Notes under the pieces: model-generated
The model's database searches: none
What the model saw: the letters and a program-made list of their open reading frames with translations, nothing else
What the model was told of the DNA's origin: nothing
In this document: positions 1 to 64,000 of the stretch, one piece after another
Numbering within the stretch: position 1 is the first letter of the stretch
How the letters are laid out: each line of letters opens with the position of its first letter
Source of the DNA: Candidatus Moraniibacteriota bacterium
Lineage (GTDB): Bacteria > Patescibacteriota > Minisyncoccia > Moranbacterales > DUUL01
DNA length: 64,000 nucleotides
Direction: 5' to 3'
Assembly: GCA_041583775.1 (NCBI GenBank)
Contig: JBFHFF010000001.1
Coordinates: 94,676-158,675, forward strand
Made by a program: the position numbers and the translations under genes

Positions 1-12
1 GAAATCTCAACA

Positions 13-1410
13 CTATTTTTCAAAAACAAGTTTGGCATCTTTTTTCAAAACAAGTTCTTGGTCAAATTCACCATCCATAGTTTTTACATGCACTTTTACC
101 GGAATATCTCCTACTCCTGATTGCTTTTGGATATAAAGTTTATAATCATCTTTTACAAAATCTGGCAACTCATAGGTAATAACGGCTTTCGTTTGTCGAT
201 TGATTAGAGTGTGTGCAATAAAACCAAAATAAGTTTTTCCAAACTCTTCTTGGATATTTGGATAACTAACCATCTTTCTGTCAACCAAATTTGAGCCCTT
301 TGGTACATACATTCTTAAATATGAATGATAATCACTTGTTCTCCAGTCACCATAAGTAGCTGTGTGAGTATAGGTATATTCCAATGTTGCAGTTGGTTTC
401 TCAAGTGTTAAATCTACATTATAGCTAATGTCTCTTTTCATGAAATAATCCGATTTCAACGCACCAAGATTTGCGTCAACCAGCATCAAATAGTCTCCAT
501 CCCATGTTGTATCAACAATACCTCCCCATTCAACATCTTCAATCATTTTCTGAACTTCAGCGTCCTCAAAGCTAATCATAATGTCTTTGTTTTGCAATTC
601 TGCCAAAGCAAGGTCAGCTGTCTTTTTTAAATTTTCAGGACTAAGCAGTTTTTGAGCCACCGCTGGTGCTAATTTCTTCATTACAGCTTTTCTGTTTTGT
701 GTATCAAGAGTTTCATCCAAAAGATATCTCTTCTCCACATATTCCTCCAACTTCAACACCGCATCCTCACTTCGATATGTTCCATATCCCCCCAAATCTA
801 TTGGCCCTGTAATCTCCAAAGCCCTGTTAAGCACTGAGGAATTCACAGCAATTACTCCATCGAAATTACTATTCCCTCCCGACAAACGATAAAAATATTT
901 TGCCTTTTCTACATTGGTTGGAAAATCCGCAGAAAAATTAGAGTCTCTAAATTTCCATTTCTTGATTTGCATCATTTTTGTAAATGGATATGGCGGAGTT
1001 ATTTTTGCTGTGATTCTCTGATCAAGTAAGTTTGCATCTTCAATAAATAAATCTGTCATCTCGCCATTTTTAACCTTAACAACAGCATATTGCCCCAAGA
1101 ACCCTCCGCCTGGACGAAGTTCCATATTATTTTGCAACATCAACATATACCTTCGTTCAACATTGTCTTTTTTTAACATATATTCAACCAGTTTATCAAC
1201 TGTTTCTATTTCTTTTTTAGTGTCCTGTTCCACTGGAAGGAATTTAACAATTTTCTCAAAAGTTGAAATGGTATTGACAATCAAAGATGTTTTGTCAATG
1301 TCTCCAGACTTCCAACGATGAGCGAAAATACCAGCACTAATAATAAAACCAACTAAAATAAGTATAATTATAATCGTAACTACTTTAAACCCCCTTTTCT
1401 TTTTAAGCAT
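13..1410 (-). CDS. Membrane-anchored (N-terminal TM) extracytoplasmic protein of unknown function, 465 aa
   Basis: Long uninterrupted ORF. N-terminal hydrophobic helix (VVTIIIILILVGFIISAGIF) is followed by a large soluble region. No catalytic motif recognised. Resembles DUF-type envelope proteins, but I cannot confirm a family. Confidence 0.55.
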   Translation of the reverse strand: MLKKKRGFKVVTIIIILILVGFIISAGIFAHRWKSGDIDKTSLIVNTISTFEKIVKFLPVEQDTKKEIETVDKLVEYMLKKDNVERRYMLMLQNNMELRPGGGFLGQYAVVKVKNGEMTDLFIEDANLLDQRITAKITPPYPFTKMMQIKKWKFRDSNFSADFPTNVEKAKYFYRLSGGNSNFDGVIAVNSSVLNRALEITGPIDLGGYGTYRSEDAVLKLEEYVEKRYLLDETLDTQNRKAVMKKLAPAVAQKLLSPENLKKTADLALAELQNKDIMISFEDAEVQKMIEDVEWGGIVDTTWDGDYLMLVDANLGALKSDYFMKRDISYNVDLTLEKPTATLEYTYTHTATYGDWRTSDYHSYLRMYVPKGSNLVDRKMVSYPNIQEEFGKTYFGFIAHTLINRQTKAVITYELPDFVKDDYKLYIQKQSGVGDIPVKVHVKTMDGEFDQELVLKKDAKLVFEK

Positions 1411-1504
1411 TTTTTTAATTCCAAAATTTATATTTATTTACCAGAGCAATGTAGCAATATTAACAAAACTAATTAAATGTTGCAATGATCAAATTCTCGT
1501 TAAA

Positions 1505-1996
1505 TCAGCGCCTTAGATTTAAAATATAAATAACTGCAACTGGAGCAATCATCCAAGCTAACTGAGCCTCGTCTGAACGAAAAAGATTTAAAGCAAAGAC
1601 TGAAAAGGTTTCATTCAAAACACTCTTCGAATACCAGTGCATAACAATACTAGCAACAAAACCAACTGTTGTAACAGAAACAATTATTGTCTTTATCCAT
1701 TCGGAAATCAAACTACTTCCAACAGTAACTTCTCCAAAAAATTTCTTGAAAATAAAAAACAATATAACGGAAGCTAAAAGTAAAAAAACTAATCTAATTG
1801 TTGGCTCTCCCATCCAATCGAAAAACATCTTTGTTTGTATTGCATAAGCTCCATAAACAGCTGCAATTAAAGCTCCTAAATTTTGTTTTTTAACCAAAAG
1901 AACCAACAACACGCTAGCCCCTAAGAAAAGAAAGGTCACCCAAACATCACCAGCAAATTGTTTTGGCACCCCAAAACCAATCAATAAATCAAGCAT
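1505..1996 (-). CDS. Integral membrane protein, 4-5 predicted TM helices, function unknown
   Basis: 163-aa ORF made almost entirely of hydrophobic segments. It sits tightly between two other minus-strand genes. Confidence 0.5.
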   Translation of the reverse strand: MLDLLIGFGVPKQFAGDVWVTFLFLGASVLLVLLVKKQNLGALIAAVYGAYAIQTKMFFDWMGEPTIRLVFLLLASVILFFIFKKFFGEVTVGSSLISEWIKTIIVSVTTVGFVASIVMHWYSKSVLNETFSVFALNLFRSDEAQLAWMIAPVAVIYILNLRR

Positions 1997-2000
1997 TTTT

Positions 2001-3071
2001 TTATTTTATTTTAAACTCACTAATCTTTTCTTGTTTGTTATTATAACCAAAAAGTGTCATTTCTTTTTCATCAAAATCAATTTTCAAAAATGAAACACCT
2101 TTTTCATTCACAGACATATTTCCAAAATCTCCAACGGAAAAATATGAAACACCTCCTTCTTTTTGATTAGAAAAATTCCCTTGATCGCCAGAAACAACCA
2201 AATCAACATTGTACTTTATAAATAAATCTTTCACCTTATTTTTAACTTCAACAAAACATTCACCTTTACATTTTTTTTTGCTTTCAAAATCATTTATTGA
2301 AGTATATGAAACTACAATTGTATTTTCTTTTTTATTATTTAATAATTCATTATCAAGCCAACTCAAATTATTTTCCCAATCATCACCAAAAAACTTGGGA
2401 CCTAAGAGCAAAATTTTTGCACTTTCATACTCAAAAGAATGAAAGAAAAGTAACTCACCTTTTTTTATTTCCGTTTTCTTACCAAAAAAAATCTCATTCC
2501 AACTTTCTATACACTTTTCACCACAAGCAATATCAGGATTTCCAAAAGTGATACTAAATTCATTTTCAAAGTTCGAAGAAAGTAAATCTTTTATTCTCAA
2601 AATTCTCTCAGAAATAATTTCAGTTTTCCCATCTTCAAAATCAATAAGCCCTCCCGCAAAAATTACTGGGCCAAAATCTAATTTGGCTATATCTGCTAAC
2701 CTACTTTCTATAACATCGTCTTCGTTTTTCACTTCAACATCCAACGCACCCCCGATAAAAACCAGGGATTCTTTTTTAGAAATACTATCTTCGACATTAG
2801 AGATTTTCGTGATCGATTCCTCTTTATTTAATTCCTTCTCAGCCGCTTCTGCATTATCAATTATTTTCAAATTTATCTTCCCAGAAAAATTTTGCTTATA
2901 AGCAAATACATTTTCATCATTGATACCATCTTTTATTCGGCTAAATTTCTGATTATCTTGGCTTGTACAATAAAATATTCCACCAACAAAAAAAACTGAC
3001 AAAATAATCACTCCCAAAAATATCACATTCAATTTTTGAATTAATTTCATTTTTATTTTTTTAGAAAACAC
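2001..3071 (-). CDS. Calcineurin-like metallophosphoesterase-fold protein with degenerate active-site motifs (probable pseudo-phosphatase), N-terminal TM anchor
   Basis: The spacing matches MPE motifs I-III and V, but the ligand residues are substituted: LVFIGGALD for GDxHG, FAGGLIDFEDG for GDxxDRG, FGNPD for GNHD/E, and VVSGDQGN for GHxH. N-terminal TM helix IFLGVIILSVFFVGGIFY. Confidence 0.5.
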   Translation of the reverse strand: MFSKKIKMKLIQKLNVIFLGVIILSVFFVGGIFYCTSQDNQKFSRIKDGINDENVFAYKQNFSGKINLKIIDNAEAAEKELNKEESITKISNVEDSISKKESLVFIGGALDVEVKNEDDVIESRLADIAKLDFGPVIFAGGLIDFEDGKTEIISERILRIKDLLSSNFENEFSITFGNPDIACGEKCIESWNEIFFGKKTEIKKGELLFFHSFEYESAKILLLGPKFFGDDWENNLSWLDNELLNNKKENTIVVSYTSINDFESKKKCKGECFVEVKNKVKDLFIKYNVDLVVSGDQGNFSNQKEGGVSYFSVGDFGNMSVNEKGVSFLKIDFDEKEMTLFGYNNKQEKISEFKIK

Positions 3072-3224
3072 AAATGTGATTATATTATACAGCGTAACCA
3101 GTAAATTTAAAAGTCCCTAAAGGTTTCATTGGCAACAAAATAAATACCTTTTATTTTGAGATAAACTCAATTGAATTTATCCTTTTTTTACTATATACTT
3201 TAAAATATTTCGTAAACAAAATAA

Positions 3225-4079
3225 ATGTTTTCTTTTTGGCATACCCTTCCACAAAAAATCAATCCCGTAGCCTTCGAAATTGCAAATTTTAGTATTCTTT
3301 GGTATTCAATTTCTTATCTTTTTGCTTTTTTTACGGTCTACTTTTTCATTAAAATCAAAATAAAAAACAATAATCCCCTTGCTACAAAAATTTTCCGAAG
3401 CGAAAAACCTTTTGAAGTTTTTGAGACTCTCTTTTTTTATTCAATAGTTGGTTTAATCCTGGGAGCTAAGATTGGGTTTATTTTTTTCTATGATTTTTCT
3501 AATTTTATCTCCAATCCCTTGCAATCATTAAGTCCTTTTTACAACAACTCTTTTGTGGGCTTTTCCGGGCTATCTTTTCATGGCGCGGTTGTGGGAATTA
3601 TACTTGCGAGTTTTTGGTTTTGCAAAAAACATTCCTTGAACTTCTTACATATTGCAAATTTCACTATAATATCAATTCCTTTGGGTTATTTTTGGGGAAG
3701 AATTGGAAATTTTTTAAATGGTGAGCTATATGGCAGGATTACAGAAAGTCCAATTGGAATGTGTTTTCCAAGAGCTGGCGATTGCTTACTTGGGAAAAGA
3801 CATCCATCACAATTATATGAAGCTTTAGGAGAAGGATTTTTCCTATTTCTTATTCTTTTTTTACTCAATAAAACAAAGGCTGGTGCGAAAATGCTATTCC
3901 CTTCTTGGTTAATTTTCTATGGAATTATTAGATTTATAATTGAATTTTTCAGAGAACCAGATTTACAAATAGGATTTATTGCATTAGGCTTGACAATGGG
4001 TCAATTATTATGCTTTTGTATGATAATAATGGGTGTTGTTATTTTATTATTTAATTTCAGTCATCATTTTAAAAAATAA
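3225..4079 (+). CDS. lgt: Prolipoprotein diacylglyceryl transferase
   Basis: Multi-TM protein carrying the Lgt signature GRIGNFLNGELYGR. Size 284 aa is typical. Confidence 0.9.
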   Translation: MFSFWHTLPQKINPVAFEIANFSILWYSISYLFAFFTVYFFIKIKIKNNNPLATKIFRSEKPFEVFETLFFYSIVGLILGAKIGFIFFYDFSNFISNPLQSLSPFYNNSFVGFSGLSFHGAVVGIILASFWFCKKHSLNFLHIANFTIISIPLGYFWGRIGNFLNGELYGRITESPIGMCFPRAGDCLLGKRHPSQLYEALGEGFFLFLILFLLNKTKAGAKMLFPSWLIFYGIIRFIIEFFREPDLQIGFIALGLTMGQLLCFCMIIMGVVILLFNFSHHFKK

Positions 4080-4098
4080 ACTTCATAATTTCTTTATA

Positions 4099-5220
4099 AT
4101 GAAAATTCTAGCCATCGAAACCTCCTGTGATGAAACTGCCGCTGCAATTTTAGATTGCAACGAAAACAATAATCAAATTAAACTGATTTCAAATATTGTT
4201 TCCTCTCAAATTAAACTTCACGCTAAATGGGGAGGCGTAGTTCCTAATCTTGCCGCCCGAGAACACCTAAAAAACATTGTACCTGTAATAGAGGAGGCTC
4301 TTGAAAAAAGTGGCTACTCATTAGATATTATCGACCTAATTGCTGTTACAAAAGGTCCTGGTCTAATCCCAGCTCTACTCATAGGAACAAATGCTGCAAA
4401 AGCCTTGTCTTATTCTAAATCCATTCCGCTCCTTGGAATTCATCACATAGAAGGACATCTCTACGCTCACACAATTGGTGACGATCCAAATAATATCAAC
4501 TTCCCCTTATTAGCGCTAACAGTTTCTGGTGGCCACACACAAATTATCTTAATGAAAGATCATTTAAAATACGAAGTAATTGGGCAAACACAAGATGACG
4601 CCGCGGGCGAAGCTTTCGATAAGGTTGCAAAAATGCTCGAACTTGGATATCCGGGAGGCCCTATCGTCTCAGAATATGCAAGTAAATTTGAGGAAACGAA
4701 AAAAAAGATTGCCGACAAAAATCTATTAAAAGAACTTGAATCAATTATCTTTCCACGACCAATGCTTAATAGTGGTGATTTCAATTTTTCTTTTTCCGGA
4801 CTAAAAACATCTGTTTCATATTTTTTCCAAAAGATTCAAAAAATGAATCTTGACGACAAAACTTTGAAATTATACAAGATGGCAATCTGCAAATCTTTTC
4901 AAGATGCTACCGTTGATGTTTTGACGAAAAAAATGAGCAAAGCCACTAAAGAGCTATCACCAAAAACAGTTATTTTAGCTGGCGGTGTTTCAGCAAATCT
5001 ATTTTTGCAAGAAACTCTCGAAAAAGAAATATCAAAAAATTTCCCCGAGGTTAAATTTTTAAAACCAGCATTAGAATTTTGTGGCGACAATGCTGCAATG
5101 ATTGGCGCTGCTGCTTTTATAAGATATCAGAAATTAAAAGATCTCGGACAACTAGATAGACTCAAAACTGAATGGGAAAATTTAGAAGCAGATTCGAATT
5201 TTAAGCTTGAAAGTGTCTAA
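4099..5220 (+). CDS. tsaD: tRNA N6-adenosine threonylcarbamoyltransferase TsaD (Kae1/YgjD family)
   Basis: Starts MKILAIETSCDETAAAIL and contains GGVVPNLAAREH and the HHIEGH metal-binding motif. The tracked ORF starts at 4033. I prefer the internal ATG at 4099 because it gives the canonical N-terminus and avoids overlapping lgt. Confidence 0.9.
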   Translation: MKILAIETSCDETAAAILDCNENNNQIKLISNIVSSQIKLHAKWGGVVPNLAAREHLKNIVPVIEEALEKSGYSLDIIDLIAVTKGPGLIPALLIGTNAAKALSYSKSIPLLGIHHIEGHLYAHTIGDDPNNINFPLLALTVSGGHTQIILMKDHLKYEVIGQTQDDAAGEAFDKVAKMLELGYPGGPIVSEYASKFEETKKKIADKNLLKELESIIFPRPMLNSGDFNFSFSGLKTSVSYFFQKIQKMNLDDKTLKLYKMAICKSFQDATVDVLTKKMSKATKELSPKTVILAGGVSANLFLQETLEKEISKNFPEVKFLKPALEFCGDNAAMIGAAAFIRYQKLKDLGQLDRLKTEWENLEADSNFKLESV

Positions 5221-5303
5221 TTTGTGTTTAATATTATTACATTGAGATTTATTTTTACAAAATAGCAACTTCCAGCATTTTAAAAATCAAGGGAGGAAAT
5301 CCG

Positions 5304-5516
5304 ATGTTAAAAAACCTGAACATTCCGAGTCTAGAAAAAGTTTTTCCCATAATCGGAAAGGTATTGTACGCAGTAGCTCTATTATTAGCATTTGCGTTTC
5401 TTTTGTTTAGTGCTAACCAAAAAAATAACCACAGAAAAGTTGGACTCAGTCATTCAATGGCACTCGAAGATTTCATCATAAACATAAATGAGGAAAAGAG
5501 TTTAACGGAAGAGTGA
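5304..5516 (+). CDS. Small membrane protein (70 aa), unknown function
   Basis: Strong SD (AGGGAGGA) sits 6-7 nt upstream of the ATG. One TM helix (VLYAVALLLAFAFLLF). Followed by an intergenic region with hairpins. Confidence 0.4.
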   Translation: MLKNLNIPSLEKVFPIIGKVLYAVALLLAFAFLLFSANQKNNHRKVGLSHSMALEDFIININEEKSLTEE

Positions 5517-5850
5517 CATCTCGCAAGAATGCTTTTATTAAAGAATGCACTTCAAAGCTTTGATAATAAAGCTCTCGTGGATGATGGCTTTGTTTTATCC
5601 TGAGATATTCTCTTGGTGTCAGATTCTCCTGAAAATTACCGCATGAAAATATTACTAAATAATTTTACATATGAAATTACTGCGGATGTCAGAAACAGAT
5701 ATCTCAATGCCTTGAGGGAGTTTTACAAGGTATGTGATTTAGAAATTTCTTGGGTAGCTGGCATTGCTGGCTAACCCTACTCTGAACCATAAACTGTGGA
5801 AATAAGCCGAGTTCGAAAATTTTCAAACTCGACTTATTCATTTCAAAAAT

Positions 5851-5880
5851 AAAACAGGTCTTGCACCTGCTTTATTTTTT
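5851..5880. terminator. Bidirectional intrinsic terminator (stem caggt/acctg, U-runs on both sides)
   Basis: Hairpin 5855-5869 is flanked by an A-run upstream and a T-run downstream. It lies directly 3' of the minus-strand coupling-ATPase gene and 3' of the plus-strand small ORF. Confidence 0.55.
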
Positions 5881-5882
5881 AT

Positions 5883-8369
5883 TTATTTTGATAACTGTCT
5901 TAAATCTTTCAAACCAGCTCTTTTCCTAATTTCAGCTTCCACGATTTCTCTGTCTCTTCCATATTTATACCTTGACAACTCCTTAAGGGCATTTCGCATT
6001 TCGATACTACCTTTTGTTGGAGGATATGTTTTCATATCAAATGATGCTGAAGTTTTATTGTTCATTAGGAGCTTTGCAAAGCACTGATAGTTTGCCACAT
6101 TAATCAAGTCACTAGCATCAAACTCTGGGGCAAATTGCTTTTCAAGAAATTCTGCATCCTCTGAACCAACTCGAAATGCGCAAATAGAACCAACATTACC
6201 AAAAACGGCCTTGGAGATGTTTTCTGAAAGTTGTCCAATAAATTGATGTGCAACTATAAGTGCAAGTCTATACTTTCTTGCTTCTGCCAAAATCTGAGAA
6301 ATTGAATCAGTCGTGAAATTGTGAAACTCGTCTATATATAAATAAAAATCCTTTCTTTCATCTTCTTCCATATCAACACGAGAAAGTGCTGCCATTAACA
6401 ATTTACCAACAATAATCATTCCCAATAAATGACTGTTAATCTCTCCAATTTTCCCCTTGGAAAGGTTTACTAAGAGAATTTTTTGCTTATCCATAATATC
6501 CCTGAAATCAAAAGTACTCTTTTGTTGAGAAATTATAGGACGCATAATATCATTTGAAATAAATGTTGTAAGTTTTGATGTAATATATGGGGCAATGTTT
6601 TCCAAAGCAGCGTCTCCGCCTGCTTTTTCGGCCTCTTTTTCCCAAAAATCAACGACTGTTGCATCCTGACAACGCTTTAGTTTTTCTTTTCTAAATTCAA
6701 GATCACGAAAAACTCTCGGGACTTCCATTAATGTTGAACCAATATCTGGACTATCCATAACCAACAACATAGCATTACGCATATATTGCTCAAACATTGG
6801 ACCACCAGTTGATTTCAAATCATACAACTTGTCAAAAATAGCTAAGGTTTCATTTATAACAAATGTTTTTTGTTCTGGACGCTTCGGATCATATTCCATA
6901 ATATTCAAAGAAAATGGCCTTTCCATATCAGATGGATCAAAATAAATCACATCATCTGCTCTTTCTTTTGGAATATTTTCCAAGATATGATCAATCAAAT
7001 CGCCATGTGGATCAATAATGCACATTCCAGATTTCTTAGCATCCTGTTTTGCCATTTCTTCTATGAATGTTGATTTACCTGTTCCGGTTTGTCCTATGAT
7101 ATAAAGATGCCTTCTACGGTCATCCTCTGATAATCTCATTTCCGTTTTAGATCCTCTAAAGTCACTATATCCAACAGCGAGACCTTCTTTTGGTATATCT
7201 GCTGGAGGAGGAGCAATTTTAGATTTGAGCCAATTTATCTTTGGGGTTTCTGTGGTAGAAATTGGAAAATGAAAAATACTTGCCAATTCTTCAGTATCCA
7301 GTACCATCTTGTACCTGTCTGAAAAATTTCTAAAAATATAATCATAGGCGATTTTATGCGCATTTTTCGCCTTATTCCTAATTGCAATAAATTTATTCAA
7401 ACTTTCATCCTCAAACTGAACAAAGGCGTTTTCTATTGATGCCAAAATCATTTCGGCCCTCTCTTTTGTTGCAGCTGATGCAACTAATCGCACATTAGTT
7501 TCAAAATGCGCTTTTTTAACCTTAGATTCAAGCCTCGATATCACCTCTTGCTCTTCTGGTGTCAAGGAAATTGGTGTTTTTTCAGCAGCTTGTTCTTTTA
7601 CTGTCTTGCCCATAAGAACACCTGAAATATCTGAACCAAGATTCTTTGCAACAAGCCCCGTCTTTGACATTGAAGCTTCACCTAATCGTTGTCCTTGCTG
7701 CATTTGTTGAGCAGTCCTTATGCCTCTCTCTTTCCACTTCCTACTACTACGACGCAAAATAATTTGAATTGCCGCTCCTTCTTGCTCGTCTTCAAGTTTT
7801 GATAATGCATTTGCAATATTTTGCAAAGGATCTGATTCAAGATGTCTATATGTTCTTATCGGAAAAGAATCTTCCTTCTTAAGCTGTAAGCGACTTGCAA
7901 CAGTAACCCCATCTGGTCTAAATATTGTATATTCTGAAGCACTTTCAATGTGGGCAGCTGGATAGAAACTATGTATTTGTTTTTCAATAACCTCCTTAAA
8001 ACGAGCTGGCATAGCTACATAAAACACAATATTCTCACTATCAGAAGAGACTGCAATTTCAAGTGCAATATGCGGTTCTCCAAAAATAATTCTATGAAAA
8101 AAATCTCTATGTTGCGGTAAATCAGAAAGAGATGATAATAATTGTTCCATCTTGGAAATCTCTTCTTTTTCTCCAGCTCCTCTTGTTTCTGGGGATTGCC
8201 CATTTTGAGACTTTGGCTTTACCACCTTAATAACATCCAGTGTTTGGTTTAGGGATTGAGTTAAATCAGCCCTAAACCTAAGATATCTCCGCAGTAAAAG
8301 CCATCCACCAGAAATAAGCATCAACATTCCAGTGAAAAGCGAAAGCCCAAAAAACAAACTTTGCATCAT
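5883..8369 (-). CDS. TraD/TraG/VirD4-type type IV coupling protein-like ATPase (TrwB AAD-binding/DUF87-like P-loop), N-terminal TM anchor
   Basis: N-terminal TM helix, then a long linker, then Walker A HLYIIGQTGTGKST, the adjacent IIDPHGD motif, Walker B FYLYIDEFHNF and the C-terminal LALIVAHQFIGQL motif typical of the TraD/TraG C-terminal region. Confidence 0.7.
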   Translation of the reverse strand: MMQSLFFGLSLFTGMLMLISGGWLLLRRYLRFRADLTQSLNQTLDVIKVVKPKSQNGQSPETRGAGEKEEISKMEQLLSSLSDLPQHRDFFHRIIFGEPHIALEIAVSSDSENIVFYVAMPARFKEVIEKQIHSFYPAAHIESASEYTIFRPDGVTVASRLQLKKEDSFPIRTYRHLESDPLQNIANALSKLEDEQEGAAIQIILRRSSRKWKERGIRTAQQMQQGQRLGEASMSKTGLVAKNLGSDISGVLMGKTVKEQAAEKTPISLTPEEQEVISRLESKVKKAHFETNVRLVASAATKERAEMILASIENAFVQFEDESLNKFIAIRNKAKNAHKIAYDYIFRNFSDRYKMVLDTEELASIFHFPISTTETPKINWLKSKIAPPPADIPKEGLAVGYSDFRGSKTEMRLSEDDRRRHLYIIGQTGTGKSTFIEEMAKQDAKKSGMCIIDPHGDLIDHILENIPKERADDVIYFDPSDMERPFSLNIMEYDPKRPEQKTFVINETLAIFDKLYDLKSTGGPMFEQYMRNAMLLVMDSPDIGSTLMEVPRVFRDLEFRKEKLKRCQDATVVDFWEKEAEKAGGDAALENIAPYITSKLTTFISNDIMRPIISQQKSTFDFRDIMDKQKILLVNLSKGKIGEINSHLLGMIIVGKLLMAALSRVDMEEDERKDFYLYIDEFHNFTTDSISQILAEARKYRLALIVAHQFIGQLSENISKAVFGNVGSICAFRVGSEDAEFLEKQFAPEFDASDLINVANYQCFAKLLMNNKTSASFDMKTYPPTKGSIEMRNALKELSRYKYGRDREIVEAEIRKRAGLKDLRQLSK

Positions 8370-8395
8370 TTTTATTTTAAAAATTTATTTCTTTT

Positions 8396-8893
8396 TTATT
8401 TTATATCCTCCAATAAACCTTTTTTAATAAGAGCTTCCCTTGCCTGATCTACTGTTAAATTGTCGTGTACCTTGTCTAAGATATAATTATTGTTAATATG
8501 TTGTGCAACCTTTATTGCAAAATAAGGGTTTTTTTTGGAAGCTATTTCAACAATTTTAGCTATTTGATCGTCTGGATTTTGTAAAGAAGTTACATCCTTA
8601 GCATGGAATTTTACATGCTTTTCCTCATCTTCTTTTGTTTTTTGATTATCACTTTGTTGTGTTGTTTTGGCTGGAGATGGTGTATTTCCTATTTTTTCTT
8701 GAGCTTGCTCAATCGCAACTTCACTTTTGTGAACCATCTCTCGATTCCTTTCAATTAAATTTTCCAGTTTATTTTTTCCACTTCCCTGTTCTTTCTTAGC
8801 ATTTTCAGCATTTTCAGCATTTTTTAATTTTTCCACAAAGCTTTGGGCGCTATCTTCAACCTCTTGATTAATATCTAATTCCTGTTCTGGCAT
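8396..8893 (-). CDS. Acidic, low-complexity hypothetical protein (165 aa), co-operonic with the coupling ATPase
   Basis: ORF lies 26 bp upstream of the ATPase gene. E/K/Q-rich with an NAENAENA repeat. No TM. Confidence 0.5.
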   Translation of the reverse strand: MPEQELDINQEVEDSAQSFVEKLKNAENAENAKKEQGSGKNKLENLIERNREMVHKSEVAIEQAQEKIGNTPSPAKTTQQSDNQKTKEDEEKHVKFHAKDVTSLQNPDDQIAKIVEIASKKNPYFAIKVAQHINNNYILDKVHDNLTVDQAREALIKKGLLEDIK

Positions 8894-8932
8894 TTTTTTA
8901 CCTTATTAAATTATAAATCCTTTCTAAAAAAT

Positions 8933-9304
8933 TTATTCCTCACCAAATGATTCTGTCACATTTTCCACCTCTGACTCATTTCCTATAGCGTTATTCATAA
9001 ATTCATGCATCTCTTTTTTATATTTACCTATTTCGTCCAAAATAAGACTCTCCACATTAGGAAGATTTTCCTTCAAAAATAAATCAACCTCTTCCCCGCT
9101 TTCACTAGCAGAATTTATTACGCTGGCAAAATCTTCTTTTTTATTTTCAGGGAGTTCGGAAACTATTCTTAAAACTATTCTTTGTTGAATAATCTCTCCC
9201 ATTTGTATTAAAGTTTCCTCTCGTTGCTCTTTTGGCAGACTATCGATACCAAGTTCTTTTATTAAATCAACTTGAGCGGTTTTGATGTTTTCTTTTAAAG
9301 ACAT
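8933..9304 (-). CDS. Small acidic hypothetical protein (123 aa), co-operonic
   Basis: Separated by 11 bp from the upstream giant gene and 39 bp from the next gene. Acidic C-terminal tail. Confidence 0.5.
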   Translation of the reverse strand: MSLKENIKTAQVDLIKELGIDSLPKEQREETLIQMGEIIQQRIVLRIVSELPENKKEDFASVINSASESGEEVDLFLKENLPNVESLILDEIGKYKKEMHEFMNNAIGNESEVENVTESFGEE

Positions 9305-9315
9305 TTATTTTTTAA

Positions 9316-12300
9316 TTATTTTTTATCAAATTTTTCAATATATTCATTAAATTCACTTAATTCTTTAAGTAACTTCTTGTTTATAGTTTTACCCCCCTTG
9401 ATGTACGCAATAATTCTCTCACTAACGCTACAATCTTCCATACCTGGAATATTTTCGGTCTCCTTTCGAATTTCATTAGCAAGTAACATCGCTCTTGAAT
9501 GATCCAAATAAAATAATTTTTCTTCTACACTATCTGCCTTAAGTATCTCATTGTCATCAACTACAACCTTGATTTGTTTCGCAAAATCGCTCCACTTTTT
9601 GTCTTTAAAGGTGGTTGTGATTTCCTCTTCTGAAACTTTCATTAAACTTTCATCAATATCATCCCCTAATTGCTCAGGTACTTGAGGATTTGTTTTTTCA
9701 ACTTCAGACTCCACTCCAACTTCACCTAAACTCTCTCTATTGGTTTCAGCCGCCTTCTTTGGCTTTTCACCAACTTCCTCTTCTGGCTTTTCAGATTTAT
9801 TTTCTTCAGGAACTTCTTTTATTTTCGCTTCACGATGAACATTATCTCCACCTACTTCTTCTTTCTTGCTAACTGGAGCGCCTTCTTCAATAAATCTCTC
9901 ATCGTCTACATCAAAATTCACTGTGGGAGTTTTCTCTTTTGGCCAATGATCCATTCTTGCTTCAATCTTCCCATTCTCACCAATTGGTGCCAGTCTATCA
10001 ATTCCTTCTTCTTTTGCGATTACCCCTCCTTCTAGCGAATCACTGTTTTCTTGAAGAAATACTGGCTTTATTATCTTTGGTTTATAGTTCTCTTTTAAGG
10101 CATCTTCTAAAACAATTCTTCCCGGTTTTTTTATCGCCGTCTTATCTATTTCATCATAGACAATTCCAGCAACTCTGCCCATTCTTCCAGCCTCTCTGAC
10201 ATCAACAGTTCCTAGTACCTGCCTCACTTCTGGCGATAAACTTAAACTATTATTTTTCCAAGCAGCTACCGCCTCTGCTTCTGTTTTTGGGAAATCATCC
10301 AATTGTTTTAATGTCATCTTGCTCATCGCCCGCCAAGTAACATCTCCCTCCTTAATTTTTAATTCAACTAATCTTGAACTGAGCTCTTCCTTTGTTAAAA
10401 TTTTTGGACTGTTCTCTGCATCCGCTAGGACTTCTTTTTGATTTTCCAATTGAGAAGATTTTTGACCTTGTGATAAGCTATCGACACCCCCACCATCATC
10501 TGTCTGTTCATTTAATTTATTTCCGAAAAATTTCTCATGCTCTATTTGTGCACCAGGCAATGAATCAGTCTCTGTTTTTGCCCTAAGAATATATTCTCTT
10601 CCCCCAGCCTTTATGCGCTTAATCCAAAGACCTTCCGTTTCTTTAGAACTTCCTCCATGTTCTTCAATGAATTTATTATGAGCTTCTTCGCTATATTTTA
10701 ATTTAAATTCCTTATACGCATCAGTTTTCTTTAATCCCCCAGCCTCAAACTGTTCATCAATTTGTTCTAAACTAGCTTCTTTAAAATATTCATCTCTGTC
10801 ATTTCTGACATGCTCAATCCAAGCATTATTTGCTTCAATTTTAGTTCCATCATATCCTTCAACAAATTTGATATGAGCAGCCGCACTGTGCTCTGCTTGA
10901 AATTTCTTAAAAGCCTCAGTATCTTCAAATCCTGCCGTTTCAATTTTATTGTTCGTTTCTACAAATCGATTCTCCGGAGCTCTTTCTTTTGAATTATTTC
11001 CTTCTGGATATGAACCTCCACTCTTTGCATTAATAATCTGGGAATCACTCGATTCATTTACATCAAATGAACCAAATTCAGAAATTTTATTTTTTGCATC
11101 TATTACTCGATTTTCCCAAAAATTTTCTAATATTTCGTCATCTGCTCCGTTATGATCTTCGATAAATTTTGCATGCGCCTCTGGGCCAAATTTCCGTTCA
11201 AATTCCTCCAAAACCGGCTCTTTTACTCCACTTAATCTTAGTTTATTTATTGCATCCTCAAAAGATTCATTTTTAATATTAGCTAGACTTTCAATAGCAT
11301 CAGGTCTTTCTGTTGATGACTCAGGACTCGACACACTTGCTGCCTCAGCAACATTTCTTGTAGTTGTTGTATGATTCCCTGAATCGTTAGGAATTTCAGA
11401 AGTAAAATTGGGAATATCTGACCAATCCAAAAAAGCTCTGGCCCCACCCCCTACAACAAGCCCCGTAATTCCTGCCGCTGCCATAGCCTTAAGATTGTCA
11501 TTTCTCTCTATGTTCATTTTCTTTTGCACCATCGAAACCATATCAAGTTGACCACCCTTACTAAAATAATTGTCTATTGTTTTTTTCTCAATTTTAACCT
11601 TCCTTTCATCTCTTGTTGATTCAGTTCTATTTTTAACATCCCTAAAGGCTGCCGCACCAAGAGCTCCTCCAGGTAAACTTCTAACCACCTTCATTCCCAT
11701 TCTCGAAACTCCAACTCCTAATGCAGTACTAATTGCCCCACCTGCAACAAATGAACCAACTGTACCAACTACACCAGCCAATAATGTTCCATAAACGAGC
11801 TTCTCTTTTCTAGACAACTTTTTATATCCAGCCGATAAATTCTCAATAATACCCTTTTCACGCTCATTTAAAATCTCTTTCCTTGCATTATTTATCTCTA
11901 ACATTTTATTGATAAGGTCTTGCATTGGACTTATTTTCTCGACCATTTTCTCTCCTGAATCAGTTACAACCTCTGAATCAACAACTTTCTCCATAAATAT
12001 ATATTTTCTCATTAATTCATTTTTATCCTCACTATTCACCATTCCATGATCCAGGGCAATTTTTCTACTCTCAACTCTTGTTTGGATAAAATCGCTATGT
12101 GCTTGCTTAAAAGCACTCTCTGTCTCTTTTATTCTTTTCTTTGCTTCATACAATTCTTTCATCGCTTCAGCATCATTTCCAAGAAAAATTTTCATCCTCG
12201 CAAGACTTCTTTCAACAATCCCCAATCTATTTCCCTTTTTTTCATAATCTATTTGTGCGTTCTTCCAGTCTCGAAATGCCTCATTCATTTTCAAGTGTTT

Positions 12301-14343
12301 TTCTTTTTCGATATGATTTTCGTCTTTCTCTCCCACTTCAATTCCTGGTTCAGTCTCTATTTCATCTTCTGGTTTGTCTTTTGAAGTTTCTGTCTGTTCA
12401 GCATCCTTGACAATTTTCTCAAAATTTATTGATTCATTTAAGGTACCCGTTTCTTCTCCACGCCTTTCAAGTTCTTCTTTGTATTTTTTTATACTAACTT
12501 CAACTTCTTGAAACTGATTTTTTTTCTCTTTATTAGTTTTATTACTATCTAATAATAAATTGTTCCTGATTTCATTCAACTGCAAGAGTTCCTCCTGCAA
12601 AACAGAAGTTTCAACTTCTTCAAGATTTTCCTCAGATTTATTATTTTTTACCTCCTCTGTGTTCTCTTCTTGCTTGTATTTTTCTTCTTGACCACCCATA
12701 TTCTCCTCATCTTTTCTCCCAAAATCGTCTGTTCTGTCCATCCATTCTTGAAAATGAGTTCCTTGCTTCTTCAGTCTTTTTCCTCTTTCCTGATTATCAA
12801 TTATTTTTTCACCTTCTGTTTTATCCATCCATTCCCGAAAGTGAGTTCCTTGGGCCCTCAATGCCTTCTCCGTTGTTGTTTCTCCTGGACCTTCTTTTAT
12901 TTTCACCTCTTTTTTTAATTCGTTTTTTATCTCCGAACCTATAGCTGACTCTGTGCTAGGAGCTTCCTCGTTTATTCCCAATTTTTCCTTTGGCCAGTTA
13001 TTTTGAACTTTTTTTTCATTTCCAGAATCAAAAACTCCATCAACATTCGACTCTTTTCGATAACCTCCATTTAAAATCATCTGTCTCAATTCTTTAACTG
13101 AAACATACCTACCCTCTTTTTCTCCGGCAATTAAAATTCTAGCTTGATGTTGTTTACTTTGTTGTGAAAATTTATCTTTTTCAATTACAAAAGGCTTCAA
13201 TCCTCCCTGATTGCTTTTAAAAACAAATTCCTTACTTTTTCCAAACTCAGCAACAAAATCTTCTGCCCTCATTCCACCAGCTTCAACTTCGGGAATGACT
13301 TCTATTTCTGGATATTCTTCATTAATTAACTCTTCTAATTTATCTGGAGACATAATTTTTTCCCCACCAATATCCGTCCCTTCAACTTGAATTTCCCATC
13401 TATTCTGAGCTTTCTCATATAGATACTTCGTAATTTTAAGTTTTTTTATCCCATCCTTGCTTTTATGAACAGACCCAACCACACCAAAAATATTCATCAT
13501 ATCCTTAAGACTCAAAACCTCTCCGTTCTTTTTTTCTAGTGCACTTACCTCCATTGAGTCAATTTCTTTAAAAGATAATTCTTCTTTACTACCATCACCA
13601 CTACCTTCTTCCACTCTCTTAAAGTTCTTAAACAACTCTAAAAATTCTTTACCGTCCATTATTTCGTCATCAGAACCACTCTTCCAATCAGCGTCTAAAT
13701 TGATTACATTTACACCCTCCTCAACCATTGTTCCAGAGGGCAAAAAAGCAATATGAACTCTACCATTTTCATAACTAACAATTTTCATATGCTTCTTACC
13801 ATCCTCGCTAACATAAATCTCATTAGGATCTATTTTATGTAACTGAAAAAAATCCTCTCCAAAATTCTCTTCTTGGATTTCTACTTTTTTATTTTCAATA
13901 CCTTTCTTGTTATCTTTTTTTTGAACTTCAACCTTTTCTGTCTCCAACTCAACCTCTTCAATCTTTTTAATAAAACTTTCATCAACTAGACCCTCTACCT
14001 CACCCTTAACAATTCTCTCCAAACTAGAAAGTCTTTTACTTCTCAAAAATTCACAAATAACCGCATCTGTAGCTTGGGCATTTTCCAAATTCAAATCACC
14101 CGCCATTGCAGTTTCTTTTAACTTGGCAGCAAGCTCTGCAAGATCAATAATTAATTTTCCCTGAAGCTCCTTTCTTTCACCTGGAGAATGCTTCATCAGA
14201 TAATCGTTGATAACATCCTTAGAAAACTTCCTCTCAAGTACAGACACAACGCCATTTTTAATCTCCTTTCTTTGTTCTGTTTGCTCAAAATTTTCTACCT
14301 GCGAAGAACTTTCTCTTGATTCTTCTGTTGTTGTTTCTGACAT
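9316..14343 (-). CDS. Giant (1675 aa) charged protein with central glycine-rich TM segments and internal sequence repeats; unknown function
   Basis: Single uninterrupted ORF with no signal peptide. Central hydrophobic Gly-rich segments (LVYGTLLAGVVGTVGSFVAGGAISTALGVGV; AMAAAGITGLVVGGGARAF). Three repeats of the xFxxKxxxEAHxKFIE[DE]HxG motif and a duplicated GTHF[RQ]EWMD[KR]T unit. Confidence 0.7.
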   Translation of the reverse strand: MSETTTEESRESSSQVENFEQTEQRKEIKNGVVSVLERKFSKDVINDYLMKHSPGERKELQGKLIIDLAELAAKLKETAMAGDLNLENAQATDAVICEFLRSKRLSSLERIVKGEVEGLVDESFIKKIEEVELETEKVEVQKKDNKKGIENKKVEIQEENFGEDFFQLHKIDPNEIYVSEDGKKHMKIVSYENGRVHIAFLPSGTMVEEGVNVINLDADWKSGSDDEIMDGKEFLELFKNFKRVEEGSGDGSKEELSFKEIDSMEVSALEKKNGEVLSLKDMMNIFGVVGSVHKSKDGIKKLKITKYLYEKAQNRWEIQVEGTDIGGEKIMSPDKLEELINEEYPEIEVIPEVEAGGMRAEDFVAEFGKSKEFVFKSNQGGLKPFVIEKDKFSQQSKQHQARILIAGEKEGRYVSVKELRQMILNGGYRKESNVDGVFDSGNEKKVQNNWPKEKLGINEEAPSTESAIGSEIKNELKKEVKIKEGPGETTTEKALRAQGTHFREWMDKTEGEKIIDNQERGKRLKKQGTHFQEWMDRTDDFGRKDEENMGGQEEKYKQEENTEEVKNNKSEENLEEVETSVLQEELLQLNEIRNNLLLDSNKTNKEKKNQFQEVEVSIKKYKEELERRGEETGTLNESINFEKIVKDAEQTETSKDKPEDEIETEPGIEVGEKDENHIEKEKHLKMNEAFRDWKNAQIDYEKKGNRLGIVERSLARMKIFLGNDAEAMKELYEAKKRIKETESAFKQAHSDFIQTRVESRKIALDHGMVNSEDKNELMRKYIFMEKVVDSEVVTDSGEKMVEKISPMQDLINKMLEINNARKEILNEREKGIIENLSAGYKKLSRKEKLVYGTLLAGVVGTVGSFVAGGAISTALGVGVSRMGMKVVRSLPGGALGAAAFRDVKNRTESTRDERKVKIEKKTIDNYFSKGGQLDMVSMVQKKMNIERNDNLKAMAAAGITGLVVGGGARAFLDWSDIPNFTSEIPNDSGNHTTTTRNVAEAASVSSPESSTERPDAIESLANIKNESFEDAINKLRLSGVKEPVLEEFERKFGPEAHAKFIEDHNGADDEILENFWENRVIDAKNKISEFGSFDVNESSDSQIINAKSGGSYPEGNNSKERAPENRFVETNNKIETAGFEDTEAFKKFQAEHSAAAHIKFVEGYDGTKIEANNAWIEHVRNDRDEYFKEASLEQIDEQFEAGGLKKTDAYKEFKLKYSEEAHNKFIEEHGGSSKETEGLWIKRIKAGGREYILRAKTETDSLPGAQIEHEKFFGNKLNEQTDDGGGVDSLSQGQKSSQLENQKEVLADAENSPKILTKEELSSRLVELKIKEGDVTWRAMSKMTLKQLDDFPKTEAEAVAAWKNNSLSLSPEVRQVLGTVDVREAGRMGRVAGIVYDEIDKTAIKKPGRIVLEDALKENYKPKIIKPVFLQENSDSLEGGVIAKEEGIDRLAPIGENGKIEARMDHWPKEKTPTVNFDVDDERFIEEGAPVSKKEEVGGDNVHREAKIKEVPEENKSEKPEEEVGEKPKKAAETNRESLGEVGVESEVEKTNPQVPEQLGDDIDESLMKVSEEEITTTFKDKKWSDFAKQIKVVVDDNEILKADSVEEKLFYLDHSRAMLLANEIRKETENIPGMEDCSVSERIIAYIKGGKTINKKLLKELSEFNEYIEKFDKK

Positions 14344-14539
14344 AGATTTTTATAATAATCTTCAAGCAGCTTATTTTATGCTTTTTGTTTTTATTGATAC
14401 AAATTCAAATAAACAGTTTTGGTTTTAGATTCCAAACACTGAAATTATTATTAGTTTATTTAATGATATTATACCATACATTGTTTACAATACCAATCAA
14501 AACAAATATAATAAATAAAACTAACAACAAAAACGAAAA

Positions 14540-16189
14540 GTGAAAGAAAAAAGAAGAAAAAAATACACAGTAAACAACCTTACACCGACAATAAAAGTTT
14601 TTTTACTAAACAACAAAAGAGCTTTTTTCTCTATCTTTTTTTTGTTCATTTTAATACTGTCGCTTGCACTAAGAATATATCATCTGGACAAAGCACCTAC
14701 TGGAGTTTCCGAGAAAGAAGCAGACTTTGGTTTGCTTGCACTAAATTTAGAAAATGCTGGAATTATAAACTCCTTAGTCGAAAAAGATAGTGGCGTTTTC
14801 ACACTTTTACTTTTTCTTGGTTTTAAGGTTTTTGGAATCAATTTTTTCGGCTTAAGAATTGTGAGTGCTCTAATTGGCATATTAACAATTCTCGGCTTCT
14901 TCCTTCTTCTTGGGAAATTAAAATTTCCCCGCTCTCTGTCTTTACTGGGAACATTTCTCATATCATGCTCTTTTTGGCACATAAACCTTTCTCGCTTAGC
15001 CCTACCTGAAATCCTCATTCCTTTTTCCACTATTTGGTTTTCATTTTTTTTATTTTGCGGATTTTTTTCAAAAAAATATAAGTACTTCATCTTATCTGGA
15101 GCATTTTTTACATTGGGAGTTCTAGTTTACCCGCTAATGCTATTTTTAATTTTTATCCCGATCTTCTTTTTCTCTTTTTTTATTTTTCTAGACAAAAAAC
15201 TTTTATTAAGTTTACGACCTCAATTATTTCTTTTTATATTTTCAATATTATTTTTTTCGATTCCTTTATTTTTTCAAATCCAAAATAATCCTGGATTTTT
15301 TCGAAACAACTTCATTCAATTCGCAGACCCTTATGAATCAAGCACTTCCATCATAAAAAGCACCTTAGCATATCTGGGTTCTTTTTTTTACATAAACAAC
15401 ACCCTCCAACTCCAGAATAAGGATTTTTTACCAGCCTTTCCACTTGCATGGTTAATTCTATTTATTTTTGGTTTCTTTTTGTCAGCAAAAAATATTACCC
15501 TGACAATCTTAGGCTCGTTAAAAAATAAAAGTATCCCAAAAAATATTCATGCATCTATTCTTGCTCAATCCATCTTCTTTGTGGCAATTTTAACTGGTTT
15601 ATTAAATTCAAAACAAAGTCTCAGCTCTGAGCATTTCTCTTTAATAATGCCAGCAATTTTTATCTTCTGTATAATCCCACTTGAATACCTCTTGGAAGTA
15701 TATCAAAAACTAAGACTATCTATTAGAATTTCACTAAAAAAATGGCGTTGGAATGTTATGCAAATCTCAATGTTAATCTTATTACTAGCAATCATCCTGA
15801 CTGGTTTTTCACAGACATATTTATATTTTGGAATCTTCCAAAAAGAATTAAATGCGAGACACTTATTACAAAAAAAGGATACTGACTTTGGAAAAATAAT
15901 CAAAAGCATTAACAGGGAAAAAAACAACTTTATTATATTTTCCGGAGATATTGCTTCTACGGAAAATTTAAAAACTATCGAATTTTCTGGCTTTCCTGAA
16001 ATTGAAAACTATACTTTCGTTCACTCTCAAGAAGATTTCCCACAAATTAATTGTGAAGATTCCCTGGTGGTTTTTTATGACTCAAATGAGTTGCTACGAA
16101 AACAATTTCAAAAACAATGCCCTTTAAATAATTCTCAAAAACAATTTTATTCTAATGGCAAACAAACTTTTTGGACTATGAAGGAATAA
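14540..16189 (+). CDS. GT-C fold glycosyltransferase, ArnT/PMT-like (polytopic membrane protein)
   Basis: At least 10 TM segments. N-terminal RIYHLDKAP...EKEADFG loosely matches the first-loop DE motif of the GT39/GT83 family. The start appears to be GTG. Confidence 0.45.
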   Translation: MKEKRRKKYTVNNLTPTIKVFLLNNKRAFFSIFFLFILILSLALRIYHLDKAPTGVSEKEADFGLLALNLENAGIINSLVEKDSGVFTLLLFLGFKVFGINFFGLRIVSALIGILTILGFFLLLGKLKFPRSLSLLGTFLISCSFWHINLSRLALPEILIPFSTIWFSFFLFCGFFSKKYKYFILSGAFFTLGVLVYPLMLFLIFIPIFFFSFFIFLDKKLLLSLRPQLFLFIFSILFFSIPLFFQIQNNPGFFRNNFIQFADPYESSTSIIKSTLAYLGSFFYINNTLQLQNKDFLPAFPLAWLILFIFGFFLSAKNITLTILGSLKNKSIPKNIHASILAQSIFFVAILTGLLNSKQSLSSEHFSLIMPAIFIFCIIPLEYLLEVYQKLRLSIRISLKKWRWNVMQISMLILLLAIILTGFSQTYLYFGIFQKELNARHLLQKKDTDFGKIIKSINREKNNFIIFSGDIASTENLKTIEFSGFPEIENYTFVHSQEDFPQINCEDSLVVFYDSNELLRKQFQKQCPLNNSQKQFYSNGKQTFWTMKE

Positions 16190-16238
16190 TACTTTATAAT
16201 AATAAACAATAATTAAACAAATTTAACTTTTCATAAAA

Positions 16239-16640
16239 ATGACAACAATAGACCCTACACAATTTAAAATTTGTATCGTTGAAGATGAGGAAAGTATCAG
16301 AGAATTATATCGCGCAAAATTAGAAGGGGAACATTATCAGGTTTTTACAGCTAAAGATGGTTTGGAGGGGCTGAAGTTATTAAAGGAAAATCCACCTAAC
16401 ATTGCCTTAGTGGACTTAATGATGCCGAATATGACTGGCTATGAGTTGATGGAAAAAATGAAGAATGATCCTGATTTAAAAAACATTCCCATTATTATTC
16501 TCACAAACTTTGACGACACTGAATCCATAAATAAAACAAGCCATTTTAATGCTGACTTTTATTTAGTAAAAGCTCAATACTCTCCATCTGATGTAGCACA
16601 TATCATAAAAGAAGTTCTTGAAGCTCATCATGAATTTTAG
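16239..16640 (+). CDS. Single-domain response regulator (CheY-like receiver)
   Basis: ICIVEDEE acidic pocket, phospho-acceptor Asp in ALVDLMMP, conserved T (IIILTN) and K region. There is no output domain and no histidine kinase in the window. Confidence 0.85.
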   Translation: MTTIDPTQFKICIVEDEESIRELYRAKLEGEHYQVFTAKDGLEGLKLLKENPPNIALVDLMMPNMTGYELMEKMKNDPDLKNIPIIILTNFDDTESINKTSHFNADFYLVKAQYSPSDVAHIIKEVLEAHHEF

Positions 16641-16700
16641 TTACAGCGACTTGCCAAATTAAATAGAGATTTATTTTTTATTATTTCCAAAACAAAAAAA

Positions 16701-16727
16701 CACTACCATTAACTGGTAGTGTTTTTG
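16701..16727 (+). terminator. Intrinsic terminator after the response-regulator gene
   Basis: The 8-bp stem cactacca/tggtagtg is followed by TTTTTG. Confidence 0.6.
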
Positions 16728-17198
16728 AATCTAATGTGAAAACACCCTTATCACATCAAGTTCAACTATTCTGTTTTTCTATTTTGTTGAAAAATAAGAA
16801 AATCTTATAATCAATCTCCTGACTAAATTTTAATTTAGAATTACAGTCAAGGTATCCCGCCTTTAGACCGTTTTAGAGACTCATTTTTCAATCTTCGTTT
16901 TTTCAAACTCTAATCCGCCTTATAATTTCAGGGAAACTATAATTAGAATTTTTAAAATGCACACATCGCACTAAAATTTCTTTAATGCAACCCAAAACAA
17001 ATAGTTTATTTCATTGTAGCATAAAAAAATAAAATCGCAAAAAAAATTGACTCCTTAAAATTTAATTGTTATTATTGAAATGTAATTTATTTTAAATTAA
17101 AATGAAAATTATTTTTGAAAATAACAACAATTCAAACAATAATCAAAACCGCAAAAGACGGCTGTCATTTTAACTTAAAAAAGATTAAATAAATGCAG

Positions 17199-17226
17199 AC
17201 CGTCGATTGCGACGGTTTTTTTGTTT
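17199..17226 (+). terminator. Intrinsic terminator or attenuator hairpin immediately upstream of the zinc-ribbon ORF
   Basis: The 7-bp stem accgtcg/cgacggt with loop attg is followed by TTTTTTGTTT. It ends 10 nt before the SD AGGAGGG of the ORF starting at 17247. An upstream GACGG at 17157-17161 could pair with the left arm as an anti-terminator. Confidence 0.45.
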
Positions 17227-17246
17227 CAAAAAACCAGGAGGGTACC

Positions 17247-17423
17247 ATGACAAATTTAAATTCATCTCCAAGCAAAACAGTTCCTTTCAAAGAGACAAAA
17301 AAATGCTTATGTCAAAATTGTCAAAATGAGAAATTCGGAATCAAATTTCAAGAGACAATAGACGGGGCGATAATCTGCGAAGTATGTGGCAGAAAACTTG
17401 ATATTTCAAGTTACAGTAATTAA
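17247..17423 (+). CDS. Small zinc-ribbon protein (58 aa, CxCxxC...CxxC)
   Basis: SD AGGAGGG lies 5 nt upstream of ATG 17247. Cys pattern CLCQNC...CEVCG. The tracked ORF start at 17193 lies inside the upstream hairpin, so I prefer 17247. Terminator hairpin follows at 17446-17483. Confidence 0.45.
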   Translation: MTNLNSSPSKTVPFKETKKCLCQNCQNEKFGIKFQETIDGAIICEVCGRKLDISSYSN

Positions 17424-17445
17424 CAAATGCCAATAAAATTTTCAA

Positions 17446-17483
17446 GTGGGGGGATGATAAGATTATCTCCCCACCTTTTTATT
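17446..17483 (+). terminator. Intrinsic terminator after the zinc-ribbon ORF
   Basis: GC-rich stem of about 9-10 bp, gtggggggat/atctccccac, with one wobble. Followed by CTTTTTATTT. Confidence 0.55.
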
Positions 17484-17506
17484 TATCATTGCACTCAAAC
17501 ACCAAT

Positions 17507-18985
17507 TTATCTTTTCACTTGGCAAATTTTCATTCCCTGAAAATTACCTACTTCTTCCATTAACATTTCTTCACCCCAATCACAAGTCCAGTCAATGATA
17601 ATCATCCTGTTATCACTTTTAATTTCTGTTAGATTCGTTATCCTGTTATCATTTCCAACAACAACCCACTTACTAAAATCTTCCATTGGATTTGATCTGT
17701 GATAATATCTAACATTTTCTTCCCCGAAATAATATCTAGCAGATGTATAGCCGAATGGTCCATCCGCAACAACAATACTCTTATTAAAAACGGGATATTC
17801 TTTCATAAAATTTGAGACCTCTGTCCAACCTCCTTGAAATTGGATTGGCACCAATAGAAATATAGTTGCCACATAAATTCCAAGAGTTATTATCCAAGAC
17901 CACTTTGAACTAAAAACTAAAGTGATCATTCCTGCGAATAGGAGATAAATCAAAAGTGCAGATGGCATAAAATACCTTGACACATAGAGTTTTAAATTAA
18001 AGTGAGCAAGAATGATTAGAAACAAAAGAGTCCCCAATGAGATAACGGCCAATACAAAAACTTCTTTTTTTTGACGCCCTTTAAACCAAGTGTAACATAG
18101 CATTGCTATTATTAAAGTAAAAACCAATAAACCCATTGATGTTCCATCGAACAAGGGGATATCTTTATATAATTTAACAAATTCAACTGATTCAGGAACC
18201 CCCCCACTCCCTGGTTGATGACCGAAAAAGAAAATCTGCAAAGTTTTTGGTATATCACTAAGATTAGCTGGTGGAATCCAACCCAAATTGCCTTTCAGCA
18301 TATGTGGAATAAAATACCGAAGCCAACTGACAAAAAAAACTATTATGGTTCCCACTCCTATCCAGAAATTTTTATGTCCCAAAATTGCACTTATCCAGTT
18401 CTTTTTTTTAAAATTCTTTCCATAAAAAATATAACAAACATAAAAAATAATGAAAAAGAACAATGAAAGATAATGTGTCAGAAAAGACAAACCAGCAAAA
18501 ATTCCCCAAAAAATCCAGTCTCTTCTTTTGTCATTATCTAGCGCCCTCACGAAAAACCAAACAGACCAAAGAAAAAGAAAACCAAATAATGAATACATTC
18601 TAGCTTCTTGTGAATATTCAATTGCAAAAGGTGAAATAGCGGTTATAGCTGCAGCCAAAAGACCAGTTCTGGTATTAAACATTCTCTTTCCAATCCAATA
18701 GATTGAAATCACGGTTAAAATTCCAAAAAGAAATGAGAAAGAGCGAATTCCCTCTGGAGAATAACCAAATAAAGCGCTCCAGGGTTTAGCCAACCAATAA
18801 TATAATGGTGGATGAACATCTGCAAAAATCATCTGATTCATATCCCCCCAAGATGCTTTCAATAAAATTCCAGTAAAAGCTTCATCGTACCAAAAATCAC
18901 GCTGCCAAATAATTGGAGTGTACCTTAGAATCATCGCCAGAAATGTTAACAGTGTCAAAATAATGGCTGGAAAGAATTTTTTCAT
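17507..18985 (-). CDS. GT-C glycosyltransferase, family 39/83-like (PMT/ArnT-type)
   Basis: Polytopic membrane protein with the first-loop motif WYDEAFTG and the downstream DVHPPLYYWL typical of PMT/ArnT-type transferases. Confidence 0.65.
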   Translation of the reverse strand: MKKFFPAIILTLLTFLAMILRYTPIIWQRDFWYDEAFTGILLKASWGDMNQMIFADVHPPLYYWLAKPWSALFGYSPEGIRSFSFLFGILTVISIYWIGKRMFNTRTGLLAAAITAISPFAIEYSQEARMYSLFGFLFLWSVWFFVRALDNDKRRDWIFWGIFAGLSFLTHYLSLFFFIIFYVCYIFYGKNFKKKNWISAILGHKNFWIGVGTIIVFFVSWLRYFIPHMLKGNLGWIPPANLSDIPKTLQIFFFGHQPGSGGVPESVEFVKLYKDIPLFDGTSMGLLVFTLIIAMLCYTWFKGRQKKEVFVLAVISLGTLLFLIILAHFNLKLYVSRYFMPSALLIYLLFAGMITLVFSSKWSWIITLGIYVATIFLLVPIQFQGGWTEVSNFMKEYPVFNKSIVVADGPFGYTSARYYFGEENVRYYHRSNPMEDFSKWVVVGNDNRITNLTEIKSDNRMIIIDWTCDWGEEMLMEEVGNFQGMKICQVKR

Positions 18986-19079
18986 TTTATTTTAGTTTAT
19001 TTTTTTGTGAGAATATTTATCTTTATTATATAGCAAAAAAACTTTTTAGCATATCAATATCGAACTTAAAAAATCAAAA

Positions 19080-20042
19080 TTATTTATCTTTATTTTTTTT
19101 AACATCTTTTTTCTTATCCTCTCTTTCAGTTTCTGTTTTCGCTTCTTGTATTTTTTCATCAGAAACACCTTTGACTGCTACTTCTTCTAATTCTTTTTCC
19201 CTTTCTTTATAATCTCTAAATCTATAAACCACTTTTCCTTTTACTCTTAAATCGACATATTCAAGTTGTGCTAAATCAATTTCTGATATCTTAACAGTTA
19301 AAATTTTTTTTAAAATTTTAACCTGCTTTTCTAAAGATCTCTCTGTCGAAAAATATATTTCCCAACCAACTTTCGTTTTGACCCTTACTTCACCCGCGAC
19401 TAAAGAAGGGATGTATAATGATTTTATATCAATCTCTATGTCAGTATCTTCTTTCATTATTTTTGGCAGCTTGTTACATAGTTCAACAATTTCAATATGA
19501 GCAACTTTATCGCCTTTTTCAACGACCCTTCCACTTCTATCAGTAATTAAAACAATATCTTCCTTCAGTTCTTTCTCTTGATTCTTTATCTCATAAAAAG
19601 CTTCTGCAATCTCATCAATCAACCAACAGCTATTGTTACTACACCAAACGAAAGAATCTTTTCTTCTTTCCACTTCCAAAACTATTTTTGATGGAAATTT
19701 TTTCTCGACTCTGACATTCCTCGTCATAATAAATTCAGTCCTAATTCCCAATTGAATTTTTTCTAGGGGTGCTATCAATAAATTATTTCTAGGGAAAAAA
19801 TCAAAATATTTTCCAGACATTTCTTTTTCAACAATTTGTCTAATTCCTATTTCATCTTCAGCAGCTCCTACAATATCAATCTCTTCGATTTGCATTGCTG
19901 GCGAAAATATAACTGTCCAAACTACTACTGCACAAAAACCAAAAAAAATAAACCAAAAAACAACTTTCTTAAATATTTCCAAAAAGGTGTTTCTCTTCTT
20001 ATTTTTTGTTTTTTTATTTACAGCAGTCTCCCTTTGAATCAT
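19080..20042 (-). CDS. ftsQ: Cell division protein FtsQ/DivIB-like (TM + POTRA)
   Basis: N-terminal TM helix (VVFWFIFFGFCAVVVWTVIF) followed by a POTRA-like region (IEEIDIVG...). Sits at the end of a ddl/mur gene cluster, as in dcw operons. Has an extended K/E-rich C-terminus. Confidence 0.55.
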   Translation of the reverse strand: MIQRETAVNKKTKNKKRNTFLEIFKKVVFWFIFFGFCAVVVWTVIFSPAMQIEEIDIVGAAEDEIGIRQIVEKEMSGKYFDFFPRNNLLIAPLEKIQLGIRTEFIMTRNVRVEKKFPSKIVLEVERRKDSFVWCSNNSCWLIDEIAEAFYEIKNQEKELKEDIVLITDRSGRVVEKGDKVAHIEIVELCNKLPKIMKEDTDIEIDIKSLYIPSLVAGEVRVKTKVGWEIYFSTERSLEKQVKILKKILTVKISEIDLAQLEYVDLRVKGKVVYRFRDYKEREKELEEVAVKGVSDEKIQEAKTETEREDKKKDVKKNKDK

Positions 20043-20060
20043 TTAAATTTCTTTAAATCT

Positions 20061-20831
20061 TTAAGCCTTGCTCTCGTTTCTCCTGACATCTGTTTGTTCC
20101 AATTCATCTGCCACTATTTTTGCTATCACCAAAGAGTTGATATTATGTCTTCCTGGTCTTTCTATCTCAAAAAACTTTTTTTGCATCTTGTAATCAAAAG
20201 CAAAACTCTGACCGGCATCATTTTCTTTTATATTGGATATTACCGCGTCGCAAGATTTATCCTTACCAAAAATAATTGTTTTTGAGTTGGCAATACTTGC
20301 CAAATTTCTTGTTCTCACATCATCGCCATTTAAAATCAAAGTGCCATCCACTGGAATTGCTTTCGCCAATACAGCAAATTCCTTGGCAATATCATCAAGT
20401 GCTATCTCCAGTTCTGGGAAATTTCTATCAACATTTGTAACTATTGCAATCTTTGGCCTCACTAATGAAAGAAGATATTTCATATCCCCTGGACGGTCAA
20501 CTCCCATTTCCAGAACCAAAATTTTTGGAAATTTTCTAGAAAAAATCGAAATGCAAGTTCCTGTCAATAAAACATCCACCCACCTAAAAATTGAATCAAA
20601 ACCAGAAGGAAGAAATAATACTGCAAGTGGCAAACCAATTTCAGTATTGAAACTTTTCGGATTTCCACGAACATTCGTATCGCGCCCCAATTCATCCAGA
20701 ATAGATTCCTTAACAAAAGTTTTATTTGTAGTTCCAGCAACAGCTATCACAAAAGGCTTGTGTCGCAATAAAACAATTTTAGTTAACCATTTTAGATAAA
20801 ATTGAACTATCACCTTAAAAATTTTTTTCAT
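20061..20831 (-). CDS. Mur-ligase family protein (MurF-like central domain) lacking the C-terminal domain, 256 aa
   Basis: VIAVAGTTNKT P-loop, NTEIGLPLAVL, LILNGDD and GRHNINSLVIAKIV all match the MurF middle domain. The ORF stops right after the last motif. The ftsQ start is 19 bp downstream, leaving no room for a Mur_ligase_C domain. Confidence 0.6.
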   Translation of the reverse strand: MKKIFKVIVQFYLKWLTKIVLLRHKPFVIAVAGTTNKTFVKESILDELGRDTNVRGNPKSFNTEIGLPLAVLFLPSGFDSIFRWVDVLLTGTCISIFSRKFPKILVLEMGVDRPGDMKYLLSLVRPKIAIVTNVDRNFPELEIALDDIAKEFAVLAKAIPVDGTLILNGDDVRTRNLASIANSKTIIFGKDKSCDAVISNIKENDAGQSFAFDYKMQKKFFEIERPGRHNINSLVIAKIVADELEQTDVRRNESKA

Positions 20832-20847
20832 TTATTTTTCAAAAAAA

Positions 20848-22068
20848 TTATTTTATGGAATCAATAAATTTACCAATTCTTCTCATTGCTTTTTCAATAT
20901 TTTCTTTTCGACGCCCAAAACAAAACCTCAAGTGACCCTCTCCTTTTTTCCCAAAAGCTATGCCGGGAACAAGAGCAACTTTTGCGCTATTCAACAATTC
21001 AATTGCAAATCTCCAAGAAATTGAATTTTTCTGATAATCCTTTAAATCATTCTTGTTATTACTTTTTTTATTTTCATATTTCTCAAAAGCTGTAATTAAT
21101 TTATCAGTCATTTTAGGAAAAACAAAATAAGCCGAAGAAGGATCTTGGTATTCAAACCAATCACTTAATTTATCCAATTCCTCACAAAGAAAATCTCTTC
21201 TTTGTCTGAAAATTTCTTTATATTTAATAACAACACCGTCAGCCATCTCTAGCGCAGCTAAAGCACCCCACTGAGAAACAACTGGCGCACATGTCACCAA
21301 AGAATCATGGACTCCAAGAATTTTTTCAGCCAATTCTTTATCCGCAGCCAAATAAGCAACTCTCCACCCAGTCATTGCATATGACTTAGAAAAAGAAAAA
21401 ATATAAATGAACCTCTTTCGAAGAGCTGAAAATTGTGCTAACGAAAAAAAATCTTTATTAGAATAAATAAAATCTTTATATACTTCATCTGCTAGAATAT
21501 AAAGATTGTACATTTGTGCAAGCTCTGCAAGTTGCATTAATTGTTCTTGAGAAAAAACCGTACCAGTTGGATTGTTTGGATTACAATATAAGATTGCTTT
21601 TGTTTTTGAAGTGACTCTCTTTTTAAATTCTTCGATATCGAAATCCCAACTATTTTCTTCCTCAAGAGGCACAAAAACAGGAATCCCCCTAGCGGTCTTA
21701 ATGGCAGACTGATAAGAAGTGTAGGTTGGATCAGGAACCAAGACCTCATCTCCTGGTTCTAAAATTGTTAACAAACTGGCTGTAATAGCCTCAATTGAAC
21801 CAGCAGTAACAATTATTTCTTTCTCGAAATCATAGAAAATATTTCTTTTCGCCAAACTATATTCTATTGCTTCTCGCAATTCTAAGATTCCAGGAGCCAG
21901 AGAATATCTAGCTACTCTTCCATCCTCAATAGCCTCAATAGCCCTCTTTTTAACACAAAGCGGTGTATCGAAACTTGGTATTCCTTGAGCTAGCGAAACT
22001 ACACCTGGAATTCGTGAGCTAAGAATTTCTATCTCTTTTATTGGAGATATTCTATTTTCATCTTTCAC
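20848..22068 (-). CDS. PLP-dependent class I aminotransferase
   Basis: SFSKSYAMTGWRVAY carries the lysine of the SxSKxxxMxGxRxGY motif. 406 aa. Embedded between ddl and the mur-ligase gene. Confidence 0.8.
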   Translation of the reverse strand: MKDENRISPIKEIEILSSRIPGVVSLAQGIPSFDTPLCVKKRAIEAIEDGRVARYSLAPGILELREAIEYSLAKRNIFYDFEKEIIVTAGSIEAITASLLTILEPGDEVLVPDPTYTSYQSAIKTARGIPVFVPLEEENSWDFDIEEFKKRVTSKTKAILYCNPNNPTGTVFSQEQLMQLAELAQMYNLYILADEVYKDFIYSNKDFFSLAQFSALRKRFIYIFSFSKSYAMTGWRVAYLAADKELAEKILGVHDSLVTCAPVVSQWGALAALEMADGVVIKYKEIFRQRRDFLCEELDKLSDWFEYQDPSSAYFVFPKMTDKLITAFEKYENKKSNNKNDLKDYQKNSISWRFAIELLNSAKVALVPGIAFGKKGEGHLRFCFGRRKENIEKAMRRIGKFIDSIK

Positions 22069-22151
22069 CTGAAATTTTGTTTCATTTCTTATAATATAAA
22101 TTATAGCAAAAAATCACATTCTGTCTATTTCTTAGGCGAAAAAAGATATAT

Positions 22152-23090
22152 CTATTTATCAATTTCCATCTCAATAAGTTTATCTAATAACACTGGAAAT
22201 TCCATCCCAGCAGCTTTTGCAGATTTTGGTGCAAGTGAGGTTACTGTCATTCCTGGAATTGTATTTATTTCTAAAAAATAGATCTTGTCGCTTTTATTAT
22301 CCCAAATAAAATCAACTCTTGCTAAATTTTTACAACCAATGGCGCCAAAGACTTTAACAGCCATCTTTTGTAATTCATCACGAATTTCATCAATAATTTC
22401 AGCTGGGCAAATTTCATCACAAGCCCCTGCAACATATTTTGATTTATAATCAAACCACTGGGAATTTTTAGGCACAATCTCAATCACTGGAAAAGCTTTG
22501 GGGTTTTCCTTTCCCATAACCAAAACAGTTAGTTCTCTACCTTTAATATATTGCTCAAACATTACAACTTTATCATATTTAAAAGCAGTTGAAATTCCTT
22601 CTGCTAATTCTTCCTTGTTTTTAGCAATTGAAATTCCCACAGAAGAACCAAGCTCTACTGGTTTAATCACAACCGGAAAGCCCAAAAATTCTATTTCCTT
22701 TTTCCTATCTTCTATTTCATGCTTTTTAACAGTCACTGCCTTTGCCACTTTTAAACCTGCTTCTCTAGCAATTATTTTTGCTTTAGCTTTATTCATAGCA
22801 AGGGCGCTGGCAAGGCAACCAGAGAAAATATAAGGCACTCCGATCATATCCATCAATCCCTGTAATTTTCCATCTTCACCAAATGGACCATGAAGAGCAG
22901 GGAACACAAGATTAAATTTTTTCGAAAAAGCATCTAGGATAAATTTTTTCAATTCCATTTCTGGGTCATAACGAAAAATTTCATATTTATTCTTATCAAG
23001 CGCATCGAAAATCTGTTTACCTGTATCCAAAGAAATCTCCCTTTCACCAGAAATTCCACCAGCTAACAATGCTATTCTTATTTTCCCCAT
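22152..23090 (-). CDS. ddl: D-alanine--D-alanine ligase
   Basis: MGKIRIALLAGGISGEREISL N-terminus, ALHGPFGEDGKLQGLMDMIGVPY and ATP-grasp motifs. 312 aa. Confidence 0.85.
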   Translation of the reverse strand: MGKIRIALLAGGISGEREISLDTGKQIFDALDKNKYEIFRYDPEMELKKFILDAFSKKFNLVFPALHGPFGEDGKLQGLMDMIGVPYIFSGCLASALAMNKAKAKIIAREAGLKVAKAVTVKKHEIEDRKKEIEFLGFPVVIKPVELGSSVGISIAKNKEELAEGISTAFKYDKVVMFEQYIKGRELTVLVMGKENPKAFPVIEIVPKNSQWFDYKSKYVAGACDEICPAEIIDEIRDELQKMAVKVFGAIGCKNLARVDFIWDNKSDKIYFLEINTIPGMTVTSLAPKSAKAAGMEFPVLLDKLIEMEIDK

Positions 23091-23167
23091 TTTTTAGTAT
23101 TTATTTTTTAATATTAATCAAAGGATAATCTTTTAAAAAACTCACCTGGAGATGAGTTTTTTATTTT

Positions 23168-24487
23168 TTATTTTTTATTTTCAATTTTCTCGATGTTACC
23201 AGGCATATATTTCCGTAAAACATTGGGGATTACGACTGAACCATCGGCCTGCTGAAAATTTTCTAAGATTGCAATGATAAATCTTGGGGAAGGAATCGCT
23301 GTATTGTTCAACATAAATACATTTTTTCGATTACCCTCTTCGTCTTTATACTTTACATTTAATCTTCGTGATTGCCAGTCCAAAAAATTTGACGCACTTC
23401 CAGTCTCTCCATATCCATTCCTTGAAGGCATCCAAACTTCCATATCAAACATACGATACTTTCCTGCACTCATATCACCTGTACAAATTTCCAAAACTCG
23501 ATATGGTAAACCAATTTCCCTGTGAAGCTCCTTAGAAATATCCAACATTTCTCTATGTAATTTTTCAGCCTTTTCAATATCGGCTTCACAAATACAAACC
23601 TGCTCTACCTTCATAAATTCATGCACTCTATAAAGACCTTTAGTGTCTTTCCCATATGAACCAATCTCACTTCGATAGCATTGAGAAAATCCACACATTT
23701 TTAAAGGCAACCTATTTTTTTCCAAAACTTCATTTGAATAATACGCCAGGAGTGATGGCTCTGCTGTTCCGATTAAAAATTTATTTTCTTTATTTGATTT
23801 TCCATCTGCCTCAATTTCTTTATTTTCTATTTTATAAATTTCATCTTTTTTTTCATCGAATTTTTTTCCAGTAAAATATCCACTTCCAAAAAGTACACTT
23901 TCTTTTACAAGTGTCGGTGGGATCATTGGTATAAAACCTTTTTGCACCAACTTCTCCAAAGCATACATCATCAGTGCCAATTGCAATCCAGCACCTTCGT
24001 TTTTCATATAATATCCCCTATATCCAGACACTTTTACACCTCTTTCAAAATCAATAATGTCCAAATCCTTCCCAAGCTGAATGTGATTCTTAGGCTCAAA
24101 ATCAAATTTTTTTGATTCTCCCGCCTTTTCAATTTCCACATTTTCGGTTTCATCTTTTCCAACAGGAACATCTTTCGCGGTCACTGTTGGCACCTGCACC
24201 ATCAACTCTTCATATTCCACATCAACTATTCGTAGTTCTTCTTCAAATTTTGAGATTTCTATTTTTAATTTTTTACCCTTTTCAATTTGCTCCTCGGATG
24301 GGCGCATTCCTTTGGCAGAATTTGCAAGTTCATTTCTCTCTGCACGCAATTGATCCATTTTTGTCATAATTTCTCGCCTTTTTTCATCAAGCGCCAAAAG
24401 TTTTTCCAAATCAATTTTAATATTTTTATTTCTAGCAGCCTCAGCTACTGCTTCTTGATTTTCTCTTATATATTTTATGTCCAACAT
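23168..24487 (-). CDS. serS: Seryl-tRNA synthetase
   Basis: N-terminal coiled-coil arm and class II core with FRVHEFMKVEQ and GSASNF. 439 aa. Confidence 0.9.
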   Translation of the reverse strand: MLDIKYIRENQEAVAEAARNKNIKIDLEKLLALDEKRREIMTKMDQLRAERNELANSAKGMRPSEEQIEKGKKLKIEISKFEEELRIVDVEYEELMVQVPTVTAKDVPVGKDETENVEIEKAGESKKFDFEPKNHIQLGKDLDIIDFERGVKVSGYRGYYMKNEGAGLQLALMMYALEKLVQKGFIPMIPPTLVKESVLFGSGYFTGKKFDEKKDEIYKIENKEIEADGKSNKENKFLIGTAEPSLLAYYSNEVLEKNRLPLKMCGFSQCYRSEIGSYGKDTKGLYRVHEFMKVEQVCICEADIEKAEKLHREMLDISKELHREIGLPYRVLEICTGDMSAGKYRMFDMEVWMPSRNGYGETGSASNFLDWQSRRLNVKYKDEEGNRKNVFMLNNTAIPSPRFIIAILENFQQADGSVVIPNVLRKYMPGNIEKIENKK

Positions 24488-24774
24488 CTTTTTGATTTTA
24501 AATTTAAAATAATTTTACTCAACTTTTTATTTATGGGATTAAAACCATAAAAAATATTTCTAAATATTCCCTTTCAGGATGACATATGTAAAATGTTTTT
24601 TTCGATAAAACTAACTGTATTCATAATGTCTTTATTTTTACACATTTAAAAGGTAATTTCAAGTAATTAAAGTTCTCTTAAGCCAATATTTCTATTCAAA
24701 CAGTTTCTTTACCTCACCATTTTAATTAAATAGTGAATCTTTTTTAGTTTTATTAAGCGAATCAAATCAAACTA

Positions 24775-24805
24775 AACAAAAAACCGCGATCACGGTTTTT
24801 TGTTT
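24775..24805. terminator. Bidirectional intrinsic terminator (aaccg/cggtt stem), 3' of the minus-strand pilin-like gene
   Basis: Hairpin 24782-24797 flanked by A-run and T-run. Confidence 0.5.
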
Positions 24806-24837
24806 TTATTCTACTAACTTGACTAAAAATATCTTGC

Positions 24838-25863
24838 CTAATTACAATTATAACAAACATCCCAATGAGTATCCTCTCTTGCATAAATATTACCATCGCT
24901 ATCTTCATACATAACAGCGCCATCACCTCGAACGCCAGCAGGAGTAAAATTTGCCACAATATAATTATTAACTGCTAGTGTGTCTTCTATGTCCACTTTG
25001 TAACCATTCGCATGAGAAAATGTTGCCGTAGTATTATGCACAGTTGATGTCTCTGCTCCACCAGTTATGATAATTGGAGCTCCAACCTGACTTTGAAAAT
25101 CAATCACACCTTGAGTAGTAGCTGGCAAAAGATTTGACACATTGGTAGCACCAGGGCTTGATTCCCAAACGGTAATATCATATGGAATCAAAGCATCTCT
25201 CGCATTTTGTTCATTCAAATCACTTGACACACTGCCAGTTGTTCCTGTGGTCCCCGTTGTTCCTGTTGCTCCTGTTAATCCAGTTGTTGCCAATACAGCA
25301 GAGCTTGGAGCAGCAGTATCAAAAACACTATCACTAACGCATTGAAATTCATACCAGCGTCCGCCAGAACCAACTCCAAGAAAAGACTCATTAGCAGAAA
25401 TAAAAACCAAAATAGTATAAACAAGTAACCAAGAAAGAAGAAATCCCGCAAAACCCATCAGAGTTTTTGAAATAATTCCCTTAGCGATTGTTACTGTTCC
25501 TGGATTTCCAGCTGACACTAGATAGGTAACCCCTCCGATCGTAAGAGATAATAAAGCTAATATAATTATCCAGGCAAACATCAAATCAAAAATATTCTTT
25601 ACCATTATAAGCAAATGGCAAACCGTGCAACTTTTTTGTTCGTCATAAGGAGTCCTGCTGTCATCGCAACTTCTTCCGCAAGGCACAATAGCTCTGTCAA
25701 ATTGCAAAATACTCACACCAGCTATTCCTTCTGAAGGAGCCTTAGTTCCAGCACAATCAAGGGCTTTAGCTGTTAAAGGAGCGCCAAAAAAACATCCCGC
25801 AAAAAGAAAGATTGCCAATCCCGAGAAGAAAAAATTTCTGAGATTTTTAATTTTTATTTTCAT
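24838..25863 (-). CDS. Secreted Cys-rich two-helix membrane protein with VirB2/TrbC-like topology, (GTT)n linker and C-terminal possible M15-like zinc-peptidase motif
   Basis: Signal peptide with lipobox-like LFAGC. Six Cys in CGRSCDD...CTVC. Two hydrophobic helices separated by a short loop (IFDLMFAWIIILALLSLTIGGV / LMGFAGFLLSWLLVYTILVFI). Linker TGLTGATGTTGTTGTTG. C-terminal SHANGYKVDI fits HxxGxxxD, with a later DTHWD. Confidence 0.5.
   Translation of the reverse strand: MKIKIKNLRNFFFSGLAIFLFAGCFFGAPLTAKALDCAGTKAPSEGIAGVSILQFDRAIVPCGRSCDDSRTPYDEQKSCTVCHLLIMVKNIFDLMFAWIIILALLSLTIGGVTYLVSAGNPGTVTIAKGIISKTLMGFAGFLLSWLLVYTILVFISANESFLGVGSGGRWYEFQCVSDSVFDTAAPSSAVLATTGLTGATGTTGTTGTTGSVSSDLNEQNARDALIPYDITVWESSPGATNVSNLLPATTQGVIDFQSQVGAPIIITGGAETSTVHNTTATFSHANGYKVDIEDTLAVNNYIVANFTPAGVRGDGAVMYEDSDGNIYAREDTHWDVCYNCN
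25235..25288. repeat. Imperfect 9-bp tandem repeat (6 units, consensus ccNgttgtt) inside CDS 24838..25863
   Basis: Units are ccagttgtt, cctgtggtc, cccgttgtt, cctgttgct, cctgttaat and ccagttgtt. They encode the Gly-Thr-Thr linker on the minus strand. Confidence 0.7.
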
Positions 25864-25915
25864 CTTTTTTTATTTTTTATATATAATTTATAATGAAATA
25901 TTAACTAGTTTTGTT

Positions 25916-27385
25916 TTAGCCAAGTTTTTTTATTTTTTCAATAGAAAGATTTTTTGGTTTCATAAGTGGAAAAATTTGACACTCTCTTGATGAACGATCC
26001 ATTAAAAAAGAAAATACTCGTTCGCTCATTCCGAAACCACAAGTTGGTGGCATTCCATACTCCAAAGCTTCCACAAAGTCTTGATCGTGCATCTGGGCTT
26101 CAGCGTCACCCTCATCTCTCAATTTTTGTTGTTTAGCGAATCTTTCCGCTTGATCGACTGGATCATTCAACTCCGAATAACCGTTGCCGAGTTCACTCCC
26201 AGCAACAATTGGCTGAAAGCGTTGTGTAACGCTAGGATTTTCAACATCTTTTTTCGCAAGCGGAGAGACTGCTAACGGCACTCCCACCAAGAATCCAGGC
26301 CCTGCAATTGACTTTCTGCAATATTTCCAAAGATTATCAATTGCTCGAGTTATATTAAACCCTTTTTTGTCATATTCAACACCAAGCTCTTTCAACTTTT
26401 TTTCAATTTCATTAATAGTTGCAGAACTTACATCAATACCCGTCTTCTCTTTAATAGTTTCCGTATAATCATATCTCTCCCATTTCTTTGAAAAATCAAC
26501 ATCAAAGCCCTTAATTTTGAATTGCAAAGTTCCAAAAGTTTTTTCTGCAATATATTTATATAATTCTTCAACAAGCTCCATCCCTTTTTCATAATTTGCA
26601 TATGCCCAATAAAACTCCATCTGTGTATAGTCTTGTAAATGTTCTGCATCCATACCTTCATTTCTAAATTGCCTTCCAATTTCAAAAGTTTTTTCAAGCC
26701 CTCCAACCATAAGGCGCTTCTGCCAAAGCTCTCCCATTGAAATTCTTAAATACACATCCATATCCAGTGCATTGTGGTGTGTTTCAAACGGTTCAGCGTC
26801 TGCTCCGCCAGCCGAAGTTTCTAGTACTGGCGTTTCCACTTCAATAAAACCCTTTTCCATCAAAAATCCGCGCACCGCATTCCAAAAAATACTTCTTTTA
26901 TAAATTATATCTTTAGTTTCTTCATTAAATAATATGTCTAAATATCTTTTTCGAAAAAGTTCATCTCCATCTTGCAATGCCTTATGTTTATCAGGCATCG
27001 GCAAAATTGATTTCGTTAATAAAGTCAACTTACTTGCCAAAACAGATTTTTCTCCTTTATGAGTATCAAATCTTTTCCCTTTAACGGCAATAAAATCACC
27101 AATATCAAGATTCTTAACCCATAATTTATAGTCTCCTTCAAATTCTTTTTTATTCAAAACAACCTGCATTCTACCACTCTCATCTTGCAAATGCATAAAA
27201 GTTAAATTTCCCATATTTCGAAAGAGCATTATTCTCCCAGCGATGGACACTCCTTCTTCTACTTTTTTCTCAAAAACATCTTTTAAATTTTCTTTTTCAA
27301 AAGGACCCGCAGGATATGGATCAATTCCTGCCTCCTTAAAGTTATTCAACTTTCTAATCTTGTCTTGCTTAATGTTCTCTAGCAT
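25916..27385 (-). CDS. lysS: Lysyl-tRNA synthetase (class II)
   Basis: OB-fold N-domain, then a class II core with FRNEGMD, ELGNGYSELNDP and PTCGFGMSERV. 489 aa. Confidence 0.9.
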   Translation of the reverse strand: MLENIKQDKIRKLNNFKEAGIDPYPAGPFEKENLKDVFEKKVEEGVSIAGRIMLFRNMGNLTFMHLQDESGRMQVVLNKKEFEGDYKLWVKNLDIGDFIAVKGKRFDTHKGEKSVLASKLTLLTKSILPMPDKHKALQDGDELFRKRYLDILFNEETKDIIYKRSIFWNAVRGFLMEKGFIEVETPVLETSAGGADAEPFETHHNALDMDVYLRISMGELWQKRLMVGGLEKTFEIGRQFRNEGMDAEHLQDYTQMEFYWAYANYEKGMELVEELYKYIAEKTFGTLQFKIKGFDVDFSKKWERYDYTETIKEKTGIDVSSATINEIEKKLKELGVEYDKKGFNITRAIDNLWKYCRKSIAGPGFLVGVPLAVSPLAKKDVENPSVTQRFQPIVAGSELGNGYSELNDPVDQAERFAKQQKLRDEGDAEAQMHDQDFVEALEYGMPPTCGFGMSERVFSFLMDRSSRECQIFPLMKPKNLSIEKIKKLG

Positions 27386-27527
27386 TGGAAACTGCTTTAA
27401 AGGATTTTAATCTTCTCCCCTTTAAATAAAGGAAAAATACAACTTAACTTTAACAAGAAAATCAATTGCTGTCCAGCCTATTTACAAGCAAAGACTCTTA
27501 TCTTAATATTGATATCTACTGAACTGC

Positions 27528-28757
27528 TCAGCTGTGAATAACTATCAACATCCCAACCGTCGCAAAGTCATAAACTGTTTTTGCGGTACCAATCCCCAAT
27601 CTTACGCATCCATGAGAAACAGGAATTCCTAAATGATTTGTACCTTCTTTGTATCCACTTGGCCATTCTGGCAACTCATGAATTCCATGCCCTTGATTTG
27701 TAAATTGAATAAACCAGGGCATATAAAGGCCATATTTTTTCGACCAAGGTCTTTTTGCTTTTGCCATAACTTTAAAAGTTCCTTTTGGCGTATCCATTCC
27801 CCATTTACCAGACGAGACCTTGAAGGCGCCCTCTTCTTTTCCATTATTAAAAATAAACATTGTTTGAGAAGAAAGATCAATGTCAATATATTTTCCTTCT
27901 AATATTTGAGGTTCTACTTCTTCCAATCTTTCTTCTGTCTTTACCGGTTCATTATTTTTCGCATAGTTATAAAAAACAGGCGGTGGAAATTTGGTCGTAA
28001 AACTTCCTTGATATATTTCCCTGGAGAAATCAAGATAATTATGTTTTAACTGCAGGTTTATTGTATATTGAGTTTTTTTATCCATCTTTTCCTCTGGTGT
28101 AATTATCAATTGTGTACCAGAATCATTAAATTTATGATTAAATTTTGTTGTCATTGGAACAATTTTCACCTCCATATTAAAAGGATCTTTGATTGCCCTA
28201 TCAAAATCAATAGTAATGTGATCCGAGACATCAATATCCTCTTGTCCATCAGAAGGATACACTTCTCTTAATTCAGGAATAAAAGTTGATGTTATCTTCT
28301 TCGTAAATTTTTGTTGTGGCACATAGAACTGTGTCTTTGCTCCATCAATGGTCAATTCGTAAGTTGTTTCTGGAAAGGGAGGCTCTAGGAGTGTAATGGA
28401 AAAAATATTTGAATTTTCCCAACTTGTTTTTATTTTCAACGCCGGTTCGATTTTCATCGACTCTTCAACGCTTCGTTCCAACATTTTAGTTGAAAAATTT
28501 AAAATAATTGTATCTCCCAATTTCACATTTCCAGCATTACTAATCAAAACATCAACATCTTTCTCTTGCTTGTATAACTTAAGCCCCATTATTATGCCTG
28601 CAATAATAACTACAATAAGGATATAAAATGCCATGCCTTGAAAAATGACACTAAAATAAGAAAACTTCTCCTGCTTTTTATTTTTTTTACCCACTAAATT
28701 CATTTCTTGTTTTTTATTTTTCTCCCTATCCAAAAAGGAATTTGTTATTATTACCAA
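27528..28757 (-). CDS. L,D-transpeptidase (YkuD domain) with N-terminal TM anchor
   Basis: C-terminal GHGIHE...IPVSHGCVRL catalytic motif (H...SHGC[VI]R). Confidence 0.8.
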   Translation of the reverse strand: MVIITNSFLDREKNKKQEMNLVGKKNKKQEKFSYFSVIFQGMAFYILIVVIIAGIIMGLKLYKQEKDVDVLISNAGNVKLGDTIILNFSTKMLERSVEESMKIEPALKIKTSWENSNIFSITLLEPPFPETTYELTIDGAKTQFYVPQQKFTKKITSTFIPELREVYPSDGQEDIDVSDHITIDFDRAIKDPFNMEVKIVPMTTKFNHKFNDSGTQLIITPEEKMDKKTQYTINLQLKHNYLDFSREIYQGSFTTKFPPPVFYNYAKNNEPVKTEERLEEVEPQILEGKYIDIDLSSQTMFIFNNGKEEGAFKVSSGKWGMDTPKGTFKVMAKAKRPWSKKYGLYMPWFIQFTNQGHGIHELPEWPSGYKEGTNHLGIPVSHGCVRLGIGTAKTVYDFATVGMLIVIHS

Positions 28758-28813
28758 TCATAACATTTTGAGAAATGCTTTTCCAAGTGCAAAAGATATT
28801 CACATTTAAAAAA

Positions 28814-29728
28814 TCAGAGTTGCACAAAAAAATTCTCTAATTGCAATCTCTGATTCACATTGCTATTTGAAATTTCACTTCGCAATTGAATCACTTTTTC
28901 AATTATTTTAGAAATTTTATTTATAACTCTTGTATCCGCATTAATTTCCACTTGTTGCTTCACAAGACTCCTCAGATACCAAGTAATTTCATCTAAAGAT
29001 TCTCTAAGTTTTTCCTTGTCAGTTGATAGCTCCTCTGTCAGTTTCAATCCTTCAATAACACCTTTTTTGAGAGCATCTCTAAAAAGTTCCAGGTTGTTTT
29101 TTACTAATTTAAATTTTTCTGGATTCGCCAACAATTCACGCGCCTTACTAATTTTTCCCTGTGAAAAATCAGCCACTTCCAATAACTCTTCTTTTCCAAA
29201 CTCAATATTTTCATCTTGAAGTTGTGCTATAATATCCTCCTTTTCCGCAAGTCCAAACCTAAGGATTTGACACCTAGAACGAACAGTTGAAAGTAATTGC
29301 CATTCATTGTCACTTATCAAAATAATAATTGTATCAGAAGTCGGTTCTTCAATAATTTTCAATAAACTATTGGCGGCCGAGGTAGTCATTCTATCCGCTT
29401 CCTTAATAATCAAAAATTTATACTTTGCTTTATATGCGTAATAACTAATACTTTTAATGGCATTCTTTATTTGTTCAATTGAAATGTCTTTTTTTCTTTT
29501 TTTCTTTGCTTTTTCCTCAACAATTGGCTCGATAATGATTACATCTGGATTAGCACCACCTTCAACACTATGACAATCCTTCAACTCATTAACATCGCAA
29601 ACAAAATCAAAAACCATATTGCATTTTCCAACATTTGCTGGTCCACAAAAAAGATATGTCCCTACAAGAGAATTATTTTTCTTTGCCTTTTTTAAAAAAT
29701 TCCATTGATTTTTATTGATTTTCTTCAT
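28814..29728 (-). CDS. holB: DNA polymerase III subunit delta'
   Basis: YLFCGPANVGK P-loop-like, DEAD-like LIIKEADRM and sensor SRCQ. 304 aa. Confidence 0.7.
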   Translation of the reverse strand: MKKINKNQWNFLKKAKKNNSLVGTYLFCGPANVGKCNMVFDFVCDVNELKDCHSVEGGANPDVIIIEPIVEEKAKKKRKKDISIEQIKNAIKSISYYAYKAKYKFLIIKEADRMTTSAANSLLKIIEEPTSDTIIILISDNEWQLLSTVRSRCQILRFGLAEKEDIIAQLQDENIEFGKEELLEVADFSQGKISKARELLANPEKFKLVKNNLELFRDALKKGVIEGLKLTEELSTDKEKLRESLDEITWYLRSLVKQQVEINADTRVINKISKIIEKVIQLRSEISNSNVNQRLQLENFFVQL

Positions 29729-29742
29729 TCACTATTTTTAGT

Positions 29743-30843
29743 CTAGGTATTCTGCTTAATAAATTCTACTATTTTTTCTTCAAAAACTTTCTTGGAAAAA
29801 TTTTCAGCATGCTTACGAATTTCAATATGGTTATAATTATTTTCATTTGCAATAAACCTTCTAATTCCGTCTGCTAAAATCTCCAATTGTGGTACATCAA
29901 AAAACTCCCCTGTCTTACCTTCAATTACAGTCTCCATTGTTCCGCCTTCTCTCAAAACAATTGCTGGTTTTCCTGCAGCCATTGCTTCCACTACTGTAAT
30001 ATTAAAGTCATCTTCAGAAGCACAAACAAATGCTCGTGTATTTTCATATAACTTTATTAGTTTTTTGTCATCGACGAATCCTAAAACTTTGATATTTTTA
30101 TTGTCCTTTGCAATTTTTTCAAGAGCTTTTTTTTCCTCACCCTCCCCAACAATAACAAGTGGTAGTTTGAGTTTTACAAACACCTCTGCAATTAATTTTG
30201 TTCTTTTATATGGAGACAACCTTCCTACTGTCAAAAAATAATCATCATGCTCTTTTTGTGGATAAAATTTTTCCACATCAACTGGAGGATAAATTACTTC
30301 GGATTTTTTGCGATAATATTTATCGATTCTTCTCGCTGTGTATTTCGAATTAGCAATAAATTTATCCACTCGCTCAGCACTCGCTCTATCCCACATTCGT
30401 AAATAACTCAAGAAAAATCTAACAAATAATTTTGTTCTCCCTTTAAGCTTTTGTTCTTCAAGATATTCATGGCTCCAGTCCCAAGCATACCTCATTGGCG
30501 TATGCATATAACAAAAATGTTTTGTTTTTGGTTTCACGACAATACCTTTTGCAAAAGCCGATGATGAAGAGATAACGACATCAAAATCTCGCAAATCAAA
30601 AGTCTCAATTGCTGTTGGCATTAAAGGAAATAAGAATTTATGTTTTTTTATGAGAAATTTTGGCATCTTTTGCAAAAAAGAACTCTCCACTTTTTGGCTA
30701 GAAAATATCTCTTTTTTATACTCCTCATCTTGAAGCAAGGTAAAAATAGATGCTTCTGGAAAAATTTCACTCATTACTTTTAGAGTTTTTTCAGCCCCTC
30801 CTTGATATAAAAGAAAATCGTGTACAAATGCAATATTTTTCAT
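29743..30843 (-). CDS. Glycosyltransferase family 4
   Basis: GT4 C-terminal motif ASEDDFNITVVEAMAAGKPAIV (E-x7-E). Confidence 0.8.
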   Translation of the reverse strand: MKNIAFVHDFLLYQGGAEKTLKVMSEIFPEASIFTLLQDEEYKKEIFSSQKVESSFLQKMPKFLIKKHKFLFPLMPTAIETFDLRDFDVVISSSSAFAKGIVVKPKTKHFCYMHTPMRYAWDWSHEYLEEQKLKGRTKLFVRFFLSYLRMWDRASAERVDKFIANSKYTARRIDKYYRKKSEVIYPPVDVEKFYPQKEHDDYFLTVGRLSPYKRTKLIAEVFVKLKLPLVIVGEGEEKKALEKIAKDNKNIKVLGFVDDKKLIKLYENTRAFVCASEDDFNITVVEAMAAGKPAIVLREGGTMETVIEGKTGEFFDVPQLEILADGIRRFIANENNYNHIEIRKHAENFSKKVFEEKIVEFIKQNT

Positions 30844-30895
30844 CTCTAATTTTGAATTTTATTTATAAGTAAACACGGTCAAATCATTTAACTTG

Positions 30896-31981
30896 TTAGG
30901 ATTGCGAAAGTAAAACCTTCGCAATACCTTCCCCGCATTTTTCCCAAGAAAACCTTTTTGTATTCTCAAATCCTTTTCTTACAACATCATCATATTTCTT
31001 TTTGTCTATCAAAATATTTTGAGCGACTCTAGCAATATGCTTTGGGTGCGTAGGAACTGCTAAAATTTCTTCATTCCCAGCGACTTCATCCATTGGCCCA
31101 AAATTTGATGTAATAACAGGAACACCAACGCTTTGCGCTTCTAAAATAGGAATACCAAAACCTTCGCACAATGAAGGAAACATAAAAATCTCTGCCTTAG
31201 CTAATAAATTAGTCTTTTCTTCTTCAGAAATAAATCCCAGCATTTTAATGTCTTCTTTATATTCGCTTCCATTAATTTTTTTTTCAATCTCTTCATACCC
31301 ATAGCCAAATTTTCCAGCTAATAATAACTGTCCTTTATAATTATATTCTCTTTTCAGAATTTCAAAAGCAGCAATTATGTTCTTGATATTTTTTCGTTCT
31401 TCTATCCTACCAATATAAAGGATATACTTATCACTCTCAATTTTTTTTGATAATTTGAGATATTCCTTTTTAATTTCAAAACCATTATAAACAACTATTA
31501 TCTTGCTTTTCTGAATTTTATACATCTTCACAAGATCTTTTTTCGTGTTTTGCGAAACTGAAACAATTTTTTTTGCCCAGCGACAACTTCTGGTGACAAA
31601 AAAGTGATGAAACCATCTTGAATATAAAGAATACCCTTTTGGACAATGTTCGTATTCGAGCCCATGCACTGTTACAATTGTTTTTCTAGGATGCACGAAA
31701 GGAACTGTATGCGCTGGAATAAAAAGAACATCAATTGGTCTTGTTAACATTTCCCAGGAAAGACCAGTTTGTGTCCAAAAATAGTTGAAAGGTACTACTT
31801 TTATTTTCCAATTTTTTGGCAAATCAAAATCAAGATTCTTTTTTCCTTTTTCTTTTACATATAGAAAAACTTCGTGGTCACCTAGGTGCTCCCGAAGATT
31901 TTTAATCGCTTGATATGCATATTCCTCAATTCCAGTTCTTTGCTTTATCAGTGCCCTTGATGCATCAATTCCAATTTTCAT
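30896..31981 (-). CDS. Glycosyltransferase family 4
   Basis: PSLCEGFGIPILEAQSVGVPVITSN (E-x7-E). Confidence 0.8.
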   Translation of the reverse strand: MKIGIDASRALIKQRTGIEEYAYQAIKNLREHLGDHEVFLYVKEKGKKNLDFDLPKNWKIKVVPFNYFWTQTGLSWEMLTRPIDVLFIPAHTVPFVHPRKTIVTVHGLEYEHCPKGYSLYSRWFHHFFVTRSCRWAKKIVSVSQNTKKDLVKMYKIQKSKIIVVYNGFEIKKEYLKLSKKIESDKYILYIGRIEERKNIKNIIAAFEILKREYNYKGQLLLAGKFGYGYEEIEKKINGSEYKEDIKMLGFISEEEKTNLLAKAEIFMFPSLCEGFGIPILEAQSVGVPVITSNFGPMDEVAGNEEILAVPTHPKHIARVAQNILIDKKKYDDVVRKGFENTKRFSWEKCGEGIAKVLLSQS

Positions 31982-32098
31982 TTATTTTTCTTTGTTTATA
32001 GGCTGACCTTATTGTATTAAAACTAGGTCATTTTGGCAAGAAAAAATTAAACTAAAAACAGACTAGCATCTATTTTTAATTTTATTATAAAAAATAAT

Positions 32099-33103
32099 TT
32101 AACGCCTTGAAATTGTTCTTTTATAAATCTCTAGATTATCTAAAGCCACTCCTGTTCCTTTTGCAACACAAAGTAACGGCTCATCCGCAACATAACAAGG
32201 AACACCGGTCACCTTCGTGATAAGCTTATCCAAATTTCTCAACAAAGCACCTCCCCCTGAAAGCACAATTCCTTTATCCATAACATCTGCTGCTAGCTCT
32301 GGTGGTGTCTCTTGCATCACTTTTTTTGCAGCATTAATAATTTCTCGCAATTCTTCTTGGATAGCTTCCGTAATTTCATTAGTAGAAATTCGAATAGTCT
32401 TTGGCAAACCTCCCATGAGATCTCTTCCGCGAACTTCTACATATTCTTCTTTAACTTGTGGCAAAGCGCTTCCAATTTCAATCTTAACCTCTTCAGCAGT
32501 TCGCTCGCCAATTGCAAGACCATGTTTCTTTTTTATATATTGAGCAATTGCTGTATCAATTCTATCACCTCCCACTCTCGCACTATAAGCAGAAACGATC
32601 CCTCCTAAAGAAATGACTGCTACTTCTGAAGTACCACCTCCTATATCAATAATCATATTCCCACTTGCACTGTTTATTGGAATTCCGGCCCCAATTGCTG
32701 CAAGCACTGGCTCTTTCACAATATAAGCATTTTTTGCACCAGCTTTGATTGTCGCTTCTATCACAGCTCTTCTTTCTGTTGAAGTTACACCTGCCGGAAT
32801 TGAAACCATAACATCTGGTTTTGAAAATCTAATCTTGGGACTAACTTTTCCGATAAAATATCTAAGCATAGCCTCCGTCACACGATAATCAGCGATAACA
32901 CCATTTTTCAATGGACGATACGCAGTTATTACATCAGGAGTTCTTCCGATCATTTCTTTCGCTTCATTTCCAACAGCAATAACCCTGTTATCATCCATCG
33001 TAACAGCAACAACTGAGGGCTCATTTACCACTATCCCCTTTTTTGGAACAAACACTAGAGTATTTGCCGTTCCAAGATCGATTCCAATTCTTTTTGAAAA
33101 CAT
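32099..33103 (-). CDS. mreB: Rod shape-determining protein MreB
   Basis: IGIDLGTANTLVF phosphate-1 and DIGGGTSEVAV phosphate-2 motifs. 334 aa. Confidence 0.9.
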   Translation of the reverse strand: MFSKRIGIDLGTANTLVFVPKKGIVVNEPSVVAVTMDDNRVIAVGNEAKEMIGRTPDVITAYRPLKNGVIADYRVTEAMLRYFIGKVSPKIRFSKPDVMVSIPAGVTSTERRAVIEATIKAGAKNAYIVKEPVLAAIGAGIPINSASGNMIIDIGGGTSEVAVISLGGIVSAYSARVGGDRIDTAIAQYIKKKHGLAIGERTAEEVKIEIGSALPQVKEEYVEVRGRDLMGGLPKTIRISTNEITEAIQEELREIINAAKKVMQETPPELAADVMDKGIVLSGGGALLRNLDKLITKVTGVPCYVADEPLLCVAKGTGVALDNLEIYKRTISRR

Positions 33104-33148
33104 ATACTATAAAAATAATCGCGCAAGTTAAAGTTTCTTGAACATTTT

Positions 33149-33622
33149 TTAAGGTTGTATCTTAATATAACCTCCTTTGAGGAAATTTTCAACTGACTCT
33201 TTTGTGGTTTGAACAATTTTTTTAGGCAACTTATCTATATCAAACCATTTCATCTTTTCACATTTATGAGGCTCTAGAATTTTAAGATCACCACTTTTTA
33301 GATTAGCTAAATAATTAATCGCAATCCAGTGCTGATTTTCTTTTTTAATAATATGGTCTGTATGAGGGAGATACCCCCAGATTTCAATTTCCAAATTTGT
33401 CTCTTCTCGCACCTCTCTTTTCATCGCTTCAATTGCAGTCTCTCCAAAATCAATTTTTCCCCCTGGCTTTGACCATTTTCCAGTTTCATTTCTACTATCC
33501 GCCCCTCTTTTTTGAAGTAAAATTTGACCCAGTTTATTAAAAATCAAAACCCCACCACCAATTCCTATATAATCTACTCCTATTTTCTTTTCTTTCATTT
33601 TGATTTTTAAATTAAATACCAC
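33149..33622 (-). CDS. NUDIX hydrolase
   Basis: Nudix box GGKIDFGETAIEAMKREVREETNLE (GX5EX7REUXEEXGU). Confidence 0.8.
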   Translation of the reverse strand: MVFNLKIKMKEKKIGVDYIGIGGGVLIFNKLGQILLQKRGADSRNETGKWSKPGGKIDFGETAIEAMKREVREETNLEIEIWGYLPHTDHIIKKENQHWIAINYLANLKSGDLKILEPHKCEKMKWFDIDKLPKKIVQTTKESVENFLKGGYIKIQP

Positions 33623-33630
33623 ACAAAGAA

Positions 33631-33987
33631 TTATTTAAATTCTGAAACACGAAAATTTTTCTCATCAATTTTCTTAATATCCCTCCTCATAATCTTCTCA
33701 TACTTTTTCCAAAAAGCCTCATCAACTTCTTCTATTGAAATTCCCAGACTTATAAAATTACCAATTAAAAGATTTAGCAAATCAATATTCTCCTCAATAA
33801 TTGCTTGCCTTCCTTTGCCCTTAGTAACTGCCTGAGCAAGTTCCCCCAATTCCTCTGTCATTAAATTTAAACGAAAATTCATATCTTCATTATTAGTTCC
33901 TTTCATTTTAAATTTTTTATGAAATTGAGAAATAGCCTTATAATATTTTTTCATTGCAAGAATCCATTTTTTTAATTTCAGCCCCAA
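33631..33987 (-). CDS. MazG-like nucleotide pyrophosphohydrolase (small all-alpha NTP-PPase)
   Basis: LMTEELGELAQAV matches the MazG EExxE metal-binding helix. 118 aa. The annotated start overlaps the murA 3' end by about 50 nt, so an internal ATG may be the true start. Confidence 0.55.
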   Translation of the reverse strand: MGLKLKKWILAMKKYYKAISQFHKKFKMKGTNNEDMNFRLNLMTEELGELAQAVTKGKGRQAIIEENIDLLNLLIGNFISLGISIEEVDEAFWKKYEKIMRRDIKKIDEKNFRVSEFK

Positions 33988-35281
33988 TATTCTTCAACCT
34001 TCCTTCTAAATCTTCATATCCACGATTTATTGAATATACATCACGCAAAATTGATTTACCTTTAGCAGCAAGCATTGCTACCAAAATAATTGCCGCCGGT
34101 CTTAGCGCTGGCGGAGACATCATTTCAGCGTTTTTTATTATGGTTGGACCTTCTACATAAACTCTGTGTGGATCCAAAAGTGTAATATTTGCACCAAGAC
34201 GATTTAATTCCGTAAAATAGATTGCTCGATTCTCAAAAACCCAATCGTGAATTAATGTTTTTCCTTTTGCCACCATTGCGATTGGCACGAAAAATGGTAG
34301 ATTGTCCATATTGAGCCCTGGGAACGGCAAACCGTGTAGTTTTTCCTCTAAAGCCACCAATTTCGATGGAATAATTTCAATATCAACTAAATCCGTCCTC
34401 CCATTTCTCGCTTTATATTCTTTTTTAATTAAATATCTCTGCCCCATTTTTTCAAGCTTCAAAAGCTCCAACTCCAAAAACTCAATTGGACATCTCATGA
34501 TAAGCAATTTGCTTTTTGTTGTAATTGCCAAGGAAATAAAAAACATTGCTTCGATAGGATCTTCGCTAATTTCGTAGATAATGTCTTTATTAATTTTTTT
34601 TAGCCCTTCAATTTCCAAAGTTGTTCCCCCAATACCTTTTATTTTTACGCCCAACTCTTCCAAGAAAAAACACAAGTCCTGTACCATATAATTAGAAGTT
34701 GCCATTTTAATAACAGTTTTTTCTGAAACTTGTGATGCTGCCATAAGTGCTGCCTCTGTCACAGTATCCCCCGACTCATACAAAACAACTTTATCAGCTT
34801 TCTTGAACTTTCCAGCGTCAACTTCGAAAGAATCTTCTTTTACTTTTATTTTAACTCCAAAATTTTCCAACACAAAAAGATGTGGCTTTACCGTTCGAGA
34901 GCCAAGCTTGCAACCACCAGCTTGTGGGATTGAATATTTTTTAAATTTTCCAGCCAAAGAACTCATCAACATTATTGCGCTTCTGGTTTTTTGAGCAGCT
35001 ATTTTATCAATTTTTTTAATTTCAATATTTTTTGGCGCCTTTAGTATTAGTGTCTTTCCGTTTTTTATAATTTTCATTCCAATACTTTCCAACACCTCAA
35101 TCCAACGATTCACTTCTTCTATCTGTGGAACATTTTTTAAAGTTGTCGTTCCTTCGTTTAAAACCGAAGCAGCTAAAATAGCGACTGCTGCATTCTTTGA
35201 GCCATTTACAGCTATTTTTCCGTGAAGTTTATTACCACCATTTATTTCAAAATTTTGCATTTTTTGTCTTCTGTTTAGCAT
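33938..35281 (-). CDS. murA: UDP-N-acetylglucosamine 1-carboxyvinyltransferase
   Basis: FEINGGNKLHGKIAVNGSKNAAVAILAASVL N-terminus and EPSP-synthase fold motifs. 447 aa. The true start may be the 8th-codon ATG (MQNFEI). Confidence 0.9.
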   Translation of the reverse strand: MLNRRQKMQNFEINGGNKLHGKIAVNGSKNAAVAILAASVLNEGTTTLKNVPQIEEVNRWIEVLESIGMKIIKNGKTLILKAPKNIEIKKIDKIAAQKTRSAIMLMSSLAGKFKKYSIPQAGGCKLGSRTVKPHLFVLENFGVKIKVKEDSFEVDAGKFKKADKVVLYESGDTVTEAALMAASQVSEKTVIKMATSNYMVQDLCFFLEELGVKIKGIGGTTLEIEGLKKINKDIIYEISEDPIEAMFFISLAITTKSKLLIMRCPIEFLELELLKLEKMGQRYLIKKEYKARNGRTDLVDIEIIPSKLVALEEKLHGLPFPGLNMDNLPFFVPIAMVAKGKTLIHDWVFENRAIYFTELNRLGANITLLDPHRVYVEGPTIIKNAEMMSPPALRPAAIILVAMLAAKGKSILRDVYSINRGYEDLEGRLKNIGAEIKKMDSCNEKIL

Positions 35282-35385
35282 TTATAAGACTATTCTTATT
35301 GTATTAGAGGGTGGTTGTTTTTGCAAGAGAAAAAATATTTACACTTCGATGTGGTTTTTTTATAATTAAATCTCTCTTTTAAATT

Positions 35386-35415
35386 AAAAATGACACCAAA
35401 CAGTGTCATTTTTAA
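35386..35415. terminator. Bidirectional intrinsic terminator 3' of dnaJ
   Basis: Stem atgacac/gtgtcat flanked by A and T runs. Confidence 0.5.
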
Positions 35416-35438
35416 TAAATAACCATTTAATCAAATAC

Positions 35439-36542
35439 TTACAGGCCAAATTCTTGTAATTTCTTCACCAGCCTCTTTTGATCACGAGAAAGATTTTCTG
35501 GAGTTTTTATTCTAATTTCCACCAAATGGCTACCTCTTCCAAATCTATCCTCTCTATTAATGCCTTTATTTCTAATCTTAAAAACATCTCCCGATTGAGT
35601 TCCTGGAGTAACTTTCATACTCATCTCACCTTCAATTGTTTCAATATCAATTTTATCACCAAGCACTGCTTGTGAAAATGAAATCTCAGCAACAGAAACG
35701 ATGTCATCATCACTTCTTTTAAATCTCGCATCTGGTTTAATATGGATTGTGATAAATAGACTACCAGGTTTCCCGCCTCCGGTTGGCATTTCTCCGTGAC
35801 CAGTAGCACGAATTGTTTGTCCATTTTCAATTCCTGCCGGAATTTTTATATTAACTTTTTGATAATCTCTAACAACACCATCTCCTCCGCACTTCTCACA
35901 CTTCTCTTTTGGAATTTGACCCTTTCCATTACACCTTTCACAAACTACAACCTGTTGAATATTACCAAACATACTTCTTACCATCTTGTGAACCTTCCCT
36001 GCACCTCCACATACATCGCATGTTTTGGTATCCTTATTTTTTGCTCCTGTACCATCACATCCATCACATAGGACTTTTTTGTATAACTCAATTTCCTTTT
36101 CAGTACCAAGCGCCATCTCTTTAAATGTGATTTCTATATCTACGGCTATATCAGAACCAACCTTCTCCCTTGAACCAGTGGAACCCCCAAACCCTGCTTG
36201 TGAAAATAAATCCGAGAATAAATCTTCAAACCCCCCATTGTTTCCAGAACCCGTTTGTCCAAAATCAAAATTAAAACCGCCGCCACTAAAACCACCAAAA
36301 CCGCCGCCACCATTACCACTTCGCCCGGCATCTTCAAATGTCTGACCAAACTGATCATATTGTTGTCTTTTTTGCTTGTCAGAAAGGGTTTGGTAAGCTC
36401 CATTTATTTCCTTAAATTTCGCCTCATCCCCACCTTTCTTGTCTGGATGATGCTTATGCGCAAGTTTTCTATATGCTTTTTTAATTTCATCATCTGAAGC
36501 GTTTTTATCAACGCCTAAAATAGAATAAAGATCCTTACTCAT
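35439..36542 (-). CDS. dnaJ: Chaperone DnaJ
   Basis: J-domain with HPD (KHHPDKK), G/F-rich region and four CxxCxGxG zinc-finger repeats. Confidence 0.9.
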
Positions 36543-36585
36543 TTTATTATAAATCGCTAACTTTTTATTAATTTATCCGGAGAAA

Positions 36586-37638
36586 TTAAATTTCAATGTT
36601 TTCTATTTCTCTCACCTCTTTAACAACTTTAATTTTCCCCAGTTTAACAAGTATAGAAAAAATTCCTGAAATTGTCCAGAAAAGAATTACATTGGAAATC
36701 CAAACAATTGACCTGATTGATACAAATAAAGCTACGGCACTACCTATTGGCAACATTTCTGATACAATTACTTGTCCATTAATCAAATCATTTGCCCTTT
36801 TGTTTATTAAATTATTTAGAACATCATCAATTCTTTCGTTTCCATCAAGTTCTATTTGCAGTTTATCCGCTAGCATCGCCCTATTTTTTTCAACAATCAT
36901 CCTCTCTCTTTCCCACACCTCTCTTTCAATTCCAGCCTCTCTTTGCGCTCTTATTTCGTCATCAACCTCATTCCTAATTTCTTCTAAGACGGTGCCCTCA
37001 AGAGAGATATCTTGGGAGCGTAAAATTTTCCGAAAATACTCATCCACAGTCACCCCCTCCAAAACCCAAGAAATCTCATCGTTGGGCATTACAATATCCA
37101 CAATTTTAAAAGCAATTCTTGTTGTTTCTGTTGATATTTTAATATTGATTCTTGGCACATGCCCAACTTTTTGCAAATTTGCAACTGAAAAATAAAAACC
37201 AGCAGCAACTAAAAGGGTGAATGCAGTTCCAATTACCGGGACACCTCTTTTTAAAATTCGATAAATATCTATATTGATTCGATTATACTGCTCCGTCTTA
37301 ATCCTTTCTATTGCAACTACACAGCTGGCCATAATAACCGCCCAGACCAAAAAAGAAGGCATTAGGTGGTCTTTTCCTAAAAAAACAGCGCCCATCATTC
37401 CAAATGAGCATACTAAATGTAAGATTCTACGATTGTGCTCCAAAACAACTAAAAAGTAAAAAAATCCAAAAGCACACAAATAAAGAAATGCTGCGAAAAA
37501 CAGCCCTTCATAATTATTTACAAAAAAAGCACGATACAACAACAACCATCCCAGTGAAAACAAAATCACGGTTCCTATTGCTAATGTGTACAATAATTTT
37601 TTGTTTTTCATTTTCTTTTTGTTTATTCTTTGAATCAC
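36586..37638 (-). CDS. Membrane protein (N-terminal 4 TM, coiled-coil cytoplasmic segment, C-terminal TM pair), unknown function
   Basis: 350-aa ORF whose start overlaps the stop of the bPH gene by 4 bp, implying translational coupling. Confidence 0.5.
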   Translation of the reverse strand: MIQRINKKKMKNKKLLYTLAIGTVILFSLGWLLLYRAFFVNNYEGLFFAAFLYLCAFGFFYFLVVLEHNRRILHLVCSFGMMGAVFLGKDHLMPSFLVWAVIMASCVVAIERIKTEQYNRINIDIYRILKRGVPVIGTAFTLLVAAGFYFSVANLQKVGHVPRINIKISTETTRIAFKIVDIVMPNDEISWVLEGVTVDEYFRKILRSQDISLEGTVLEEIRNEVDDEIRAQREAGIEREVWERERMIVEKNRAMLADKLQIELDGNERIDDVLNNLINKRANDLINGQVIVSEMLPIGSAVALFVSIRSIVWISNVILFWTISGIFSILVKLGKIKVVKEVREIENIEI

Positions 37639-38249
37639 TCCTTTCCTCGCATTATTACACCTTCCTCTCTTTTTTGCTCTCTAATTGCATTTTTTTGCAA
37701 TGTCATCACAACAGTTCTAATCATTACTGGATCTTTAACTTGCTTGAAAGTAAAACGCGCTTTCTCTCCAGCGGTTTGAATATAAACTTGTCCAAATTTC
37801 AATAAGGTAGGGATAATACCCTGAACTTCAGTAGTAACATCCTGAATTTTTCCGTGCTCCAATTCGCTTATCTCGCGCCTGAATAATCCCAACTGTTCTA
37901 TGCTAATTATTCTTTGATCTGTAACAATCCAAACATCATAATAAAAATCAATCCACATTATAAAAAGTCCTAGCCAAAAAGCCATCAAAGAAAAACTCAT
38001 AACCACATTAAACAAATGATTGTCAACTTCTATTGGAAGGTTATTTACTAAAATTGGAGCTAGAATAAAAATGAAAATAATTACAAATAAAAAAATCGCA
38101 AACGGAATTGTTTTTACTACCAAAATTAACCAATGTCTTCTTAGGATTAAGATAATTTCTTCATCCTCCCTTTTCCCTTTAAACTTATAATCCAAAAATT
38201 GGTGCTGATAATTTTTTTTGTTTTTATTCATAATTGGAAAAATCTTCAA
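37635..38249 (-). CDS. Bacterial PH-domain (bPH_2/DUF304, YdbS-like) membrane protein
   Basis: Two TM helices followed by a PH-like region (YDVWIVTDQRIISIEQLGLFRREISELEHGKIQDV). Confidence 0.55.
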   Translation of the reverse strand: MKIFPIMNKNKKNYQHQFLDYKFKGKREDEEIILILRRHWLILVVKTIPFAIFLFVIIFIFILAPILVNNLPIEVDNHLFNVVMSFSLMAFWLGLFIMWIDFYYDVWIVTDQRIISIEQLGLFRREISELEHGKIQDVTTEVQGIIPTLLKFGQVYIQTAGEKARFTFKQVKDPVMIRTVVMTLQKNAIREQKREEGVIMRGKE

Positions 38250-38487
38250 AATCCAAGCCAGCAGGAATTACAACAAACTCAAAAGAGAGTGCACTCCAAT
38301 CAATTTGAATTGCATTTGAAACATTAAAAGTTAGTATCAACAAACAACCAACAATAAAAAGCATCGTTGTTACTGTAGAGATTTTTTCATTTAATTTACT
38401 TGCTCGAAGATGGTAAATAACCGCTAAAAAACCTCCAAGGAAAAATGTCAAAAGAAGAAAATATACAATCAATGGTAAGTTTATCAT
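38224..38487 (-). CDS. Small two-TM membrane protein (87 aa)
   Basis: Hydrophobic ORF overlapping the start of the bPH gene. Weak support. Confidence 0.3.
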   Translation of the reverse strand: MINLPLIVYFLLLTFFLGGFLAVIYHLRASKLNEKISTVTTMLFIVGCLLILTFNVSNAIQIDWSALSFEFVVIPAGLDFEDFSNYE

Positions 38488-38513
38488 TTTATTTTTTAGA
38501 TTCTTTTATTCAG

Positions 38514-39521
38514 CTAATCTACTTGTTTTCTATTTTCAGGAATTTCAATTCCCAAATGTTTATATGCTGCATCTGTCACTCGTCTTCCTCTTGGCGTTCT
38601 CTCAATAAATCCAAGTTGCATTAAAAATGGCTCATAAACTTCTTCAATTGTCTGAACATCTTCAGAAAAAGCTGCGGCAATTGTTTGAACTCCAACTGGT
38701 CCACCAGAAAATTTTTCTATCATAACTCTCAGGACCTCCCTATCGGCTGTTTCCAGTCCAAGATTATCAACATCTAAAATTTCAAAAGTTGCAAGGACTG
38801 TTTCGTTTGAAATTATTGAATGATTGTTCATTTGTGCATAATCCCGCACTCTTTTTAAAAGCCTATTAACAATTCTAGGCGTTTTTCGTGAACATCTTGC
38901 AATGGTAGTCCTACCTGCCAAATCAGTTTCAACCCCCAAAATTTTACTATTTCTTTCAATTATTTGACACATTTCATCATCAGAATAAAACTCCAATTTG
39001 TTGATTATCCCAAATCTATTACGAAGTGGCGCCGACAACATTCCCAATCTTGTCGTTGCGCCAATAAGTGTAAATTTTGGCAATTCTAATTGGATCGTCC
39101 TAGCTGATGGACCTTTCCCAACAATAATATCCAATTTACCATCTTCCATCGCTGGATACAAAACTTCTTCTACAACTTTACTCAATCTATGAATTTCATC
39201 GACAAAAAGCACATCCCCGTCATTCAAATTCGTTAAAATTGAACCAAGATCACCAACCCTTTCAATTGCAGGTCCAGATGTTGTTTTTATCCCCGCTCCC
39301 ATTTCCCTAGAAATAATATGAGCCAAAGTAGTCTTTCCTAAACCAGGAGGACCAAAGAGCAAAATATGATCAAGTGACTCCTTTCTTTGTTTTGCAGCTC
39401 CCATTAGAATATGCAAATTCTTTTTTACAATTTTTTGCCCTACATAATCACTCAAAACCTGTGGTCGCAAAGTAATCTCCAGCTGTTCATCTATTTCTTC
39501 TTGTTTATTTGTTTCAATCAT
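38514..39521 (-). CDS. ruvB: Holliday junction branch migration helicase RuvB
   Basis: [17 protein letters not shown] Walker A, DEIHRL Walker B and a winged-helix C-terminus. 335 aa. Confidence 0.9.
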
Positions 39522-39629
39522 CCTTCTTTAATTACTTTCTTTAATCCTCTACTCTTTTCTTTTCACCTTAATATTCTATCATTTTTTTATACTTTTCAAC
39601 ATAAGTTGATTCAAAAAATAAAAGTAACA

Positions 39630-39896
39630 GCAACTCTTGACAATTTTTTTGCTTTATGCTAGGATGTATTAACATAGATTGAAAATTATGTTAATGTTTC
39701 TTTACATTTTTGATATCAACCTGTAGACAAGGGTGCTCTGAACTCCCAAGGAATTTTTCTTAGTATAGGTTAGTGTGGTTCCGGCTGTGCTATCCTCGGA
39801 TCTATTCCTGCCTTATGCCTTGTGCGTAAGCTTTTATTGTCTACAGATTGATGTTATAAATGCGCTTTGAAACTGCCTTCATAGGCAGTTTTTTGT
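39630..39896 (+). ncRNA. Candidate small structured RNA (about 180-220 nt) of unknown class, with its own promoter-like site and terminator
   Basis: Plus-strand element sits between two minus-strand genes. TTGACA at 39636 with a -10-like TAGGAT 17 nt downstream. Near-perfect 15/16-bp closing stem 39715-39730 / 39837-39852 encloses about 106 nt. Additional 9-bp hairpin 39668-39695. Intrinsic terminator 39871-39896 (ctgcct/aggcag + T6), oriented for the plus strand. Confidence 0.35.
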
Positions 39897-39911
39897 TATC
39901 TGTTGCCAATA

Positions 39912-42900
39912 TTACTCTGTTAATTTATCAGGATCCTCATCTAATCTTCGTCCGATTTGTTTGATTTTGTCAACATAATCAATTTCCGTAATTACATGCG
40001 CAACTTCATCAAGTGTAGTTTCACCTCTTAGAATGTGCAATATTCCGTCTTGTCCCATTGTCAGCATTCCCTCTTCAATGGCTTTTTCTCTAATTTCAAT
40101 TGTAATTGGGTTTGTTGTTAAAAATTTCTGCATATTCCTACCGACTTCCAATACCTCCGTAATCGCAACTCTTCCTTTAAAGCCAAGATTGTGACATTTA
40201 TCACAGCCAATTGGCTCAAAAACTTTATTCGCCGTTTTAGGGATATCAACTTCTATTTTTGAAGAGATACTATCCAAAACCTCCTCTATAATTCTTTTCT
40301 CCTCAGGTTTCATATCTCGCTCCCTCTTACAATGAGGACAAAGCGTTCTAACTAATCTTTGCGCAACAAAACAATTAGTTCCCGAGGAAAGATCTGACAT
40401 AGAAACACCCATATTCAACAACCTTTGCACCGAACCAGCAGCACTATTAGTGTGTAATGTTGTTAAAATCAAGTGACCTGTTAAAGCAACTTTGTAAGCG
40501 GCGTTGGCACTTTCAGAATCTCTTATCTCTCCTACCATTATAATATCAGGATCCTGTCTTAAGATAACCCTCATAGCGCTCGAAAAAGTATATCCGTCAT
40601 CTTCTTTCACTTGTGTCTGTAAAATTCCTTCCATTTGATATTCAATTGGATCTTCTATTGTTATAACTTTGAGCTTTGGATCTTTAAGATAATTCAAAAG
40701 ACTATACAAAGTGGTTGTTTTACCACTGCCGGTTGGTCCTGTGTCCATAATAATCCCATTTGGCTTTGCAACATTTCTAAGTATCTTCTCAAGATTATAA
40801 GGATTCATATTTAACTCGGCTAATTCTGTCACCTGAACACTTTGACTCAAGAGCCTCATAACAATAACATCCCCAAAACCACCTAAGATTACAGATACTC
40901 TAACATCTATTGATTCCTCCCCTGACTCCCTTTCTTTATTTGAATAAACAATTTTAAACCTTCCATCTATCACCCCTTCTCTCTTGCCTGTCTTTACTCC
41001 CATTAGATTTTTAATCTCATTTAAAACAGTAAGATAATCATTCATTGATAGAAGAGCAACATCATGCAAAACTCCATCAATTCGATATCTGATTTTAAAT
41101 TTTTTCAATCCAGGCTCTACATGAATATCACCAGCACCTGTATACACAGCTCCAATCAAAACATATCTCACCAATTCCTTCGGGGGGAGGGTAGAAAATA
41201 ATTCTTCAAATTCTTCGTAATTGTCTTTCACTTTCAACATTTCCTCCAAGACATCATCTTTGATGAAAATTCCACGCGCCAAAGATTGAACAACTATTTT
41301 TTCATATAAATCAATTAGATATTCTCCTTTTCCAACAACGCGTTGCAATTCTTCAATCGAAGTGACTCCGGAAACTGACTTCAAAATTCCATCCTGTTCC
41401 AGAGTAATCATTCCGTTCTCTAGCGCTGCACTCCTAATTTCATCCTCTGGAGCCATTTTTTCAATCGCTTCCTTAATTTCATCTGTAATAACAAGTATCT
41501 CAAAAATACCAACGCGCCCTTTATAGCCAAGTCCATGACATTTAGCACAACCCTTTGGCTTCCAAAGTTTATCAATGTGCTTAGGAATCGAAATATCTGC
41601 CTTAGGAGAAATAAGCGCAAGCATTTTTTTTATCATATCAATAGTTTCGCTTGCTGGTACATATTCTTCCTTACAATGTGGACATAGACGCCTCAAAAGA
41701 CGCTGGGCAACAAAAGCATTTACTGCGGGCGCAATCAGGTTGGGCTTAACTCCAAGATCAACAAATCGTCCAATTACACCACTAGCACTATTTGCATGTG
41801 TTGTTGAAAGCACTAAATGTCCAGTCAAAGATGCGTGAATAGCAATCTCTGCAGTAGATTCATCTCTAATTTCTCCAACCAAAATTATATCTGGATCTTG
41901 ACGCATAATCGCTCTTAATCCATTTTCAAAAGTATACCCTTTTGAATCTTCAACTTGTGTCTGACTTACGCCAGGAACTTGATACTCAATTGGGTTTTCA
42001 ATACTAATAATTTTTTTATCAACAGAATTTAAACGGTTTATTAGAGCATAAAGAGTTGTAGTCTTTCCACTTCCCGTCGGTCCTGAGTTAATTATTGCAC
42101 CTTGTTTTTTCTCTGACTCATTTACAAGCCATTCATAGTTTAAACCTTCTAGTCCCATCTTACTTAAAGACAAATCGTTGATACTTTGACTAAGTAAACG
42201 GACTACAATGTTTTCACCAAAATTTCCTGGCAAAACTGAAACACGAAGATCCATCGCTGACTGACCCTCTCTTTCAACAGAAAAACGACCGTCTTGAGCA
42301 ATGTCACGCACATTTATCATCATTTTCGAAAGAACCTTTACCCTCGAAACAATCGTTGGATATATATGTATCGGAAATGATGCAACTGTCTGAAGAACGC
42401 CATCAATACGAAACCTTAAACGAACTTTTCCTGTCTGTTGAGGTTCGAAATGGATATCCGAAGATTGCAATTTAATTGCACCAGCAAGAATCATATTCAA
42501 AACCTTGGTTACTGGAAGATCTCGAATTTTTCTATCCATATCCAAAACTCCTTTTGTTTCATCCTCAAAAGCTGCTAATTCCTCCCCTGTCAAACCAGCT
42601 CTTAGTGTATCAAGAATTACACTCAGATTCTCCTTTTCATATTCTTGCCAAGCTCTTTCTATTGAAGACTGTGACACCACAAAAAGCTCAACCCTCATCC
42701 CATCATCCTCTAAATCAGTAATAAAATCTCTAACTTTTCCACTTTCAGGATTAGTGGTAACTATCTTAATTGATCTTTCTAATTTATGAACGACTGCAAT
42801 TCCCAAATTTTTTGCTGTTTCCTTATCAATAAATTTAACATTTTCTTGATCAATTGGAAAAATGTTTAAATCTAAGTAAGGAAGATGCATATCCTTTGCA

Positions 42901-43220
42901 AGTTTCGAAGCCTCTTCTTCCTCAGAATCCCTCCTTAAGTGGGTTAATGTTTTCTGAACTCCTCCTCTTCTAGCAAAATTAATAGCCTCTTTGTTCTTTT
43001 TCTTCAACTCAAGCAATCTAGCTCTTTCTTTTTCATTCTCTAATTCTCTTTCTATTCGTCTTTTTTCACGAGCCTCTAAATAGCGCTGTTCCCTTTCTTC
43101 TGGAGATTCGTCTTCTTCATAAACAACTCTTTCCACATCTTTATCTGCATTTGTTTTAACAGTTTGCGAGCTATCATCCACAACAGCATCTCCTTGATTT
43201 TGTTTTTCTTCTTCACTCAT
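39912..43220 (-). CDS. Tandem-fused double PilB/GspE-type (type II/IV secretion/pilus assembly) ATPase, 1102 aa
   Basis: Contains two complete units. Each unit has a T2SSE N-domain, Walker A (SGPTGSGKTTTLYAL / TGPTGSGKTTTLYSL), Asp box, Walker B (DPDIILVGEIRD / DPDIIMVGEIRD), His box (GHLVLSTTHANSA / GHLILTTLHTNSA) and a tetracysteine motif (CPHCKEEY...CAKCHGLGYKGR / CPHCKRERD...CDKCHNLGFKGR). Acidic N-terminal extension. Confidence 0.85.
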   Translation of the reverse strand: MSEEEKQNQGDAVVDDSSQTVKTNADKDVERVVYEEDESPEEREQRYLEAREKRRIERELENEKERARLLELKKKNKEAINFARRGGVQKTLTHLRRDSEEEEASKLAKDMHLPYLDLNIFPIDQENVKFIDKETAKNLGIAVVHKLERSIKIVTTNPESGKVRDFITDLEDDGMRVELFVVSQSSIERAWQEYEKENLSVILDTLRAGLTGEELAAFEDETKGVLDMDRKIRDLPVTKVLNMILAGAIKLQSSDIHFEPQQTGKVRLRFRIDGVLQTVASFPIHIYPTIVSRVKVLSKMMINVRDIAQDGRFSVEREGQSAMDLRVSVLPGNFGENIVVRLLSQSINDLSLSKMGLEGLNYEWLVNESEKKQGAIINSGPTGSGKTTTLYALINRLNSVDKKIISIENPIEYQVPGVSQTQVEDSKGYTFENGLRAIMRQDPDIILVGEIRDESTAEIAIHASLTGHLVLSTTHANSASGVIGRFVDLGVKPNLIAPAVNAFVAQRLLRRLCPHCKEEYVPASETIDMIKKMLALISPKADISIPKHIDKLWKPKGCAKCHGLGYKGRVGIFEILVITDEIKEAIEKMAPEDEIRSAALENGMITLEQDGILKSVSGVTSIEELQRVVGKGEYLIDLYEKIVVQSLARGIFIKDDVLEEMLKVKDNYEEFEELFSTLPPKELVRYVLIGAVYTGAGDIHVEPGLKKFKIRYRIDGVLHDVALLSMNDYLTVLNEIKNLMGVKTGKREGVIDGRFKIVYSNKERESGEESIDVRVSVILGGFGDVIVMRLLSQSVQVTELAELNMNPYNLEKILRNVAKPNGIIMDTGPTGSGKTTTLYSLLNYLKDPKLKVITIEDPIEYQMEGILQTQVKEDDGYTFSSAMRVILRQDPDIIMVGEIRDSESANAAYKVALTGHLILTTLHTNSAAGSVQRLLNMGVSMSDLSSGTNCFVAQRLVRTLCPHCKRERDMKPEEKRIIEEVLDSISSKIEVDIPKTANKVFEPIGCDKCHNLGFKGRVAITEVLEVGRNMQKFLTTNPITIEIREKAIEEGMLTMGQDGILHILRGETTLDEVAHVITEIDYVDKIKQIGRRLDEDPDKLTE

Positions 43221-43334
43221 AGCTATATAATTTTTGTTTTAAGTATTTCTAATTGTTTTTATTATAGCACACACAGGAAAGCTTGCATAAACAAACTATT
43301 CAAAACTTGGTCTCTTTCCTTTAAAAATAACGAC

Positions 43335-44234
43335 CTATTTCTCAAAGATTCTATCTCTTAAATTTCTCCACTCTTGAATTGATAAATTTTGCGCCCTGAC
43401 ATTTTCATTCCAACCAAAATCATTGAAAATATCGATTATTTCATTCTTATCTTTCTTTAAACCAATGACAAGATTGTTGAGCAACTTTTTTCGTGGACTC
43501 GAAAAACCACTTTTCACAACTTGAAAAAATTCTTTTTCTAATTTTTTTGACTCTCTTTTTTTTGAACCAAAAGGCTTTGCAAAAATAATAGCTGAATCAA
43601 CTTTTGGCGATGGATAAAAAGCGGTCTTTGGAACAATATCAACCAATTCAACTTTACAATAATATTGAACTGAAACAGCAAGTATATTCATTGCCCCAAT
43701 TTCACAAGTAACCCTCTTGGCAACTTCTTTTTGGATTAAAAGCACAATCAGTTTAGGTTGAATTTCCGTCTCCAAAAGTAAACGAAAAATCTTACCTGTT
43801 ATATAATAAGGGATATTTGCAACCACCTTATAATCACAAAAATTGTTCTCTTTTAAAAATTCTGGCAAATTAATTTCCAGAAAATCTCTCTCCACAATTT
43901 TGAGACTTTCCCTTTTTTTATTTCCGCCATTTGAAAAATATTTTTCATTCAAAAATTTGACCATTCTTTGGTCTTTTTCAATGCAAATTACTTTTTTTGG
44001 TATTTTAATAAGCTGGTCGGTCAACAACCCAGTTCCTGGTCCAATCTCTAAAACATTATCTTGTATTTCTAGGTTTGCTGCGTTGACAATCATATCAAGA
44101 AATTTCTCATCATTTAAAAAATTTTGTCCTAGAGATTTCTTAGCACAAGGTGAGTTTTTGAAATTATTATTCACCCCACTTTCGCTTCTAAATTGCCTTC
44201 TTTTTTCTTTCCTAGTTATCATTTTTAAAGCCAT
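43335..44234 (-). CDS. rsmA: 16S rRNA (adenine1518/1519-N6)-dimethyltransferase
   Basis: LGQNFL and EIGPGTGLLT SAM-binding motifs. Confidence 0.85.
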   Translation of the reverse strand: MALKMITRKEKRRQFRSESGVNNNFKNSPCAKKSLGQNFLNDEKFLDMIVNAANLEIQDNVLEIGPGTGLLTDQLIKIPKKVICIEKDQRMVKFLNEKYFSNGGNKKRESLKIVERDFLEINLPEFLKENNFCDYKVVANIPYYITGKIFRLLLETEIQPKLIVLLIQKEVAKRVTCEIGAMNILAVSVQYYCKVELVDIVPKTAFYPSPKVDSAIIFAKPFGSKKRESKKLEKEFFQVVKSGFSSPRKKLLNNLVIGLKKDKNEIIDIFNDFGWNENVRAQNLSIQEWRNLRDRIFEK

Positions 44235-44248
44235 TAGATTTTTAATTT

Positions 44249-45202
44249 CTATTGCAAAATTTCCTCTACTTTCACATTTACAAGTCCTTTCCCTAGTGAA
44301 GCTATTTTTTCAAAAGCCACCGCTTCCAAGTCAATTCTTCTTCCAGTTGATAGTGCTGGCCCAAAATCCTTCACTTCTACAATTACTTGTTTTCCGTTTT
44401 CATTATTAGTCACACGAAGCCAAGTTCCTCTCGGAAAAATTCTAGAGGCACAGGTCAATTTCCCAGTATAACGATACCAACTTGCAACACCAGTTTTTAC
44501 CTTCCCTACACTGATTTTACTTCCAATTGTAACAATTTTTGCAATTGGCTTCTTTATCGTTTCTGAAGAAATAACTTCTTTAGAAATTTCCTTTCCATTT
44601 TTATAGGTAATCTTATACTCAATTATTTTCTCCCCTTTTTCGCCTTCTTGCTCAATCTCCTGTTTTCTCCATTGTAATTTTGGATCATCTTTTTCAATTA
44701 CCTCAAAATCAATCTCCTTTTTAACAGCAACATTTTCCACATTAATTCGTGTCACCACAATCTTATCTCCTCCATTAATAATCCCTTTTCTAGTTGGCTC
44801 AACTTTATCTAAATGACCAAGCTCAACGCCAGCATCGGCAAGTGCTTGCTCAACCGTCTTTCTAAATGTATTATGCTCTATTACTTTTCCGTCAACATCA
44901 ATCTCAAACCTTTTGTTTCGCCAAATCTCTATCGTCATTCCTGGTAAAAGTTTTTCTTGTTTTTCAGGATAAACCAAATCCTCTTCACCTAGATTGATTT
45001 GATGTTTTTCAATAAACTCTCCTACACTTTTAGCGTCGGAATTTATTTGATAAACCAAACTCTCATCTTGTAAGATTATTGCATTTTTATCCTCAAAAAC
45101 CAATTGTCTCTTTTCACTGAATAAAGCCTCCGATCCTTTCCAAATCAGCAACCCCGCTAGAACCAAAACAACAACTATTATTGATCTTTTGTTTTTCATC
45201 AA
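44249..45202 (-). CDS. RlpA-like double-psi beta-barrel (3D/DPBB) protein with DUF348/G5-like N-terminal region, signal anchor
   Basis: C-terminal VASWYRYTGKLTCASRIFPRGTWLRVTNNENGKQVIVEVKDFGP...RRIDLE matches the RlpA/3D-domain consensus (ASWYG...TA.GE...N..NG.sv.V.i.DrGP...R.iDLS). Confidence 0.7.
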   Translation of the reverse strand: MMKNKRSIIVVVLVLAGLLIWKGSEALFSEKRQLVFEDKNAIILQDESLVYQINSDAKSVGEFIEKHQINLGEEDLVYPEKQEKLLPGMTIEIWRNKRFEIDVDGKVIEHNTFRKTVEQALADAGVELGHLDKVEPTRKGIINGGDKIVVTRINVENVAVKKEIDFEVIEKDDPKLQWRKQEIEQEGEKGEKIIEYKITYKNGKEISKEVISSETIKKPIAKIVTIGSKISVGKVKTGVASWYRYTGKLTCASRIFPRGTWLRVTNNENGKQVIVEVKDFGPALSTGRRIDLEAVAFEKIASLGKGLVNVKVEEILQ

Positions 45203-45324
45203 TAAGAGTATATCATATCTAAAAACTAAAAAACAATGGTTTTGAGGTTATTTTCAGAACATTTTTGAACATCTTTTTTGACAATAAAAAGCTTTTTATT
45301 GGAGCACTTTTATTACGAAAATGC

Positions 45325-45353
45325 TTGACAAACTGATTAAAATATGCTATATT
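45325..45353 (+). promoter_or_regulatory. Sigma70-type promoter (TTGACA-17-TATATT, extended TGc) for GGDEF gene 1
   Basis: ttgaca 45325-45330, 17-nt spacer ending in tgc, tatatt 45348-45353. Almost identical to the promoter at 46235-46263. Confidence 0.55.
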
Positions 45354-45432
45354 AGAAAGTATATCAGTACCTATCATTGTCCCTATGTAAAGTCAATAAC
45401 CCATCTTATACAATAGACGAAAGGAGTTACAC

Positions 45433-46119
45433 ATGACAAATCCCAAAGATAAAGATTTAGAAAAAAAGATTTTAAAACAAGAATTAGCCGAGACAAACAA
45501 AAGACTATTGGCAACACTTGATTATGTTGTAACACTGGAGGAGAGGTGCGCCAGCTGGAAAAAAATAGCAAGAAAATTCCAGGAGATGGCGTTGATAGAC
45601 GGATTAACAGAGGTGCCAAATCGAAGATTCTTCGATATAACATTCGATGAAATCTTCCAGAAAAGGCTTGCTGGGACAGAAAAAATTGCAAGAAAAAGAA
45701 GCAGTGACAAAAATCAAGGACCACTAACATTACTGTTAGTAGATATAGATTTCTTCAAGCCGTATAATGATGTCTCTGGTCATCCAGCTGGAGACAAGGC
45801 TCTTCGTCAGGTAGCCTCAGCAATGAAGAGTTCTTTACGAAGCAATGACTTCTTAGCTAGATACGGCGGAGAAGAATTTGTCGTAATTCTTCCCAATACA
45901 AGCCATACTGAAGCTCAACTTGTGGCAGAGAGAGCAAGGAAAGCTGTCGAAAATCTTGGAATCCCACACCCGGGCTCTGGGACAAGCGAAGTTGTAACTG
46001 TCAGCATTGGGTTGGCCGCTCTCTCGGGAGAACTCTCCCCAGAAGAATTTCTGGAGGCGGCCGACAAAGCCTTATACAATGCCAAGAGGAAAGGGAGGAA
46101 TTGCGTTTATTACGATTAA
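45433..46119 (+). CDS. Diguanylate cyclase (GGDEF domain, intact GGEEF site) with N-terminal coiled coil
   Basis: SD AAGGAG lies 7 nt upstream. LLLVDIDFFKPYNDVSGHPAGDKALR and RYGGEEFVVILP (active-site GGEEF). Strong terminator at 46128-46170. Confidence 0.85.
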   Translation: MTNPKDKDLEKKILKQELAETNKRLLATLDYVVTLEERCASWKKIARKFQEMALIDGLTEVPNRRFFDITFDEIFQKRLAGTEKIARKRSSDKNQGPLTLLLVDIDFFKPYNDVSGHPAGDKALRQVASAMKSSLRSNDFLARYGGEEFVVILPNTSHTEAQLVAERARKAVENLGIPHPGSGTSEVVTVSIGLAALSGELSPEEFLEAADKALYNAKRKGRNCVYYD

Positions 46120-46127
46120 ACCAGGAA

Positions 46128-46170
46128 GGCACTGGACTCAAAAATGAGTCCAGTGCCTCTTTATTTTTAT
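46128..46170 (+). terminator. Intrinsic terminator (12-bp stem ggcactggactc/gagtccagtgcc + T-run)
   Basis: Perfect 12-bp stem with a 6-nt loop, followed by tctttattttta. Confidence 0.7.
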
Positions 46171-46234
46171 TTATCTTTTTTTATAAAATAAAAATAAATT
46201 AAATTCATCATTATAAACCAGAGCCCTTAAATCA

Positions 46235-46263
46235 TTGACAAACACAATAAAATATGCCATATT
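46235..46263 (+). promoter_or_regulatory. Sigma70-type promoter (TTGACA-17-CATATT, extended TGc) for GGDEF gene 2; paralogous to 45325-45353
   Basis: ttgacaaacacaataaaatatgccatatt versus ttgacaaactgattaaaatatgctatatt upstream of gene 1. Confidence 0.5.
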
Positions 46264-46338
46264 CTCAAACATACTAGTACTTTATTACAAGTAAATGATT
46301 TTATAAATCACATATAAATACGCACTCGGAGGTAGCTT

Positions 46339-46995
46339 ATGCAAGAATTAGAGCAATTGAAAGAAATTTTTTACCAAAAAAAAGTTTCTGACGAAACAGT
46401 ATCATATGTAAAAGCGCTTGAAAAAGCATTGCAGATGGCTGTTGCTAGAACAAAAAGATTGGAAGAAGACAAAAAAAAATTACTAACAAGTTTTAGTTCT
46501 TTCAGAGTAACAACCCCTTTTGATTTAATATCTGGGGCTCACACTGCTACTTTCTTTGAAGATGAAATAAAGAAAAGAGTATTGGAAAGCAAGGAGAGTA
46601 AAAGCCCCTTATCTCTAATCATCATTGAAGTGAATCGCTTCAGGGACTACTGGAATACTTCCAAATTTTCAGAGGGAGATTCACTGTTATACGAAGTTGC
46701 TTCTAATCTACAAGGCTTCTTAGGGCCCACAAGCTCACTCTCAAAAACAGATAATGGGCAGTTCTCTGTTTTGATTCCCAAAACAAAAAAGGAAGCTATA
46801 AACTTAGCATTAGGGCTTCAAAAAAGCCTTACATCTCTCAAGATTCCACACTGCGGCAACACAGAGACAATTTTTACTTTCGGTGTTGCCACATTGGGAA
46901 CACAAGAATCTGTAAAAGCTTTTTTGATCCGGAGCAAAAGGTATTTGCGATTGTCTAAAAAAGAAAACTGTTATATGTATTGTGGTGGCGATTAA
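46339..46995 (+). CDS. Degenerate GGDEF-domain protein (GGDEF replaced by DNGQF), probably non-catalytic
   Basis: SD GGAGG lies 6 nt upstream. SLIIIEVNRFRDYWNTSKFSEGDSLLYEVA aligns with the GGDEF N-terminal half. The active-site position reads DNGQFSVLIP. N-terminal coiled coil as in its neighbour. Two terminators follow (47003-47044, 47061-47092). Confidence 0.6.
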   Translation: MQELEQLKEIFYQKKVSDETVSYVKALEKALQMAVARTKRLEEDKKKLLTSFSSFRVTTPFDLISGAHTATFFEDEIKKRVLESKESKSPLSLIIIEVNRFRDYWNTSKFSEGDSLLYEVASNLQGFLGPTSSLSKTDNGQFSVLIPKTKKEAINLALGLQKSLTSLKIPHCGNTETIFTFGVATLGTQESVKAFLIRSKRYLRLSKKENCYMYCGGD

Positions 46996-47002
46996 TGCCA
47001 CT

Positions 47003-47092
47003 AGACCACCGAACTCAAAACTAGAATTCGGTGGTCTTTTTTGTTTCTACAAATTCAAAAGGACCAGTGAAATTCTACTCTGGTCCTTTTTT
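47003..47092. terminator. Two consecutive intrinsic terminator hairpins (agaccaccgaa/ttcggtggtct + T7; ggaccag/ctggtcc + T6)
   Basis: The first serves plus-strand GGDEF gene 2. The second is flanked by A/T runs on both sides and can also terminate the minus-strand gene ending at 47116. Confidence 0.6.
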
Positions 47093-47115
47093 AAGATTTA
47101 AGAGATGGATATCTC

Positions 47116-47886
47116 TTATTTTTTTTCCTCCATTACTAATTGAGGTTGAGGCTTTCTATTTCTGGTAAATTTAGACACCAAGGACAAAACAGCCAATCCT
47201 GCAACAATAAAAAGTATATAATTTGCGATATTTGGAATGTTGACTTTTTGTTTCAGTAAGAAACAATATATCACCAAAACAGATAAAAGAAATGTTTTAA
47301 TCTTCCCAAAACTATTTGCGGCAGTTGCGAAGCTCAATCCAATTTTACGAACAAAATTAACTGTACTTCGTAGATACTGACCTAAAAAATCTGTTATTAC
47401 ACAAACCAAAACAAGTTGCCAAAGCAAATCACCCTCAAAACCAAAATAAACCAAAGGGATTAACAGCTTAATCTTGTCAAAGAGAGGATCCAGTTTTTTG
47501 CCAAAATCCGTAACTAGTCCAGTTCCTCGAGCCACAATTCCATCTAGTAAATCAGCAAAAATGCCGAAAATAAAGAGGGAAATCCCTATATTTGGATAAT
47601 TATAAAAATACAAAACTATCCCAATAGTAGCAGTTATCCCACCCCAAATAGTGATTGCATTGGGATGTAAAAAAAACTTAAAACGCAAGATTATTTTCTT
47701 AGCTTCCTTCTTATCTTTTTCTATGGCTTTTTTAACCAAAAAAACTAACAACAAAGAAAAACTAACAACAAAAACCACTAATGCAATTTTGTTCATCACT
47801 ACCCTCCTCAAGGCTTTTTTGTTGAAATCAGTTTTTAATAAAAAGAAATAATAAAGTACCCACAATAAGGCTATACCAAAAAACAA
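47116..47886 (-). CDS. CDP-alcohol phosphatidyltransferase family protein (PgsA-like)
   Basis: Motif DLLDGIVARGTGLVTDFGKKLDPLFDK matches D-G-x2-A-R-x8-G-x3-D-x3-D. Multi-TM. The true start may be the internal MNKIALVV. Confidence 0.75.
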   Translation of the reverse strand: MFFGIALLWVLYYFFLLKTDFNKKALRRVVMNKIALVVFVVSFSLLLVFLVKKAIEKDKKEAKKIILRFKFFLHPNAITIWGGITATIGIVLYFYNYPNIGISLFIFGIFADLLDGIVARGTGLVTDFGKKLDPLFDKIKLLIPLVYFGFEGDLLWQLVLVCVITDFLGQYLRSTVNFVRKIGLSFATAANSFGKIKTFLLSVLVIYCFLLKQKVNIPNIANYILFIVAGLAVLSLVSKFTRNRKPQPQLVMEEKK

Positions 47887-47931
47887 GAAACTTCAATAGT
47901 CTCTTGTTTTAATGTCTTATTTTTCAGAAAA

Positions 47932-50184
47932 TTAAACTTTTTCCAATGGGGCGAATCCTTTTGCCAATTTCTTCAAACCTGACTTCGGAAAAACAACACA
48001 AAAAGTTTTTTCATCTTGTGAAACAATAATTCCTTGACCAAATTCTTTATGTCTCACACTTTCTCCATCGCGAAAATCTGATCTATTTTTTTTCTCATTT
48101 TTCTTTTTGGGTTTCAAATCAAAACTTGTTGGCCTTTTTATAAATCCCTTTCTATCTCCAAAATAGTCATCCAATCCTTGTTCTATAACAGATTCACTCC
48201 TAAAAAAATCATCGTCCGCCAAAGCCTCGTCATATCTTTGTTCAAACAATTTGGGTTCAATTTCATCAATAAATCGTGATTTAATTGAAATTTGTGTTGA
48301 CCCATAAATATTTCTTGTCATTGTATACAACAAGTGAGCCTTTTGTTTTGCTCTAGTAATTCCCACATAACAAAGCCTTCTTTCTTCTTCCATTTCGCTC
48401 TCATTCATTGTTGCCCGAGAATGTGGCAGAAGACCTTCTTCCATCCCGACAATAAAAACTGACTCGTATTCAAGACCTTTAGCACTGTGCAATGTCATAA
48501 AAGGAACAACCTCAGTCACACCTAAATCATTGTCTGTTTGAGAAACCAGAGTAACCTCTTCCAAAAAAGCCTCCAATCCATCTTCGTTTTTATCAAATTT
48601 TCTCGCAACAGTTAAAAGTTCCTGCACATTCTCATGACGAACCTGCCCCTCTTCACCTTCTTTCGCTAACATTTTTTCATATCCGCTATCTCGATATATT
48701 TTCTCGATCAGCTGGGTCACTGTTTTGGTTTGCGAATCGATAAGTGACTCTCCCATTAGATTATAAAATTTTTGCAATTCCTTTGCTTTTGAGGGAGGGA
48801 TTCCAAATTCACGAGAATCCTTTGCTTTTACAATTTTCTCAATAGCCAACAATAAATCTCCTCCTAAATCATCGGCAATTTTAATAATTTTTTCAATTGT
48901 CTTGTCACCAATTCCCCTAGCAGGAACATTTATAATTCTTTCGAAGCCGATTTTATTACTTGTATTATGTACAAAAAAAAGATAGGCCAAAATATCTTTA
49001 ACCTCTTTTCTCTGATAGAATTTCATTCCTCCAATTATTTTATAGGGGATTCCAGCTTTCATAAAAGCTTCCTCCATTGCTCTTGATTGAGCATTTGTTC
49101 GGTATAAAACCGCAAAATCGTCAAATTTAAATTTCATTTCTTTTTTGAGTTTTGTAATTTCTTCTGTTACAAAAATAGCTTCCGTCTTCTCATTTCGAGC
49201 CTCAAAAAGTGTAAGTAAATTTCCACTATCATTTTCCGTCCACATATTTTTTTCCTTTCGGTTAACATTTCTGGAAATCACTTGATGGGCAGCATCTAAA
49301 ATGTTTTGAGTGCTTCGATAGTTTTGTTCCAACAAAACGACTTTTGCGTCTGGATAATCTTTTTCAAAATCCAGAATGTTTTGTACATCAGCACCTCGCC
49401 AACCATAAATTGACTGCCAATCATCTCCTACTACACAAAGGTTTTTATGTTTATCAGCCAACATTCTAAGTAATGTATATTGTGCATGATTAGTATCCTG
49501 ATATTCATCTACCATTATATATCGAAACATTGTTTGATATTTCTCCAAAATGTCTGGATTTTCCTGCATCAATTTTACTGTGAAAAGAATAATATCATCG
49601 AAATCAAGAGCACTTGATTGTTTCAATTCTTTTGCATATTTCAAATAACATTTCGCCACAAGCTCCTCAAAATAGCTTCCCGTTTGCTCTTCAAAACTTT
49701 GCGCATCAATTAATTTATTTTTTGCATTTGAAATAGCACCCAAAACTGCTTTTGGTTTTATTTGATCCTGAGAAATCTGCAATTCTCTCATCACTCTTTT
49801 CATCAATGCCAATTGATCCTGGTCGTCATATATCACAAACTTAGACTCAAATCCAAGCCTTTCAATTTCACGACGCAAAATCCTAACACAAATCGAATGG
49901 AAAGTTCCTACATGCGGAACATCCGAAGAAAAAATTGTAGTCTCAGGAGGTAGTCTCAAGAGCTCTTTAACTCTCTCTAGCATTTCACCTGCTGCTTTAT
50001 TAGTAAAAGTAACGGCTAAAACATTTTTGGGGTGTATTCCTTTTTCCAAAATTAGATATGCTACCCTGAATGTTAGTGCTCGTGTTTTTCCTGAGCCTGC
50101 ACCAGCGAGAATCAAAACAGGACCTTCTGTCTGAAGAACTGCTTCTTTTTGTCTATCATTTAAACTATCAATTAATTTTGACAT
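47932..50184 (-). CDS. pcrA: ATP-dependent DNA helicase PcrA/UvrD
   Basis: LNDRQKEAV, Walker A AGAGSGKT, DEYQDTN Walker B and UvrD motifs III-VI. 750 aa. Confidence 0.9.
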   Translation of the reverse strand: MSKLIDSLNDRQKEAVLQTEGPVLILAGAGSGKTRALTFRVAYLILEKGIHPKNVLAVTFTNKAAGEMLERVKELLRLPPETTIFSSDVPHVGTFHSICVRILRREIERLGFESKFVIYDDQDQLALMKRVMRELQISQDQIKPKAVLGAISNAKNKLIDAQSFEEQTGSYFEELVAKCYLKYAKELKQSSALDFDDIILFTVKLMQENPDILEKYQTMFRYIMVDEYQDTNHAQYTLLRMLADKHKNLCVVGDDWQSIYGWRGADVQNILDFEKDYPDAKVVLLEQNYRSTQNILDAAHQVISRNVNRKEKNMWTENDSGNLLTLFEARNEKTEAIFVTEEITKLKKEMKFKFDDFAVLYRTNAQSRAMEEAFMKAGIPYKIIGGMKFYQRKEVKDILAYLFFVHNTSNKIGFERIINVPARGIGDKTIEKIIKIADDLGGDLLLAIEKIVKAKDSREFGIPPSKAKELQKFYNLMGESLIDSQTKTVTQLIEKIYRDSGYEKMLAKEGEEGQVRHENVQELLTVARKFDKNEDGLEAFLEEVTLVSQTDNDLGVTEVVPFMTLHSAKGLEYESVFIVGMEEGLLPHSRATMNESEMEEERRLCYVGITRAKQKAHLLYTMTRNIYGSTQISIKSRFIDEIEPKLFEQRYDEALADDDFFRSESVIEQGLDDYFGDRKGFIKRPTSFDLKPKKKNEKKNRSDFRDGESVRHKEFGQGIIVSQDEKTFCVVFPKSGLKKLAKGFAPLEKV

Positions 50185-50331
50185 TTATCTTTATTTTTAA
50201 TTTCAACTTATTTTTTTCACTATACCATAGTAACTCAATCTCTTATTTTTGTCACAAAGAAAAAAACTTTCAATTCTGTTTGCTTTTTTGTATAATAAAC
50301 ACGCAGCAATTAATTTATTTAAAAATAAAAA

Positions 50332-50517
50332 ATGAAAATTATAGTAGACCAAGATTTATGTATTGGTTGCCAAACTTGTGTTGCGATCTGTCCTGAATCT
50401 TTCCAAATAAATGACGATGAAAAATCTTCTCCAATTTCAGAAGAAGAATTTCCTTGCACAATGAAGGCTGTGGCTGATTGTCCTGTTGGAGCAATTTCAG
50501 TTGTACAAGACAAATAA
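50332..50517 (+). CDS. Small single-cluster ferredoxin (4Fe-4S/3Fe-4S type)
   Basis: CIGCQTCVAICP cluster motif plus the distal CP (ADCPVGAI). 61 aa. Confidence 0.75.
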   Translation: MKIIVDQDLCIGCQTCVAICPESFQINDDEKSSPISEEEFPCTMKAVADCPVGAISVVQDK

Positions 50518-50649
50518 TAGTTTTTAGCAAAAATAAAAAGTGCCCAAATTTTTCGAAAAATGGTCACTTTTTTGATTTTAAAGTTTTAATCTTGTTAAAT
50601 AAATATATTATGTTATAAAAGAAGGGTTATTAAAATGTAATTTTTTGTT

Positions 50650-50850
50650 ATGCAAAAAGAAGCCGAACTTTTAGAAATAATAAACAAGTCAGATTTATCC
50701 CAGGAACAAAAAAATCTTTGGGGCAATGCAGTTAGTGAAGTTGATGATGAAACTGCAACACTTCTAATCGAAGCTATTAATGCAGATGAAAAGGCTTTGG
50801 AGGTTTTAACTTTCAATCTAGAAGGAAAATACGAGGAACTTTCTGAGTAG
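50650..50850 (+). CDS. Small acidic hypothetical protein (66 aa)
   Basis: ORF followed by a strong terminator at 50884-50919 (11-bp stem ccccccatacc/ggtatgggggg + T5). No motif. Confidence 0.35.
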   Translation: MQKEAELLEIINKSDLSQEQKNLWGNAVSEVDDETATLLIEAINADEKALEVLTFNLEGKYEELSE

Positions 50851-50944
50851 ACTTTTACAATCTCTGTCATTTTTCAAACTTAACCCCCCATACCTTAGAT
50901 TCAGGTATGGGGGGTTTTTCTTTTTATGTTATGTGTGTTTTTTC

Positions 50945-52000
50945 CTAAAAAACATCGCTCTTTCCTTCAAAATACACTTTCGGATCCCCTTTTTTTCTTA
51001 TTATCTCCCCAATCTTAATTACACCGGGCTGTTTAATTTCATCTCCAGAAATAAGCAAGAAGCCAATCCCATAATTCGTTGCTTTAAGCATCTCCATTGT
51101 TGAGACACCCCCTAACTTTTGAACAAGTTCGAAAATTGAATGAGGATCCCATGTCCGCATATCAATTTTCATAGCAGTGTTTTTCGGCAAGACGCGGATT
51201 GGATTTTCAACTAATCCGCCCCCGGTGATATTTACCATTCCGGTGATATTGAATTTAGACATCAGCGTCTTGACCTCCTTCACATATATTTCTGTGGGAG
51301 TGAGGAGTTCTTCACCAAGTGTACATCCCAACTCTGAGTAATATTCCTCAAGTGCTTTTTTAGAAAATTTAGGAGTTTCCAAGAAAACTTTAAAAATTTT
51401 TCTTACCAAACTGAAACCATTCGAATGTAGTCCCGAAGACGGAAGACCATATACATTCATTCCCTCTACAATTCCATTGCCCATAACTAATTGTCTTCGG
51501 GATTCAGCAAACCCAACAGCAAAACCAGCAAGGTCATAGCAGTCAATTTCGTACAAACTTGGGCACTCTGCCATTTCACCACCGACGAGAGCATAGCCAC
51601 CAGATAATTTACAGCCTTCAATTATCCCTTTAACAATTTCTTCACTTTTTTTAGGCGTTTGTTTCCCTTGAACAATATAGTCAAGGAAGACCCCCGTTGT
51701 TATGCCACCAGTCAACAAGTCGTTAACACACATGGCTACCAAATCTATTCCGACCGTTTCATGCTTATTTAAAAGAATGGCAAGGACTAATTTAGTCCCA
51801 ACGCCATCGGTTGTTGTTGCCACGATTTGTCCACTTGGTAATTCCACCAAGGAACTAAAACCACCCAAGGTGCTTATTACCTCACCAGTTGAAAGTAAAG
51901 GATATGTTTTTTTAACTTCAGCTGCAATAAGTTCAACTGCCTTATTTCCGGCATCAGTATCGACACCGGCCCCTTTGTAAGTCTCTTTTGCTTTTTTCAT
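50945..52000 (-). CDS. purM: Phosphoribosylformylglycinamidine cyclo-ligase (AIR synthetase)
   Basis: YKGAGVDTDAGN, TTDGVGTKL and GIDLVAMCVNDLLTGG PurM motifs. 351 aa. Confidence 0.8.
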   Translation of the reverse strand: MKKAKETYKGAGVDTDAGNKAVELIAAEVKKTYPLLSTGEVISTLGGFSSLVELPSGQIVATTTDGVGTKLVLAILLNKHETVGIDLVAMCVNDLLTGGITTGVFLDYIVQGKQTPKKSEEIVKGIIEGCKLSGGYALVGGEMAECPSLYEIDCYDLAGFAVGFAESRRQLVMGNGIVEGMNVYGLPSSGLHSNGFSLVRKIFKVFLETPKFSKKALEEYYSELGCTLGEELLTPTEIYVKEVKTLMSKFNITGMVNITGGGLVENPIRVLPKNTAMKIDMRTWDPHSIFELVQKLGGVSTMEMLKATNYGIGFLLISGDEIKQPGVIKIGEIIRKKGDPKVYFEGKSDVF

Positions 52001-52304
52001 TGTTTCTTCCCTTGTTTTTTACACTTCAAAATGAAATGTATTTTGATTTAGGAGTCTTTAAAAAAATACTCCTGAATGGAAACTACCAACTACTTTTTGC
52101 TGCCTTTTGAAAGTACTAAAGACTTAAAAGTCTTCCAATTAATATCCCATATTTGATTTTTAAAAGCAAGTTTTTTAAAATTTTTTTCTTTCTCGTGAAA
52201 AAAAAGTAATTGTGTTATTATTAATACATTCATAAAAAAATAATAAAAAAACTTACGCCTCTTAATATAATTTTTTCATTTAAACGGCGTAACTATTCCT
52301 GCCT

Positions 52305-53957
52305 ATGGAAAAAACACAAACTACTGCCTATTTTTCAATGGAAATCGCTCTTCAAGATGAAATACCTAACTATGCTGGTGGTCTTGGCATTCTTGCTGGT
52401 GATACTCTACACTCCTGTGCCGACCTTGGCAGTGATGTTGTGGGCGTTTCATTGATTTATCACCAAGGTGATACCGAAGAAAACAGATTTAAAGCTGAGC
52501 AATTTTTAACCTTGCACGATGAAACTATTGAGATAGAAATCGAGGGCAGAAATATCAAAATTATGATCTGGGAGTTTGATCTAAAAGGTAAAAATGACAA
52601 ATCTATTCCAATCATCTTCCTTAGTAGTGACCATCCCGATAACAAGCGCTGGGATAGAGACCTCACAAAATATCTTTATGCTGCTGATCGCTACACACGA
52701 CTCGGCCAAGAAATGATTTTGGGAATTGCAGGAGTTCGTGCTTTGGAAATTTTGGGTTACAATAACCTCAACACCTACCATATGAATGAGGGTCATTCAG
52801 CTTTTTTAACATTAGAGCTTTTAAGGAAATACGAATTCGATGCAGAGAAAGTCAAATCACTTTGCACTTTTACAACTCACACTCCCGTCCCTGCAGGCCA
52901 TGACCACTTTGAGTATAATTTGGCCTATAGCACAATGAACAAAATGATGCCTCTTGATATAAAAGAATACGCAACATATGAAGATTTAAGCACAACAGAC
53001 CTGGCTCTTAATTTAAGTAGAGTCTCTAACAGTGTTTCTGCAAAACATCGTGAAGTCTGTGAAGGGATGTTCCCTCGACATAATTTTGAAAATGTAACTA
53101 ACGGCATATACCATCCTCGTTGGGTTGGAAAAGAAATTAAAGAATTACTCGACGAAACATTCCCTGGCTGGGAAGAACAACCGGAATTGCTAAAAAATGC
53201 TGTAACAAAAATTAATTCAGAAAAATTAGTCGAGGCAAACAAAAAACAAAAACGCGAATTAGTAGATTGGCTTAATAGCAGAAAAGAACTTTTCCCATTT
53301 GAAACAATCCAAGATGATGATTACTTCGGTGTCAAAACATTAACAATTGGTTTCGCTCGGCGTTATGTTCCTTATAAAAGACATACTTTAATTTTCAAAG
53401 ACATGGAGCGTCTTCGAAATATGGGTTATCGAAAAATTCAACTTATTTTTGCTGGAAATTGTCACGAAGGCGATTCATTTTGCAACCAAATAAAACAAGA
53501 AGTTGAAAGGTATAGTAATATGCTTCGTGGGCAAATTAGAGTAGCTATTTTAACAGAATACAATATTGAGGTTGCCAAAAAATTAATCTCTGGTTGTGAT
53601 GTTTGGTTAAACAACCCTATCCCCCCGAGAGAAGCGAGTGGCACCAGTGGAATGAAAGCAGCTCTAAATGGTGGCATAAACCTTTCAATTCTAGATGGAT
53701 GGTGGATTGAAGGCTTTAATATGAACAACAATGCTGGTTGGGCTTTTGGAAATGAAGCGTTTGAAGAAGGAGAAAATCAAGACACTCATGATTCAAAAGT
53801 ACTTCTTGAACAATTAACAAATTTGGTTGATTGTTATTACAACCGAAAAGACGAATGGTCCGAAAGAATGAAAAGTGCAATTTCACTTGTTGGATATTTC
53901 AACACTCACCGACTCGTAAACGAATATCAAGAAAAGATCTGGACACCTAAGAGTTAA
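52305..53957 (+). CDS. Alpha-glucan (glycogen/maltodextrin) phosphorylase, GT35 short form
   Basis: N-terminal YFSMEIAL...PNYAGGLGILAGD and the PLP-lysine motif EASGTSGMKAALNGGINLSILDGWW. Terminator at 53974-54003. Confidence 0.85.
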   Translation: MEKTQTTAYFSMEIALQDEIPNYAGGLGILAGDTLHSCADLGSDVVGVSLIYHQGDTEENRFKAEQFLTLHDETIEIEIEGRNIKIMIWEFDLKGKNDKSIPIIFLSSDHPDNKRWDRDLTKYLYAADRYTRLGQEMILGIAGVRALEILGYNNLNTYHMNEGHSAFLTLELLRKYEFDAEKVKSLCTFTTHTPVPAGHDHFEYNLAYSTMNKMMPLDIKEYATYEDLSTTDLALNLSRVSNSVSAKHREVCEGMFPRHNFENVTNGIYHPRWVGKEIKELLDETFPGWEEQPELLKNAVTKINSEKLVEANKKQKRELVDWLNSRKELFPFETIQDDDYFGVKTLTIGFARRYVPYKRHTLIFKDMERLRNMGYRKIQLIFAGNCHEGDSFCNQIKQEVERYSNMLRGQIRVAILTEYNIEVAKKLISGCDVWLNNPIPPREASGTSGMKAALNGGINLSILDGWWIEGFNMNNNAGWAFGNEAFEEGENQDTHDSKVLLEQLTNLVDCYYNRKDEWSERMKSAISLVGYFNTHRLVNEYQEKIWTPKS

Positions 53958-53973
53958 TATTTTTCTTTCAAAA

Positions 53974-54003
53974 AACCACCATTTATTTTGGTGGTTTTTT
54001 TAT
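53974..54003. terminator. Bidirectional intrinsic terminator (aaccacc/ggtggtt)
   Basis: Hairpin flanked by A6 and T8 between convergent genes. Confidence 0.55.
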
Positions 54004-54022
54004 TTAACTTGAAAAATAATTT

Positions 54023-55264
54023 TTACTCATACCTAAGCGCATCAAGAGCATGAATTTTTGCTGCTCGTTGAGCTGGCATAATTCCAGTAACTAGACCAAG
54101 AAAAAGAATAAAAGAAACAATAGCGGCAACAAAATAATAAGGTATATAAACAAAATTGGAAAGCTCAACTCCGTTTTTATGTGCTAAATATACGAGGGCC
54201 TTATTTACTACCATCGCCAACCCATACCCCCCAAACAATCCCAACATTCCGCCTGCCACACTAATTAAAATAGCCTCAAAAATAAACATTTTAAAGATAT
54301 CTTCTCGTTTAGTTCCCAACGCTTTTAGAATACCGACCTCCTTCGTTCTTTGCAAAAGAGAAATACTTAAAGTATTCAACATTCCCATGGCAGAGATAGA
54401 CATTATGATTGTGCCTAACACTATCATAATAACTCTAATTACCACAAAAAAACTATTAATATCTTCGATGATTTCATTGACACTTTCCGTTAAAAATCCA
54501 AGCTGTTGAACTGCGAGTTCAATATTTGCCATTTCATCTACATTTTCAACTAAAATTTTCCCTTTTTGCGCAGAATCAACTCCAAACTCTGAGCTCAGAT
54601 AAGTAAAGGGCACAATAACAATTGAGGCGGATGATTCAGTAATTCCAATAATTTCAACTTCATTACCAGTAACTGTTGTTTCTTCGCTTACCGAAGAAGA
54701 AACCTCTTTTGAAAGAACCACTCCGAGTTTAACTTTTTTGCCTATCAATTCTTTGGGACTTTTAAAACCAAGGATGTTCGCTATTTGCATTGAAGCGATT
54801 ATGCCGTTTTCATTATCAGTGAATTTCCTGTCACCTTCTTCAAAAGATGTTTTTGCTAACTCTAAATAATCCTTATTTTCTCCATATATAACAGCATCAA
54901 TCTGAGAATCATTATATTCGAGTTTACCACCCGTGCTAACCTGTCTTGCCACACCCTTCACTCCTGCTATGTTTTCAATTTTAGTAACAAAATCACTATT
55001 TAGTGTAACAAAATTATCCAAGTTACCGTTATTTATATCCATCACATCGCGCGGGTTGTTTTTTGTCACCTCATCGATTATCATCCCTTGAACACCGAAT
55101 CCTATGCATAACAAAAATGTTATTATACCAATTCCCAAAGAAACTCCTCCTACTGTAAGAAAGGATCTAGTTTTATTTGCACGAAGATTTCTCCATCCAA
55201 GAAAAATAATCATATGCATTTTGATCTTTGAATATTTTTCTTTTTTCCAAAAAGCTAATTTCAT
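54023..55264 (-). CDS. ABC transporter permease, MacB/FtsX-like (N-terminal TM, large periplasmic domain, C-terminal FtsX 3-TM bundle)
   Basis: Topology is TM1, then a periplasmic domain of about 220 aa, then three C-terminal TMs. The start overlaps the stop of the ATPase gene by 4 bp (ATGA). Confidence 0.8.
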   Translation of the reverse strand: MKLAFWKKEKYSKIKMHMIIFLGWRNLRANKTRSFLTVGGVSLGIGIITFLLCIGFGVQGMIIDEVTKNNPRDVMDINNGNLDNFVTLNSDFVTKIENIAGVKGVARQVSTGGKLEYNDSQIDAVIYGENKDYLELAKTSFEEGDRKFTDNENGIIASMQIANILGFKSPKELIGKKVKLGVVLSKEVSSSVSEETTVTGNEVEIIGITESSASIVIVPFTYLSSEFGVDSAQKGKILVENVDEMANIELAVQQLGFLTESVNEIIEDINSFFVVIRVIMIVLGTIIMSISAMGMLNTLSISLLQRTKEVGILKALGTKREDIFKMFIFEAILISVAGGMLGLFGGYGLAMVVNKALVYLAHKNGVELSNFVYIPYYFVAAIVSFILFLGLVTGIMPAQRAAKIHALDALRYE

Positions 55265-56097
55265 TTTTTATTGAGTTTTTTATTTTCCTGCGTAATTATT
55301 TCCGCTACACGACCATCCAACATCTTAAAAACCTTACTTGCATAATGATATTGATCAGGATTGTGTGTAACCATTAGTATTGTTATTTCAAATTTTTTAT
55401 TCAACTGAGAAATAAGATCCATTAATTCAACTCCTGATTTTTGATCAAGATTTCCAGTCGGCTCATCTGCAATAATAAACCAGGGATTGAGGAGAAGTGA
55501 TCTCGCTAAAGCAACTCTCTGTTGTTGACCTCCAGAAAGATCAAAGGGTCTATGTTTTGACCATTCACTCATACCAACAAGCTCCAGCATTTGTGCTGCC
55601 TTTTCAAGCCCTTCATGAAATTTTAAACCACCTATAATTGAAGGAACTGCAACATTCTCCAAAACACTCAATGACTTAAGCCAAAAAGCTTGCTGTGGAA
55701 TAAATCCCACACTTTTATTTCGAAAATCAGCTCTCCAATTTTTCGTATGTTTCCAAATATCGGTACCTTTAATATAAACACTTCCTTGAGATGGTGCCTC
55801 CAAACCATAAACAATGTGTAATAAAGTTGATTTTCCGCACCCAGAAGGACCAACTAGCATCGCAAAATCACCCTGCTTGATTTTAAGGTCTACCCCATTA
55901 AGAACAGAAATTTCATTCTCTCCAATAACAAACTCTTTTTTGATATCACTAACAACAACAACACCTTCTTTTTCAGCGTACAATTCAACTGTTGCTTTAT
56001 CGTTATTACGATGACTTAAGCTTTTCAATATGTCGGCTTCTTCCCTTAAGTCACTTTCTTTTTTTTCTTTAATTATTGCCATAGTTTTGATATCCAA
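55261..56097 (-). CDS. ABC transporter ATP-binding protein (MacB/LolD-type)
   Basis: Walker A VGPSGCGKSTLL, signature LSGGQQQRVALARSL, Walker B FIIADEPTGNLD and H-loop. The start region overlaps the 3' end of the upstream giant gene. Confidence 0.9.
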   Translation of the reverse strand: MDIKTMAIIKEKKESDLREEADILKSLSHRNNDKATVELYAEKEGVVVVSDIKKEFVIGENEISVLNGVDLKIKQGDFAMLVGPSGCGKSTLLHIVYGLEAPSQGSVYIKGTDIWKHTKNWRADFRNKSVGFIPQQAFWLKSLSVLENVAVPSIIGGLKFHEGLEKAAQMLELVGMSEWSKHRPFDLSGGQQQRVALARSLLLNPWFIIADEPTGNLDQKSGVELMDLISQLNKKFEITILMVTHNPDQYHYASKVFKMLDGRVAEIITQENKKLNKK

Positions 56098-59000
56098 CTA
56101 AATTTATCAGCAAAAGTTCCTACAACTATTTCCGTTGCATTTTCTTTTGAATCTTCAACAATGACCGTCACAGCTTTTGTTGAAGTTTCATTTCCTGATT
56201 CATCGAATGTTTTAACGATATAACTATAAACCTGTCCTGGATCAACAGGAATAGTTACTAGATGATATGTATTTAAAGGGTCTTCTGCCGAACTCTGTTC
56301 AAAATTAGCCAACACTATTCCAGGGCTATAAAAAACTTTTGCAGTTGTAATTTCATCTGTTTCGACTTTGATATACAAATTTGCACGAGCATCCTTTCCT
56401 CTTCCAATCACCCTACCAACTGCACGATTAGAAAGAATCCCTGGAGGCCTACTATCAGCCTTGGTAATGATTTTTGTATCTAAAGTTGTTGCAGAAACTC
56501 CATCTTCAGCTGTTCCTCCAACATTGATTTCATATTCAACTGATGGCGCTAACCCCTCTAGTTCAATTGAATGTTCAGTTACATATTCGTTATCCAAAAA
56601 ATTATGAAGGGAAGCCTCACTTGTCATTTTAAAATTAATTAAAGTATTTGTCGGTAAAGTTGTGTTATATTTTACTATCACAGTCGGGATATCAACATTC
56701 TCCTTATTTTCAACAATAAGATCAGAAGAAATTGGTTGCTCTAAAGTTCTGAAATTATATCTATCCGAACTAAACTCATTCAAATCATCATCTATGGCAT
56801 CAATTTGAAAACTATAATCTGTTGTACTATCAAGCCCTGTTAATTTTATCATATGGCTGCTTCCCGAGGAAGTTTCCTCTATTAGCTCAGATAAGCTACC
56901 GCCCTTACCATAATGCAAAGTACATTTCGCACTGGTATTAGTTGTCCAAAAAATTGTTGCTACATCAAGACCTACATCAGACGCCTCGACTTCTGAAATT
57001 GTTGGAGGTGGCAATGTTTCAAAAGTTAAAATGTCACTCATTCCTATATTTCCATCTGGGTCTATGTATTTTGCTCTGTAATAATATTTTGAGCCAGCAT
57101 CCAAACCAGTGAGTTCAACAATATGATCTGTTAGAGAATCAACTTGTCCATTCGTTTTTCCAAGACTCATTGATTTTCCATATTCCACAAAAGAGCTGGC
57201 AAAACGATTAGTTCCCCATTTTATTGTAGCTTCATAAGCCTGAACTGTGTGAGTTGGTTCTGTTACTAATGTAGGAGGAGTTGTGTATCTTCCTGTAGGA
57301 ATTATATTCACTGTAGTTGATGCAATGGAAATATTATTAGTACTATCCTTTGATTTTACATAATAATAATAAGTTCTACTTTCAAGTTCCGTGTCAACAT
57401 AAGCACTTCCAGATGTTGATGCCACTTCTTTAAATGTTTCGTCGTCATCACTTCTGTAGATAATATAACCATCAAAATTGTCTTCATTGATTGAGACGGG
57501 AGGGGACCATTTAAGTGCTATTGAATATTCTTGATTTTCTCTATCAGAAGTATCAAAAATTTGAATATTAACTGGCGCTCCAGGGGCTGATGTGTCAGCT
57601 TCGAAATCTACATAAGCATATAAGTCATAATCAATATTTTCAGCCTCATCCATTGCGCATACATAAAAACGATTCAATCCTTTCTGTGTTGCAAAAGGTC
57701 CAGGACCAGCAGCTCTAACGGCTGTATTTATTATATTATATGCATTTGGTAAAGCGTTAACTGAATATACATATTTTATTTTATTAGCATCTCCCATATA
57801 AGACTCTGGTTGATCCCATTGAAAAGCAAAAGAATTTATTGTTGATGTTTCCGGAGTTACAGTCAAATTCCTCGGCGGAGAAGGAGCACTTGAACTGAAA
57901 TAATATTCCTGATTTATAGCTGCCGAAACATTTCCAGCCGCATCAACAACTCGTAAATGAAACCAATTTTTTCCAGATTGATAAGCAGCAACGGTATGTT
58001 CGTCATTTGGAAGAGTAAGTGTTGTTGCCATCGGATCATCGATGTCATACCAGACATCTTTCTCGTCTCCATCAGTTTGATATTGAAACTTAGCCACGCC
58101 AGAATGTGCATCGGTTACATCTGACTCCCAAGTAAAAGTATAATTGTCACTAGCTGTATAACCAGCTGGGTTAACTAATATATTTGTTGGATTTGTTGGA
58201 GAGGTATTATCGAAACGATAAGTGAAGGCCGCATATGTTGAAGCGGGTACCATTTCAGCATCATCAATCGCCTTAATCCTTAAATAATAATCCTCGCCTG
58301 AACTTAAATTTTCAGCCGTAAATGTATTTTCACTTTGTAAATTTCCTTCCAAATATGGATCTGCCGAACTATCAGTTCCAAAATAAACATAATACCCAAC
58401 AACACCAGAACCACCTGAGCCATCACTTGCACCATTAACCTCTTCGGCAGCCGGCCAAACAAAGTACGGTGCAATATTTCCATACCAAGCATTGCTTGTT
58501 AATATTACCCCCGAAGAACTATTGTTATAACCAACAACTGAAGTAGGATTTGTTGGAGCAATAGAATCTTGATAATAATTAATTTCGATATCTTCTAATA
58601 AAGGAGATTTTATTCTATCAGAAGATGTAAATTCTATCCTAATTTGAATATATCTATTTTCACCAGAAAGAATATTAAAACGATGCTCATTTGGACTAGG
58701 AATTTGTTCGTTTGTAACTCGCTCCCAACTTGACCATTCAACTTCATCACTTGATGTTCTGGTATAAATAACAGCACTTGTATTGTTTGGAAGTATGTAT
58801 CTCGCAGTTAAATTAGCCCACTTATATACATCAATGAGATCAATTGATTCAGAAGTATAGTTTCCTGTTTTTTTAAAACCAGTATCATTTTCGGCTGAGC
58901 CAACCACATAACTATATAAACCATTTCTATATGAATCAGATTCACCTCTTGCCGTCAACCAAATTCTATCATTTGAGAAAACGGCATCTCCTTCTCGATA

Positions 59001-62000
59001 AACTCTTGATGGGACATCTTCAAGCTCTTCCCAAGAATCAGCAGTAATGTTATATCTAAAATTTTCTCTAGTATTATTTCCCCTCATTGCATGCAAGTAT
59101 CCATCTCTTGTATCAACCAATGAACCACCATAGTTTATAGCAGCTGGAGCACTAGTTCTTGTCTCCCAAGAGCCAGAATTCACATCATATCTCCACATAG
59201 TAGAATAATTACCACCTCTGGTCCAATAAATATATGGCACATCACCAACTTCTTTATAAAGAATTTTTCCCCCATAATTATTTGTGAGTCCAGAAGTTGT
59301 CGGAAGTGCCGAAGACCAGCGGCTGCCAGCCGTAGCCTGCGTATCATATCTCCACCAATTAGAGCTTGCTCCTCTAGTAAGGTATATATATCTAGCGCCA
59401 TCGTATGTCATAGAGGACCCAGAGCTTGTCTGTAGAGGAATCGGATCTGTAGTAATTGTCTCCCAGGTATTCGTAGCAACTTCATATCTCATAAAATAGT
59501 TGTTGCTTCCGTCAATAGCTCTTGATCTTGTTCCGGTACCAGTTGAAAGATATATCGCGTTCTCATCTTCGTTGTATGCCATTGCTGTACCAGACCAAAG
59601 ACCAACAGGGGTATCTGCTAATTTCAGAAACTCACCAGAATTAGTATCATATTTTCCGAAATCACTACTGTAATAACCTCTTGTTATATATAAACTACCC
59701 GCACCATCTTCAACAAGTTCGGAGCCATAATAATAGTCAAAATATGAATTAGTACTATCCAAAATGGATGGTCCAAAAAAACCTCTTTGTGGAATTTCCC
59801 AAGAATTTTCTTCGATATTAAAACGATAAAACAAAGTTGAACCATTAGCTCTAAGAACATAAACATATCCATCAACAACTTTCATAGTAGTTCCGTAGGC
59901 AATACTATTTGGAATTTTAGGAAGTTGCATCCAAGAATCAGTTGTTACATCATACTTCATAAAGTTATCTCTCCAATTTCCACTTAACATGAAAATTGAA
60001 TTTGTTTCATCATCATAAGAAACGCAACCACCGTAATAAACACCGATTGGAGCTTTAGCTAAAGGAACCCAAGAATTTCCATCTTCTCCAGTTTCAATAT
60101 CATCGTCGATAATGTATTTTGAAAAATAAGGATAGTAATTACCCTGTAAGGCATATATGTAATTCTCTCCGTCGAAAACTGCATCAGCTCCTGCATAAAC
60201 CCTTTGTCCATCAGACTCATTTGGATTTCCAAATTCCGCATTAGATAAAGTTGTCCAACGATTGTCTTGAGTGTCATAACGATAAAAAACATCATCATTC
60301 CCTGGAAACGCATAAATATACCTTCCTCCGTCCGAAGAAAGTGAGCTACCATAAGTAAAATTCTTTGGTGCACTTGAAACTGATTCCCAATTATCATTTA
60401 CGATATCATACCTCCAAAAAGTTGAGGTATTTGTGCCACGAGATGCAAATAAATAACCCTCTGGTCCTTCTGCTAAAGTTCCTCCATAATAAACGGCCTC
60501 TGGTGCATCCTTAAGCGAAGACCAAGTATCAGTTTCTATGTCATAAACATAAAAACTTTTTTGATTATAACCTCTCAATGAATATAATTTACCATCGACA
60601 TGAACTAACTCAGCTCCTCGCTGAATTGTTCCTGGGGCATTTGACAAAAGTGTCTGTTGCCAAAAGCCATCGACTGCTTCCAGTTGTAATTCATCAGGCT
60701 CTGCTGAAGTTGAAATGTTCTCCACTTCACCCTCTTCAAAATCTGCCTGACTTGTTTGTATCTCAGTTTGAAAAGGAGAAACTCCATCATAGCTATAAAC
60801 AAAAGCCTCCCAAACTTCATCAGTTATATTCCCGTCGTTATCTTTCGTCTTCAAAAGTAAATAATAATCTCCTGTTGTCATCGCAATATTAGCAGAATAA
60901 CTAGTTGCTGTTTGAAAAACACCCTCAGTTTCTGGATCAGCAGAACTATCAGGTCCAAAATATACAAAATACCCTTCTATTTGAGATCCCGCATCTGATG
61001 CCTCTGTCCAAGAGAAAAAAGGGTGTGTATGTTTATACTCAGTGCTACTGACAAGAGATTCTCCTCCTATTCTTGCTGATGATGCTGAAATTGTTGTGGG
61101 ATTGATAGGGTCAACATCCTCACTATTATATGAAATTGTGATGTCATCAATAGTTGGAGTTTTTTCTCCATCAGAACTTACAAGGGTTACTTTCACTTGT
61201 AAATATCTTTTTTTAGGAGATTGGATATCAGTTCCTGAAATAGCCGTCCAAACAGACCAAGTAATGGCATCATCAGAACTTCTAGTTTGATATACAACAG
61301 AAGTATTAATTGGTATATCCTCGCTTGCTGTTAACGATATCCAGGAGTCAACATATCCAAGGTCCAATACTTCACTTGTGAAAGTTCCATTTAGAGTAAA
61401 GTTTGTTGTTCCTGCGGTATAACTCCAAAAATCAGTAATATCAGTTCCTGGTGAAGCATAAAAAGAATTGTTTCCAGTATAAGCAATTGATGCTCCTGCC
61501 CAAGTTCCTCGACCATAAGAATATTTTTGATTAAATGGCAATTCCCTCCAAGAGTCAGTTGCTATTGTATATTCCCAGGTACTGTTTTGATAATTTCCTG
61601 CAAGCGCTAAAATCTTTCCATTTTCATCAAATGTTAAATCTGTACCATAATATTGAGCAAAAGGTGTTTTTTCCAATTTACTCCAAGAATTAGTAGCTGT
61701 ATCATATTTCAAAAACGCAGTCTCTCCATCACCCACAGTGGTATAAAGATTAGTACCATCAGAAATTAAACGAGCACCAACATACGGATAATAATAAAAA
61801 TCATCAGTAGCAACATCAGCCATTTGAGTCCACGAATCGCCAGCAATATCATACCGATAAAAACTTCTCTGGGCATTACCCCTCAAAACATAAATAAAAC
61901 CATCAGAGGCATTATAAACAGCATTTGCACCTTGCCCCAAAGTTCCTGGCGCTGCCGACATTGAACTCCAAGAATCACTAGCTATGTCGTAACGGTAAAA

Positions 62001-63545
62001 ATTACCAGTGGTATTATCGCCTCTTGGAATATAAATATAACCATTATGATAAGTACCTTTTGTATCATAATTCATATTAAGCGGCAAAGAGCTCATCACG
62101 CTCCAACTATTAGCTGAGACATCGTATCGATAAAAAGCGTTATTATTGTCACCTTTAATACCATACAAATAATTACCAGCACCAACAATTCCATTCCAAA
62201 TCAAGCCACCACCCGTATTGAAACTACTTGGGGCATCTGCTGGCCCAACCCAATCACCACTAGATCCCTCTGCTGGGTCAAACTTCCAAAAAGTGTATGA
62301 TCCATTCCCTCTAATTACAAAAAATTTATCGTTATCAGTATCATATGCTATAGAAGAATAATTCGTGGTTAAGGGAGTATCTTCTAATGTGTCCCAAGAA
62401 TCAGTATCAATACAATATCTATAAAATGTATTTGTATTACCAGAGCGCAAAAAATAAACATATCCATCTCGATAAACACCTTTCTTTTCACCATTAAAAG
62501 AAAGGGGCGAATCTGCCAAAGCATTCCATGAATTATTATCAATGTCATATTCCCAAAGAGTTTTTTGATTATAACCCCGAAGAACATACATTTTCCTGTT
62601 ATCCCCATAGACTAATCCACCTCCTGTGTAAATATTGGCAGGCGCTGGGGCAAGATTATACCAACTATTTTCAGAAATATCAAACTTCCAAAAATCTGTA
62701 GAATTTTGTCCGCGTGTTATAAAAAAATCTGCTCCATCAAATTCGATTCCAGCACCCTGATAAACAGAGTCTAAAAGGTTTGGAAGTTTTTCCCATTCAT
62801 CAGTTTCAATATCATAAGAATAAAACTCCTTTGAATAACCCCCAAAAATAAAATATAACTTATCAACTCCATTATATGCAACATCGGCACCATAAAAAGC
62901 TGGCTGTGGCATATCGATAGTTTTAACCCACTCATTAAGATCAATGTTGTAGACATATAAATCTTTGTCGCTATAACCTCTCACTAAATATAAATAATTT
63001 CCTACGACAACAGAAGTAGATCCATATGCAATAGTGTCATATGCCGGAGCCCAAGAACGAGCAGTCCAAGTACCACTTGATGATAATTGAATTGAGTCAG
63101 TTTTGCTTGTAGTTGAAATATTAAAAATTTCTCCACTCTCCCATTCCATTTGAGATGAAATCGTTTTTGATTGTGGTGCTGCAGAAATAAGCGGACTAAC
63201 CAAAAAAATAACAGCTATAAGCAAGGAGGCTAATGTTGAATTATAGATAACAACTTTAATTGTGCGAAAAATAAATACAAAAATACCCCCAATAATATCT
63301 TTAAATTTTGAAGCAACCTTCAAAACGCTAAATTGCCAACCCAAGACACTTCTATTTCTTTTCTTATTCTCAGTTTGTTCCAAAAATTCATCTAGCTTAT
63401 TGATTGAATATTGCTTGTTAATTTGGTTTTTTTTAACTCTTTTTTTCCCAAGCAAAAAACCAAGAATATTCACCTTCTTGTTTCTTTTAAAAATACCTCC
63501 ACTTATTATTTTATTTTTTTTATTATTTATATTTTTTTGTTTCAT
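56073..63545 (-). CDS. Giant (2490 aa) cell-surface protein: N-terminal TM anchor, two blocks of Kelch/beta-propeller repeats, FN3-like modules, C-terminal FN3/PAP-N-like repeat pair
   Basis: Single ORF. Dozens of repeats of the form Y.YDI..D.W..L / Y.GG (for example YSYDIETDEWEKL and YRYDIASDSWSSM). PTNPT-containing FN3-like linkers. C-terminal paired domains of about 90 aa (…KYYYRAKYIDPDGNIG… / …DYSFQIDAIDDDLNEF…). Confidence 0.8.
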   Translation of the reverse strand: MKQKNINNKKNKIISGGIFKRNKKVNILGFLLGKKRVKKNQINKQYSINKLDEFLEQTENKKRNRSVLGWQFSVLKVASKFKDIIGGIFVFIFRTIKVVIYNSTLASLLIAVIFLVSPLISAAPQSKTISSQMEWESGEIFNISTTSKTDSIQLSSSGTWTARSWAPAYDTIAYGSTSVVVGNYLYLVRGYSDKDLYVYNIDLNEWVKTIDMPQPAFYGADVAYNGVDKLYFIFGGYSKEFYSYDIETDEWEKLPNLLDSVYQGAGIEFDGADFFITRGQNSTDFWKFDISENSWYNLAPAPANIYTGGGLVYGDNRKMYVLRGYNQKTLWEYDIDNNSWNALADSPLSFNGEKKGVYRDGYVYFLRSGNTNTFYRYCIDTDSWDTLEDTPLTTNYSSIAYDTDNDKFFVIRGNGSYTFWKFDPAEGSSGDWVGPADAPSSFNTGGGLIWNGIVGAGNYLYGIKGDNNNAFYRYDVSANSWSVMSSLPLNMNYDTKGTYHNGYIYIPRGDNTTGNFYRYDIASDSWSSMSAAPGTLGQGANAVYNASDGFIYVLRGNAQRSFYRYDIAGDSWTQMADVATDDFYYYPYVGARLISDGTNLYTTVGDGETAFLKYDTATNSWSKLEKTPFAQYYGTDLTFDENGKILALAGNYQNSTWEYTIATDSWRELPFNQKYSYGRGTWAGASIAYTGNNSFYASPGTDITDFWSYTAGTTNFTLNGTFTSEVLDLGYVDSWISLTASEDIPINTSVVYQTRSSDDAITWSVWTAISGTDIQSPKKRYLQVKVTLVSSDGEKTPTIDDITISYNSEDVDPINPTTISASSARIGGESLVSSTEYKHTHPFFSWTEASDAGSQIEGYFVYFGPDSSADPETEGVFQTATSYSANIAMTTGDYYLLLKTKDNDGNITDEVWEAFVYSYDGVSPFQTEIQTSQADFEEGEVENISTSAEPDELQLEAVDGFWQQTLLSNAPGTIQRGAELVHVDGKLYSLRGYNQKSFYVYDIETDTWSSLKDAPEAVYYGGTLAEGPEGYLFASRGTNTSTFWRYDIVNDNWESVSSAPKNFTYGSSLSSDGGRYIYAFPGNDDVFYRYDTQDNRWTTLSNAEFGNPNESDGQRVYAGADAVFDGENYIYALQGNYYPYFSKYIIDDDIETGEDGNSWVPLAKAPIGVYYGGCVSYDDETNSIFMLSGNWRDNFMKYDVTTDSWMQLPKIPNSIAYGTTMKVVDGYVYVLRANGSTLFYRFNIEENSWEIPQRGFFGPSILDSTNSYFDYYYGSELVEDGAGSLYITRGYYSSDFGKYDTNSGEFLKLADTPVGLWSGTAMAYNEDENAIYLSTGTGTRSRAIDGSNNYFMRYEVATNTWETITTDPIPLQTSSGSSMTYDGARYIYLTRGASSNWWRYDTQATAGSRWSSALPTTSGLTNNYGGKILYKEVGDVPYIYWTRGGNYSTMWRYDVNSGSWETRTSAPAAINYGGSLVDTRDGYLHAMRGNNTRENFRYNITADSWEELEDVPSRVYREGDAVFSNDRIWLTARGESDSYRNGLYSYVVGSAENDTGFKKTGNYTSESIDLIDVYKWANLTARYILPNNTSAVIYTRTSSDEVEWSSWERVTNEQIPSPNEHRFNILSGENRYIQIRIEFTSSDRIKSPLLEDIEINYYQDSIAPTNPTSVVGYNNSSSGVILTSNAWYGNIAPYFVWPAAEEVNGASDGSGGSGVVGYYVYFGTDSSADPYLEGNLQSENTFTAENLSSGEDYYLRIKAIDDAEMVPASTYAAFTYRFDNTSPTNPTNILVNPAGYTASDNYTFTWESDVTDAHSGVAKFQYQTDGDEKDVWYDIDDPMATTLTLPNDEHTVAAYQSGKNWFHLRVVDAAGNVSAAINQEYYFSSSAPSPPRNLTVTPETSTINSFAFQWDQPESYMGDANKIKYVYSVNALPNAYNIINTAVRAAGPGPFATQKGLNRFYVCAMDEAENIDYDLYAYVDFEADTSAPGAPVNIQIFDTSDRENQEYSIALKWSPPVSINEDNFDGYIIYRSDDDETFKEVASTSGSAYVDTELESRTYYYYVKSKDSTNNISIASTTVNIIPTGRYTTPPTLVTEPTHTVQAYEATIKWGTNRFASSFVEYGKSMSLGKTNGQVDSLTDHIVELTGLDAGSKYYYRAKYIDPDGNIGMSDILTFETLPPPTISEVEASDVGLDVATIFWTTNTSAKCTLHYGKGGSLSELIEETSSGSSHMIKLTGLDSTTDYSFQIDAIDDDLNEFSSDRYNFRTLEQPISSDLIVENKENVDIPTVIVKYNTTLPTNTLINFKMTSEASLHNFLDNEYVTEHSIELEGLAPSVEYEINVGGTAEDGVSATTLDTKIITKADSRPPGILSNRAVGRVIGRGKDARANLYIKVETDEITTAKVFYSPGIVLANFEQSSAEDPLNTYHLVTIPVDPGQVYSYIVKTFDESGNETSTKAVTVIVEDSKENATEIVVGTFADKFSWISKLWQ

Positions 63546-63686
63546 TCTTGTTGAGGTCGCCCTTGCAAAAACAAAATTTTTAACACTTTAAACGGGATTA
63601 GTTCAACTAAGCGCTAGTCTCGTTATGCTGTTTTTCTGAAAATAAACTTTTCAGGTTGACTATCAGAAAAAATTTTATTTTTTATT

Positions 63687-63968
63687 TCAAAACTCACCTA
63701 TCACCTCTTTATTCGCAAAATCAATCTTTGATATATCAGTCTCCTCAATAGACTCACTTTTTAAATAAATTTTCCTGCCTTTTTTAAGCCTTCCTTTTTT
63801 CTCCTCTCCTAGAAATATATCCGTACTTTCTTCAAAAACCAATAGTTCTGGATCAGTCTGAAATCCTTTTTCCACACAAAAAACAGAAGATGGTGTTTCG
63901 ATTCGATAGTTTTCCACCTCAACATTGTATTTCCTGGAACTTAAAAATCCCACTTTATTATAAATCAA
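63687..63968 (-). CDS. Hypothetical protein (93 aa)
   Basis: ORF lies upstream of the giant gene. No motif. Weak support. Confidence 0.3.
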   Translation of the reverse strand: MIYNKVGFLSSRKYNVEVENYRIETPSSVFCVEKGFQTDPELLVFEESTDIFLGEEKKGRLKKGRKIYLKSESIEETDISKIDFANKEVIGEF

Positions 63969-64000
63969 ACCATTTAAAAGTGATATATTGATTTGATAGA

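What the first reader, a model, noticed from the sequence alone, without database searches (positions are those of the whole stretch)
9316..14343. Internal repeat architecture of the 1675-aa protein: three EAHxKFIE[DE]HxG modules, a duplicated GTHF[RQ]EWMD unit, and Gly-rich TM segments without a signal peptide
The protein begins with an acidic, signal-less N-terminus of roughly 800 residues, mostly E/K-rich. The middle has Gly-rich hydrophobic stretches (LVYGTLLAGVVGTVGSFVAGGAISTALGVGV; AMAAAGITGLVVGGGARAF) that look like membrane hairpins. The C-terminal half has three modules of about 70 aa, each ending in a His-containing motif (AAAHIKFVEGYDG / EEAHNKFIEEHGG / PEAHAKFIEDHNGADD). It also has two copies of GTHF[RQ]EWMD[KR]T about 30 aa apart. 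At DNA level the duplicate units tccatccattc(tt/cc)gaaa(a/g)tgagttccttg lie 90 bp apart at 12735-12853. Conserved His/Glu pairs suggest a metal- or ligand-binding repeat. I do not recognise the combination as a described family.
Basis: seen in the sequence. Interest (0 to 1): 0.55.

Follow-up and report, generated by a model that had tools for sequence, protein, structure and literature searches.

The report
Giant membrane partner of orphan coupling-ATPase
A real 1,675-residue, fast-evolving membrane protein of a Moranbacteria-type (CPR) bacterium, built partly from lineage-specific internal repeats, is the first gene of a widely conserved operon ending in an orphan VirD4-like ATPase; it matches no described family and is a candidate partner for ATPases whose role in these bacteria is unexplained.

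Summary

The metal-binding reading is not supported. In homologous modules the His is replaced by Tyr, Phe or Glu; only one Trp is nearly invariant.

The context is more informative than the repeats. In Moranbacteria-type genomes the gene order is [large variable protein] - DUF5663 - small acidic protein - VirD4-like ATPase. It was found in 47 of 63 loci with enough upstream sequence. A GT-C (PMT_2) glycosyltransferase lies divergently upstream in 40 of 46 loci.

Only a ~300-aa core is shared across the family: a helical domain, a 32-36-aa Gly/Ala hairpin, a charged loop, and a 16-20-aa TM segment. Flank charges suggest N-terminus inside and C-terminus outside.

My best reading: this is the membrane-anchored, surface-exposed, rapidly diversifying partner of an exapted coupling ATPase. 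The function is inferred, not shown.

The parts
9316..14343 (-). Gene for the 1675-aa protein ('BIG'), first gene of the operon
   Evidence: ORF list. Identical protein P0001 found on 3 contigs. Collinear orthologs.
14468..14496 (-). Promoter-like site upstream of BIG (TTGGTA-17-TATAAT with TG extension, 10/12)
   Evidence: Consensus scan only. No minus-strand terminator-like site was found between 5883 and 14343.
13999..14286 (-). aa 20-115: predicted helical bundle, 64% identical to the closest ortholog
   Evidence: AF2 model pLDDT 67-87; segment identity.
13039..13860 (-). aa 162-435: three small predicted beta/alpha units (162-243, 266-348, 360-432). Found only in the four closest orthologs.
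   Evidence: AF2. Foldseek gave no significant match; best E was 9e-3, with only faint Tudor/SH3-like resemblance. The units are not significantly similar to each other in sequence, z<=2.7.
12304..13038 (-). aa 436-680: E/K-rich, poorly conserved linker prone to duplications
   Evidence: 38% identity to the ortholog. The L001 ortholog duplicates a different unit in this region.
12694..12867 (-). Tandem duplication of a 29-aa / 87-nt unit carrying GTHF[RQ]EWMD (aa 493-521 and 522-550)
   Evidence: 55/87 nt identical against random 27 +/- 4.5. DNA repeat D2. The closest ortholog has one copy and more distant orthologs have none.
11839..12303 (-). aa 681-835: conserved juxtamembrane helical domain (with one beta-hairpin). 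N-terminal part of the family-wide core.
   Evidence: pLDDT 75-93. It is the part of the core matched by most of the 21 exhaustive-search hits and by the 55 locus ORFs.
11704..11799 (-). aa 849-880: hydrophobic segment 1, a 32-aa charge-free Gly/Ala-rich stretch with a central AGG. Putative re-entrant helical hairpin.
   Evidence: Charge-free run of 29-40 aa in about 60 of 74 family proteins. Both flanks are net positive. Composition is G 23%, A 27%; in the window there are 8 small residues at i,i+4 spacing.
11488..11703 (-). aa 881-952: basic amphipathic stretch followed by a charged helical loop
   Evidence: Alignment A4. Helix at pLDDT 71-79. 64% identity to the ortholog over aa 906-952.
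11428..11487 (-). aa 953-972: hydrophobic segment 2, a putative single transmembrane pass (in to out)
   Evidence: 16-22-aa charge-free run, conserved in position. Flank net charge is +3.1 before and -1.2 after, n=50.
11242..11427 (-). aa 973-1034: Ser/Thr/Asn-rich, poorly conserved stretch after the last TM (putative extracellular stalk)
   Evidence: Across the family, S+T+P is 0.22 after segment 2 against 0.10 before segment 1. 27% identity to the ortholog.
11059..11241 (-). Module M1 (aa 1035-1095), PEAHAKFIEDHNG
   Evidence: Module HMM E 1e-18 to 1e-28. No counterpart in the closest ortholog. pLDDT only 52-66.
10759..10941 (-). Module M2 (aa 1135-1195), AAAHIKFVEGYDG
   Evidence: Helical, pLDDT 80-91.
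10564..10749 (-). Module M3 (aa 1199-1260), EEAHNKFIEEHGG
   Evidence: Helical, pLDDT 80-91.
10078..10416 (-). aa 1310-1422: conserved small helical C-domain
   Evidence: 55% identity to the ortholog. pLDDT 77-94. Part of it also matches in L007 and L011.
9784..9948 (-). aa 1466-1520: second copy of the [NH]WPKEK...KIKE[GV]P unit. The first copy is aa 449-495, DNA 12859-12999.
   Evidence: DNA repeat D1, 48 nt at 75%. Protein z 5.2.
8933..9304 (-). DUF5663 protein: 123 aa, pI 4.4, no TM. 11 nt downstream of BIG.
   Evidence: Pfam PF18908, 25.4 bits against cut-off 23.7. Present in 56 loci. pI.
8396..8893 (-). 165-aa acidic protein ('P165') with no family assignment
   Evidence: Homologs in 77 of 81 loci, directly upstream of the ATPase. 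No Pfam, NCBIfam or PHROG hit.
5883..8369 (-). 828-aa VirD4/TrwB-like ATPase with an N-terminal hydrophobic helix and a ~380-aa N-domain (DUF8128 in precomputed annotation)
   Evidence: Pfam TrwB_AAD_bind 40.2 bits and T4SS-DNA_transf 31.8 bits, both above cut-off. DUF8128. TrwB in PDB at E 2.7e-4. 91% identical to the L001 ortholog.
14540..16189 (+). GT-C glycosyltransferase (PMT_2/PMT), divergent from BIG. A conserved neighbour.
   Evidence: Pfam. A homolog lies upstream on the opposite strand in 40 of 46 loci and directly adjacent in 15.

Best explanation
The ORF is an intact gene for an integral membrane protein. It is the variable first gene of an operon conserved across Moranbacteria-type Patescibacteria: BIG - DUF5663 - small acidic protein (P165) - orphan VirD4-like ATPase. 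The operon is divergently paired with a GT-C (PMT_2) glycosyltransferase.

Proposed working:
- The first ~850 residues are cytoplasmic. They comprise a lineage-specific folded N-terminal region, an E/K-rich linker, and a conserved juxtamembrane helical domain.
- A 32-aa Gly/Ala-rich re-entrant hairpin plus one transmembrane pass anchor the protein beside the membrane-anchored ATPase.
- The last ~700 residues are outside the cell. They start with a Ser/Thr-rich stalk, a plausible target of the neighbouring glycosyltransferase. They carry lineage-specific helical repeats (the EAHxKF modules) and a small helical C-domain.
- The repeats are structural or binding modules of a rapidly diversifying surface region. 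They are not metal sites.
- On the cytoplasmic side, the ATPase and the two small acidic proteins act on or through BIG. They would either drive a substrate through an oligomer of its Gly-rich helices, or energise or assemble the surface structure.

Shown here: gene integrity, the repeats, the family core, synteny, the conservation gradient, and the flank-charge statistics.

Inferred: membrane insertion, N-in/C-out topology, glycosylation, physical coupling to the ATPase, and any transport role.
For: Gene integrity and operon structure:
- Real gene and repeats.
- Same strand, gaps of 11, 39 and 26 nt, one promoter-like site upstream, and no internal terminator-like site.

Synteny:
- Of 63 GTDB-species loci with at least 4 kb upstream of the ATPase, 47 carry a BIG-family ORF and 44 carry all four genes. 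Three more have look-alike large proteins with the same hydrophobic pattern.
- An iterated HMM started from BIG converges on 55 ORFs, almost all of them the gene directly upstream of DUF5663. This is an independent positional check on the homology.
- A PMT_2 gene lies upstream on the opposite strand in 40 of 46 loci, against 1 locus with a PMT downstream of the ATPase.

Membrane anchor and topology:
- The family core is a helical domain, a 29-40-aa charge-free Gly/Ala segment with a central AGG, a 70-100-aa charged loop, and a 16-22-aa charge-free segment.
- Net charge of the 15-aa flanks is +3.6, +2.1, +3.1 and -1.2 (n=50). By the positive-inside rule this fits N-in, hairpin, C-out.
- The region after the last TM segment is enriched in S/T/P, 0.22 against 0.10.

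Conservation gradient (window against three orthologous loci):
- ATPase 91/84/82%, DUF5663 68/63/59%, P165 63/52/50%, BIG 42/31/27%.
- Within BIG the C-terminal spacers and modules are the least conserved parts.

Repeat modules:
- EAHxKF-type modules occur in 9 family proteins, in 1-3 copies, always C-terminal to the last hydrophobic segment.

Literature:
- Patescibacteria hold 5,713 VirD4-like T4CPs, of which only 148 are near virB4. The authors raise exaptation to other functions (PMC12102498).
Against: - No experiment, and no dedicated topology predictor could be run. AF2 gives low confidence (pLDDT 22-47) for the hydrophobic region itself.
- Each arm of the 32-aa hairpin is too short to span a bilayer, and segment 2 is only 16-20 uncharged residues, so a monotopic anchor with both ends inside is not excluded.
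- The C-terminal half is acidic and E/K-rich like the N-terminal half, and has no Cys or other typical extracellular signature.
- PMT_2 genes are numerous in CPR genomes, so part of their proximity could be background. The strict upstream, opposite-strand pattern argues otherwise.
- Thirteen of the 63 loci lack a detectable BIG gene at this position.
- No other T4SS component (VirB4, VirB6, relaxase) is in the 64-kb window, so there is no known channel to couple to.
- Fold searches of the modelled parts (aa 1-445, 681-1450) gave no informative analogue.
Confidence: 0.45

Rival explanations
1. BIG is a substrate (effector) of the coupling ATPase rather than a fixed partner. DUF5663 and P165 would be its small acidic chaperones or adaptors. 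The moderately hydrophobic Gly-rich segments would stay out of the producer's membrane and insert into the host cell's membrane after transfer.
For: - The two small proteins are acidic, about 100-150 aa, and lack TM segments. This is the size and charge class of secretion chaperones and T4CP adaptors (the class comparison is from established knowledge of IcmS/IcmW and VirE1).
- BIG evolves far faster than the ATPase.
- Hydrophobicity of the segments is only moderate, Kyte-Doolittle 1.3-1.8.
Against: - The positive-inside flank pattern is conserved across 50 members, as expected for a protein inserted into its own membrane.
- The best-conserved part is the juxtamembrane core, not a terminal signal.
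- No translocation channel genes are nearby.
- There is one fixed positional ortholog per genome, not an effector repertoire.
Confidence: 0.2
2. Both termini are cytoplasmic. The Gly/Ala segments form a monotopic or hairpin anchor, and BIG is a cytoplasmic scaffold on the inner face of the membrane that organises the ATPase. The repeats would then be cytosolic protein-binding modules.
For: - Segment 1 (32-36 aa) and segment 2 (16-20 aa) are short for full membrane passes.
- The N- and C-terminal halves have similar acidic E/K-rich composition and essentially no Cys.
- There is no signal peptide.
Against: - The flank after segment 2 is the only one depleted in K/R and net negative (-1.2 against +2 to +3.6).
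- S/T/P enrichment begins right after segment 2.
- The conserved divergent GT-C glycosyltransferase acts on extracytoplasmic acceptors (established for PMT/ArnT-type enzymes).
- The C-terminal half is the fastest-evolving part.
Confidence: 0.2
3. One reading: the EAHxKFIE[DE]HxG modules are a metal- or ligand-binding repeat using conserved His/Glu pairs.
For: In the window, two of the three modules carry EAHxKFIE[DE]H.
Against: - In 14 aligned modules from 8 proteins the first His is H in 8, Y in 4, F in 1 and E in 1.
- The second His is missing in the window's own M2 and in several homologs.
- The nearly invariant residue is a Trp, and the conserved positions are aromatic or hydrophobic, as in a helical packing core.
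- There is no match to any metal-binding family, even at E<=5.
Confidence: 0.05
4. BIG is a phage tape-measure-like protein, or the operon is a prophage or mobile-element remnant.
For: - Tape-measure proteins are long, helical, variable, repeat-containing, and often have central Gly-rich hydrophobic segments (established knowledge).
- The ATPase matches phrog_5156 (E 1e-85) and has full-length relatives at 22-24% identity in Bacillus phage G and SPO1-like phages.
Against: - BIG, DUF5663 and P165 hit no PHROG.
- No phage structural genes are nearby. The flanks are housekeeping genes (tsaD, lgt, ddl, serS) and are syntenic in related genomes.
- The operon is present once in most Moranbacteria species, with a highly conserved ATPase.
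- The phage SP8 locus has no comparable large membrane protein next to its ATPase.
Confidence: 0.03

Closest known systems
Type IV coupling protein (VirD4/TrwB/TraD) modules with accessory proteins, e.g. DotL with the small acidic adaptors IcmS/IcmW/LvgA
   Same: - A membrane-anchored VirD4-like P-loop ATPase: Pfam TrwB_AAD_bind and T4SS-DNA_transf above cut-off, and a TrwB hit in PDB.
- It is encoded with two small acidic soluble proteins.
- It is encoded with a large protein it may act on or with.
   Different: - No VirB4, VirB6, relaxase or other T4SS gene in 64 kb.
- The ATPase has one N-terminal hydrophobic helix and a ~380-aa DUF8128 N-domain, and scores far below NCBIfam T4CP cut-offs (36 against 250 bits).
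- DUF5663 and P165 have no detectable similarity to known adaptors.
- BIG has no counterpart in described T4SSs.
VirB6/TrbL/PrgH-type T4SS membrane channel subunits
   Same: An integral membrane protein encoded with a T4SS-type ATPase, sometimes with large extensions.
   Different: VirB6-type proteins are polytopic (five or more TM helices). BIG has one hairpin-like segment and one short TM segment, and no Pfam match.
Firmicute type VIIb components (EssC FtsK-like ATPase with EsaA and small helical acidic WXG100 proteins)
   Same: The overall gene logic: an FtsK/HerA-superfamily ATPase, a large membrane protein with a big non-cytoplasmic part, and ~100-aa acidic helical proteins.
   Different: - The ATPase is VirD4-like, not EssC-like.
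- DUF5663 has no WxG motif.
- EsaA has terminal TM helices flanking its ectodomain, whereas BIG's TM segments are central.
- No sequence or fold match.
Phage tape-measure proteins
   Same: Long, mainly helical, length-variable, with internal repeats and central Gly-rich hydrophobic segments.
   Different: No PHROG or Pfam match, and a conserved chromosomal operon rather than a tail-gene context.
Glycine-zipper / small-xxx-small transmembrane packing motifs
   Same: Segment 1 is 56% Gly/Ala/Ser. In the window it has 8 consecutive small residues at i,i+4 spacing (G852...S880).
   Different: Across the family the i+4 periodicity is only modestly above shuffles (4.93 against 4.37 +/- 0.16) and is similar at i+5. 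The zipper is therefore a property of composition and of the close clade, not a proven family-wide motif.

Membership tests
   Whole protein at E<=0.01: no families. Module segment aa 1030-1265 at E<=5: no families. NCBIfam and PHROGs: none.
Metal-binding His/Glu repeat | Invariant liganding His/Glu across homologous modules | tested here: not met
   First His is H 8, Y 4, F 1, E 1 of 14. The second His is variable. Only Trp is nearly invariant.
VirB6/TrbL-type T4SS channel protein | Polytopic membrane domain (at least 5 TM) and a profile match (PF04610 or PrgH-type) | tested here: not met
   Two hydrophobic segments only. No Pfam hit.
Phage tape-measure protein | Profile match to TMP families | tested here: not met
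   No PHROG or Pfam hit.
Phage tape-measure protein | Location among tail genes | tested here: not met
   Neighbours are housekeeping genes and the ATPase operon.
Type IV coupling protein (applies to the neighbouring ATPase 5883-8369, not to BIG) | VirD4/TrwB-type P-loop NTPase domain | tested here: met
   TrwB_AAD_bind 40.2 bits (cut-off 20.5), T4SS-DNA_transf 31.8 bits (cut-off 20.1). Walker A GQTGTGKS and hhhhDE FYLYIDEF are read directly in the sequence. TrwB PDB hit at E 2.7e-4.
Type IV coupling protein (neighbouring ATPase) | N-terminal membrane anchor | tested here: met
   Residues 5-27, LFFGLSLFTGMLMLISGGWLLLR, are hydrophobic. There is one segment rather than the usual two.
Type IV coupling protein (neighbouring ATPase) | Genomic association with VirB4, a mating-pair-formation apparatus, or a relaxase | tested here: not met
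   None among the ORFs of at least 100 aa that were scanned against Pfam in the 64-kb window, which is most but not all of them. This agrees with the literature figure of 148 of 5,713 Patescibacteria T4CPs near virB4.
Type IV coupling protein (neighbouring ATPase) | Score above curated equivalog cut-offs | tested here: not met
   Best NCBIfam hit is conju_CD1115 at 36.3 bits against cut-off 250.
The new BIG family itself (operational definition from this work) | Core of helical domain + 29-40-aa charge-free Gly/Ala segment + charged loop + 16-22-aa charge-free segment | tested here: met
   Core.
The new BIG family itself (operational definition from this work) | Encoded directly upstream of DUF5663 - P165 - VirD4-like ATPase | tested here: met
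   Position.
Integral membrane protein with N-in/C-out topology | Experimentally or algorithmically determined topology | not testable with these tools
   Only Kyte-Doolittle profiles, charge-free runs and positive-inside statistics could be computed. No DeepTMHMM or TMHMM was available, and AF2 confidence is low in this region.

The most novel reading that the evidence does not exclude
BIG, DUF5663, P165, the orphan VirD4-like ATPase and the divergent GT-C glycosyltransferase together form a self-contained, previously undescribed envelope machine of Moranbacteria-type CPR bacteria. It would be a minimal coupling-ATPase-driven transfer or surface-display system that works without VirB4 or any classical T4SS channel. 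An oligomer of BIG's Gly/Ala-rich helices would provide the membrane conduit. BIG's glycosylated, fast-diversifying ectodomain, built from lineage-specific repeats such as the EAHxKF modules, would contact the host cell.
Probability: 0.15. Interest if true: 0.8.

Novelty: new variant of a known kind. Interest (0 to 1): 0.5.

Why it matters
Patescibacteria encode thousands of VirD4-like coupling ATPases that sit far from any type IV secretion genes, and their role is unknown (PMC12102498).

This locus gives a concrete, conserved set of candidate partners for one large group of them:
- a fast-evolving, probably surface-exposed giant membrane protein;
- two small acidic proteins;
- a GT-C glycosyltransferase.

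If the link is functional, it points to how these ultra-small, host-dependent bacteria build a surface or transfer apparatus from an exapted conjugation ATPase. The variable ectodomain would then be a candidate determinant of host contact.

The work also defines three undescribed conserved elements that could be curated as families:
- the juxtamembrane-hairpin core;
- the ~60-aa 'TxAFxxFQxxFGxEA[HY]xKF...W' module;
- the C-domain.

On its own, the internal repeat architecture that prompted the finding is an ordinary feature of a rapidly evolving, duplication-prone protein.

Tried and rejected
The same tool found nothing with the 56-sequence core alignment or with the 14-module alignment. The exhaustive HMMER search did find 21 representatives.

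2. Fold searches were uninformative.
   - N-terminal model against PDB: best E 9e-3, with only faint tandem-Tudor/SH3-like resemblance.
   - Core plus C-terminal model against PDB by Foldseek: best E 1.9.
   - The afdb50 library was unavailable.

3. The three N-terminal beta/alpha units are not demonstrable sequence repeats (z<=2.7).

4. I asked whether the window's N-terminal domain is a fused copy of the separate soluble gene found between PMT and BIG in 26 other loci. No sequence similarity was detectable, so this remains only a positional idea.

5. The prophage or tape-measure idea is rejected.

6. Assembly chimera is rejected.

7. A family-wide glycine zipper is only weakly supported.

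8. Literature searches for DUF5663, DUF8128, and Moranbacteria plus coupling protein returned nothing.

9. No Rfam family reaches its threshold anywhere in the window.
Full report
**1. What is in the sequence**

The window is 34% G+C. It carries a single 1675-aa ORF on the minus strand at 9316-14343.

- GTHF[RQ]EWMD at aa 499 and 528.
- PEAHAKFIEDHNG, AAAHIKFVEGYDG and EEAHNKFIEEHGG, with their His at aa 1057, 1157 and 1222.
- Gly-rich hydrophobic stretches at aa 848-880 and 953-972.

The N-terminus is acidic and has no signal-like hydrophobic stretch.

The repeats are well above chance:
- Local alignment z-scores against shuffles are 11.6 (M1-M3), 16.6 (M2-M3), 4.5 (M1-M2) and 12.4 (the GTHF units).
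- At DNA level the GTHF pair is a tandem duplication of an 87-nt (29-codon) unit, at 12694-12780 and 12781-12867. The units share 55/87 bases, against 27 +/- 4.5 for random in-frame pairs.
- A further long-range repeat, [NH]WPKEK...KIKE[GV]P, links aa 449-495 and aa 1466-1520.

The exact protein was assembled on three contigs, including two independent Logan assemblies. Orthologs are collinear. An assembly chimera is therefore excluded.

**2. No described family**

- Pfam, NCBIfam and PHROGs give nothing for the protein.
- Pfam at E<=5 on six separate segments gives nothing for the modules.
- There is no PDB sequence match at E<=1.

Two AlphaFold2 models were made:
- aa 1-445, from 4 sequences, mean pLDDT 62.7.
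- aa 681-1450, from 16 sequences, mean pLDDT 61.7.

Confident parts of the models:
- A helical bundle at aa 20-115.
- Three small beta/alpha units at aa 162-432.
- A helical juxtamembrane domain at aa 681-835 (pLDDT 75-93).
- Modules M2-M3, helical (pLDDT 80-91).
- A small helical C-domain at aa 1315-1420 (pLDDT 77-94).

**3. The family and its core**

An exhaustive HMMER search of 1.84 billion representatives with a profile of aa 681-1675 found only 21 proteins. All but the four closest, and one distant member matched through the modules (P0021), match only profile positions ~1-350, which correspond to aa 681-~1030.

I fetched 80 species-level loci through the neighbouring ATPase and iterated an HMM from BIG over all their ORFs. 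This converged on 55 ORFs, almost all of them the gene directly upstream of DUF5663. That positional agreement is an independent check that the remote matches are real homologs.

The shared core (alignment A4) has these parts, in order:
- A helical domain.
- A basic 'Y.KL..K.K' flank.
- A charge-free Gly/Ala-rich run of 29-40 residues (mostly 32-36) with a central AGG.
- A basic Gly-rich amphipathic stretch.
- A 70-100-residue charged helical loop.
- A second charge-free run of 16-22 residues.

Segment 1 is 23% Gly and 27% Ala. In the window it has eight small residues at i,i+4 spacing. Across the family this periodicity is only modestly above shuffles.

Everything outside the core is lineage-specific, including the N-terminal folded region, the E/K-rich linker and the C-terminal half.

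**4. The modules and the metal-binding idea**

A module HMM iterated over 74 family proteins finds 16 instances in 9 proteins (14 distinct instances in 8 distinct proteins, since one protein is present twice). Copy numbers are: window 3, its closest ortholog 2, P0003 2, P0021 3, and four others 1 each. Every instance lies C-terminal to the last hydrophobic segment.

The consensus is G[FM].DT.A[FY]..FQ..FG.EA[HYF].KF[IL]E.H....W........

Across the 14 aligned modules:
- The 'EAH' His is H in 8, Y in 4, F in 1 and E in 1.
- The second His is variable, and is absent in the window's own M2.
- The only nearly invariant residue is a Trp.

This pattern fits a helical packing core, not a metal site.

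Other lineages carry different C-terminal repeats, for example IAKKMGIEFDPEKT... units in P0003 and P0004. The closest ortholog has one GTHYQEWMD copy, and in its linker it duplicates a different coiled-coil unit.

So the protein evolves by recurrent local duplication.

**5. Genomic context**

BIG is followed on the same strand by three genes, with gaps of 11, 39 and 26 nt:
- A DUF5663 protein: 123 aa, pI 4.4.
- A 165-aa acidic protein with no family assignment.
- An 828-aa ATPase.

The ATPase has an N-terminal hydrophobic helix, a ~380-aa N-domain (DUF8128 in precomputed annotations), and a VirD4/TrwB-type P-loop domain. Pfam hits are above cut-off, Walker A is GQTGTGKS, and the TrwB PDB hit has E 2.7e-4.

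A promoter-like site lies upstream of BIG, and there is no terminator-like site inside the four-gene block.

Conservation of the arrangement:
- Of 63 loci with at least 4 kb upstream of the ATPase, 47 have a BIG-family gene in this position and 44 have all four genes.
- Three more loci have large look-alikes with the same hydrophobic pattern.
- A GT-C glycosyltransferase (PMT_2) lies upstream of BIG in 40 of 46 loci. It is always on the opposite strand, and directly adjacent in 15. Only one locus has a PMT within 10 kb downstream of the ATPase.
- In 26 loci an additional soluble, fast-evolving ORF (328-904 aa) sits between PMT and BIG.

The record titles name mostly Candidatus Moraniibacteriota or Parcubacteria MAGs.

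The rest of the window is housekeeping, and none of the ORFs scanned against Pfam is a VirB4, VirB6 or relaxase.

A recent survey reports 5,713 VirD4-like T4CPs in Patescibacteria, with only 148 near virB4. It raises exaptation for other functions (PMC12102498).

**6. Topology and evolutionary rate**

Net charge of the 15-residue flanks, averaged over 50 family members:

| Flank | Net charge |
|---|---|
| Before segment 1 | +3.6 |
| After segment 1 | +2.1 |
| Before segment 2 | +3.1 |
| After segment 2 | -1.2 |

By the positive-inside rule this fits three things: an N-terminus inside, segment 1 as a hairpin with both ends inside, and segment 2 crossing to place the C-terminal region outside.

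The 60 residues after segment 2 are enriched in Ser/Thr/Pro, 0.22 against 0.10 before segment 1. GT-C PMT/ArnT-type enzymes are known to act on extracytoplasmic acceptors, so the conserved divergent PMT gene agrees with an external, possibly glycosylated stalk.

Identity of the window's proteins to three orthologous loci:

| Protein | L001 | L002 | L003 |
|---|---|---|---|
| ATPase | 91% | 84% | 82% |
| DUF5663 | 68% | 63% | 59% |
| P165 | 63% | 52% | 50% |
| BIG | 42% | 31% | 27% |

Within BIG, the folded N-terminal units, the core and the C-domain are 53-75% identical to the closest ortholog. The post-TM stalk, the spacers and M1 are 3-27% identical.

**7. Interpretation**

The best-supported reading has four parts.
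- BIG is the membrane-anchored, variable component of a conserved module built around an exapted coupling ATPase.
- Its N-terminal part is cytoplasmic and docks near the ATPase and the two small acidic proteins.
- It is held in the membrane by a Gly/Ala-rich anchor.
- Its C-terminal part is rapidly diversifying, probably external, and carries clade-specific helical repeats.

Whether the ATPase moves a substrate through or along BIG, or energises assembly of a surface structure, cannot be decided here.

Rivals:
- BIG is itself the translocated substrate, and the small proteins are its chaperones.
- BIG is a monotopic cytoplasmic scaffold.
- The metal-binding idea is disfavoured.
- A phage tape-measure or prophage origin is disfavoured. 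The ATPase does have full-length relatives at 22-24% identity in Bacillus phage G and SPO1-like phages, but there they are not accompanied by a BIG-like gene.

**8. Novelty and score**

The repeat architecture by itself is an ordinary property of a duplication-prone, fast-evolving protein, and the metal-binding suggestion fails.

The value lies in three points:
- The protein family is undescribed.
- Its Gly/Ala hairpin core is conserved.
- It is tightly and widely linked to an orphan VirD4-like ATPase and a GT-C glycosyltransferase.

I rate it a new variant of a known kind, namely a coupling-ATPase module with novel partners, of moderate interest (0.5). There is roughly a 15% chance that it represents a self-contained new envelope machine.

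Noticed in passing
window 56073-63545 (-): A second giant ORF (2490 aa) with many Kelch repeats / beta-propellers plus FN3 and purple-acid-phosphatase-N-like domains. It is probably a large surface protein.
   Followed up: no
window 39912-43220 (-): A 1102-aa protein with a full T2SSE (PilB-type) ATPase domain (715 bits, 2 stretches), an MshEN domain, and a second P-loop region near aa 819-866. It appears to be an extended or tandem secretion ATPase.
   Followed up: no
window 24838-25863 (-): A 341-aa ORF with a sub-threshold match to T4SS_pilin (PF18895, 23.5 bits against cut-off 26.6). It is the only other T4SS-flavoured hit among the ORFs scanned in the window.
   Followed up: no
window 5883-8369 (-); L084 (Bacillus phage SP8): The DUF8128 + VirD4-like ATPase has full-length relatives at 22-24% identity in Bacillus phage G (gp156), SP-10 and SPO1-like phages, and matches phrog_5156 at E 1e-85. 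In SP8 the homolog sits among replication genes, with no BIG-like neighbour.
   Followed up: partly
window 5304-5516 and 5613-5774 (+): Two short ORFs (70 and 53 aa) occupy the 660-nt gap between tsaD and the ATPase. The orthologous locus L001 has a single 156-aa gene there. This may be a split or degraded gene.
   Followed up: no
L003 2961-9062 and L002 3613-8967 (orthologs P0003, P0004): These orthologs carry several copies of a different C-terminal repeat (…IAKKMGIEFDPEKT.VMQESG.PT.I.GKEVPMEL.TE.QQ…) that is absent from the window protein.
   Followed up: no
L001 10001-14806 (ortholog P0002): The closest ortholog has one GTHYQEWMDKT copy. In the linker it instead duplicates a coiled-coil unit, LQ.EL.QLNE.RN.LLLD...EK.DQFQEVE.S..KY..ELE.RGE.
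   Followed up: no
26 loci, e.g. L035 5136-6503, L051 2954-5668, L030 3281-5680: An extra soluble ORF of 328-904 aa lies between the divergent PMT gene and the BIG gene. These ORFs have no Pfam hit and are very divergent from one another. The window's lineage lacks this gene but has an extra ~440-aa N-terminal region on BIG. No similarity between the two was detected.
   Followed up: partly
L070 12644-14533: A second, shorter BIG-family paralog (629 aa) is encoded immediately downstream of the ATPase in this genome.
   Followed up: no
loci L005-L081 (record titles): Many MAG records carrying this Moranbacteria-type operon are titled 'uncultured Bdellovibrionales', 'Micavibrio sp.' or even 'Bathyarchaeia archaeon'. 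These labels look inconsistent with the gene content and may be mis-assigned bins or taxonomy.
   Followed up: no
window 14540-16189 (+) and 17507-18985 (-), with 16239-16640 (+): Two PMT_2-family GT-C glycosyltransferases flank a stand-alone response-regulator receiver gene next to the operon. The same trio is present in L001.
   Followed up: partly

Follow-up and report, generated by a model that had tools for sequence, protein, structure and literature searches.

A conserved stand-alone MurF-type domain encoded beside an aminotransferase gene in Patescibacteria

A 64,000-nt stretch (hereafter the window) of a 227,752-bp contig from a Candidatus Moraniibacteriota bacterium carries a group of cell-wall genes in which one gene looks like a Mur ligase that has been cut short. 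The ORF (20061..20831, minus strand) encodes only 256 amino acids and lies between genes for an aminotransferase and an FtsQ-like protein. A preliminary description of the locus regarded it as a C-terminally truncated MurF and left undecided whether it is a pseudogene or a real short variant that possibly works with a partner. The locus raises the question of which of these it is, and what such a protein could do in place of ligation. We use the label sMur for the family of MurF-type proteins that consist of the middle domain only.

The sole Pfam domain in the window ORF was PF08245 Mur_ligase_M (64.2 bits; gathering cutoff 24), confirming that Mur_ligase_C is missing. The motifs VIAVAGTTNKT, NTEIGLPL, LILNGDD and GRHNINSL, on which the preliminary description was based, were all present, at residues 28-38, 62-69, 165-171 and 227-234. 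The statement that the ORF stops right after the last motif has to be corrected: the protein continues for 22 residues and ends exactly at the usual boundary between the middle and the C-terminal domain. The spacer to the next ATG (20042), presumed start of ftsQ, measured 18 nt instead of the reported 19 bp. An HMM built from the C-terminal part of 81 full-length relatives matched no six-frame segment of the 64-kb window at E<=1, in agreement with the claim that no C-terminal domain is encoded downstream in any frame. A six-frame HMM search for Mur middle domains returned one segment only in the window, and Pfam scans of the window's other large ORFs revealed no second Mur ligase. Alignment placed sMur residue 27 opposite residue 101 of E. 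coli MurF, so that the N-terminal domain of classical MurF is missing as well. Calling the protein a truncated MurF was correct for the C-terminal domain and understated the rest, since the N-terminal domain is also gone and Gly110, His188 and Lys202 are replaced. The absent N-terminal domain, the non-canonical P-loop and the two further altered catalytic positions had been overlooked.

MurF was both the best sequence match and the best structural match of the protein. The top NCBIfam model was TIGR01143 (murF), with 104.4 bits against a cutoff of 288.6, a cutoff that two full-length relatives (P0154 and L081) just reach with 289 bits. The AF2 model of sMur (pLDDT 89.4) showed a complete middle-domain fold, and its top PDB matches in Foldseek were the middle domains of MurF (8f5d, 4cvm and 1gg4; TMq 0.67-0.74). 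Sequence score and predicted fold thus both place sMur in the Mur ligase superfamily.

We compared the catalytic positions, numbered as in E. coli MurF, between short and full-length forms. The P-loop of the window protein reads GTTNKT, with Asn36 in place of Gly110, and thereby departs from the canonical G-x-x-G-K-T/S. Asn occupied this position in 104 of 117 close homologues, whereas Gly110, Lys111 and His188 were each found in all 81 full-length relatives and Lys202 in 78 of them. At positions 110, 111, 188 and 202 the short forms typically have N, K, Y and Y, and the window protein has N, K, F and F. His188 corresponds to the His that binds Mg2+ in other Mur ligases, and Lys202 is the Lys that becomes carbamoylated; in the window protein both are Phe, at residues 138 and 152. 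The replacements vary within the clade of short forms: some members keep Gly at position 110, some keep His188, and some have also lost the P-loop Lys or Thr (GNQY, GGRY, GRRA). On the other hand, the P-loop Lys, the Mg2+-binding Glu, the N-T-E-I-G-L-P loop and the LN.DD motif are still conserved in the short forms. Conserved residues cluster at what used to be the active site and not on a new surface; residues conserved in the short clade alone, which would be the sign of such a surface, were almost absent. We dropped the missing second Asn of HNxxN as proof of lost ATP binding, because full-length Patescibacteria MurFs lack the same Asn. The absent C-terminal domain adds to these changes. 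To our knowledge, Mur_ligase_C contributes invariant Arg and Asp residues and the site for the second substrate in every Mur ligase, and in MurF it forms the site for D-Ala-D-Ala together with the invariant Arg/Asp.

Homologues of the window protein were widespread. Nearly all of the best 120 were 246-271 aa long, with 48-100% identity, and all contained PF08245 only; sMur is present in about 70 GTDB species genomes. An exhaustive profile search gave 599 cluster representatives at E<1e-30, and the best 150 of these comprised about 60 short forms and about 80 forms of 400-440 aa. The longer forms start at the same residue 1 as the short forms, contain Mur_ligase_M and Mur_ligase_C in those tested and are named MurF in the source databases; the genuine MurF of Patescibacteria has two domains only and lacks the N-terminal one that binds UDP. 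It shares with sMur an N-terminal helix, the N-x-E-I-G-L-P loop, the ExG Mg2+ motif, the LN.DD motif and a lineage-specific insertion of about 25 aa. Altered catalytic residues were present in 52 of the short forms included in a neighbor-joining tree with full-length forms, and 50 of these made up one clade, which contained no full-length member and branched from within the Patescibacteria MurFs. Nine short forms with a fully canonical signature grouped among the full-length forms and are therefore probably fragments. As traced in these alignments and this tree, the sMur family was derived from a two-domain (middle plus C-terminal) Patescibacteria MurF through loss of the C-terminal domain. 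The dN/dS of sMur was 0.09-0.10, compared with 0.10-0.11 for ddl in identical genome pairs (dS was saturated in these comparisons), and purifying selection on the sMur gene is as strong as that on ddl. We found no description of the family in the literature on Mur ligases, CPR/Patescibacteria MurF or Mur pseudoenzymes, and sMur is an undescribed variant within the known Mur ligase superfamily.

The neighborhood of the gene was examined at 75 sMur loci in GTDB species genomes. The aminotransferase gene lay directly upstream of sMur in 71 of them, separated by a median gap of 15 nt and overlapping in 12 cases, often by 4 nt; of the remaining four loci, two were at contig edges and two had a genuinely different upstream gene. 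An FtsQ-like gene followed directly downstream in 48/75 loci, with 25 apparent overlaps for which the ftsQ start codons are uncertain, and about 18 loci with enough downstream sequence carried another gene after sMur. A same-strand ddl was found nearby, further upstream, in only about 22 of the 75 loci, and for this reason the conserved unit is aminotransferase-sMur(-ftsQ) rather than ddl-aminotransferase. The order ddl, aminotransferase, Mur ligase, ftsQ in the preliminary description is that of the window, but ddl is not an obligatory part of it. Further neighbors are occasionally mraY or a MurF-like ligase.

In the window, ddl, the aminotransferase gene, sMur and its downstream neighbors are all on the minus strand. 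The ddl gene (22152..23090) was identified as D-Ala-D-Ala ligase by NCBIfam PRK01372 (339 bits vs a cutoff of 243). The product of the gene downstream of sMur (19080..20042) is FtsQ/DivIB-like but divergent; its 320 aa include an N-terminal transmembrane segment and a tail rich in Lys and Glu. It had no significant Pfam match (FtsQ_DivIB_C at E=0.028 at best), and four of five syntenic orthologues matched POTRA_1 (best 4.6e-7) and FtsQ_DivIB_C (1.5e-4). The apparent transcription unit ends with a gene (17507..18985) for a PMT_2 (GT39/ArnT-like) membrane glycosyltransferase (PF13231 at 8e-24), which is conserved in Moranbacteria-type loci only. Among sigma-70-like sites in the region, the best was TAGACA-16-TATAAT with extended TG (22100..22127, minus strand; 11/12 consensus matches), which sits in the spacer between ddl and the aminotransferase gene and may be the promoter of an aminotransferase-sMur-ftsQ-PMT_2 unit. 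A strong GC-rich hairpin of 13 bp just past the PMT_2 end (17446..17474), with its T tail on the plus strand, is likely the terminator of the unit, as judged from its match to the consensus.

The aminotransferase itself (20848..22068, minus strand; 406 aa) is a class-I, AspAT-like PLP enzyme. It matched PF00155 at 3e-67 (227.7 bits) and contains the SFSKSYAMTGWRVAY Lys motif, and the PLP motifs CNPNNPTG, DEVY, FSFSK..AMTGWR and H.R..FGR are kept in 69 orthologues. The PF00155 match together with the PLP-Lys, Asn, Asp-x-x-Tyr and Arg motifs identifies it as a member of the class I/II PLP aminotransferases. Among the NCBIfam equivalogs (AspC, DapL/DapC, AlaA, PatA and others), none reached its cutoff: the top one was PRK07682 with 301.7 bits against 620, and the DapL-type models gave 211-214 bits against 507-593. 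The closest solved structures were the Pyrococcus aromatic/aspartate aminotransferases 1dju and 1gd9. We dropped an assignment to AspC, DapL or another subfamily, given that no cutoff was reached and that the PDB neighbors are broad-specificity archaeal AspAT/AroAT enzymes. A dedicated supply of an amino acid for peptidoglycan is a reasonable candidate role.

The reading that we favor, and consider probable, is that sMur has lost ligase activity, presumably still binds a ligand and works with the aminotransferase in supplying cell-wall precursors or in division. With the catalytic replacements and the missing domains, sMur would be unable to add D-Ala-D-Ala or to perform any classical Mur-ligase reaction. 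The remodeled cleft most likely still binds a ligand, which may carry a phosphate or be of the muropeptide type. The kept P-loop Lys/Thr, Glu108, Asn168 and Asp170 could also mean a residual or altered ATP-dependent activity instead of mere binding. The likely partner is the aminotransferase, to judge from gene order and tight spacing; sMur would serve the co-translated enzyme as a non-ligase subunit or partner, and would probably couple its amino-acid chemistry to peptidoglycan-precursor synthesis or to division. The cell-wall or division role is suggested by the genomic company of sMur, namely ddl, ftsQ and occasionally mraY or a MurF-like ligase.

Several other readings had to be weighed against this one. 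At first sight the gene looks like a truncated MurF left to decay or produced by a frameshift or an assembly error that removed the C-terminal domain, and an intact MurF does exist elsewhere in relatives. The comparative data leave this explanation with hardly any probability. The Logan assembly of run SRR29257459 gives an identical sMur protein with the same neighboring genes, and no remnant of a C-terminal domain follows in any frame, which contradicts a sequencing or assembly error. Decay would be expected to bring relaxed selection, variable truncation and a sporadic distribution; instead, dN/dS is about 0.1, the same short length recurs in more than 100 homologues and in about 70 GTDB species, and the altered short forms are monophyletic. 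The pseudogene option of the preliminary description is thereby ruled out in favor of the genuine short variant, whose possible partner is supported by the constancy of the upstream aminotransferase gene. By all these comparisons, the sMur gene is intact and belongs to a family that is conserved in Patescibacteria. It had also been proposed that a second, intact murF would make the short copy a decaying paralogue. The 64 kb covered of the contig contains no full-length MurF of this genome, and one was found only in relatives. Contig CAZIWW010000001.1 encodes a 247-aa sMur (L025) and a 438-aa MurF (L081) that just meets the TIGR01143 cutoff; ENA contig_83260 (356,620 bp) encodes sMur (P0105) near 179 kb and MurF (P0296) near 231 kb, where it is part of mraZ-rsmH-ftsL-ftsI-murF. 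In both relatives that could be checked for coexistence, sMur and a canonical MurF are thus on one contig, so an intact second copy does occur; the short copy is nevertheless not decaying. The same pairs bear on the idea of a working MurF-like enzyme to which sMur would contribute the catalytic core and separate genes, in trans, the C-terminal (and N-terminal) domains. A truncation exactly at the domain boundary and a complete fold in the AF2 model are what such a split ligase would show, but we regard it as very improbable: no frame of the window and none of 90 related loci contained a stand-alone Mur_ligase_C ORF, all 10 matches to the C-domain HMM lay in full-length proteins, the catalytic residues are replaced, and these relatives already encode a complete MurF.

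A more serious competitor, unlikely but deserving attention, is that sMur is still an enzyme that phosphorylates or adenylates a carboxylate while the aminotransferase supplies or consumes the other reactant, a new two-protein activity loosely similar to MurT/GatD. The P-loop Lys is present in 53/61 short forms and the Mg2+-binding Glu in 55/61, Asn168 and Asp170 are conserved about as in active MurF, the substitutions are specific (Asn, Tyr, Tyr/Phe) rather than random, and the gene is tightly coupled in an operon to that of an enzyme. That a Mur-like protein can work with a partner enzyme is known from MurT. This homologue of the Mur ligases is without their UDP-binding N-terminal domain, resembles MurF most closely in structure and is encoded beside its partner GatD, which docks on the MurT C-terminal domain to form the complex for lipid II D-isoglutamate amidation (PMC6113224). 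The likeness to sMur lies in the missing N-terminal domain and in the adjoining enzyme gene. By contrast, MurT keeps the canonical GTNGKT and the C-terminal domain on which its partner docks, and sMur has neither; the MurT partner is a glutamine amidotransferase, whereas the neighbor of sMur is a PF00155 aminotransferase, so that sMur does not belong to the MurT/GatD type. Against this reading, sMur has lost three residues that the 81 full-length relatives keep without exception or almost so, namely Gly110 in front of the P-loop Lys, His188 and the carbamoylated Lys202; some clade members lack even the P-loop Lys or Thr, and the domain with the Arg/Asp and second-substrate site is missing. Less probable still is that sMur is a divisome or scaffold protein that in truth works with FtsQ or with the full-length Mur ligases and only shares a transcript with the aminotransferase. 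The ftsQ gene is indeed a frequent downstream neighbor, with many apparent though uncertain overlaps, and Mur-ligase homologues can serve as structural subunits: chain Q of 8r6s, which we take to be the non-catalytic MurE-like subunit of the plastid-encoded RNA polymerase, ranked 37th among the Foldseek matches of the sMur model. It shares with sMur the Mur-ligase fold and is part of a non-ligase assembly, but it is a full-length MurE homologue from a eukaryotic organelle in an unrelated context. The aminotransferase gene is a far more constant neighbor than ftsQ, which is replaced by another gene in about 18 loci, and conservation on former active-site positions is not what a new binding surface would leave.

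Within the favored reading of sMur as an aminotransferase partner, a more specific version is speculative, and we rate it as rather unlikely in this particular form: sMur would be a muropeptide-binding module, for UDP-MurNAc-peptide or a lipid-linked stem peptide, turned specificity or regulatory subunit of the aminotransferase. The glutamate racemase MurI of E. coli is activated by UDP-MurNAc-L-Ala, so that the conversion of an amino acid depends on how much muropeptide precursor is present. In principle, sMur could be the muropeptide-binding module for the aminotransferase, a trans-acting counterpart through which the pool of peptidoglycan precursors would switch the enzyme on; the activator binds to MurI itself, however, with no separate subunit derived from a Mur ligase. 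More radically, the aminotransferase might act on a stem-peptide residue held by sMur. For example, a keto acid at position 3 could be transaminated in situ to the diamino acid, in organisms without normal amino-acid biosynthesis.

The Patescibacteria (CPR), most of them uncultured, account for a large share of bacterial diversity and live with minimal genomes. Strong purifying selection on sMur in such genomes means that the gene is likely to matter. Automated annotation labels it "MurF" or "Mur ligase family protein", so pathway reconstructions could miscount it as the D-Ala-D-Ala adding enzyme, which, going by its sequence, it almost certainly is not. It differs from the genuine MurF in its missing domains, in the changes Gly110 to Asn, His188 to Tyr/Phe and Lys202 to Tyr/Phe, and in its location outside the mraZ...murF cluster, next to the aminotransferase gene. 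sMur would be a bacterial example of a Mur ligase remodeled into a non-ligase protein. Its near-invariant pairing with the aminotransferase in the neighborhood of ddl and ftsQ defines a concrete two-gene module that is open to expression and test, and that may reveal how amino-acid chemistry is coupled to cell-wall synthesis in the Patescibacteria.

We call sMur the 256-aa Mur-ligase-like protein encoded at 20061-20831 on the minus strand, together with its short-form family. The preliminary description had taken it for a MurF-like ligase without the C-terminal domain, which in Mur ligases bears the invariant Arg and Asp and the second-substrate site. The four motifs it quoted were all found in the translation, and the domain is indeed missing: the sole Pfam domain was Mur_ligase_M, and a profile of the C-terminal halves of 81 full-length relatives, run as an HMM, had no match in any of the six frames of the 64-kb window. 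The ORF does not stop right after GRHNINSL but 22 residues further, at a normal domain boundary, and the spacer to ftsQ measured 18 nt, not 19. The N-terminal domain, overlooked earlier, is likewise missing, since sMur residue 27 aligns with E. coli MurF residue 101. The best NCBIfam model was murF (TIGR01143), for which sMur scored 104 bits where the cutoff is 288.6. The AlphaFold model was confident (pLDDT 89.4), and its closest PDB matches were the middle domains of the MurF structures 8f5d, 4cvm and 1gg4 (TMq 0.67-0.74). No second Mur ligase was found among the window's large ORFs.

A pseudogene, one of the two options left by the preliminary description, or an artefact has next to no probability. 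A protein identical to sMur, with the same neighbours, was present in the Logan assembly of run SRR29257459. Searching 5.8 billion proteins gave 819 relatives; the best 120 were nearly all 246-271 aa long, with 48-100% identity and PF08245 only, and any names given were Patescibacteria or Moranbacteria. In a scan of GTDB species genomes, the short form occurred at about 70 loci, from Moranbacteria, Falkowbacteria, Uhrbacteria, Nealsonbacteria, Campbellbacteria, Paceibacterota and others. The dN/dS of sMur, computed between the window and the two closest relatives in GTDB, was 0.09-0.10, equal to that of the adjacent ddl, although the ratio is approximate because dS is saturated. sMur is therefore under purifying selection and is neither a pseudogene nor an artefact, and the other option, a genuine short variant, is supported. 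Many GTDB records (L014, L015, L018, L021, L025, L034, L037 and others) carry this CPR-type operon under titles such as "uncultured Bdellovibrionales", "Gammaproteobacteria", "delta proteobacterium" and "Bathyarchaeia", and are probably mislabelled MAG submissions. On ENA contig_83260 (locus L003, 2944-5973), lysS and serS upstream of the aminotransferase gene were called as several short pieces, which suggests frameshifts or homopolymer errors of the kind met in long-read assemblies; despite these broken calls, both sMur and the aminotransferase gene are intact there.

We compared the catalytic site of 81 full-length relatives with that of 61 short forms, in E. coli MurF numbering. P-loop G110 was Gly in 81/81 full-length proteins and mostly Asn in short forms, including the window's; K111 was Lys in 81/81 and 53/61, and in the window. 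H188 (His in 81/81 full-length proteins) and K202 (Lys in 78/81) were mostly Tyr or Phe in short forms, and both are Phe in the window. His188 aligns with the His that binds Mg2+ in MurC and MurD; Lys202 is the carbamoylated residue that MurD, MurE and MurF need (Bouhss 1997; Dementin 2001). From these residues and the domain content, we infer that sMur would be ligase-incompetent. The P-loop Lys, Glu108, the N-x-E-I-G-L-P loop, Asn168 and Asp170 were conserved as in active enzymes, and sMur is probably still ligand-binding. A mere structural relic was set aside because so many cleft residues remain conserved.

In two relatives, sMur coexists with a real MurF. GTDB contig CAZIWW010000001.1 encodes a 247-aa sMur (L025) and, about 34 kb apart, a 438-aa MurF (L081; 288.9 bits against the TIGR01143 cutoff of 288.6). 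On contig_83260 (356,620 bp), sMur (P0105) lies about 51 kb from a MurF (P0296) within mraZ-rsmH-ftsL-ftsI-murF. As the window holds murA, mreB and an L,D-transpeptidase besides ddl, a working MurF is expected elsewhere in its genome.

When 1.84 billion cluster representatives were searched exhaustively with a HMMER profile, 599 proteins scored E<1e-30. Short forms (about 60) and longer proteins of 400-440 aa (about 80), which begin at the same residue 1, were intermingled among the best 150; the longer ones that were tested had Mur_ligase_M and Mur_ligase_C. The longer proteins bear the annotation MurF and only just attain the TIGR01143 cutoff, so the true MurF of these bacteria is itself a two-domain enzyme that lacks the classical N-terminal domain. 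Examples are L081 9983-11299, L091 8001-9314, L092 3226-4545 and proteins P0154-P0269. Their P-loop lies near residue 30, the UDP-binding domain is absent, the architecture resembles MurT, and the gene context is mraZ-rsmH-ftsL-ftsI-murF with a polyprenyl synthase next. In both the short and the full-length Patescibacteria forms, about 25 aa that E. coli MurF lacks are inserted between its residues 153 and 155; in the window's sMur they occupy residues 80-104 (about 20520-20594) and include a conserved Trp (W84). A neighbour-joining tree built on the middle domain placed 50/52 short forms with altered catalytic residues in one clade without any full-length member; the nine short sequences whose signature is fully canonical, probably fragments, all grouped among full-length forms. 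By this topology, sMur most likely arose once, by C-domain loss from a Patescibacteria MurF paralogue. In two lineages (L070 5569-6942; L078 5882-7255), a 457-aa MurF-like ligase, extended by about 105 aa at its N terminus (TIGR01143 213-218 bits, under cutoff), lies directly upstream of ddl-aminotransferase-sMur and may be a vestige of the duplication from which sMur came.

In the window, the minus-strand order is ddl (22152-23090), a class-I PLP aminotransferase gene (AT, 20848-22068), sMur, an FtsQ-like gene (19080-20042) and a PMT_2 glycosyltransferase gene (17507-18985). The region's best promoter-like site is located between ddl and AT, and a strong hairpin lies beyond PMT_2. Using purpose-built HMMs, we annotated 90 related loci and counted 75 non-redundant short-form loci. 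In 71 of these, AT was the same-strand gene directly upstream of sMur (median gap 15 nt; 12 loci overlapping, typically by 4 nt); of the other four, two are contig edges and two have mraY-like and cca genes there instead. The FtsQ-like gene, whose orthologues match POTRA_1 and FtsQ_DivIB_C, directly followed sMur in 48 loci, ddl was upstream of AT in about 22, and PMT_2 was downstream only in Moranbacteria-type loci. With AT nearly constant, ftsQ frequent and ddl in only those 22 or so loci, the conserved core is AT-sMur, a tight operon usually extended by ftsQ. Thus, the insertion of AT between ddl and sMur noted earlier is true in the window, but "ddl-AT" is not the conserved unit. AT orthologues kept every PLP motif and were similar to broad-specificity AspAT/AroAT enzymes; no NCBIfam equivalog cutoff was reached. 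In lineages without downstream ftsQ (L042, L045, L054, L055, L060, L070), the gene after sMur often encodes a small DUF5654 membrane protein, and some of these loci then have a further membrane-protein ORF of about 310 aa.

The window has a low GC content (about 34%) and gene content typical of Patescibacteria/CPR. DUF4012 proteins and paired GT4 glycosyltransferases recur around AT-sMur-ftsQ-PMT_2, immediately upstream of the unit in L005 and L007, and at other positions in the window (13-1410, 29743-31981), which hints at a wider envelope-glycan neighbourhood. The 1102-aa protein at 39912-43220, with two T2SSE (PilB-type) matches and an MshEN domain, seems to be a type IV pilus ATPase with a tandem duplication. 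Two giant ORFs were also seen: 9316-14343 (1675 aa), for which no Pfam match was found, and 56073-63545 (2490 aa), adjoining an ABC/FtsX (MacB-like) pair at 54023-56097. A 341-aa T4SS_pilin-like protein (24838-25863; weak Pfam match under gathering score) contains a Thr-Gly repeat (TGLTGATGTTGTTGTTG), and its ends are rich in Cys.

MurF is the closest family, yet sMur differs from it in four defining features: it scores below the family cutoff, lacks the C-domain, and has an altered P-loop and an altered His188/Lys202 pair. It should not be filed as MurF. Databases name its homologues "Mur ligase family protein" or MurF; the latter is wrong. No description of the family was found in the literature searched. 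The nearest known two-protein arrangement to sMur and AT is MurT/GatD, in which MurT retains a canonical ATP site and the C-domain where GatD docks (PMC6113224). A ligase complemented in trans is very improbable, given that the six-frame search of the window revealed no C-domain segment. A scaffold for FtsQ or Mur enzymes is improbable, and an altered ATP-dependent enzyme working jointly with AT is possible but doubtful. We instead propose that sMur would not be a ligase, would bind a phosphate-bearing or muropeptide-like ligand, and may act with AT in peptidoglycan-precursor supply or division. Such a coupling of AT to muropeptides, if true, would raise the significance of sMur.

Follow-up and report, generated by a model that had tools for sequence, protein, structure and literature searches.

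A tandem PilB/GspE-type secretion ATPase encoded beside ruvB and away from pilus genes in Patescibacteria

The locus and the architecture of its ATPase

The window, that is the whole stretch of 64,000 nucleotides analyzed here, carries on its minus strand a single open reading frame (39912..43220) with an ATG start and no internal stops, whose 1102-aa product is identified by Pfam and self-alignment as a tandem two-module ATPase of the PilB/GspE type. The gene lies directly upstream of ruvB (38514..39521, minus strand), its conserved downstream neighbor on the same strand according to Pfam and locus comparison. Further downstream, the conserved neighborhood includes an 87-aa open reading frame recognized by locus comparison (38224-38487) ahead of a gene for a bPH_2-domain membrane protein (37635..38249, minus strand; Pfam and locus comparison). 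The upstream neighbor is the Pfam-supported 16S rRNA adenine dimethylase gene rsmA/ksgA (43335..44234, minus strand), found likewise at loci L001 and L085. An earlier note on this DNA, made from the letters alone, had named rsmA and a candidate small RNA as the flanks; the former is confirmed, whereas the spacer toward ruvB has no Rfam match besides terminator-like ones but does hold a conserved, covarying structured element (39702..39873, minus strand), supported by MFE, covariation, and profile search. The arms of its closing helix lie at 39705-39730 and 39837-39862, its MFE has a z score of -4.7, and it scores 110 bits on the sense strand versus 23 bits on the antisense strand. Because an intrinsic terminator lies together with this element between the ATPase gene and ruvB, co-regulation of the two genes is not evident.

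Within the protein, Pfam T2SSE (PF00437) matches two stretches (715 bits against a cut-off of 24.9), a module HMM gives about 630-640 bits for each module, and the two modules share 44% identity over 407 aa (E=1e-117), in line with the head-to-tail fusion of two complete PilB/GspE ATPases that the earlier note had described. Pfam, alignment, and motifs delimit module 1 (N2D plus CTD, residues 235-632; 41325..42518, minus strand), with Walker A GPTGSGKTT at residues 380-388 (window 42057-42083), the Asp box at 404-412, Walker B at 445-452, and the His box at 466-475, as well as module 2 (N2D plus CTD, residues 678-1080; 39981..41189, minus strand), with the same Walker A at 828-836 (window 40713-40739), the Asp box at 852-860, Walker B at 893-900, and the His box at 914-923. 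The RxRxDG motif is likewise present in each module, and both CTDs contain a tetracysteine Zn site made of two CxxC pairs, namely CPHC...CAKC (513-561; Cys 513, 516, 558, and 561) and CPHC...CDKC (961-1009; Cys 961, 964, 1006, and 1009). From these motifs, both modules are predicted to be catalytically competent.

The sole N1/GSPII domain, a single match to Pfam MshEN (the old T2SSE_N) at residues 112-197 (42630..42887, minus strand; E=1.5e-6), precedes the N2D of module 1, whereas module 2 is preceded instead by a linker (residues 633-677; 41190..41324, minus strand), whose 45 residues between CTD1 and N2D2 are too short to accommodate a 90-aa N1. A T2SSE_N-type domain of its own, as claimed for each half, is therefore present in the first half and not in the second. 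Homologue alignment and helix prediction give the linker three short helices and show L635, Y639, and L647 to be invariant in 26 homologues; the part of single-module PilBs that aligns with it lies immediately before their N2D, and the linker appears to be what is left of that region. The N-terminal extension, which had been singled out as acidic and atypical, is indeed a lineage-specific charged segment (residues 1-95; 42936..43220, minus strand), as judged by composition, helix prediction, and its absence in most family members. It makes the protein about 67 aa longer than typical family members, so that the LPYxDL motif is preceded by 113 residues versus about 45 in most of them; it is acidic over residues 1-38 and highly charged thereafter (mixed-charge over 39-100), with one long helix predicted at residues 40-110. 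The sequence thus predicts the order N1, N2D1, CTD1, 45-aa linker, N2D2, CTD2, as in a PilB-type (extension-class) secretion ATPase of natural tandem form. An AlphaFold monomer computed from a 26-sequence alignment has confident domains (mean pLDDT 74) and an inter-module arrangement that is not confident (pTM 0.42); the PilB/GspE fold as such is certain from the sequence.

Conservation of the fused form and family assignment

The halves are alike as DNA only in short patches of 65-75% identity, so reads from one cannot be mistaken for reads from the other, and the identical protein, together with 5309 bp of 100% identical DNA, is present in a Logan assembly of run SRR29257461. The best 120 database clusters are all fused and all from Patescibacteria, with lengths of 1007-1111 aa at 76-100% coverage, apart from a triple form of 1460 aa and entries of 834 and 896 aa; the fused architecture extends over at least 120 clusters drawn from NCBI, JGI, ENA, and Logan assemblies and, among the matches listed, over at least three GTDB species representatives. 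When clustered at 50% identity, the full-length proteins that match contiguously across the junction form about 15 clusters, and the frame runs unbroken through a linker with residues invariant in 26 homologues. The weak DNA likeness of the halves, the many independent assemblies, and the retention of the motifs in all 31 two-module proteins considered below exclude an assembly artefact, and the idea that a sequencing or assembly error joined two adjacent pilB genes, or that a tandem duplicate was collapsed, has a negligible chance of being correct. The earlier note had also asked whether fused PilB might already be common and annotated in this lineage. From the database matches it is common in Patescibacteria, but its annotation is generic ("GspE/PulE family protein" and nothing more specific), and no description of a tandem or fused PilB/GspE, or of a pilB-ruvB linkage, was found in the searched literature, which covered subscription papers only in part.

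In all 31 two-module proteins (that of the window and 30 others, 41-91% identical), each module carries every catalytic motif, which agrees with the view that both halves keep their catalytic elements and disposes of the contrary possibility that one had lost them; the motifs are present in the triple fusion too. A few relatives lack one CxxC of the Zn site. Module 2 of one relative (L029) reads GPTGAGKTT, which failed a strict regular expression and is still a valid Walker A. Across 26 aligned homologues, the Walker A Lys, the Asp-box and Walker B Glu, both His-box His, and the RxRxDG Arg are invariant in both modules. On the other hand, two nearly universal N2D positions set the C-modules apart from all other PilBs: an S in the ASDIH motif has become G, and a P has become L (G697 and L779 here). 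These derived residues could be taken to mean that one module is a degenerate regulatory pseudo-ATPase, leaving three active sites only, but such a role is very improbable given the invariant catalytic residues, the complete motif sets in 31/31 proteins and the triple, and the comparable mean within-class identities of the two modules (0.62 for N and 0.57 for C).

Membership of the T2SSE superfamily and of its GspE/PilB class is indicated by the Pfam gathering score and by the Walker A, Asp, Walker B, and His boxes in each module. At the level of individual equivalogs, halves 1 and 2 score 469.3 and 372.4 with TIGR02538 (PilB; cut-off 675.65), 458.3 and 381.8 with TIGR02533 (GspE; 630.25), 384.5 and 330.4 with NF007755 (also GspE; 617), 237 and 211.5 with NF041000 (ComGA; 300), and 377.3 and 333.8 with NF053534 (TfpB; 850). 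Because both modules fall below the NCBIfam cut-offs for PilB, GspE, ComGA, and TfpB, no specific filament system can be assigned, and assignment as a PilB/GspE equivalog by the whole-protein score (827.6 bits with TIGR02538) was rejected, as this score is the sum of two modules. PilT/PilU, for which the absence of an N1 domain and of a Zn site is also expected, does not fit either, with 170.8 and 157.1 against a cut-off of 319.1 in TIGR01420 and with Zn sites and an N1 present; the Zn site in both modules and the N1 in the first are hallmarks of the extension class (PilB/GspE as opposed to PilT). MshE is recognized by two tandem N-terminal 24-aa motifs, RLGxx(L/V/I)(L/V/I)xxG(L/V/I)(L/V/I)xxxxLxxxLxxQ, and no such c-di-GMP motif stands above background at the N terminus (at most 6/11 positions); the lone 8/11 match falls in the inter-module linker (641-664), and a Myxococcales PilB control reaches 9/11. 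A c-di-GMP link to the adjacent GGDEF genes (45433-46119 and 46339-46995) was also considered and dropped, since the N1 has no MshEN binding motif and the GGDEF neighbors are not conserved at other loci.

Among solved structures, the best sequence matches are PilB/PilF proteins (Geobacter 5TSG/5TSH/6OLJ/5ZFR, Myxococcus 3JC8, and Thermus PilF 5IT5/6F8L), with E values of 1e-106 (half 1) and 1e-83 (half 2), and Vibrio GspE is among the closest as well; the GspE/PulE ATPases of type II secretion belong to the same superfamily as the tandem protein. With PilB/PilF it has in common the N1(GSPII)-N2D-CTD order, the full set of catalytic boxes, and the four-Cys Zn site. What sets the protein apart is that it has two N2D-CTD modules per chain (one or three in relatives), the second without N1, whereas in Thermus PilF it is the N1 domains that are multiplied and not the ATPase modules.

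The ruvB-linked clade and its possible function

PilB genes are expected beside pilC, usually with pilT, pilM, pilD, or pilins alongside. That the 1102-aa gene is detached from pilus genes, as first proposed from the sequence, is borne out by Pfam scans of neighboring and other selected window open reading frames, which gave no PilC, PilM/N/O, or prepilin peptidase, by a motif scan of the entire 64-kb window, which gave no pilin-type signal, and by a negative scan for PilC and pilins of window positions 29001-54000; there are no gsp/T2SS or comG genes nearby. Our comparison of loci extends this to the relatives of the gene. At all 28 orthologous, RuvB-linked loci, the flanking 10 kb on either side are free of pilC, pilT, and pilins; among 55 other loci, PilC is found in 39, PilT in 28, and pilins in 23. 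The conserved order is DHH or rsmA, ATPase, ruvB, small open reading frame, and bPH_2, and ruvC, recG, uvrD, polA, dnaN, or tsaE is often close by. The slot ahead of ruvB holds one-module, two-module, or, once, three-module versions of the ATPase, the last being the 1460-aa protein known from one contig. In the phylogeny, the 1102-aa protein groups in what we define here as the CPR ruvB-linked, or orphan, clade (bootstrap 161/200, 80%), which is separate from the pil-operon PilBs, including those of CPR. This sequence evidence shows the gene to be orthologous to a clade of PilB-like ATPases that is specific to Patescibacteria and adjoins ruvB in a replication/repair neighborhood. Missing pil neighbors are the rule for the whole clade rather than a peculiarity of this gene.

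Within the clade, the C-modules are monophyletic with a bootstrap of 137/200 (69%), or 175/200 (88%) without the two most divergent members, and the core N-modules group with the single-module proteins of L007/L008/L011 (166/200). In the triple fusion, the middle module is sister to its own C-module (149/200). The second module appears to derive from a single ancient duplication followed by loss of N1, and the placement of the C-module clade within the orphan clade reaches 54/200 only.

Such a genomic setting raises the question of whether the clade is a type IV pilus motor at all. It could instead serve a CPR-specific DNA uptake or translocation process for recombination, or secretion via an unrecognized platform, and this would explain why its genes at 28 loci are never beside pil genes and always beside ruvB, often with the recombination and replication genes listed above, why they form their own clade, and why the modules score under every equivalog cut-off. 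Saccharibacteria TM7x has two characterized pilus systems, each with pilB beside pilC, and no ruvB-linked gene is listed with them. We nevertheless consider a function outside type IV filaments rather unlikely, because the characterized members of this ATPase class all act via a PilC/GspF-type platform, the extension-class hallmarks (N1 domain and Zn site) are kept, and the terminator before ruvB leaves co-regulation not evident. Gene order in reduced CPR genomes can moreover be purely historical, and the linkage between ATPase and ruvB may be historical rather than functional. A motor acting on a machine encoded elsewhere is not without precedent. TfpB of Acinetobacter baylyi is a second, unlinked type IV pilus extension motor that acts in this way (PMC8213720), and it resembles the ruvB-linked ATPases in being a phylogenetically distinct PilB paralogue without pilC synteny, the likeness being one of function as an unlinked paralogue only, as TfpB is gammaproteobacterial, has a single module, and has no ruvB linkage. 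A difference from the setting of GspE/PulE in type II secretion is that CPR bacteria have no PilQ secretin and apparently lack a Gram-negative envelope (PMC6744442).

Proposed assembly of the modules and its implications

The interpretation that we favor, with a probability of roughly 0.55, is that the protein is a natural tandem PilB-type motor of which three chains form one pseudo-hexameric alternating ring that drives a filament machine encoded elsewhere. Neighboring protomers of PilB hexamers pack with the N2D of one on the CTD of the next (PMC11656802); in a planar ring of three chains with N- and C-modules alternating, half of these N2D-on-CTD packing contacts would be intramolecular, and the ring would carry three N1 domains, not six. 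That two-module chains might form a trimer finds its structural basis in the platform. In the model of PulF/PilC, three chains contribute duplicated Cyto1/Cyto2 domains that alternate around a ring of six, and each of these domains binds one ATPase N2D, which gives a 6:3 ATPase:platform complex (PMC10790770). The six alternating N2Ds would then each find a docking site on one of the Cyto1/Cyto2 domains, likewise six and alternating, of a trimeric PilC-type protein encoded elsewhere, and the ring would drive the assembly of a type IV filament, either a pilus or a competence pseudopilus, in a TfpB-like manner. The two derived N2D positions of the C-modules are as expected if the two N2Ds have specialized. 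A similar evolutionary logic, with the duplication in the membrane platform rather than in the ATPase, is seen in PilC/GspF, a trimer of one chain with two duplicated cytoplasmic domains, as compared with TadB/TadC, two single-domain chains forming a trimer of heterodimers (PMC10790770).

The suggestion of the earlier note that covalent dimers form a trimer is therefore reasonable by analogy, but the further proposal that fusion enforces the alternating subunit states of PilB does not fit the structures, which are elongated and two-fold symmetric, with four sites closed and two open, and in which opposite protomers are equivalent (PMC11656802, PMC10790770), whereas opposite positions in an (N-C)3 ring are N and C. 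The two-fold rotary cycle would thus pair one N-module with one C-module each time, so both modules would have to stay fully active, and the strict conservation of both catalytic sets matches this need.

Six chains might alternatively stack, with a hexamer of N-modules over a hexamer of C-modules, such that only the N-ring meets the platform and the C-ring acts as an auxiliary or regulatory motor. Tandem P-loop ATPases commonly stack, as the double rings of KaiC, NSF, p97, and ClpB illustrate. The artificial GspE-Hcp1 fusions found among the solved relatives (4KSR, 4KSS), in which Hcp1, a non-ATPase ring, is reportedly fused to the GspE C terminus as an assistant hexamer, would illustrate that there is room for a second ring beneath that of the ATPase. 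In these fusions, as in the tandem RecA/AAA+ proteins KaiC, NSF, and ClpB, covalent linkage constrains stoichiometry and module arrangement in the hexamer, as it would in the tandem ATPase. Loss of N1 would be expected of a ring that never touches the stator, and nothing in the AlphaFold monomer (pTM 0.42) ties the two modules into a side-by-side position. Stacking is nonetheless improbable in our judgment. Versions with one, two, and three modules occur in the orthologous slot, and the triple would need three stacked rings, whereas these numbers are all divisors of six, and two and three modules per chain both give six in one plane, which favors the planar ring. In addition, N2D2 is as conserved as N2D1, RxRxDG included, and yet would have no platform to contact in a stack, and in the PilC/PulF model the six N2Ds meet their alternating partner domains, also six, in a single plane (PMC10790770).

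Together, these data allow a wider reading, which we put forward tentatively. Patescibacteria may have an unrecognized, vertically inherited class of PilB-like motors, detached from pilus genes and fixed beside ruvB and a conserved structured RNA, in which the number of modules per chain has changed repeatedly (one, two, three) while a six-module ring was kept. The tandem forms would be natural covalent hexamers (pseudo-three-fold, or two-fold for the triple) with N- and C-modules specialized for Cyto1 and Cyto2 of a trimeric platform, and the clade itself may be devoted to a process specific to CPR bacteria, for example the uptake of DNA to scavenge nucleotides or attachment to a host, distinct from the two characterized Saccharibacteria pili. 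The coupling between the two-fold ATP cycle of hexameric PilB/GspE and a platform that is now regarded as trimeric is hard to study in homo-hexamers, because single subunits cannot be mutated separately. Two distinguishable, linked, and predicted-active modules (three in one relative) would give direct access to it through a built-in asymmetry of the ring, and covalent linkage has been an informative approach in ClpX and other ring ATPases. From an ecological point of view, type IV pili are central to the episymbiont lifestyle of CPR bacteria, and the existence throughout CPR of a PilB paralogue whose gene never accompanies pilus genes suggests an unstudied component of their pilus/competence toolkit.

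Anatomy and conservation of the tandem ATPase

The gene at 39912-43220 (minus strand) encodes a genuine, conserved tandem ATPase of the PilB type; its open reading frame runs from an ATG start without internal stop and specifies 1102 aa. Pfam matched the T2SSE ATPase domain twice in this protein and MshEN (formerly T2SSE_N; GSPII/N1) once, at residues 112-197. Each module comprises an N2D and a CTD (module 1, or N-module, residues 235-632; module 2, or C-module, residues 678-1080), and the two are 44% identical across 407 residues in a protein comparison (E=1e-117). Walker A GPTGSGKTT (at 380 and 828), Walker B VGEIR, a His box, the RxRxDG arginines, and two CxxC pairs are found in both modules, and the Asp box reads IENPIE in module 1 and IEDPIE in module 2; with these full motif sets, the earlier note's reading of two catalytically complete PilB-type ATPases in one polypeptide stands. 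The N-terminal T2SSE_N domain that it gave to each half does not, as MshEN was matched only once and the gap between CTD1 and N2D2 is 45 residues long (633-677). This linker appears to be a remnant of the pre-N2D region of the second copy, because some single-module PilBs align to it directly upstream of their own N2D. In a motif comparison, MshE-type c-di-GMP motifs were absent from the N1 domain; the best match to the 24-aa MshEN c-di-GMP motif in the whole protein falls in the linker (residues 641-664, ~41229-41300, minus strand), at 8/11 positions against a background of 6, and may be a relic of the N terminus of the second copy or a coincidence. The AlphaFold monomer had a mean pLDDT of 74 and a pTM of 0.42, and speaks neither for nor against the ring arrangements considered below.

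As DNA, the halves resemble each other in no more than two short stretches, with 65-75% identity, and a collapsed repeat or confusion of reads is therefore not possible. The identical protein with 5309 bp of identical DNA is present in a Logan assembly of SRR29257461 and in a 228-kb NCBI contig, possibly from the same reads. The architecture also recurs: coverage was 76-100% and identity 47-100% among the best 120 clusters of the protein search, drawn from NCBI, JGI, ENA, and Logan, and all were 1007-1111 aa long except for a triple of 1460 aa and two shorter proteins, of 834 and 896 aa. Divergent DNA halves, the second assembly, and conserved architecture together rule out the artefact. In a 26-member alignment of the clusters, the catalytic residues of both modules were all invariant, as were L635, Y639, and L647 of the linker, and a motif scan found complete sets in both modules of 31/31 two-module proteins (the window's own and 30 others), so neither half has lost catalytic residues.

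Named entries among the best 120 clusters are called "GspE/PulE family protein" or "PilB" and come from Patescibacteria, Moranbacteria, and Parcubacteria; the Bathyarchaeia label of one entry is probably a binning error. An exhaustive search of 1.84 billion 50%-identity representatives with a 141-aa junction query (residues 585-725) returned 72 matches at E≤1e-10, of which ~15 were full-length (980-1050 aa) with one contiguous match over the junction and approximately nine more were fragments. These ~15 full-length clusters at 50% identity argue that the tandem ATPases are a real, moderately diverse family of restricted distribution. The tandem ATPase is therefore not a one-off, which makes it less surprising; the fused form is common, as the earlier note had allowed, yet it is annotated under generic names rather than as a fusion, and our full-text literature searches found no description of a tandem PilB/GspE.

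By sequence, the protein is assigned to the GspE/PilB class of secretion ATPases and, because of its Zn sites and N1 domain, to the extension type; its closest solved relatives are the PilB/PilF proteins of Geobacter, Myxococcus, and Thermus and the GspE of Vibrio. Membership of the PilB or GspE equivalogs was rejected, because the whole protein passes these cut-offs only through the summed scores of its two modules. Halves 1 and 2 score 469 and 372 for PilB (TIGR02538, cut-off 675.65), 458 and 382 for GspE (TIGR02533, 630.25), 237 and 212 for ComGA (NF041000, 300), and 377 and 334 for TfpB (NF053534, 850). Because the halves and likewise the single-module orthologues remain under every cut-off, there is no sound basis for placing the tandem ATPase in any one filament system.

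The ruvB-linked locus and its structured spacer

In the window, the tandem gene lies between rsmA and ruvB, with a G5-DPBB protein, two opposite-strand GGDEF proteins, and UvrD upstream beyond rsmA, and an 87-aa ORF followed by a bPH_2 membrane protein downstream of ruvB. The two small GGDEF-domain proteins (45433-46119 and 46339-46995, both plus strand; the second a weak match) are encoded by the sole plus-strand genes of that stretch and are not conserved beside the ATPase in other loci. The neighbourhood is kept by distant orthologues with two modules (52-59% identity) on contigs of 0.7-0.9 Mb: one order is UvrD, G5-DPBB, rsmA, ATPase, ruvB, recG, and another is TsaE, DHH, ATPase, ruvB, 73-aa ORF, bPH_2, with ruvC farther along. 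A scan of GTDB species representatives gave at least 80 loci, and seed-based annotation of all loci placed a PilB-like ATPase directly upstream of ruvB in Saccharibacteria, Minisyncoccia, and Giovannoni-, Kaiser-, Nealson-, Staskawicz-, Colwell-, and Peribacteria. For example, the ATPase neighbours in one Saccharibacteria locus include PolA, TsaE, RuvB, RuvC, TyrRS, a PBP, and DnaN, and in L008 (Moraniibacteriota) and L011 (Paceibacterota), two of the comparison loci, the slot among DHH, ruvB, and bPH_2 is filled by a single-module PilB of 569-602 aa. Short PilB-like ATPase ORFs of ~430-450 aa, which appear to be without any N1 domain, occupy the ruvB-linked slot of some CPR lineages, in L043, L051, L054, L067, L068, L069, L073, and L082; the clade thus varies in N1 presence as well as in module number.

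The claim that the gene is orphaned from pilus genes was borne out. No pilus gene was found in Pfam scans of neighbouring and other selected ORFs of the window, and a scan of the entire 64 kb gave no match to a pilin motif. Among the loci listed, counts within ±10 kb of the ATPase were zero for PilC, PilT, and pilins in the 28 RuvB-linked loci; in the 55 that are not RuvB-linked, a class that takes in canonical CPR pil operons (e.g. L010), they were 39, 28, and 23, respectively.

The ATPase gene is separated from ruvB by a spacer of 390 bp, with a hairpin right behind the ATPase stop codon and then a long-range helix whose arms (39705-39730 and 39837-39862) enclose 106 nt; the fold has a z of -4.7 against shuffles. 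The structured element (39702-39873, minus strand) recurs upstream of ruvB in six further loci with compensatory arm changes, and a covariance model made from these seven copies recovered 14 additional ones, all on the gene strand in the spacer behind an orphan ATPase gene and none in a pil-operon locus. Copies other than that of the window lie at L002:13072-13250, L011:12855-13020, L007:2313-2484, L008:6074-6239, L029:13264-13438, L013:11650-11843, L006:9179-9354, L001:13168-13346, and L004:14434-14606, and in 11 more loci. Across CPR lineages, the element measures ~145-180 nt, with a closing helix of 13-19 bp (core CUGUAGACA/UGUCUACAG) and a conserved interior, GAGG-A-[helix]-CAGCC-GNRA-CCA-[helix']-YCC. 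Compensatory changes affect 12/13 closing-helix pairs in the 21 copies, scores are far higher in sense than antisense (e.g. 157 vs 22 bits), and no family of Rfam 15 matches it. The element, probably the "candidate sRNA" of the earlier note, seems to be a structured RNA of CPR bacteria that is as yet undescribed, and may be either an ncRNA in its own right or the leader of ruvB. L001, L002, L006, and L007 have an intrinsic terminator behind the ATPase stop codon and ahead of the element, and the element remains with the ATPase in L004, where ruvB has relocated. With a terminator and the element in the spacer, the two genes probably do not share a transcript.

Elsewhere in the window, an 828-aa protein (5883-8369, minus strand) with TrwB/T4SS coupling-protein and HerA-like ATPase matches adjoins a DUF5663 protein, a 165-aa ORF, and a 1675-aa protein without a Pfam match (8396-8893, 8933-9304, and 9316-14343, all minus strand). 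This group may form a conjugation- or T4SS-like module with a 341-aa protein (24838-25863, minus strand) that has a weak, sub-threshold T4SS_pilin match. A giant 2490-aa protein (56073-63545, minus strand), which contains numerous Kelch/beta-propeller repeats as well as fibronectin type III domains, adjoins an ABC transporter/FtsX-MacB pair (54023-56097) and is probably a surface protein. The ~34% GC, a GC skew negative in every 2-kb bin but one, nearly all genes on the minus strand, and no tRNA or Rfam match across the 64 kb are typical of reduced Patescibacteria genomes.

Origin of the fused forms

Neighbour-joining on Kimura distances (170 N2D+CTD modules, 382 columns, 200 bootstraps) grouped all N-, C-, and middle modules with all ruvB-linked single-module proteins and four others, from contigs with little or no informative context, in one orphan clade (161/200). 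The C-modules were monophyletic in 137/200 bootstraps (175/200 when L005 and L029 were left out), and the core N-modules joined the single-module proteins of L007, L008, and L011 in 166/200; a clade of N-modules and single-module proteins excluding C-modules was recovered in only 54/200. N-modules have a mean identity of 52-55% to these single-module proteins vs ~45% to C-modules. These groupings and identities indicate that the fusion is an old internal duplication inside a CPR-specific orphan clade. The earlier note had left duplication or fusion of different paralogs to be decided, and a fusion of PilB with PilT, GspE, or ComGA was rejected, as the tree places all modules inside that one clade.

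A triple-module PilB-like ATPase (P0010, 1460 aa; L004:10001-14383, JGI 3300022698, contig Ga0248662_100121), known from a single contig, carries complete catalytic motifs in each module and the linker sequence twice, in a rearranged version of the tandem-gene neighbourhood. The middle module groups as sister with the C-module of the same protein (149/200), and its modules are mutually 46-58% identical as protein and ~68% as DNA, a divergence which argues that the triple is neither recent nor an artefact.

Implications for a proposed motor ring

The data above show the anatomy, the conservation of both catalytic sets, the clade, and the synteny; a ring mechanism would follow from what is established for these motors. 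In hexameric PilB, the protomers are arranged in a ring, each with its N2D seated on the CTD of the following one, and this ring has elongated two-fold symmetry with four closed and two open sites (PMC11656802). In the model of trimeric PulF/PilC, the duplicated cytoplasmic domains of the three subunits, Cyto1 and Cyto2, alternate in a six-membered ring, and every one of them binds a single ATPase N2D (PMC10790770). Three two-module chains would give one six-module ring carrying three N1 domains and mirroring exactly the trimeric Cyto1/Cyto2 ring. The chains could instead build stacked rings, which we favour less, because chains at the orthologous locus have one, two, or three modules, all divisors of six; this favours the planar six-module ring. 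The earlier proposal that fusion enforces alternating states misfits the two-fold cycle of PilB structures (PMC11656802). In an (N-C)3 ring, opposite, and hence equivalent, positions would pair one N- with one C-module, which would explain why neither has degenerated. At two near-universal N2D positions, C-modules carry residues unlike those of all other PilBs (S254→G697 and P331→L779), as could be the case if the two N2Ds had specialised.

Among unlinked extension motors, TfpB (PMC8213720) offers the best functional precedent; TM7x has two characterised pili, each with a pilC-linked pilB, and no ruvB-linked gene is mentioned there. The tandem form, the triple to which it is related, and the orphan clade linked to ruvB all appear undescribed, and together they provide a natural approach to the symmetry problem posed by the motors of type IV filaments.
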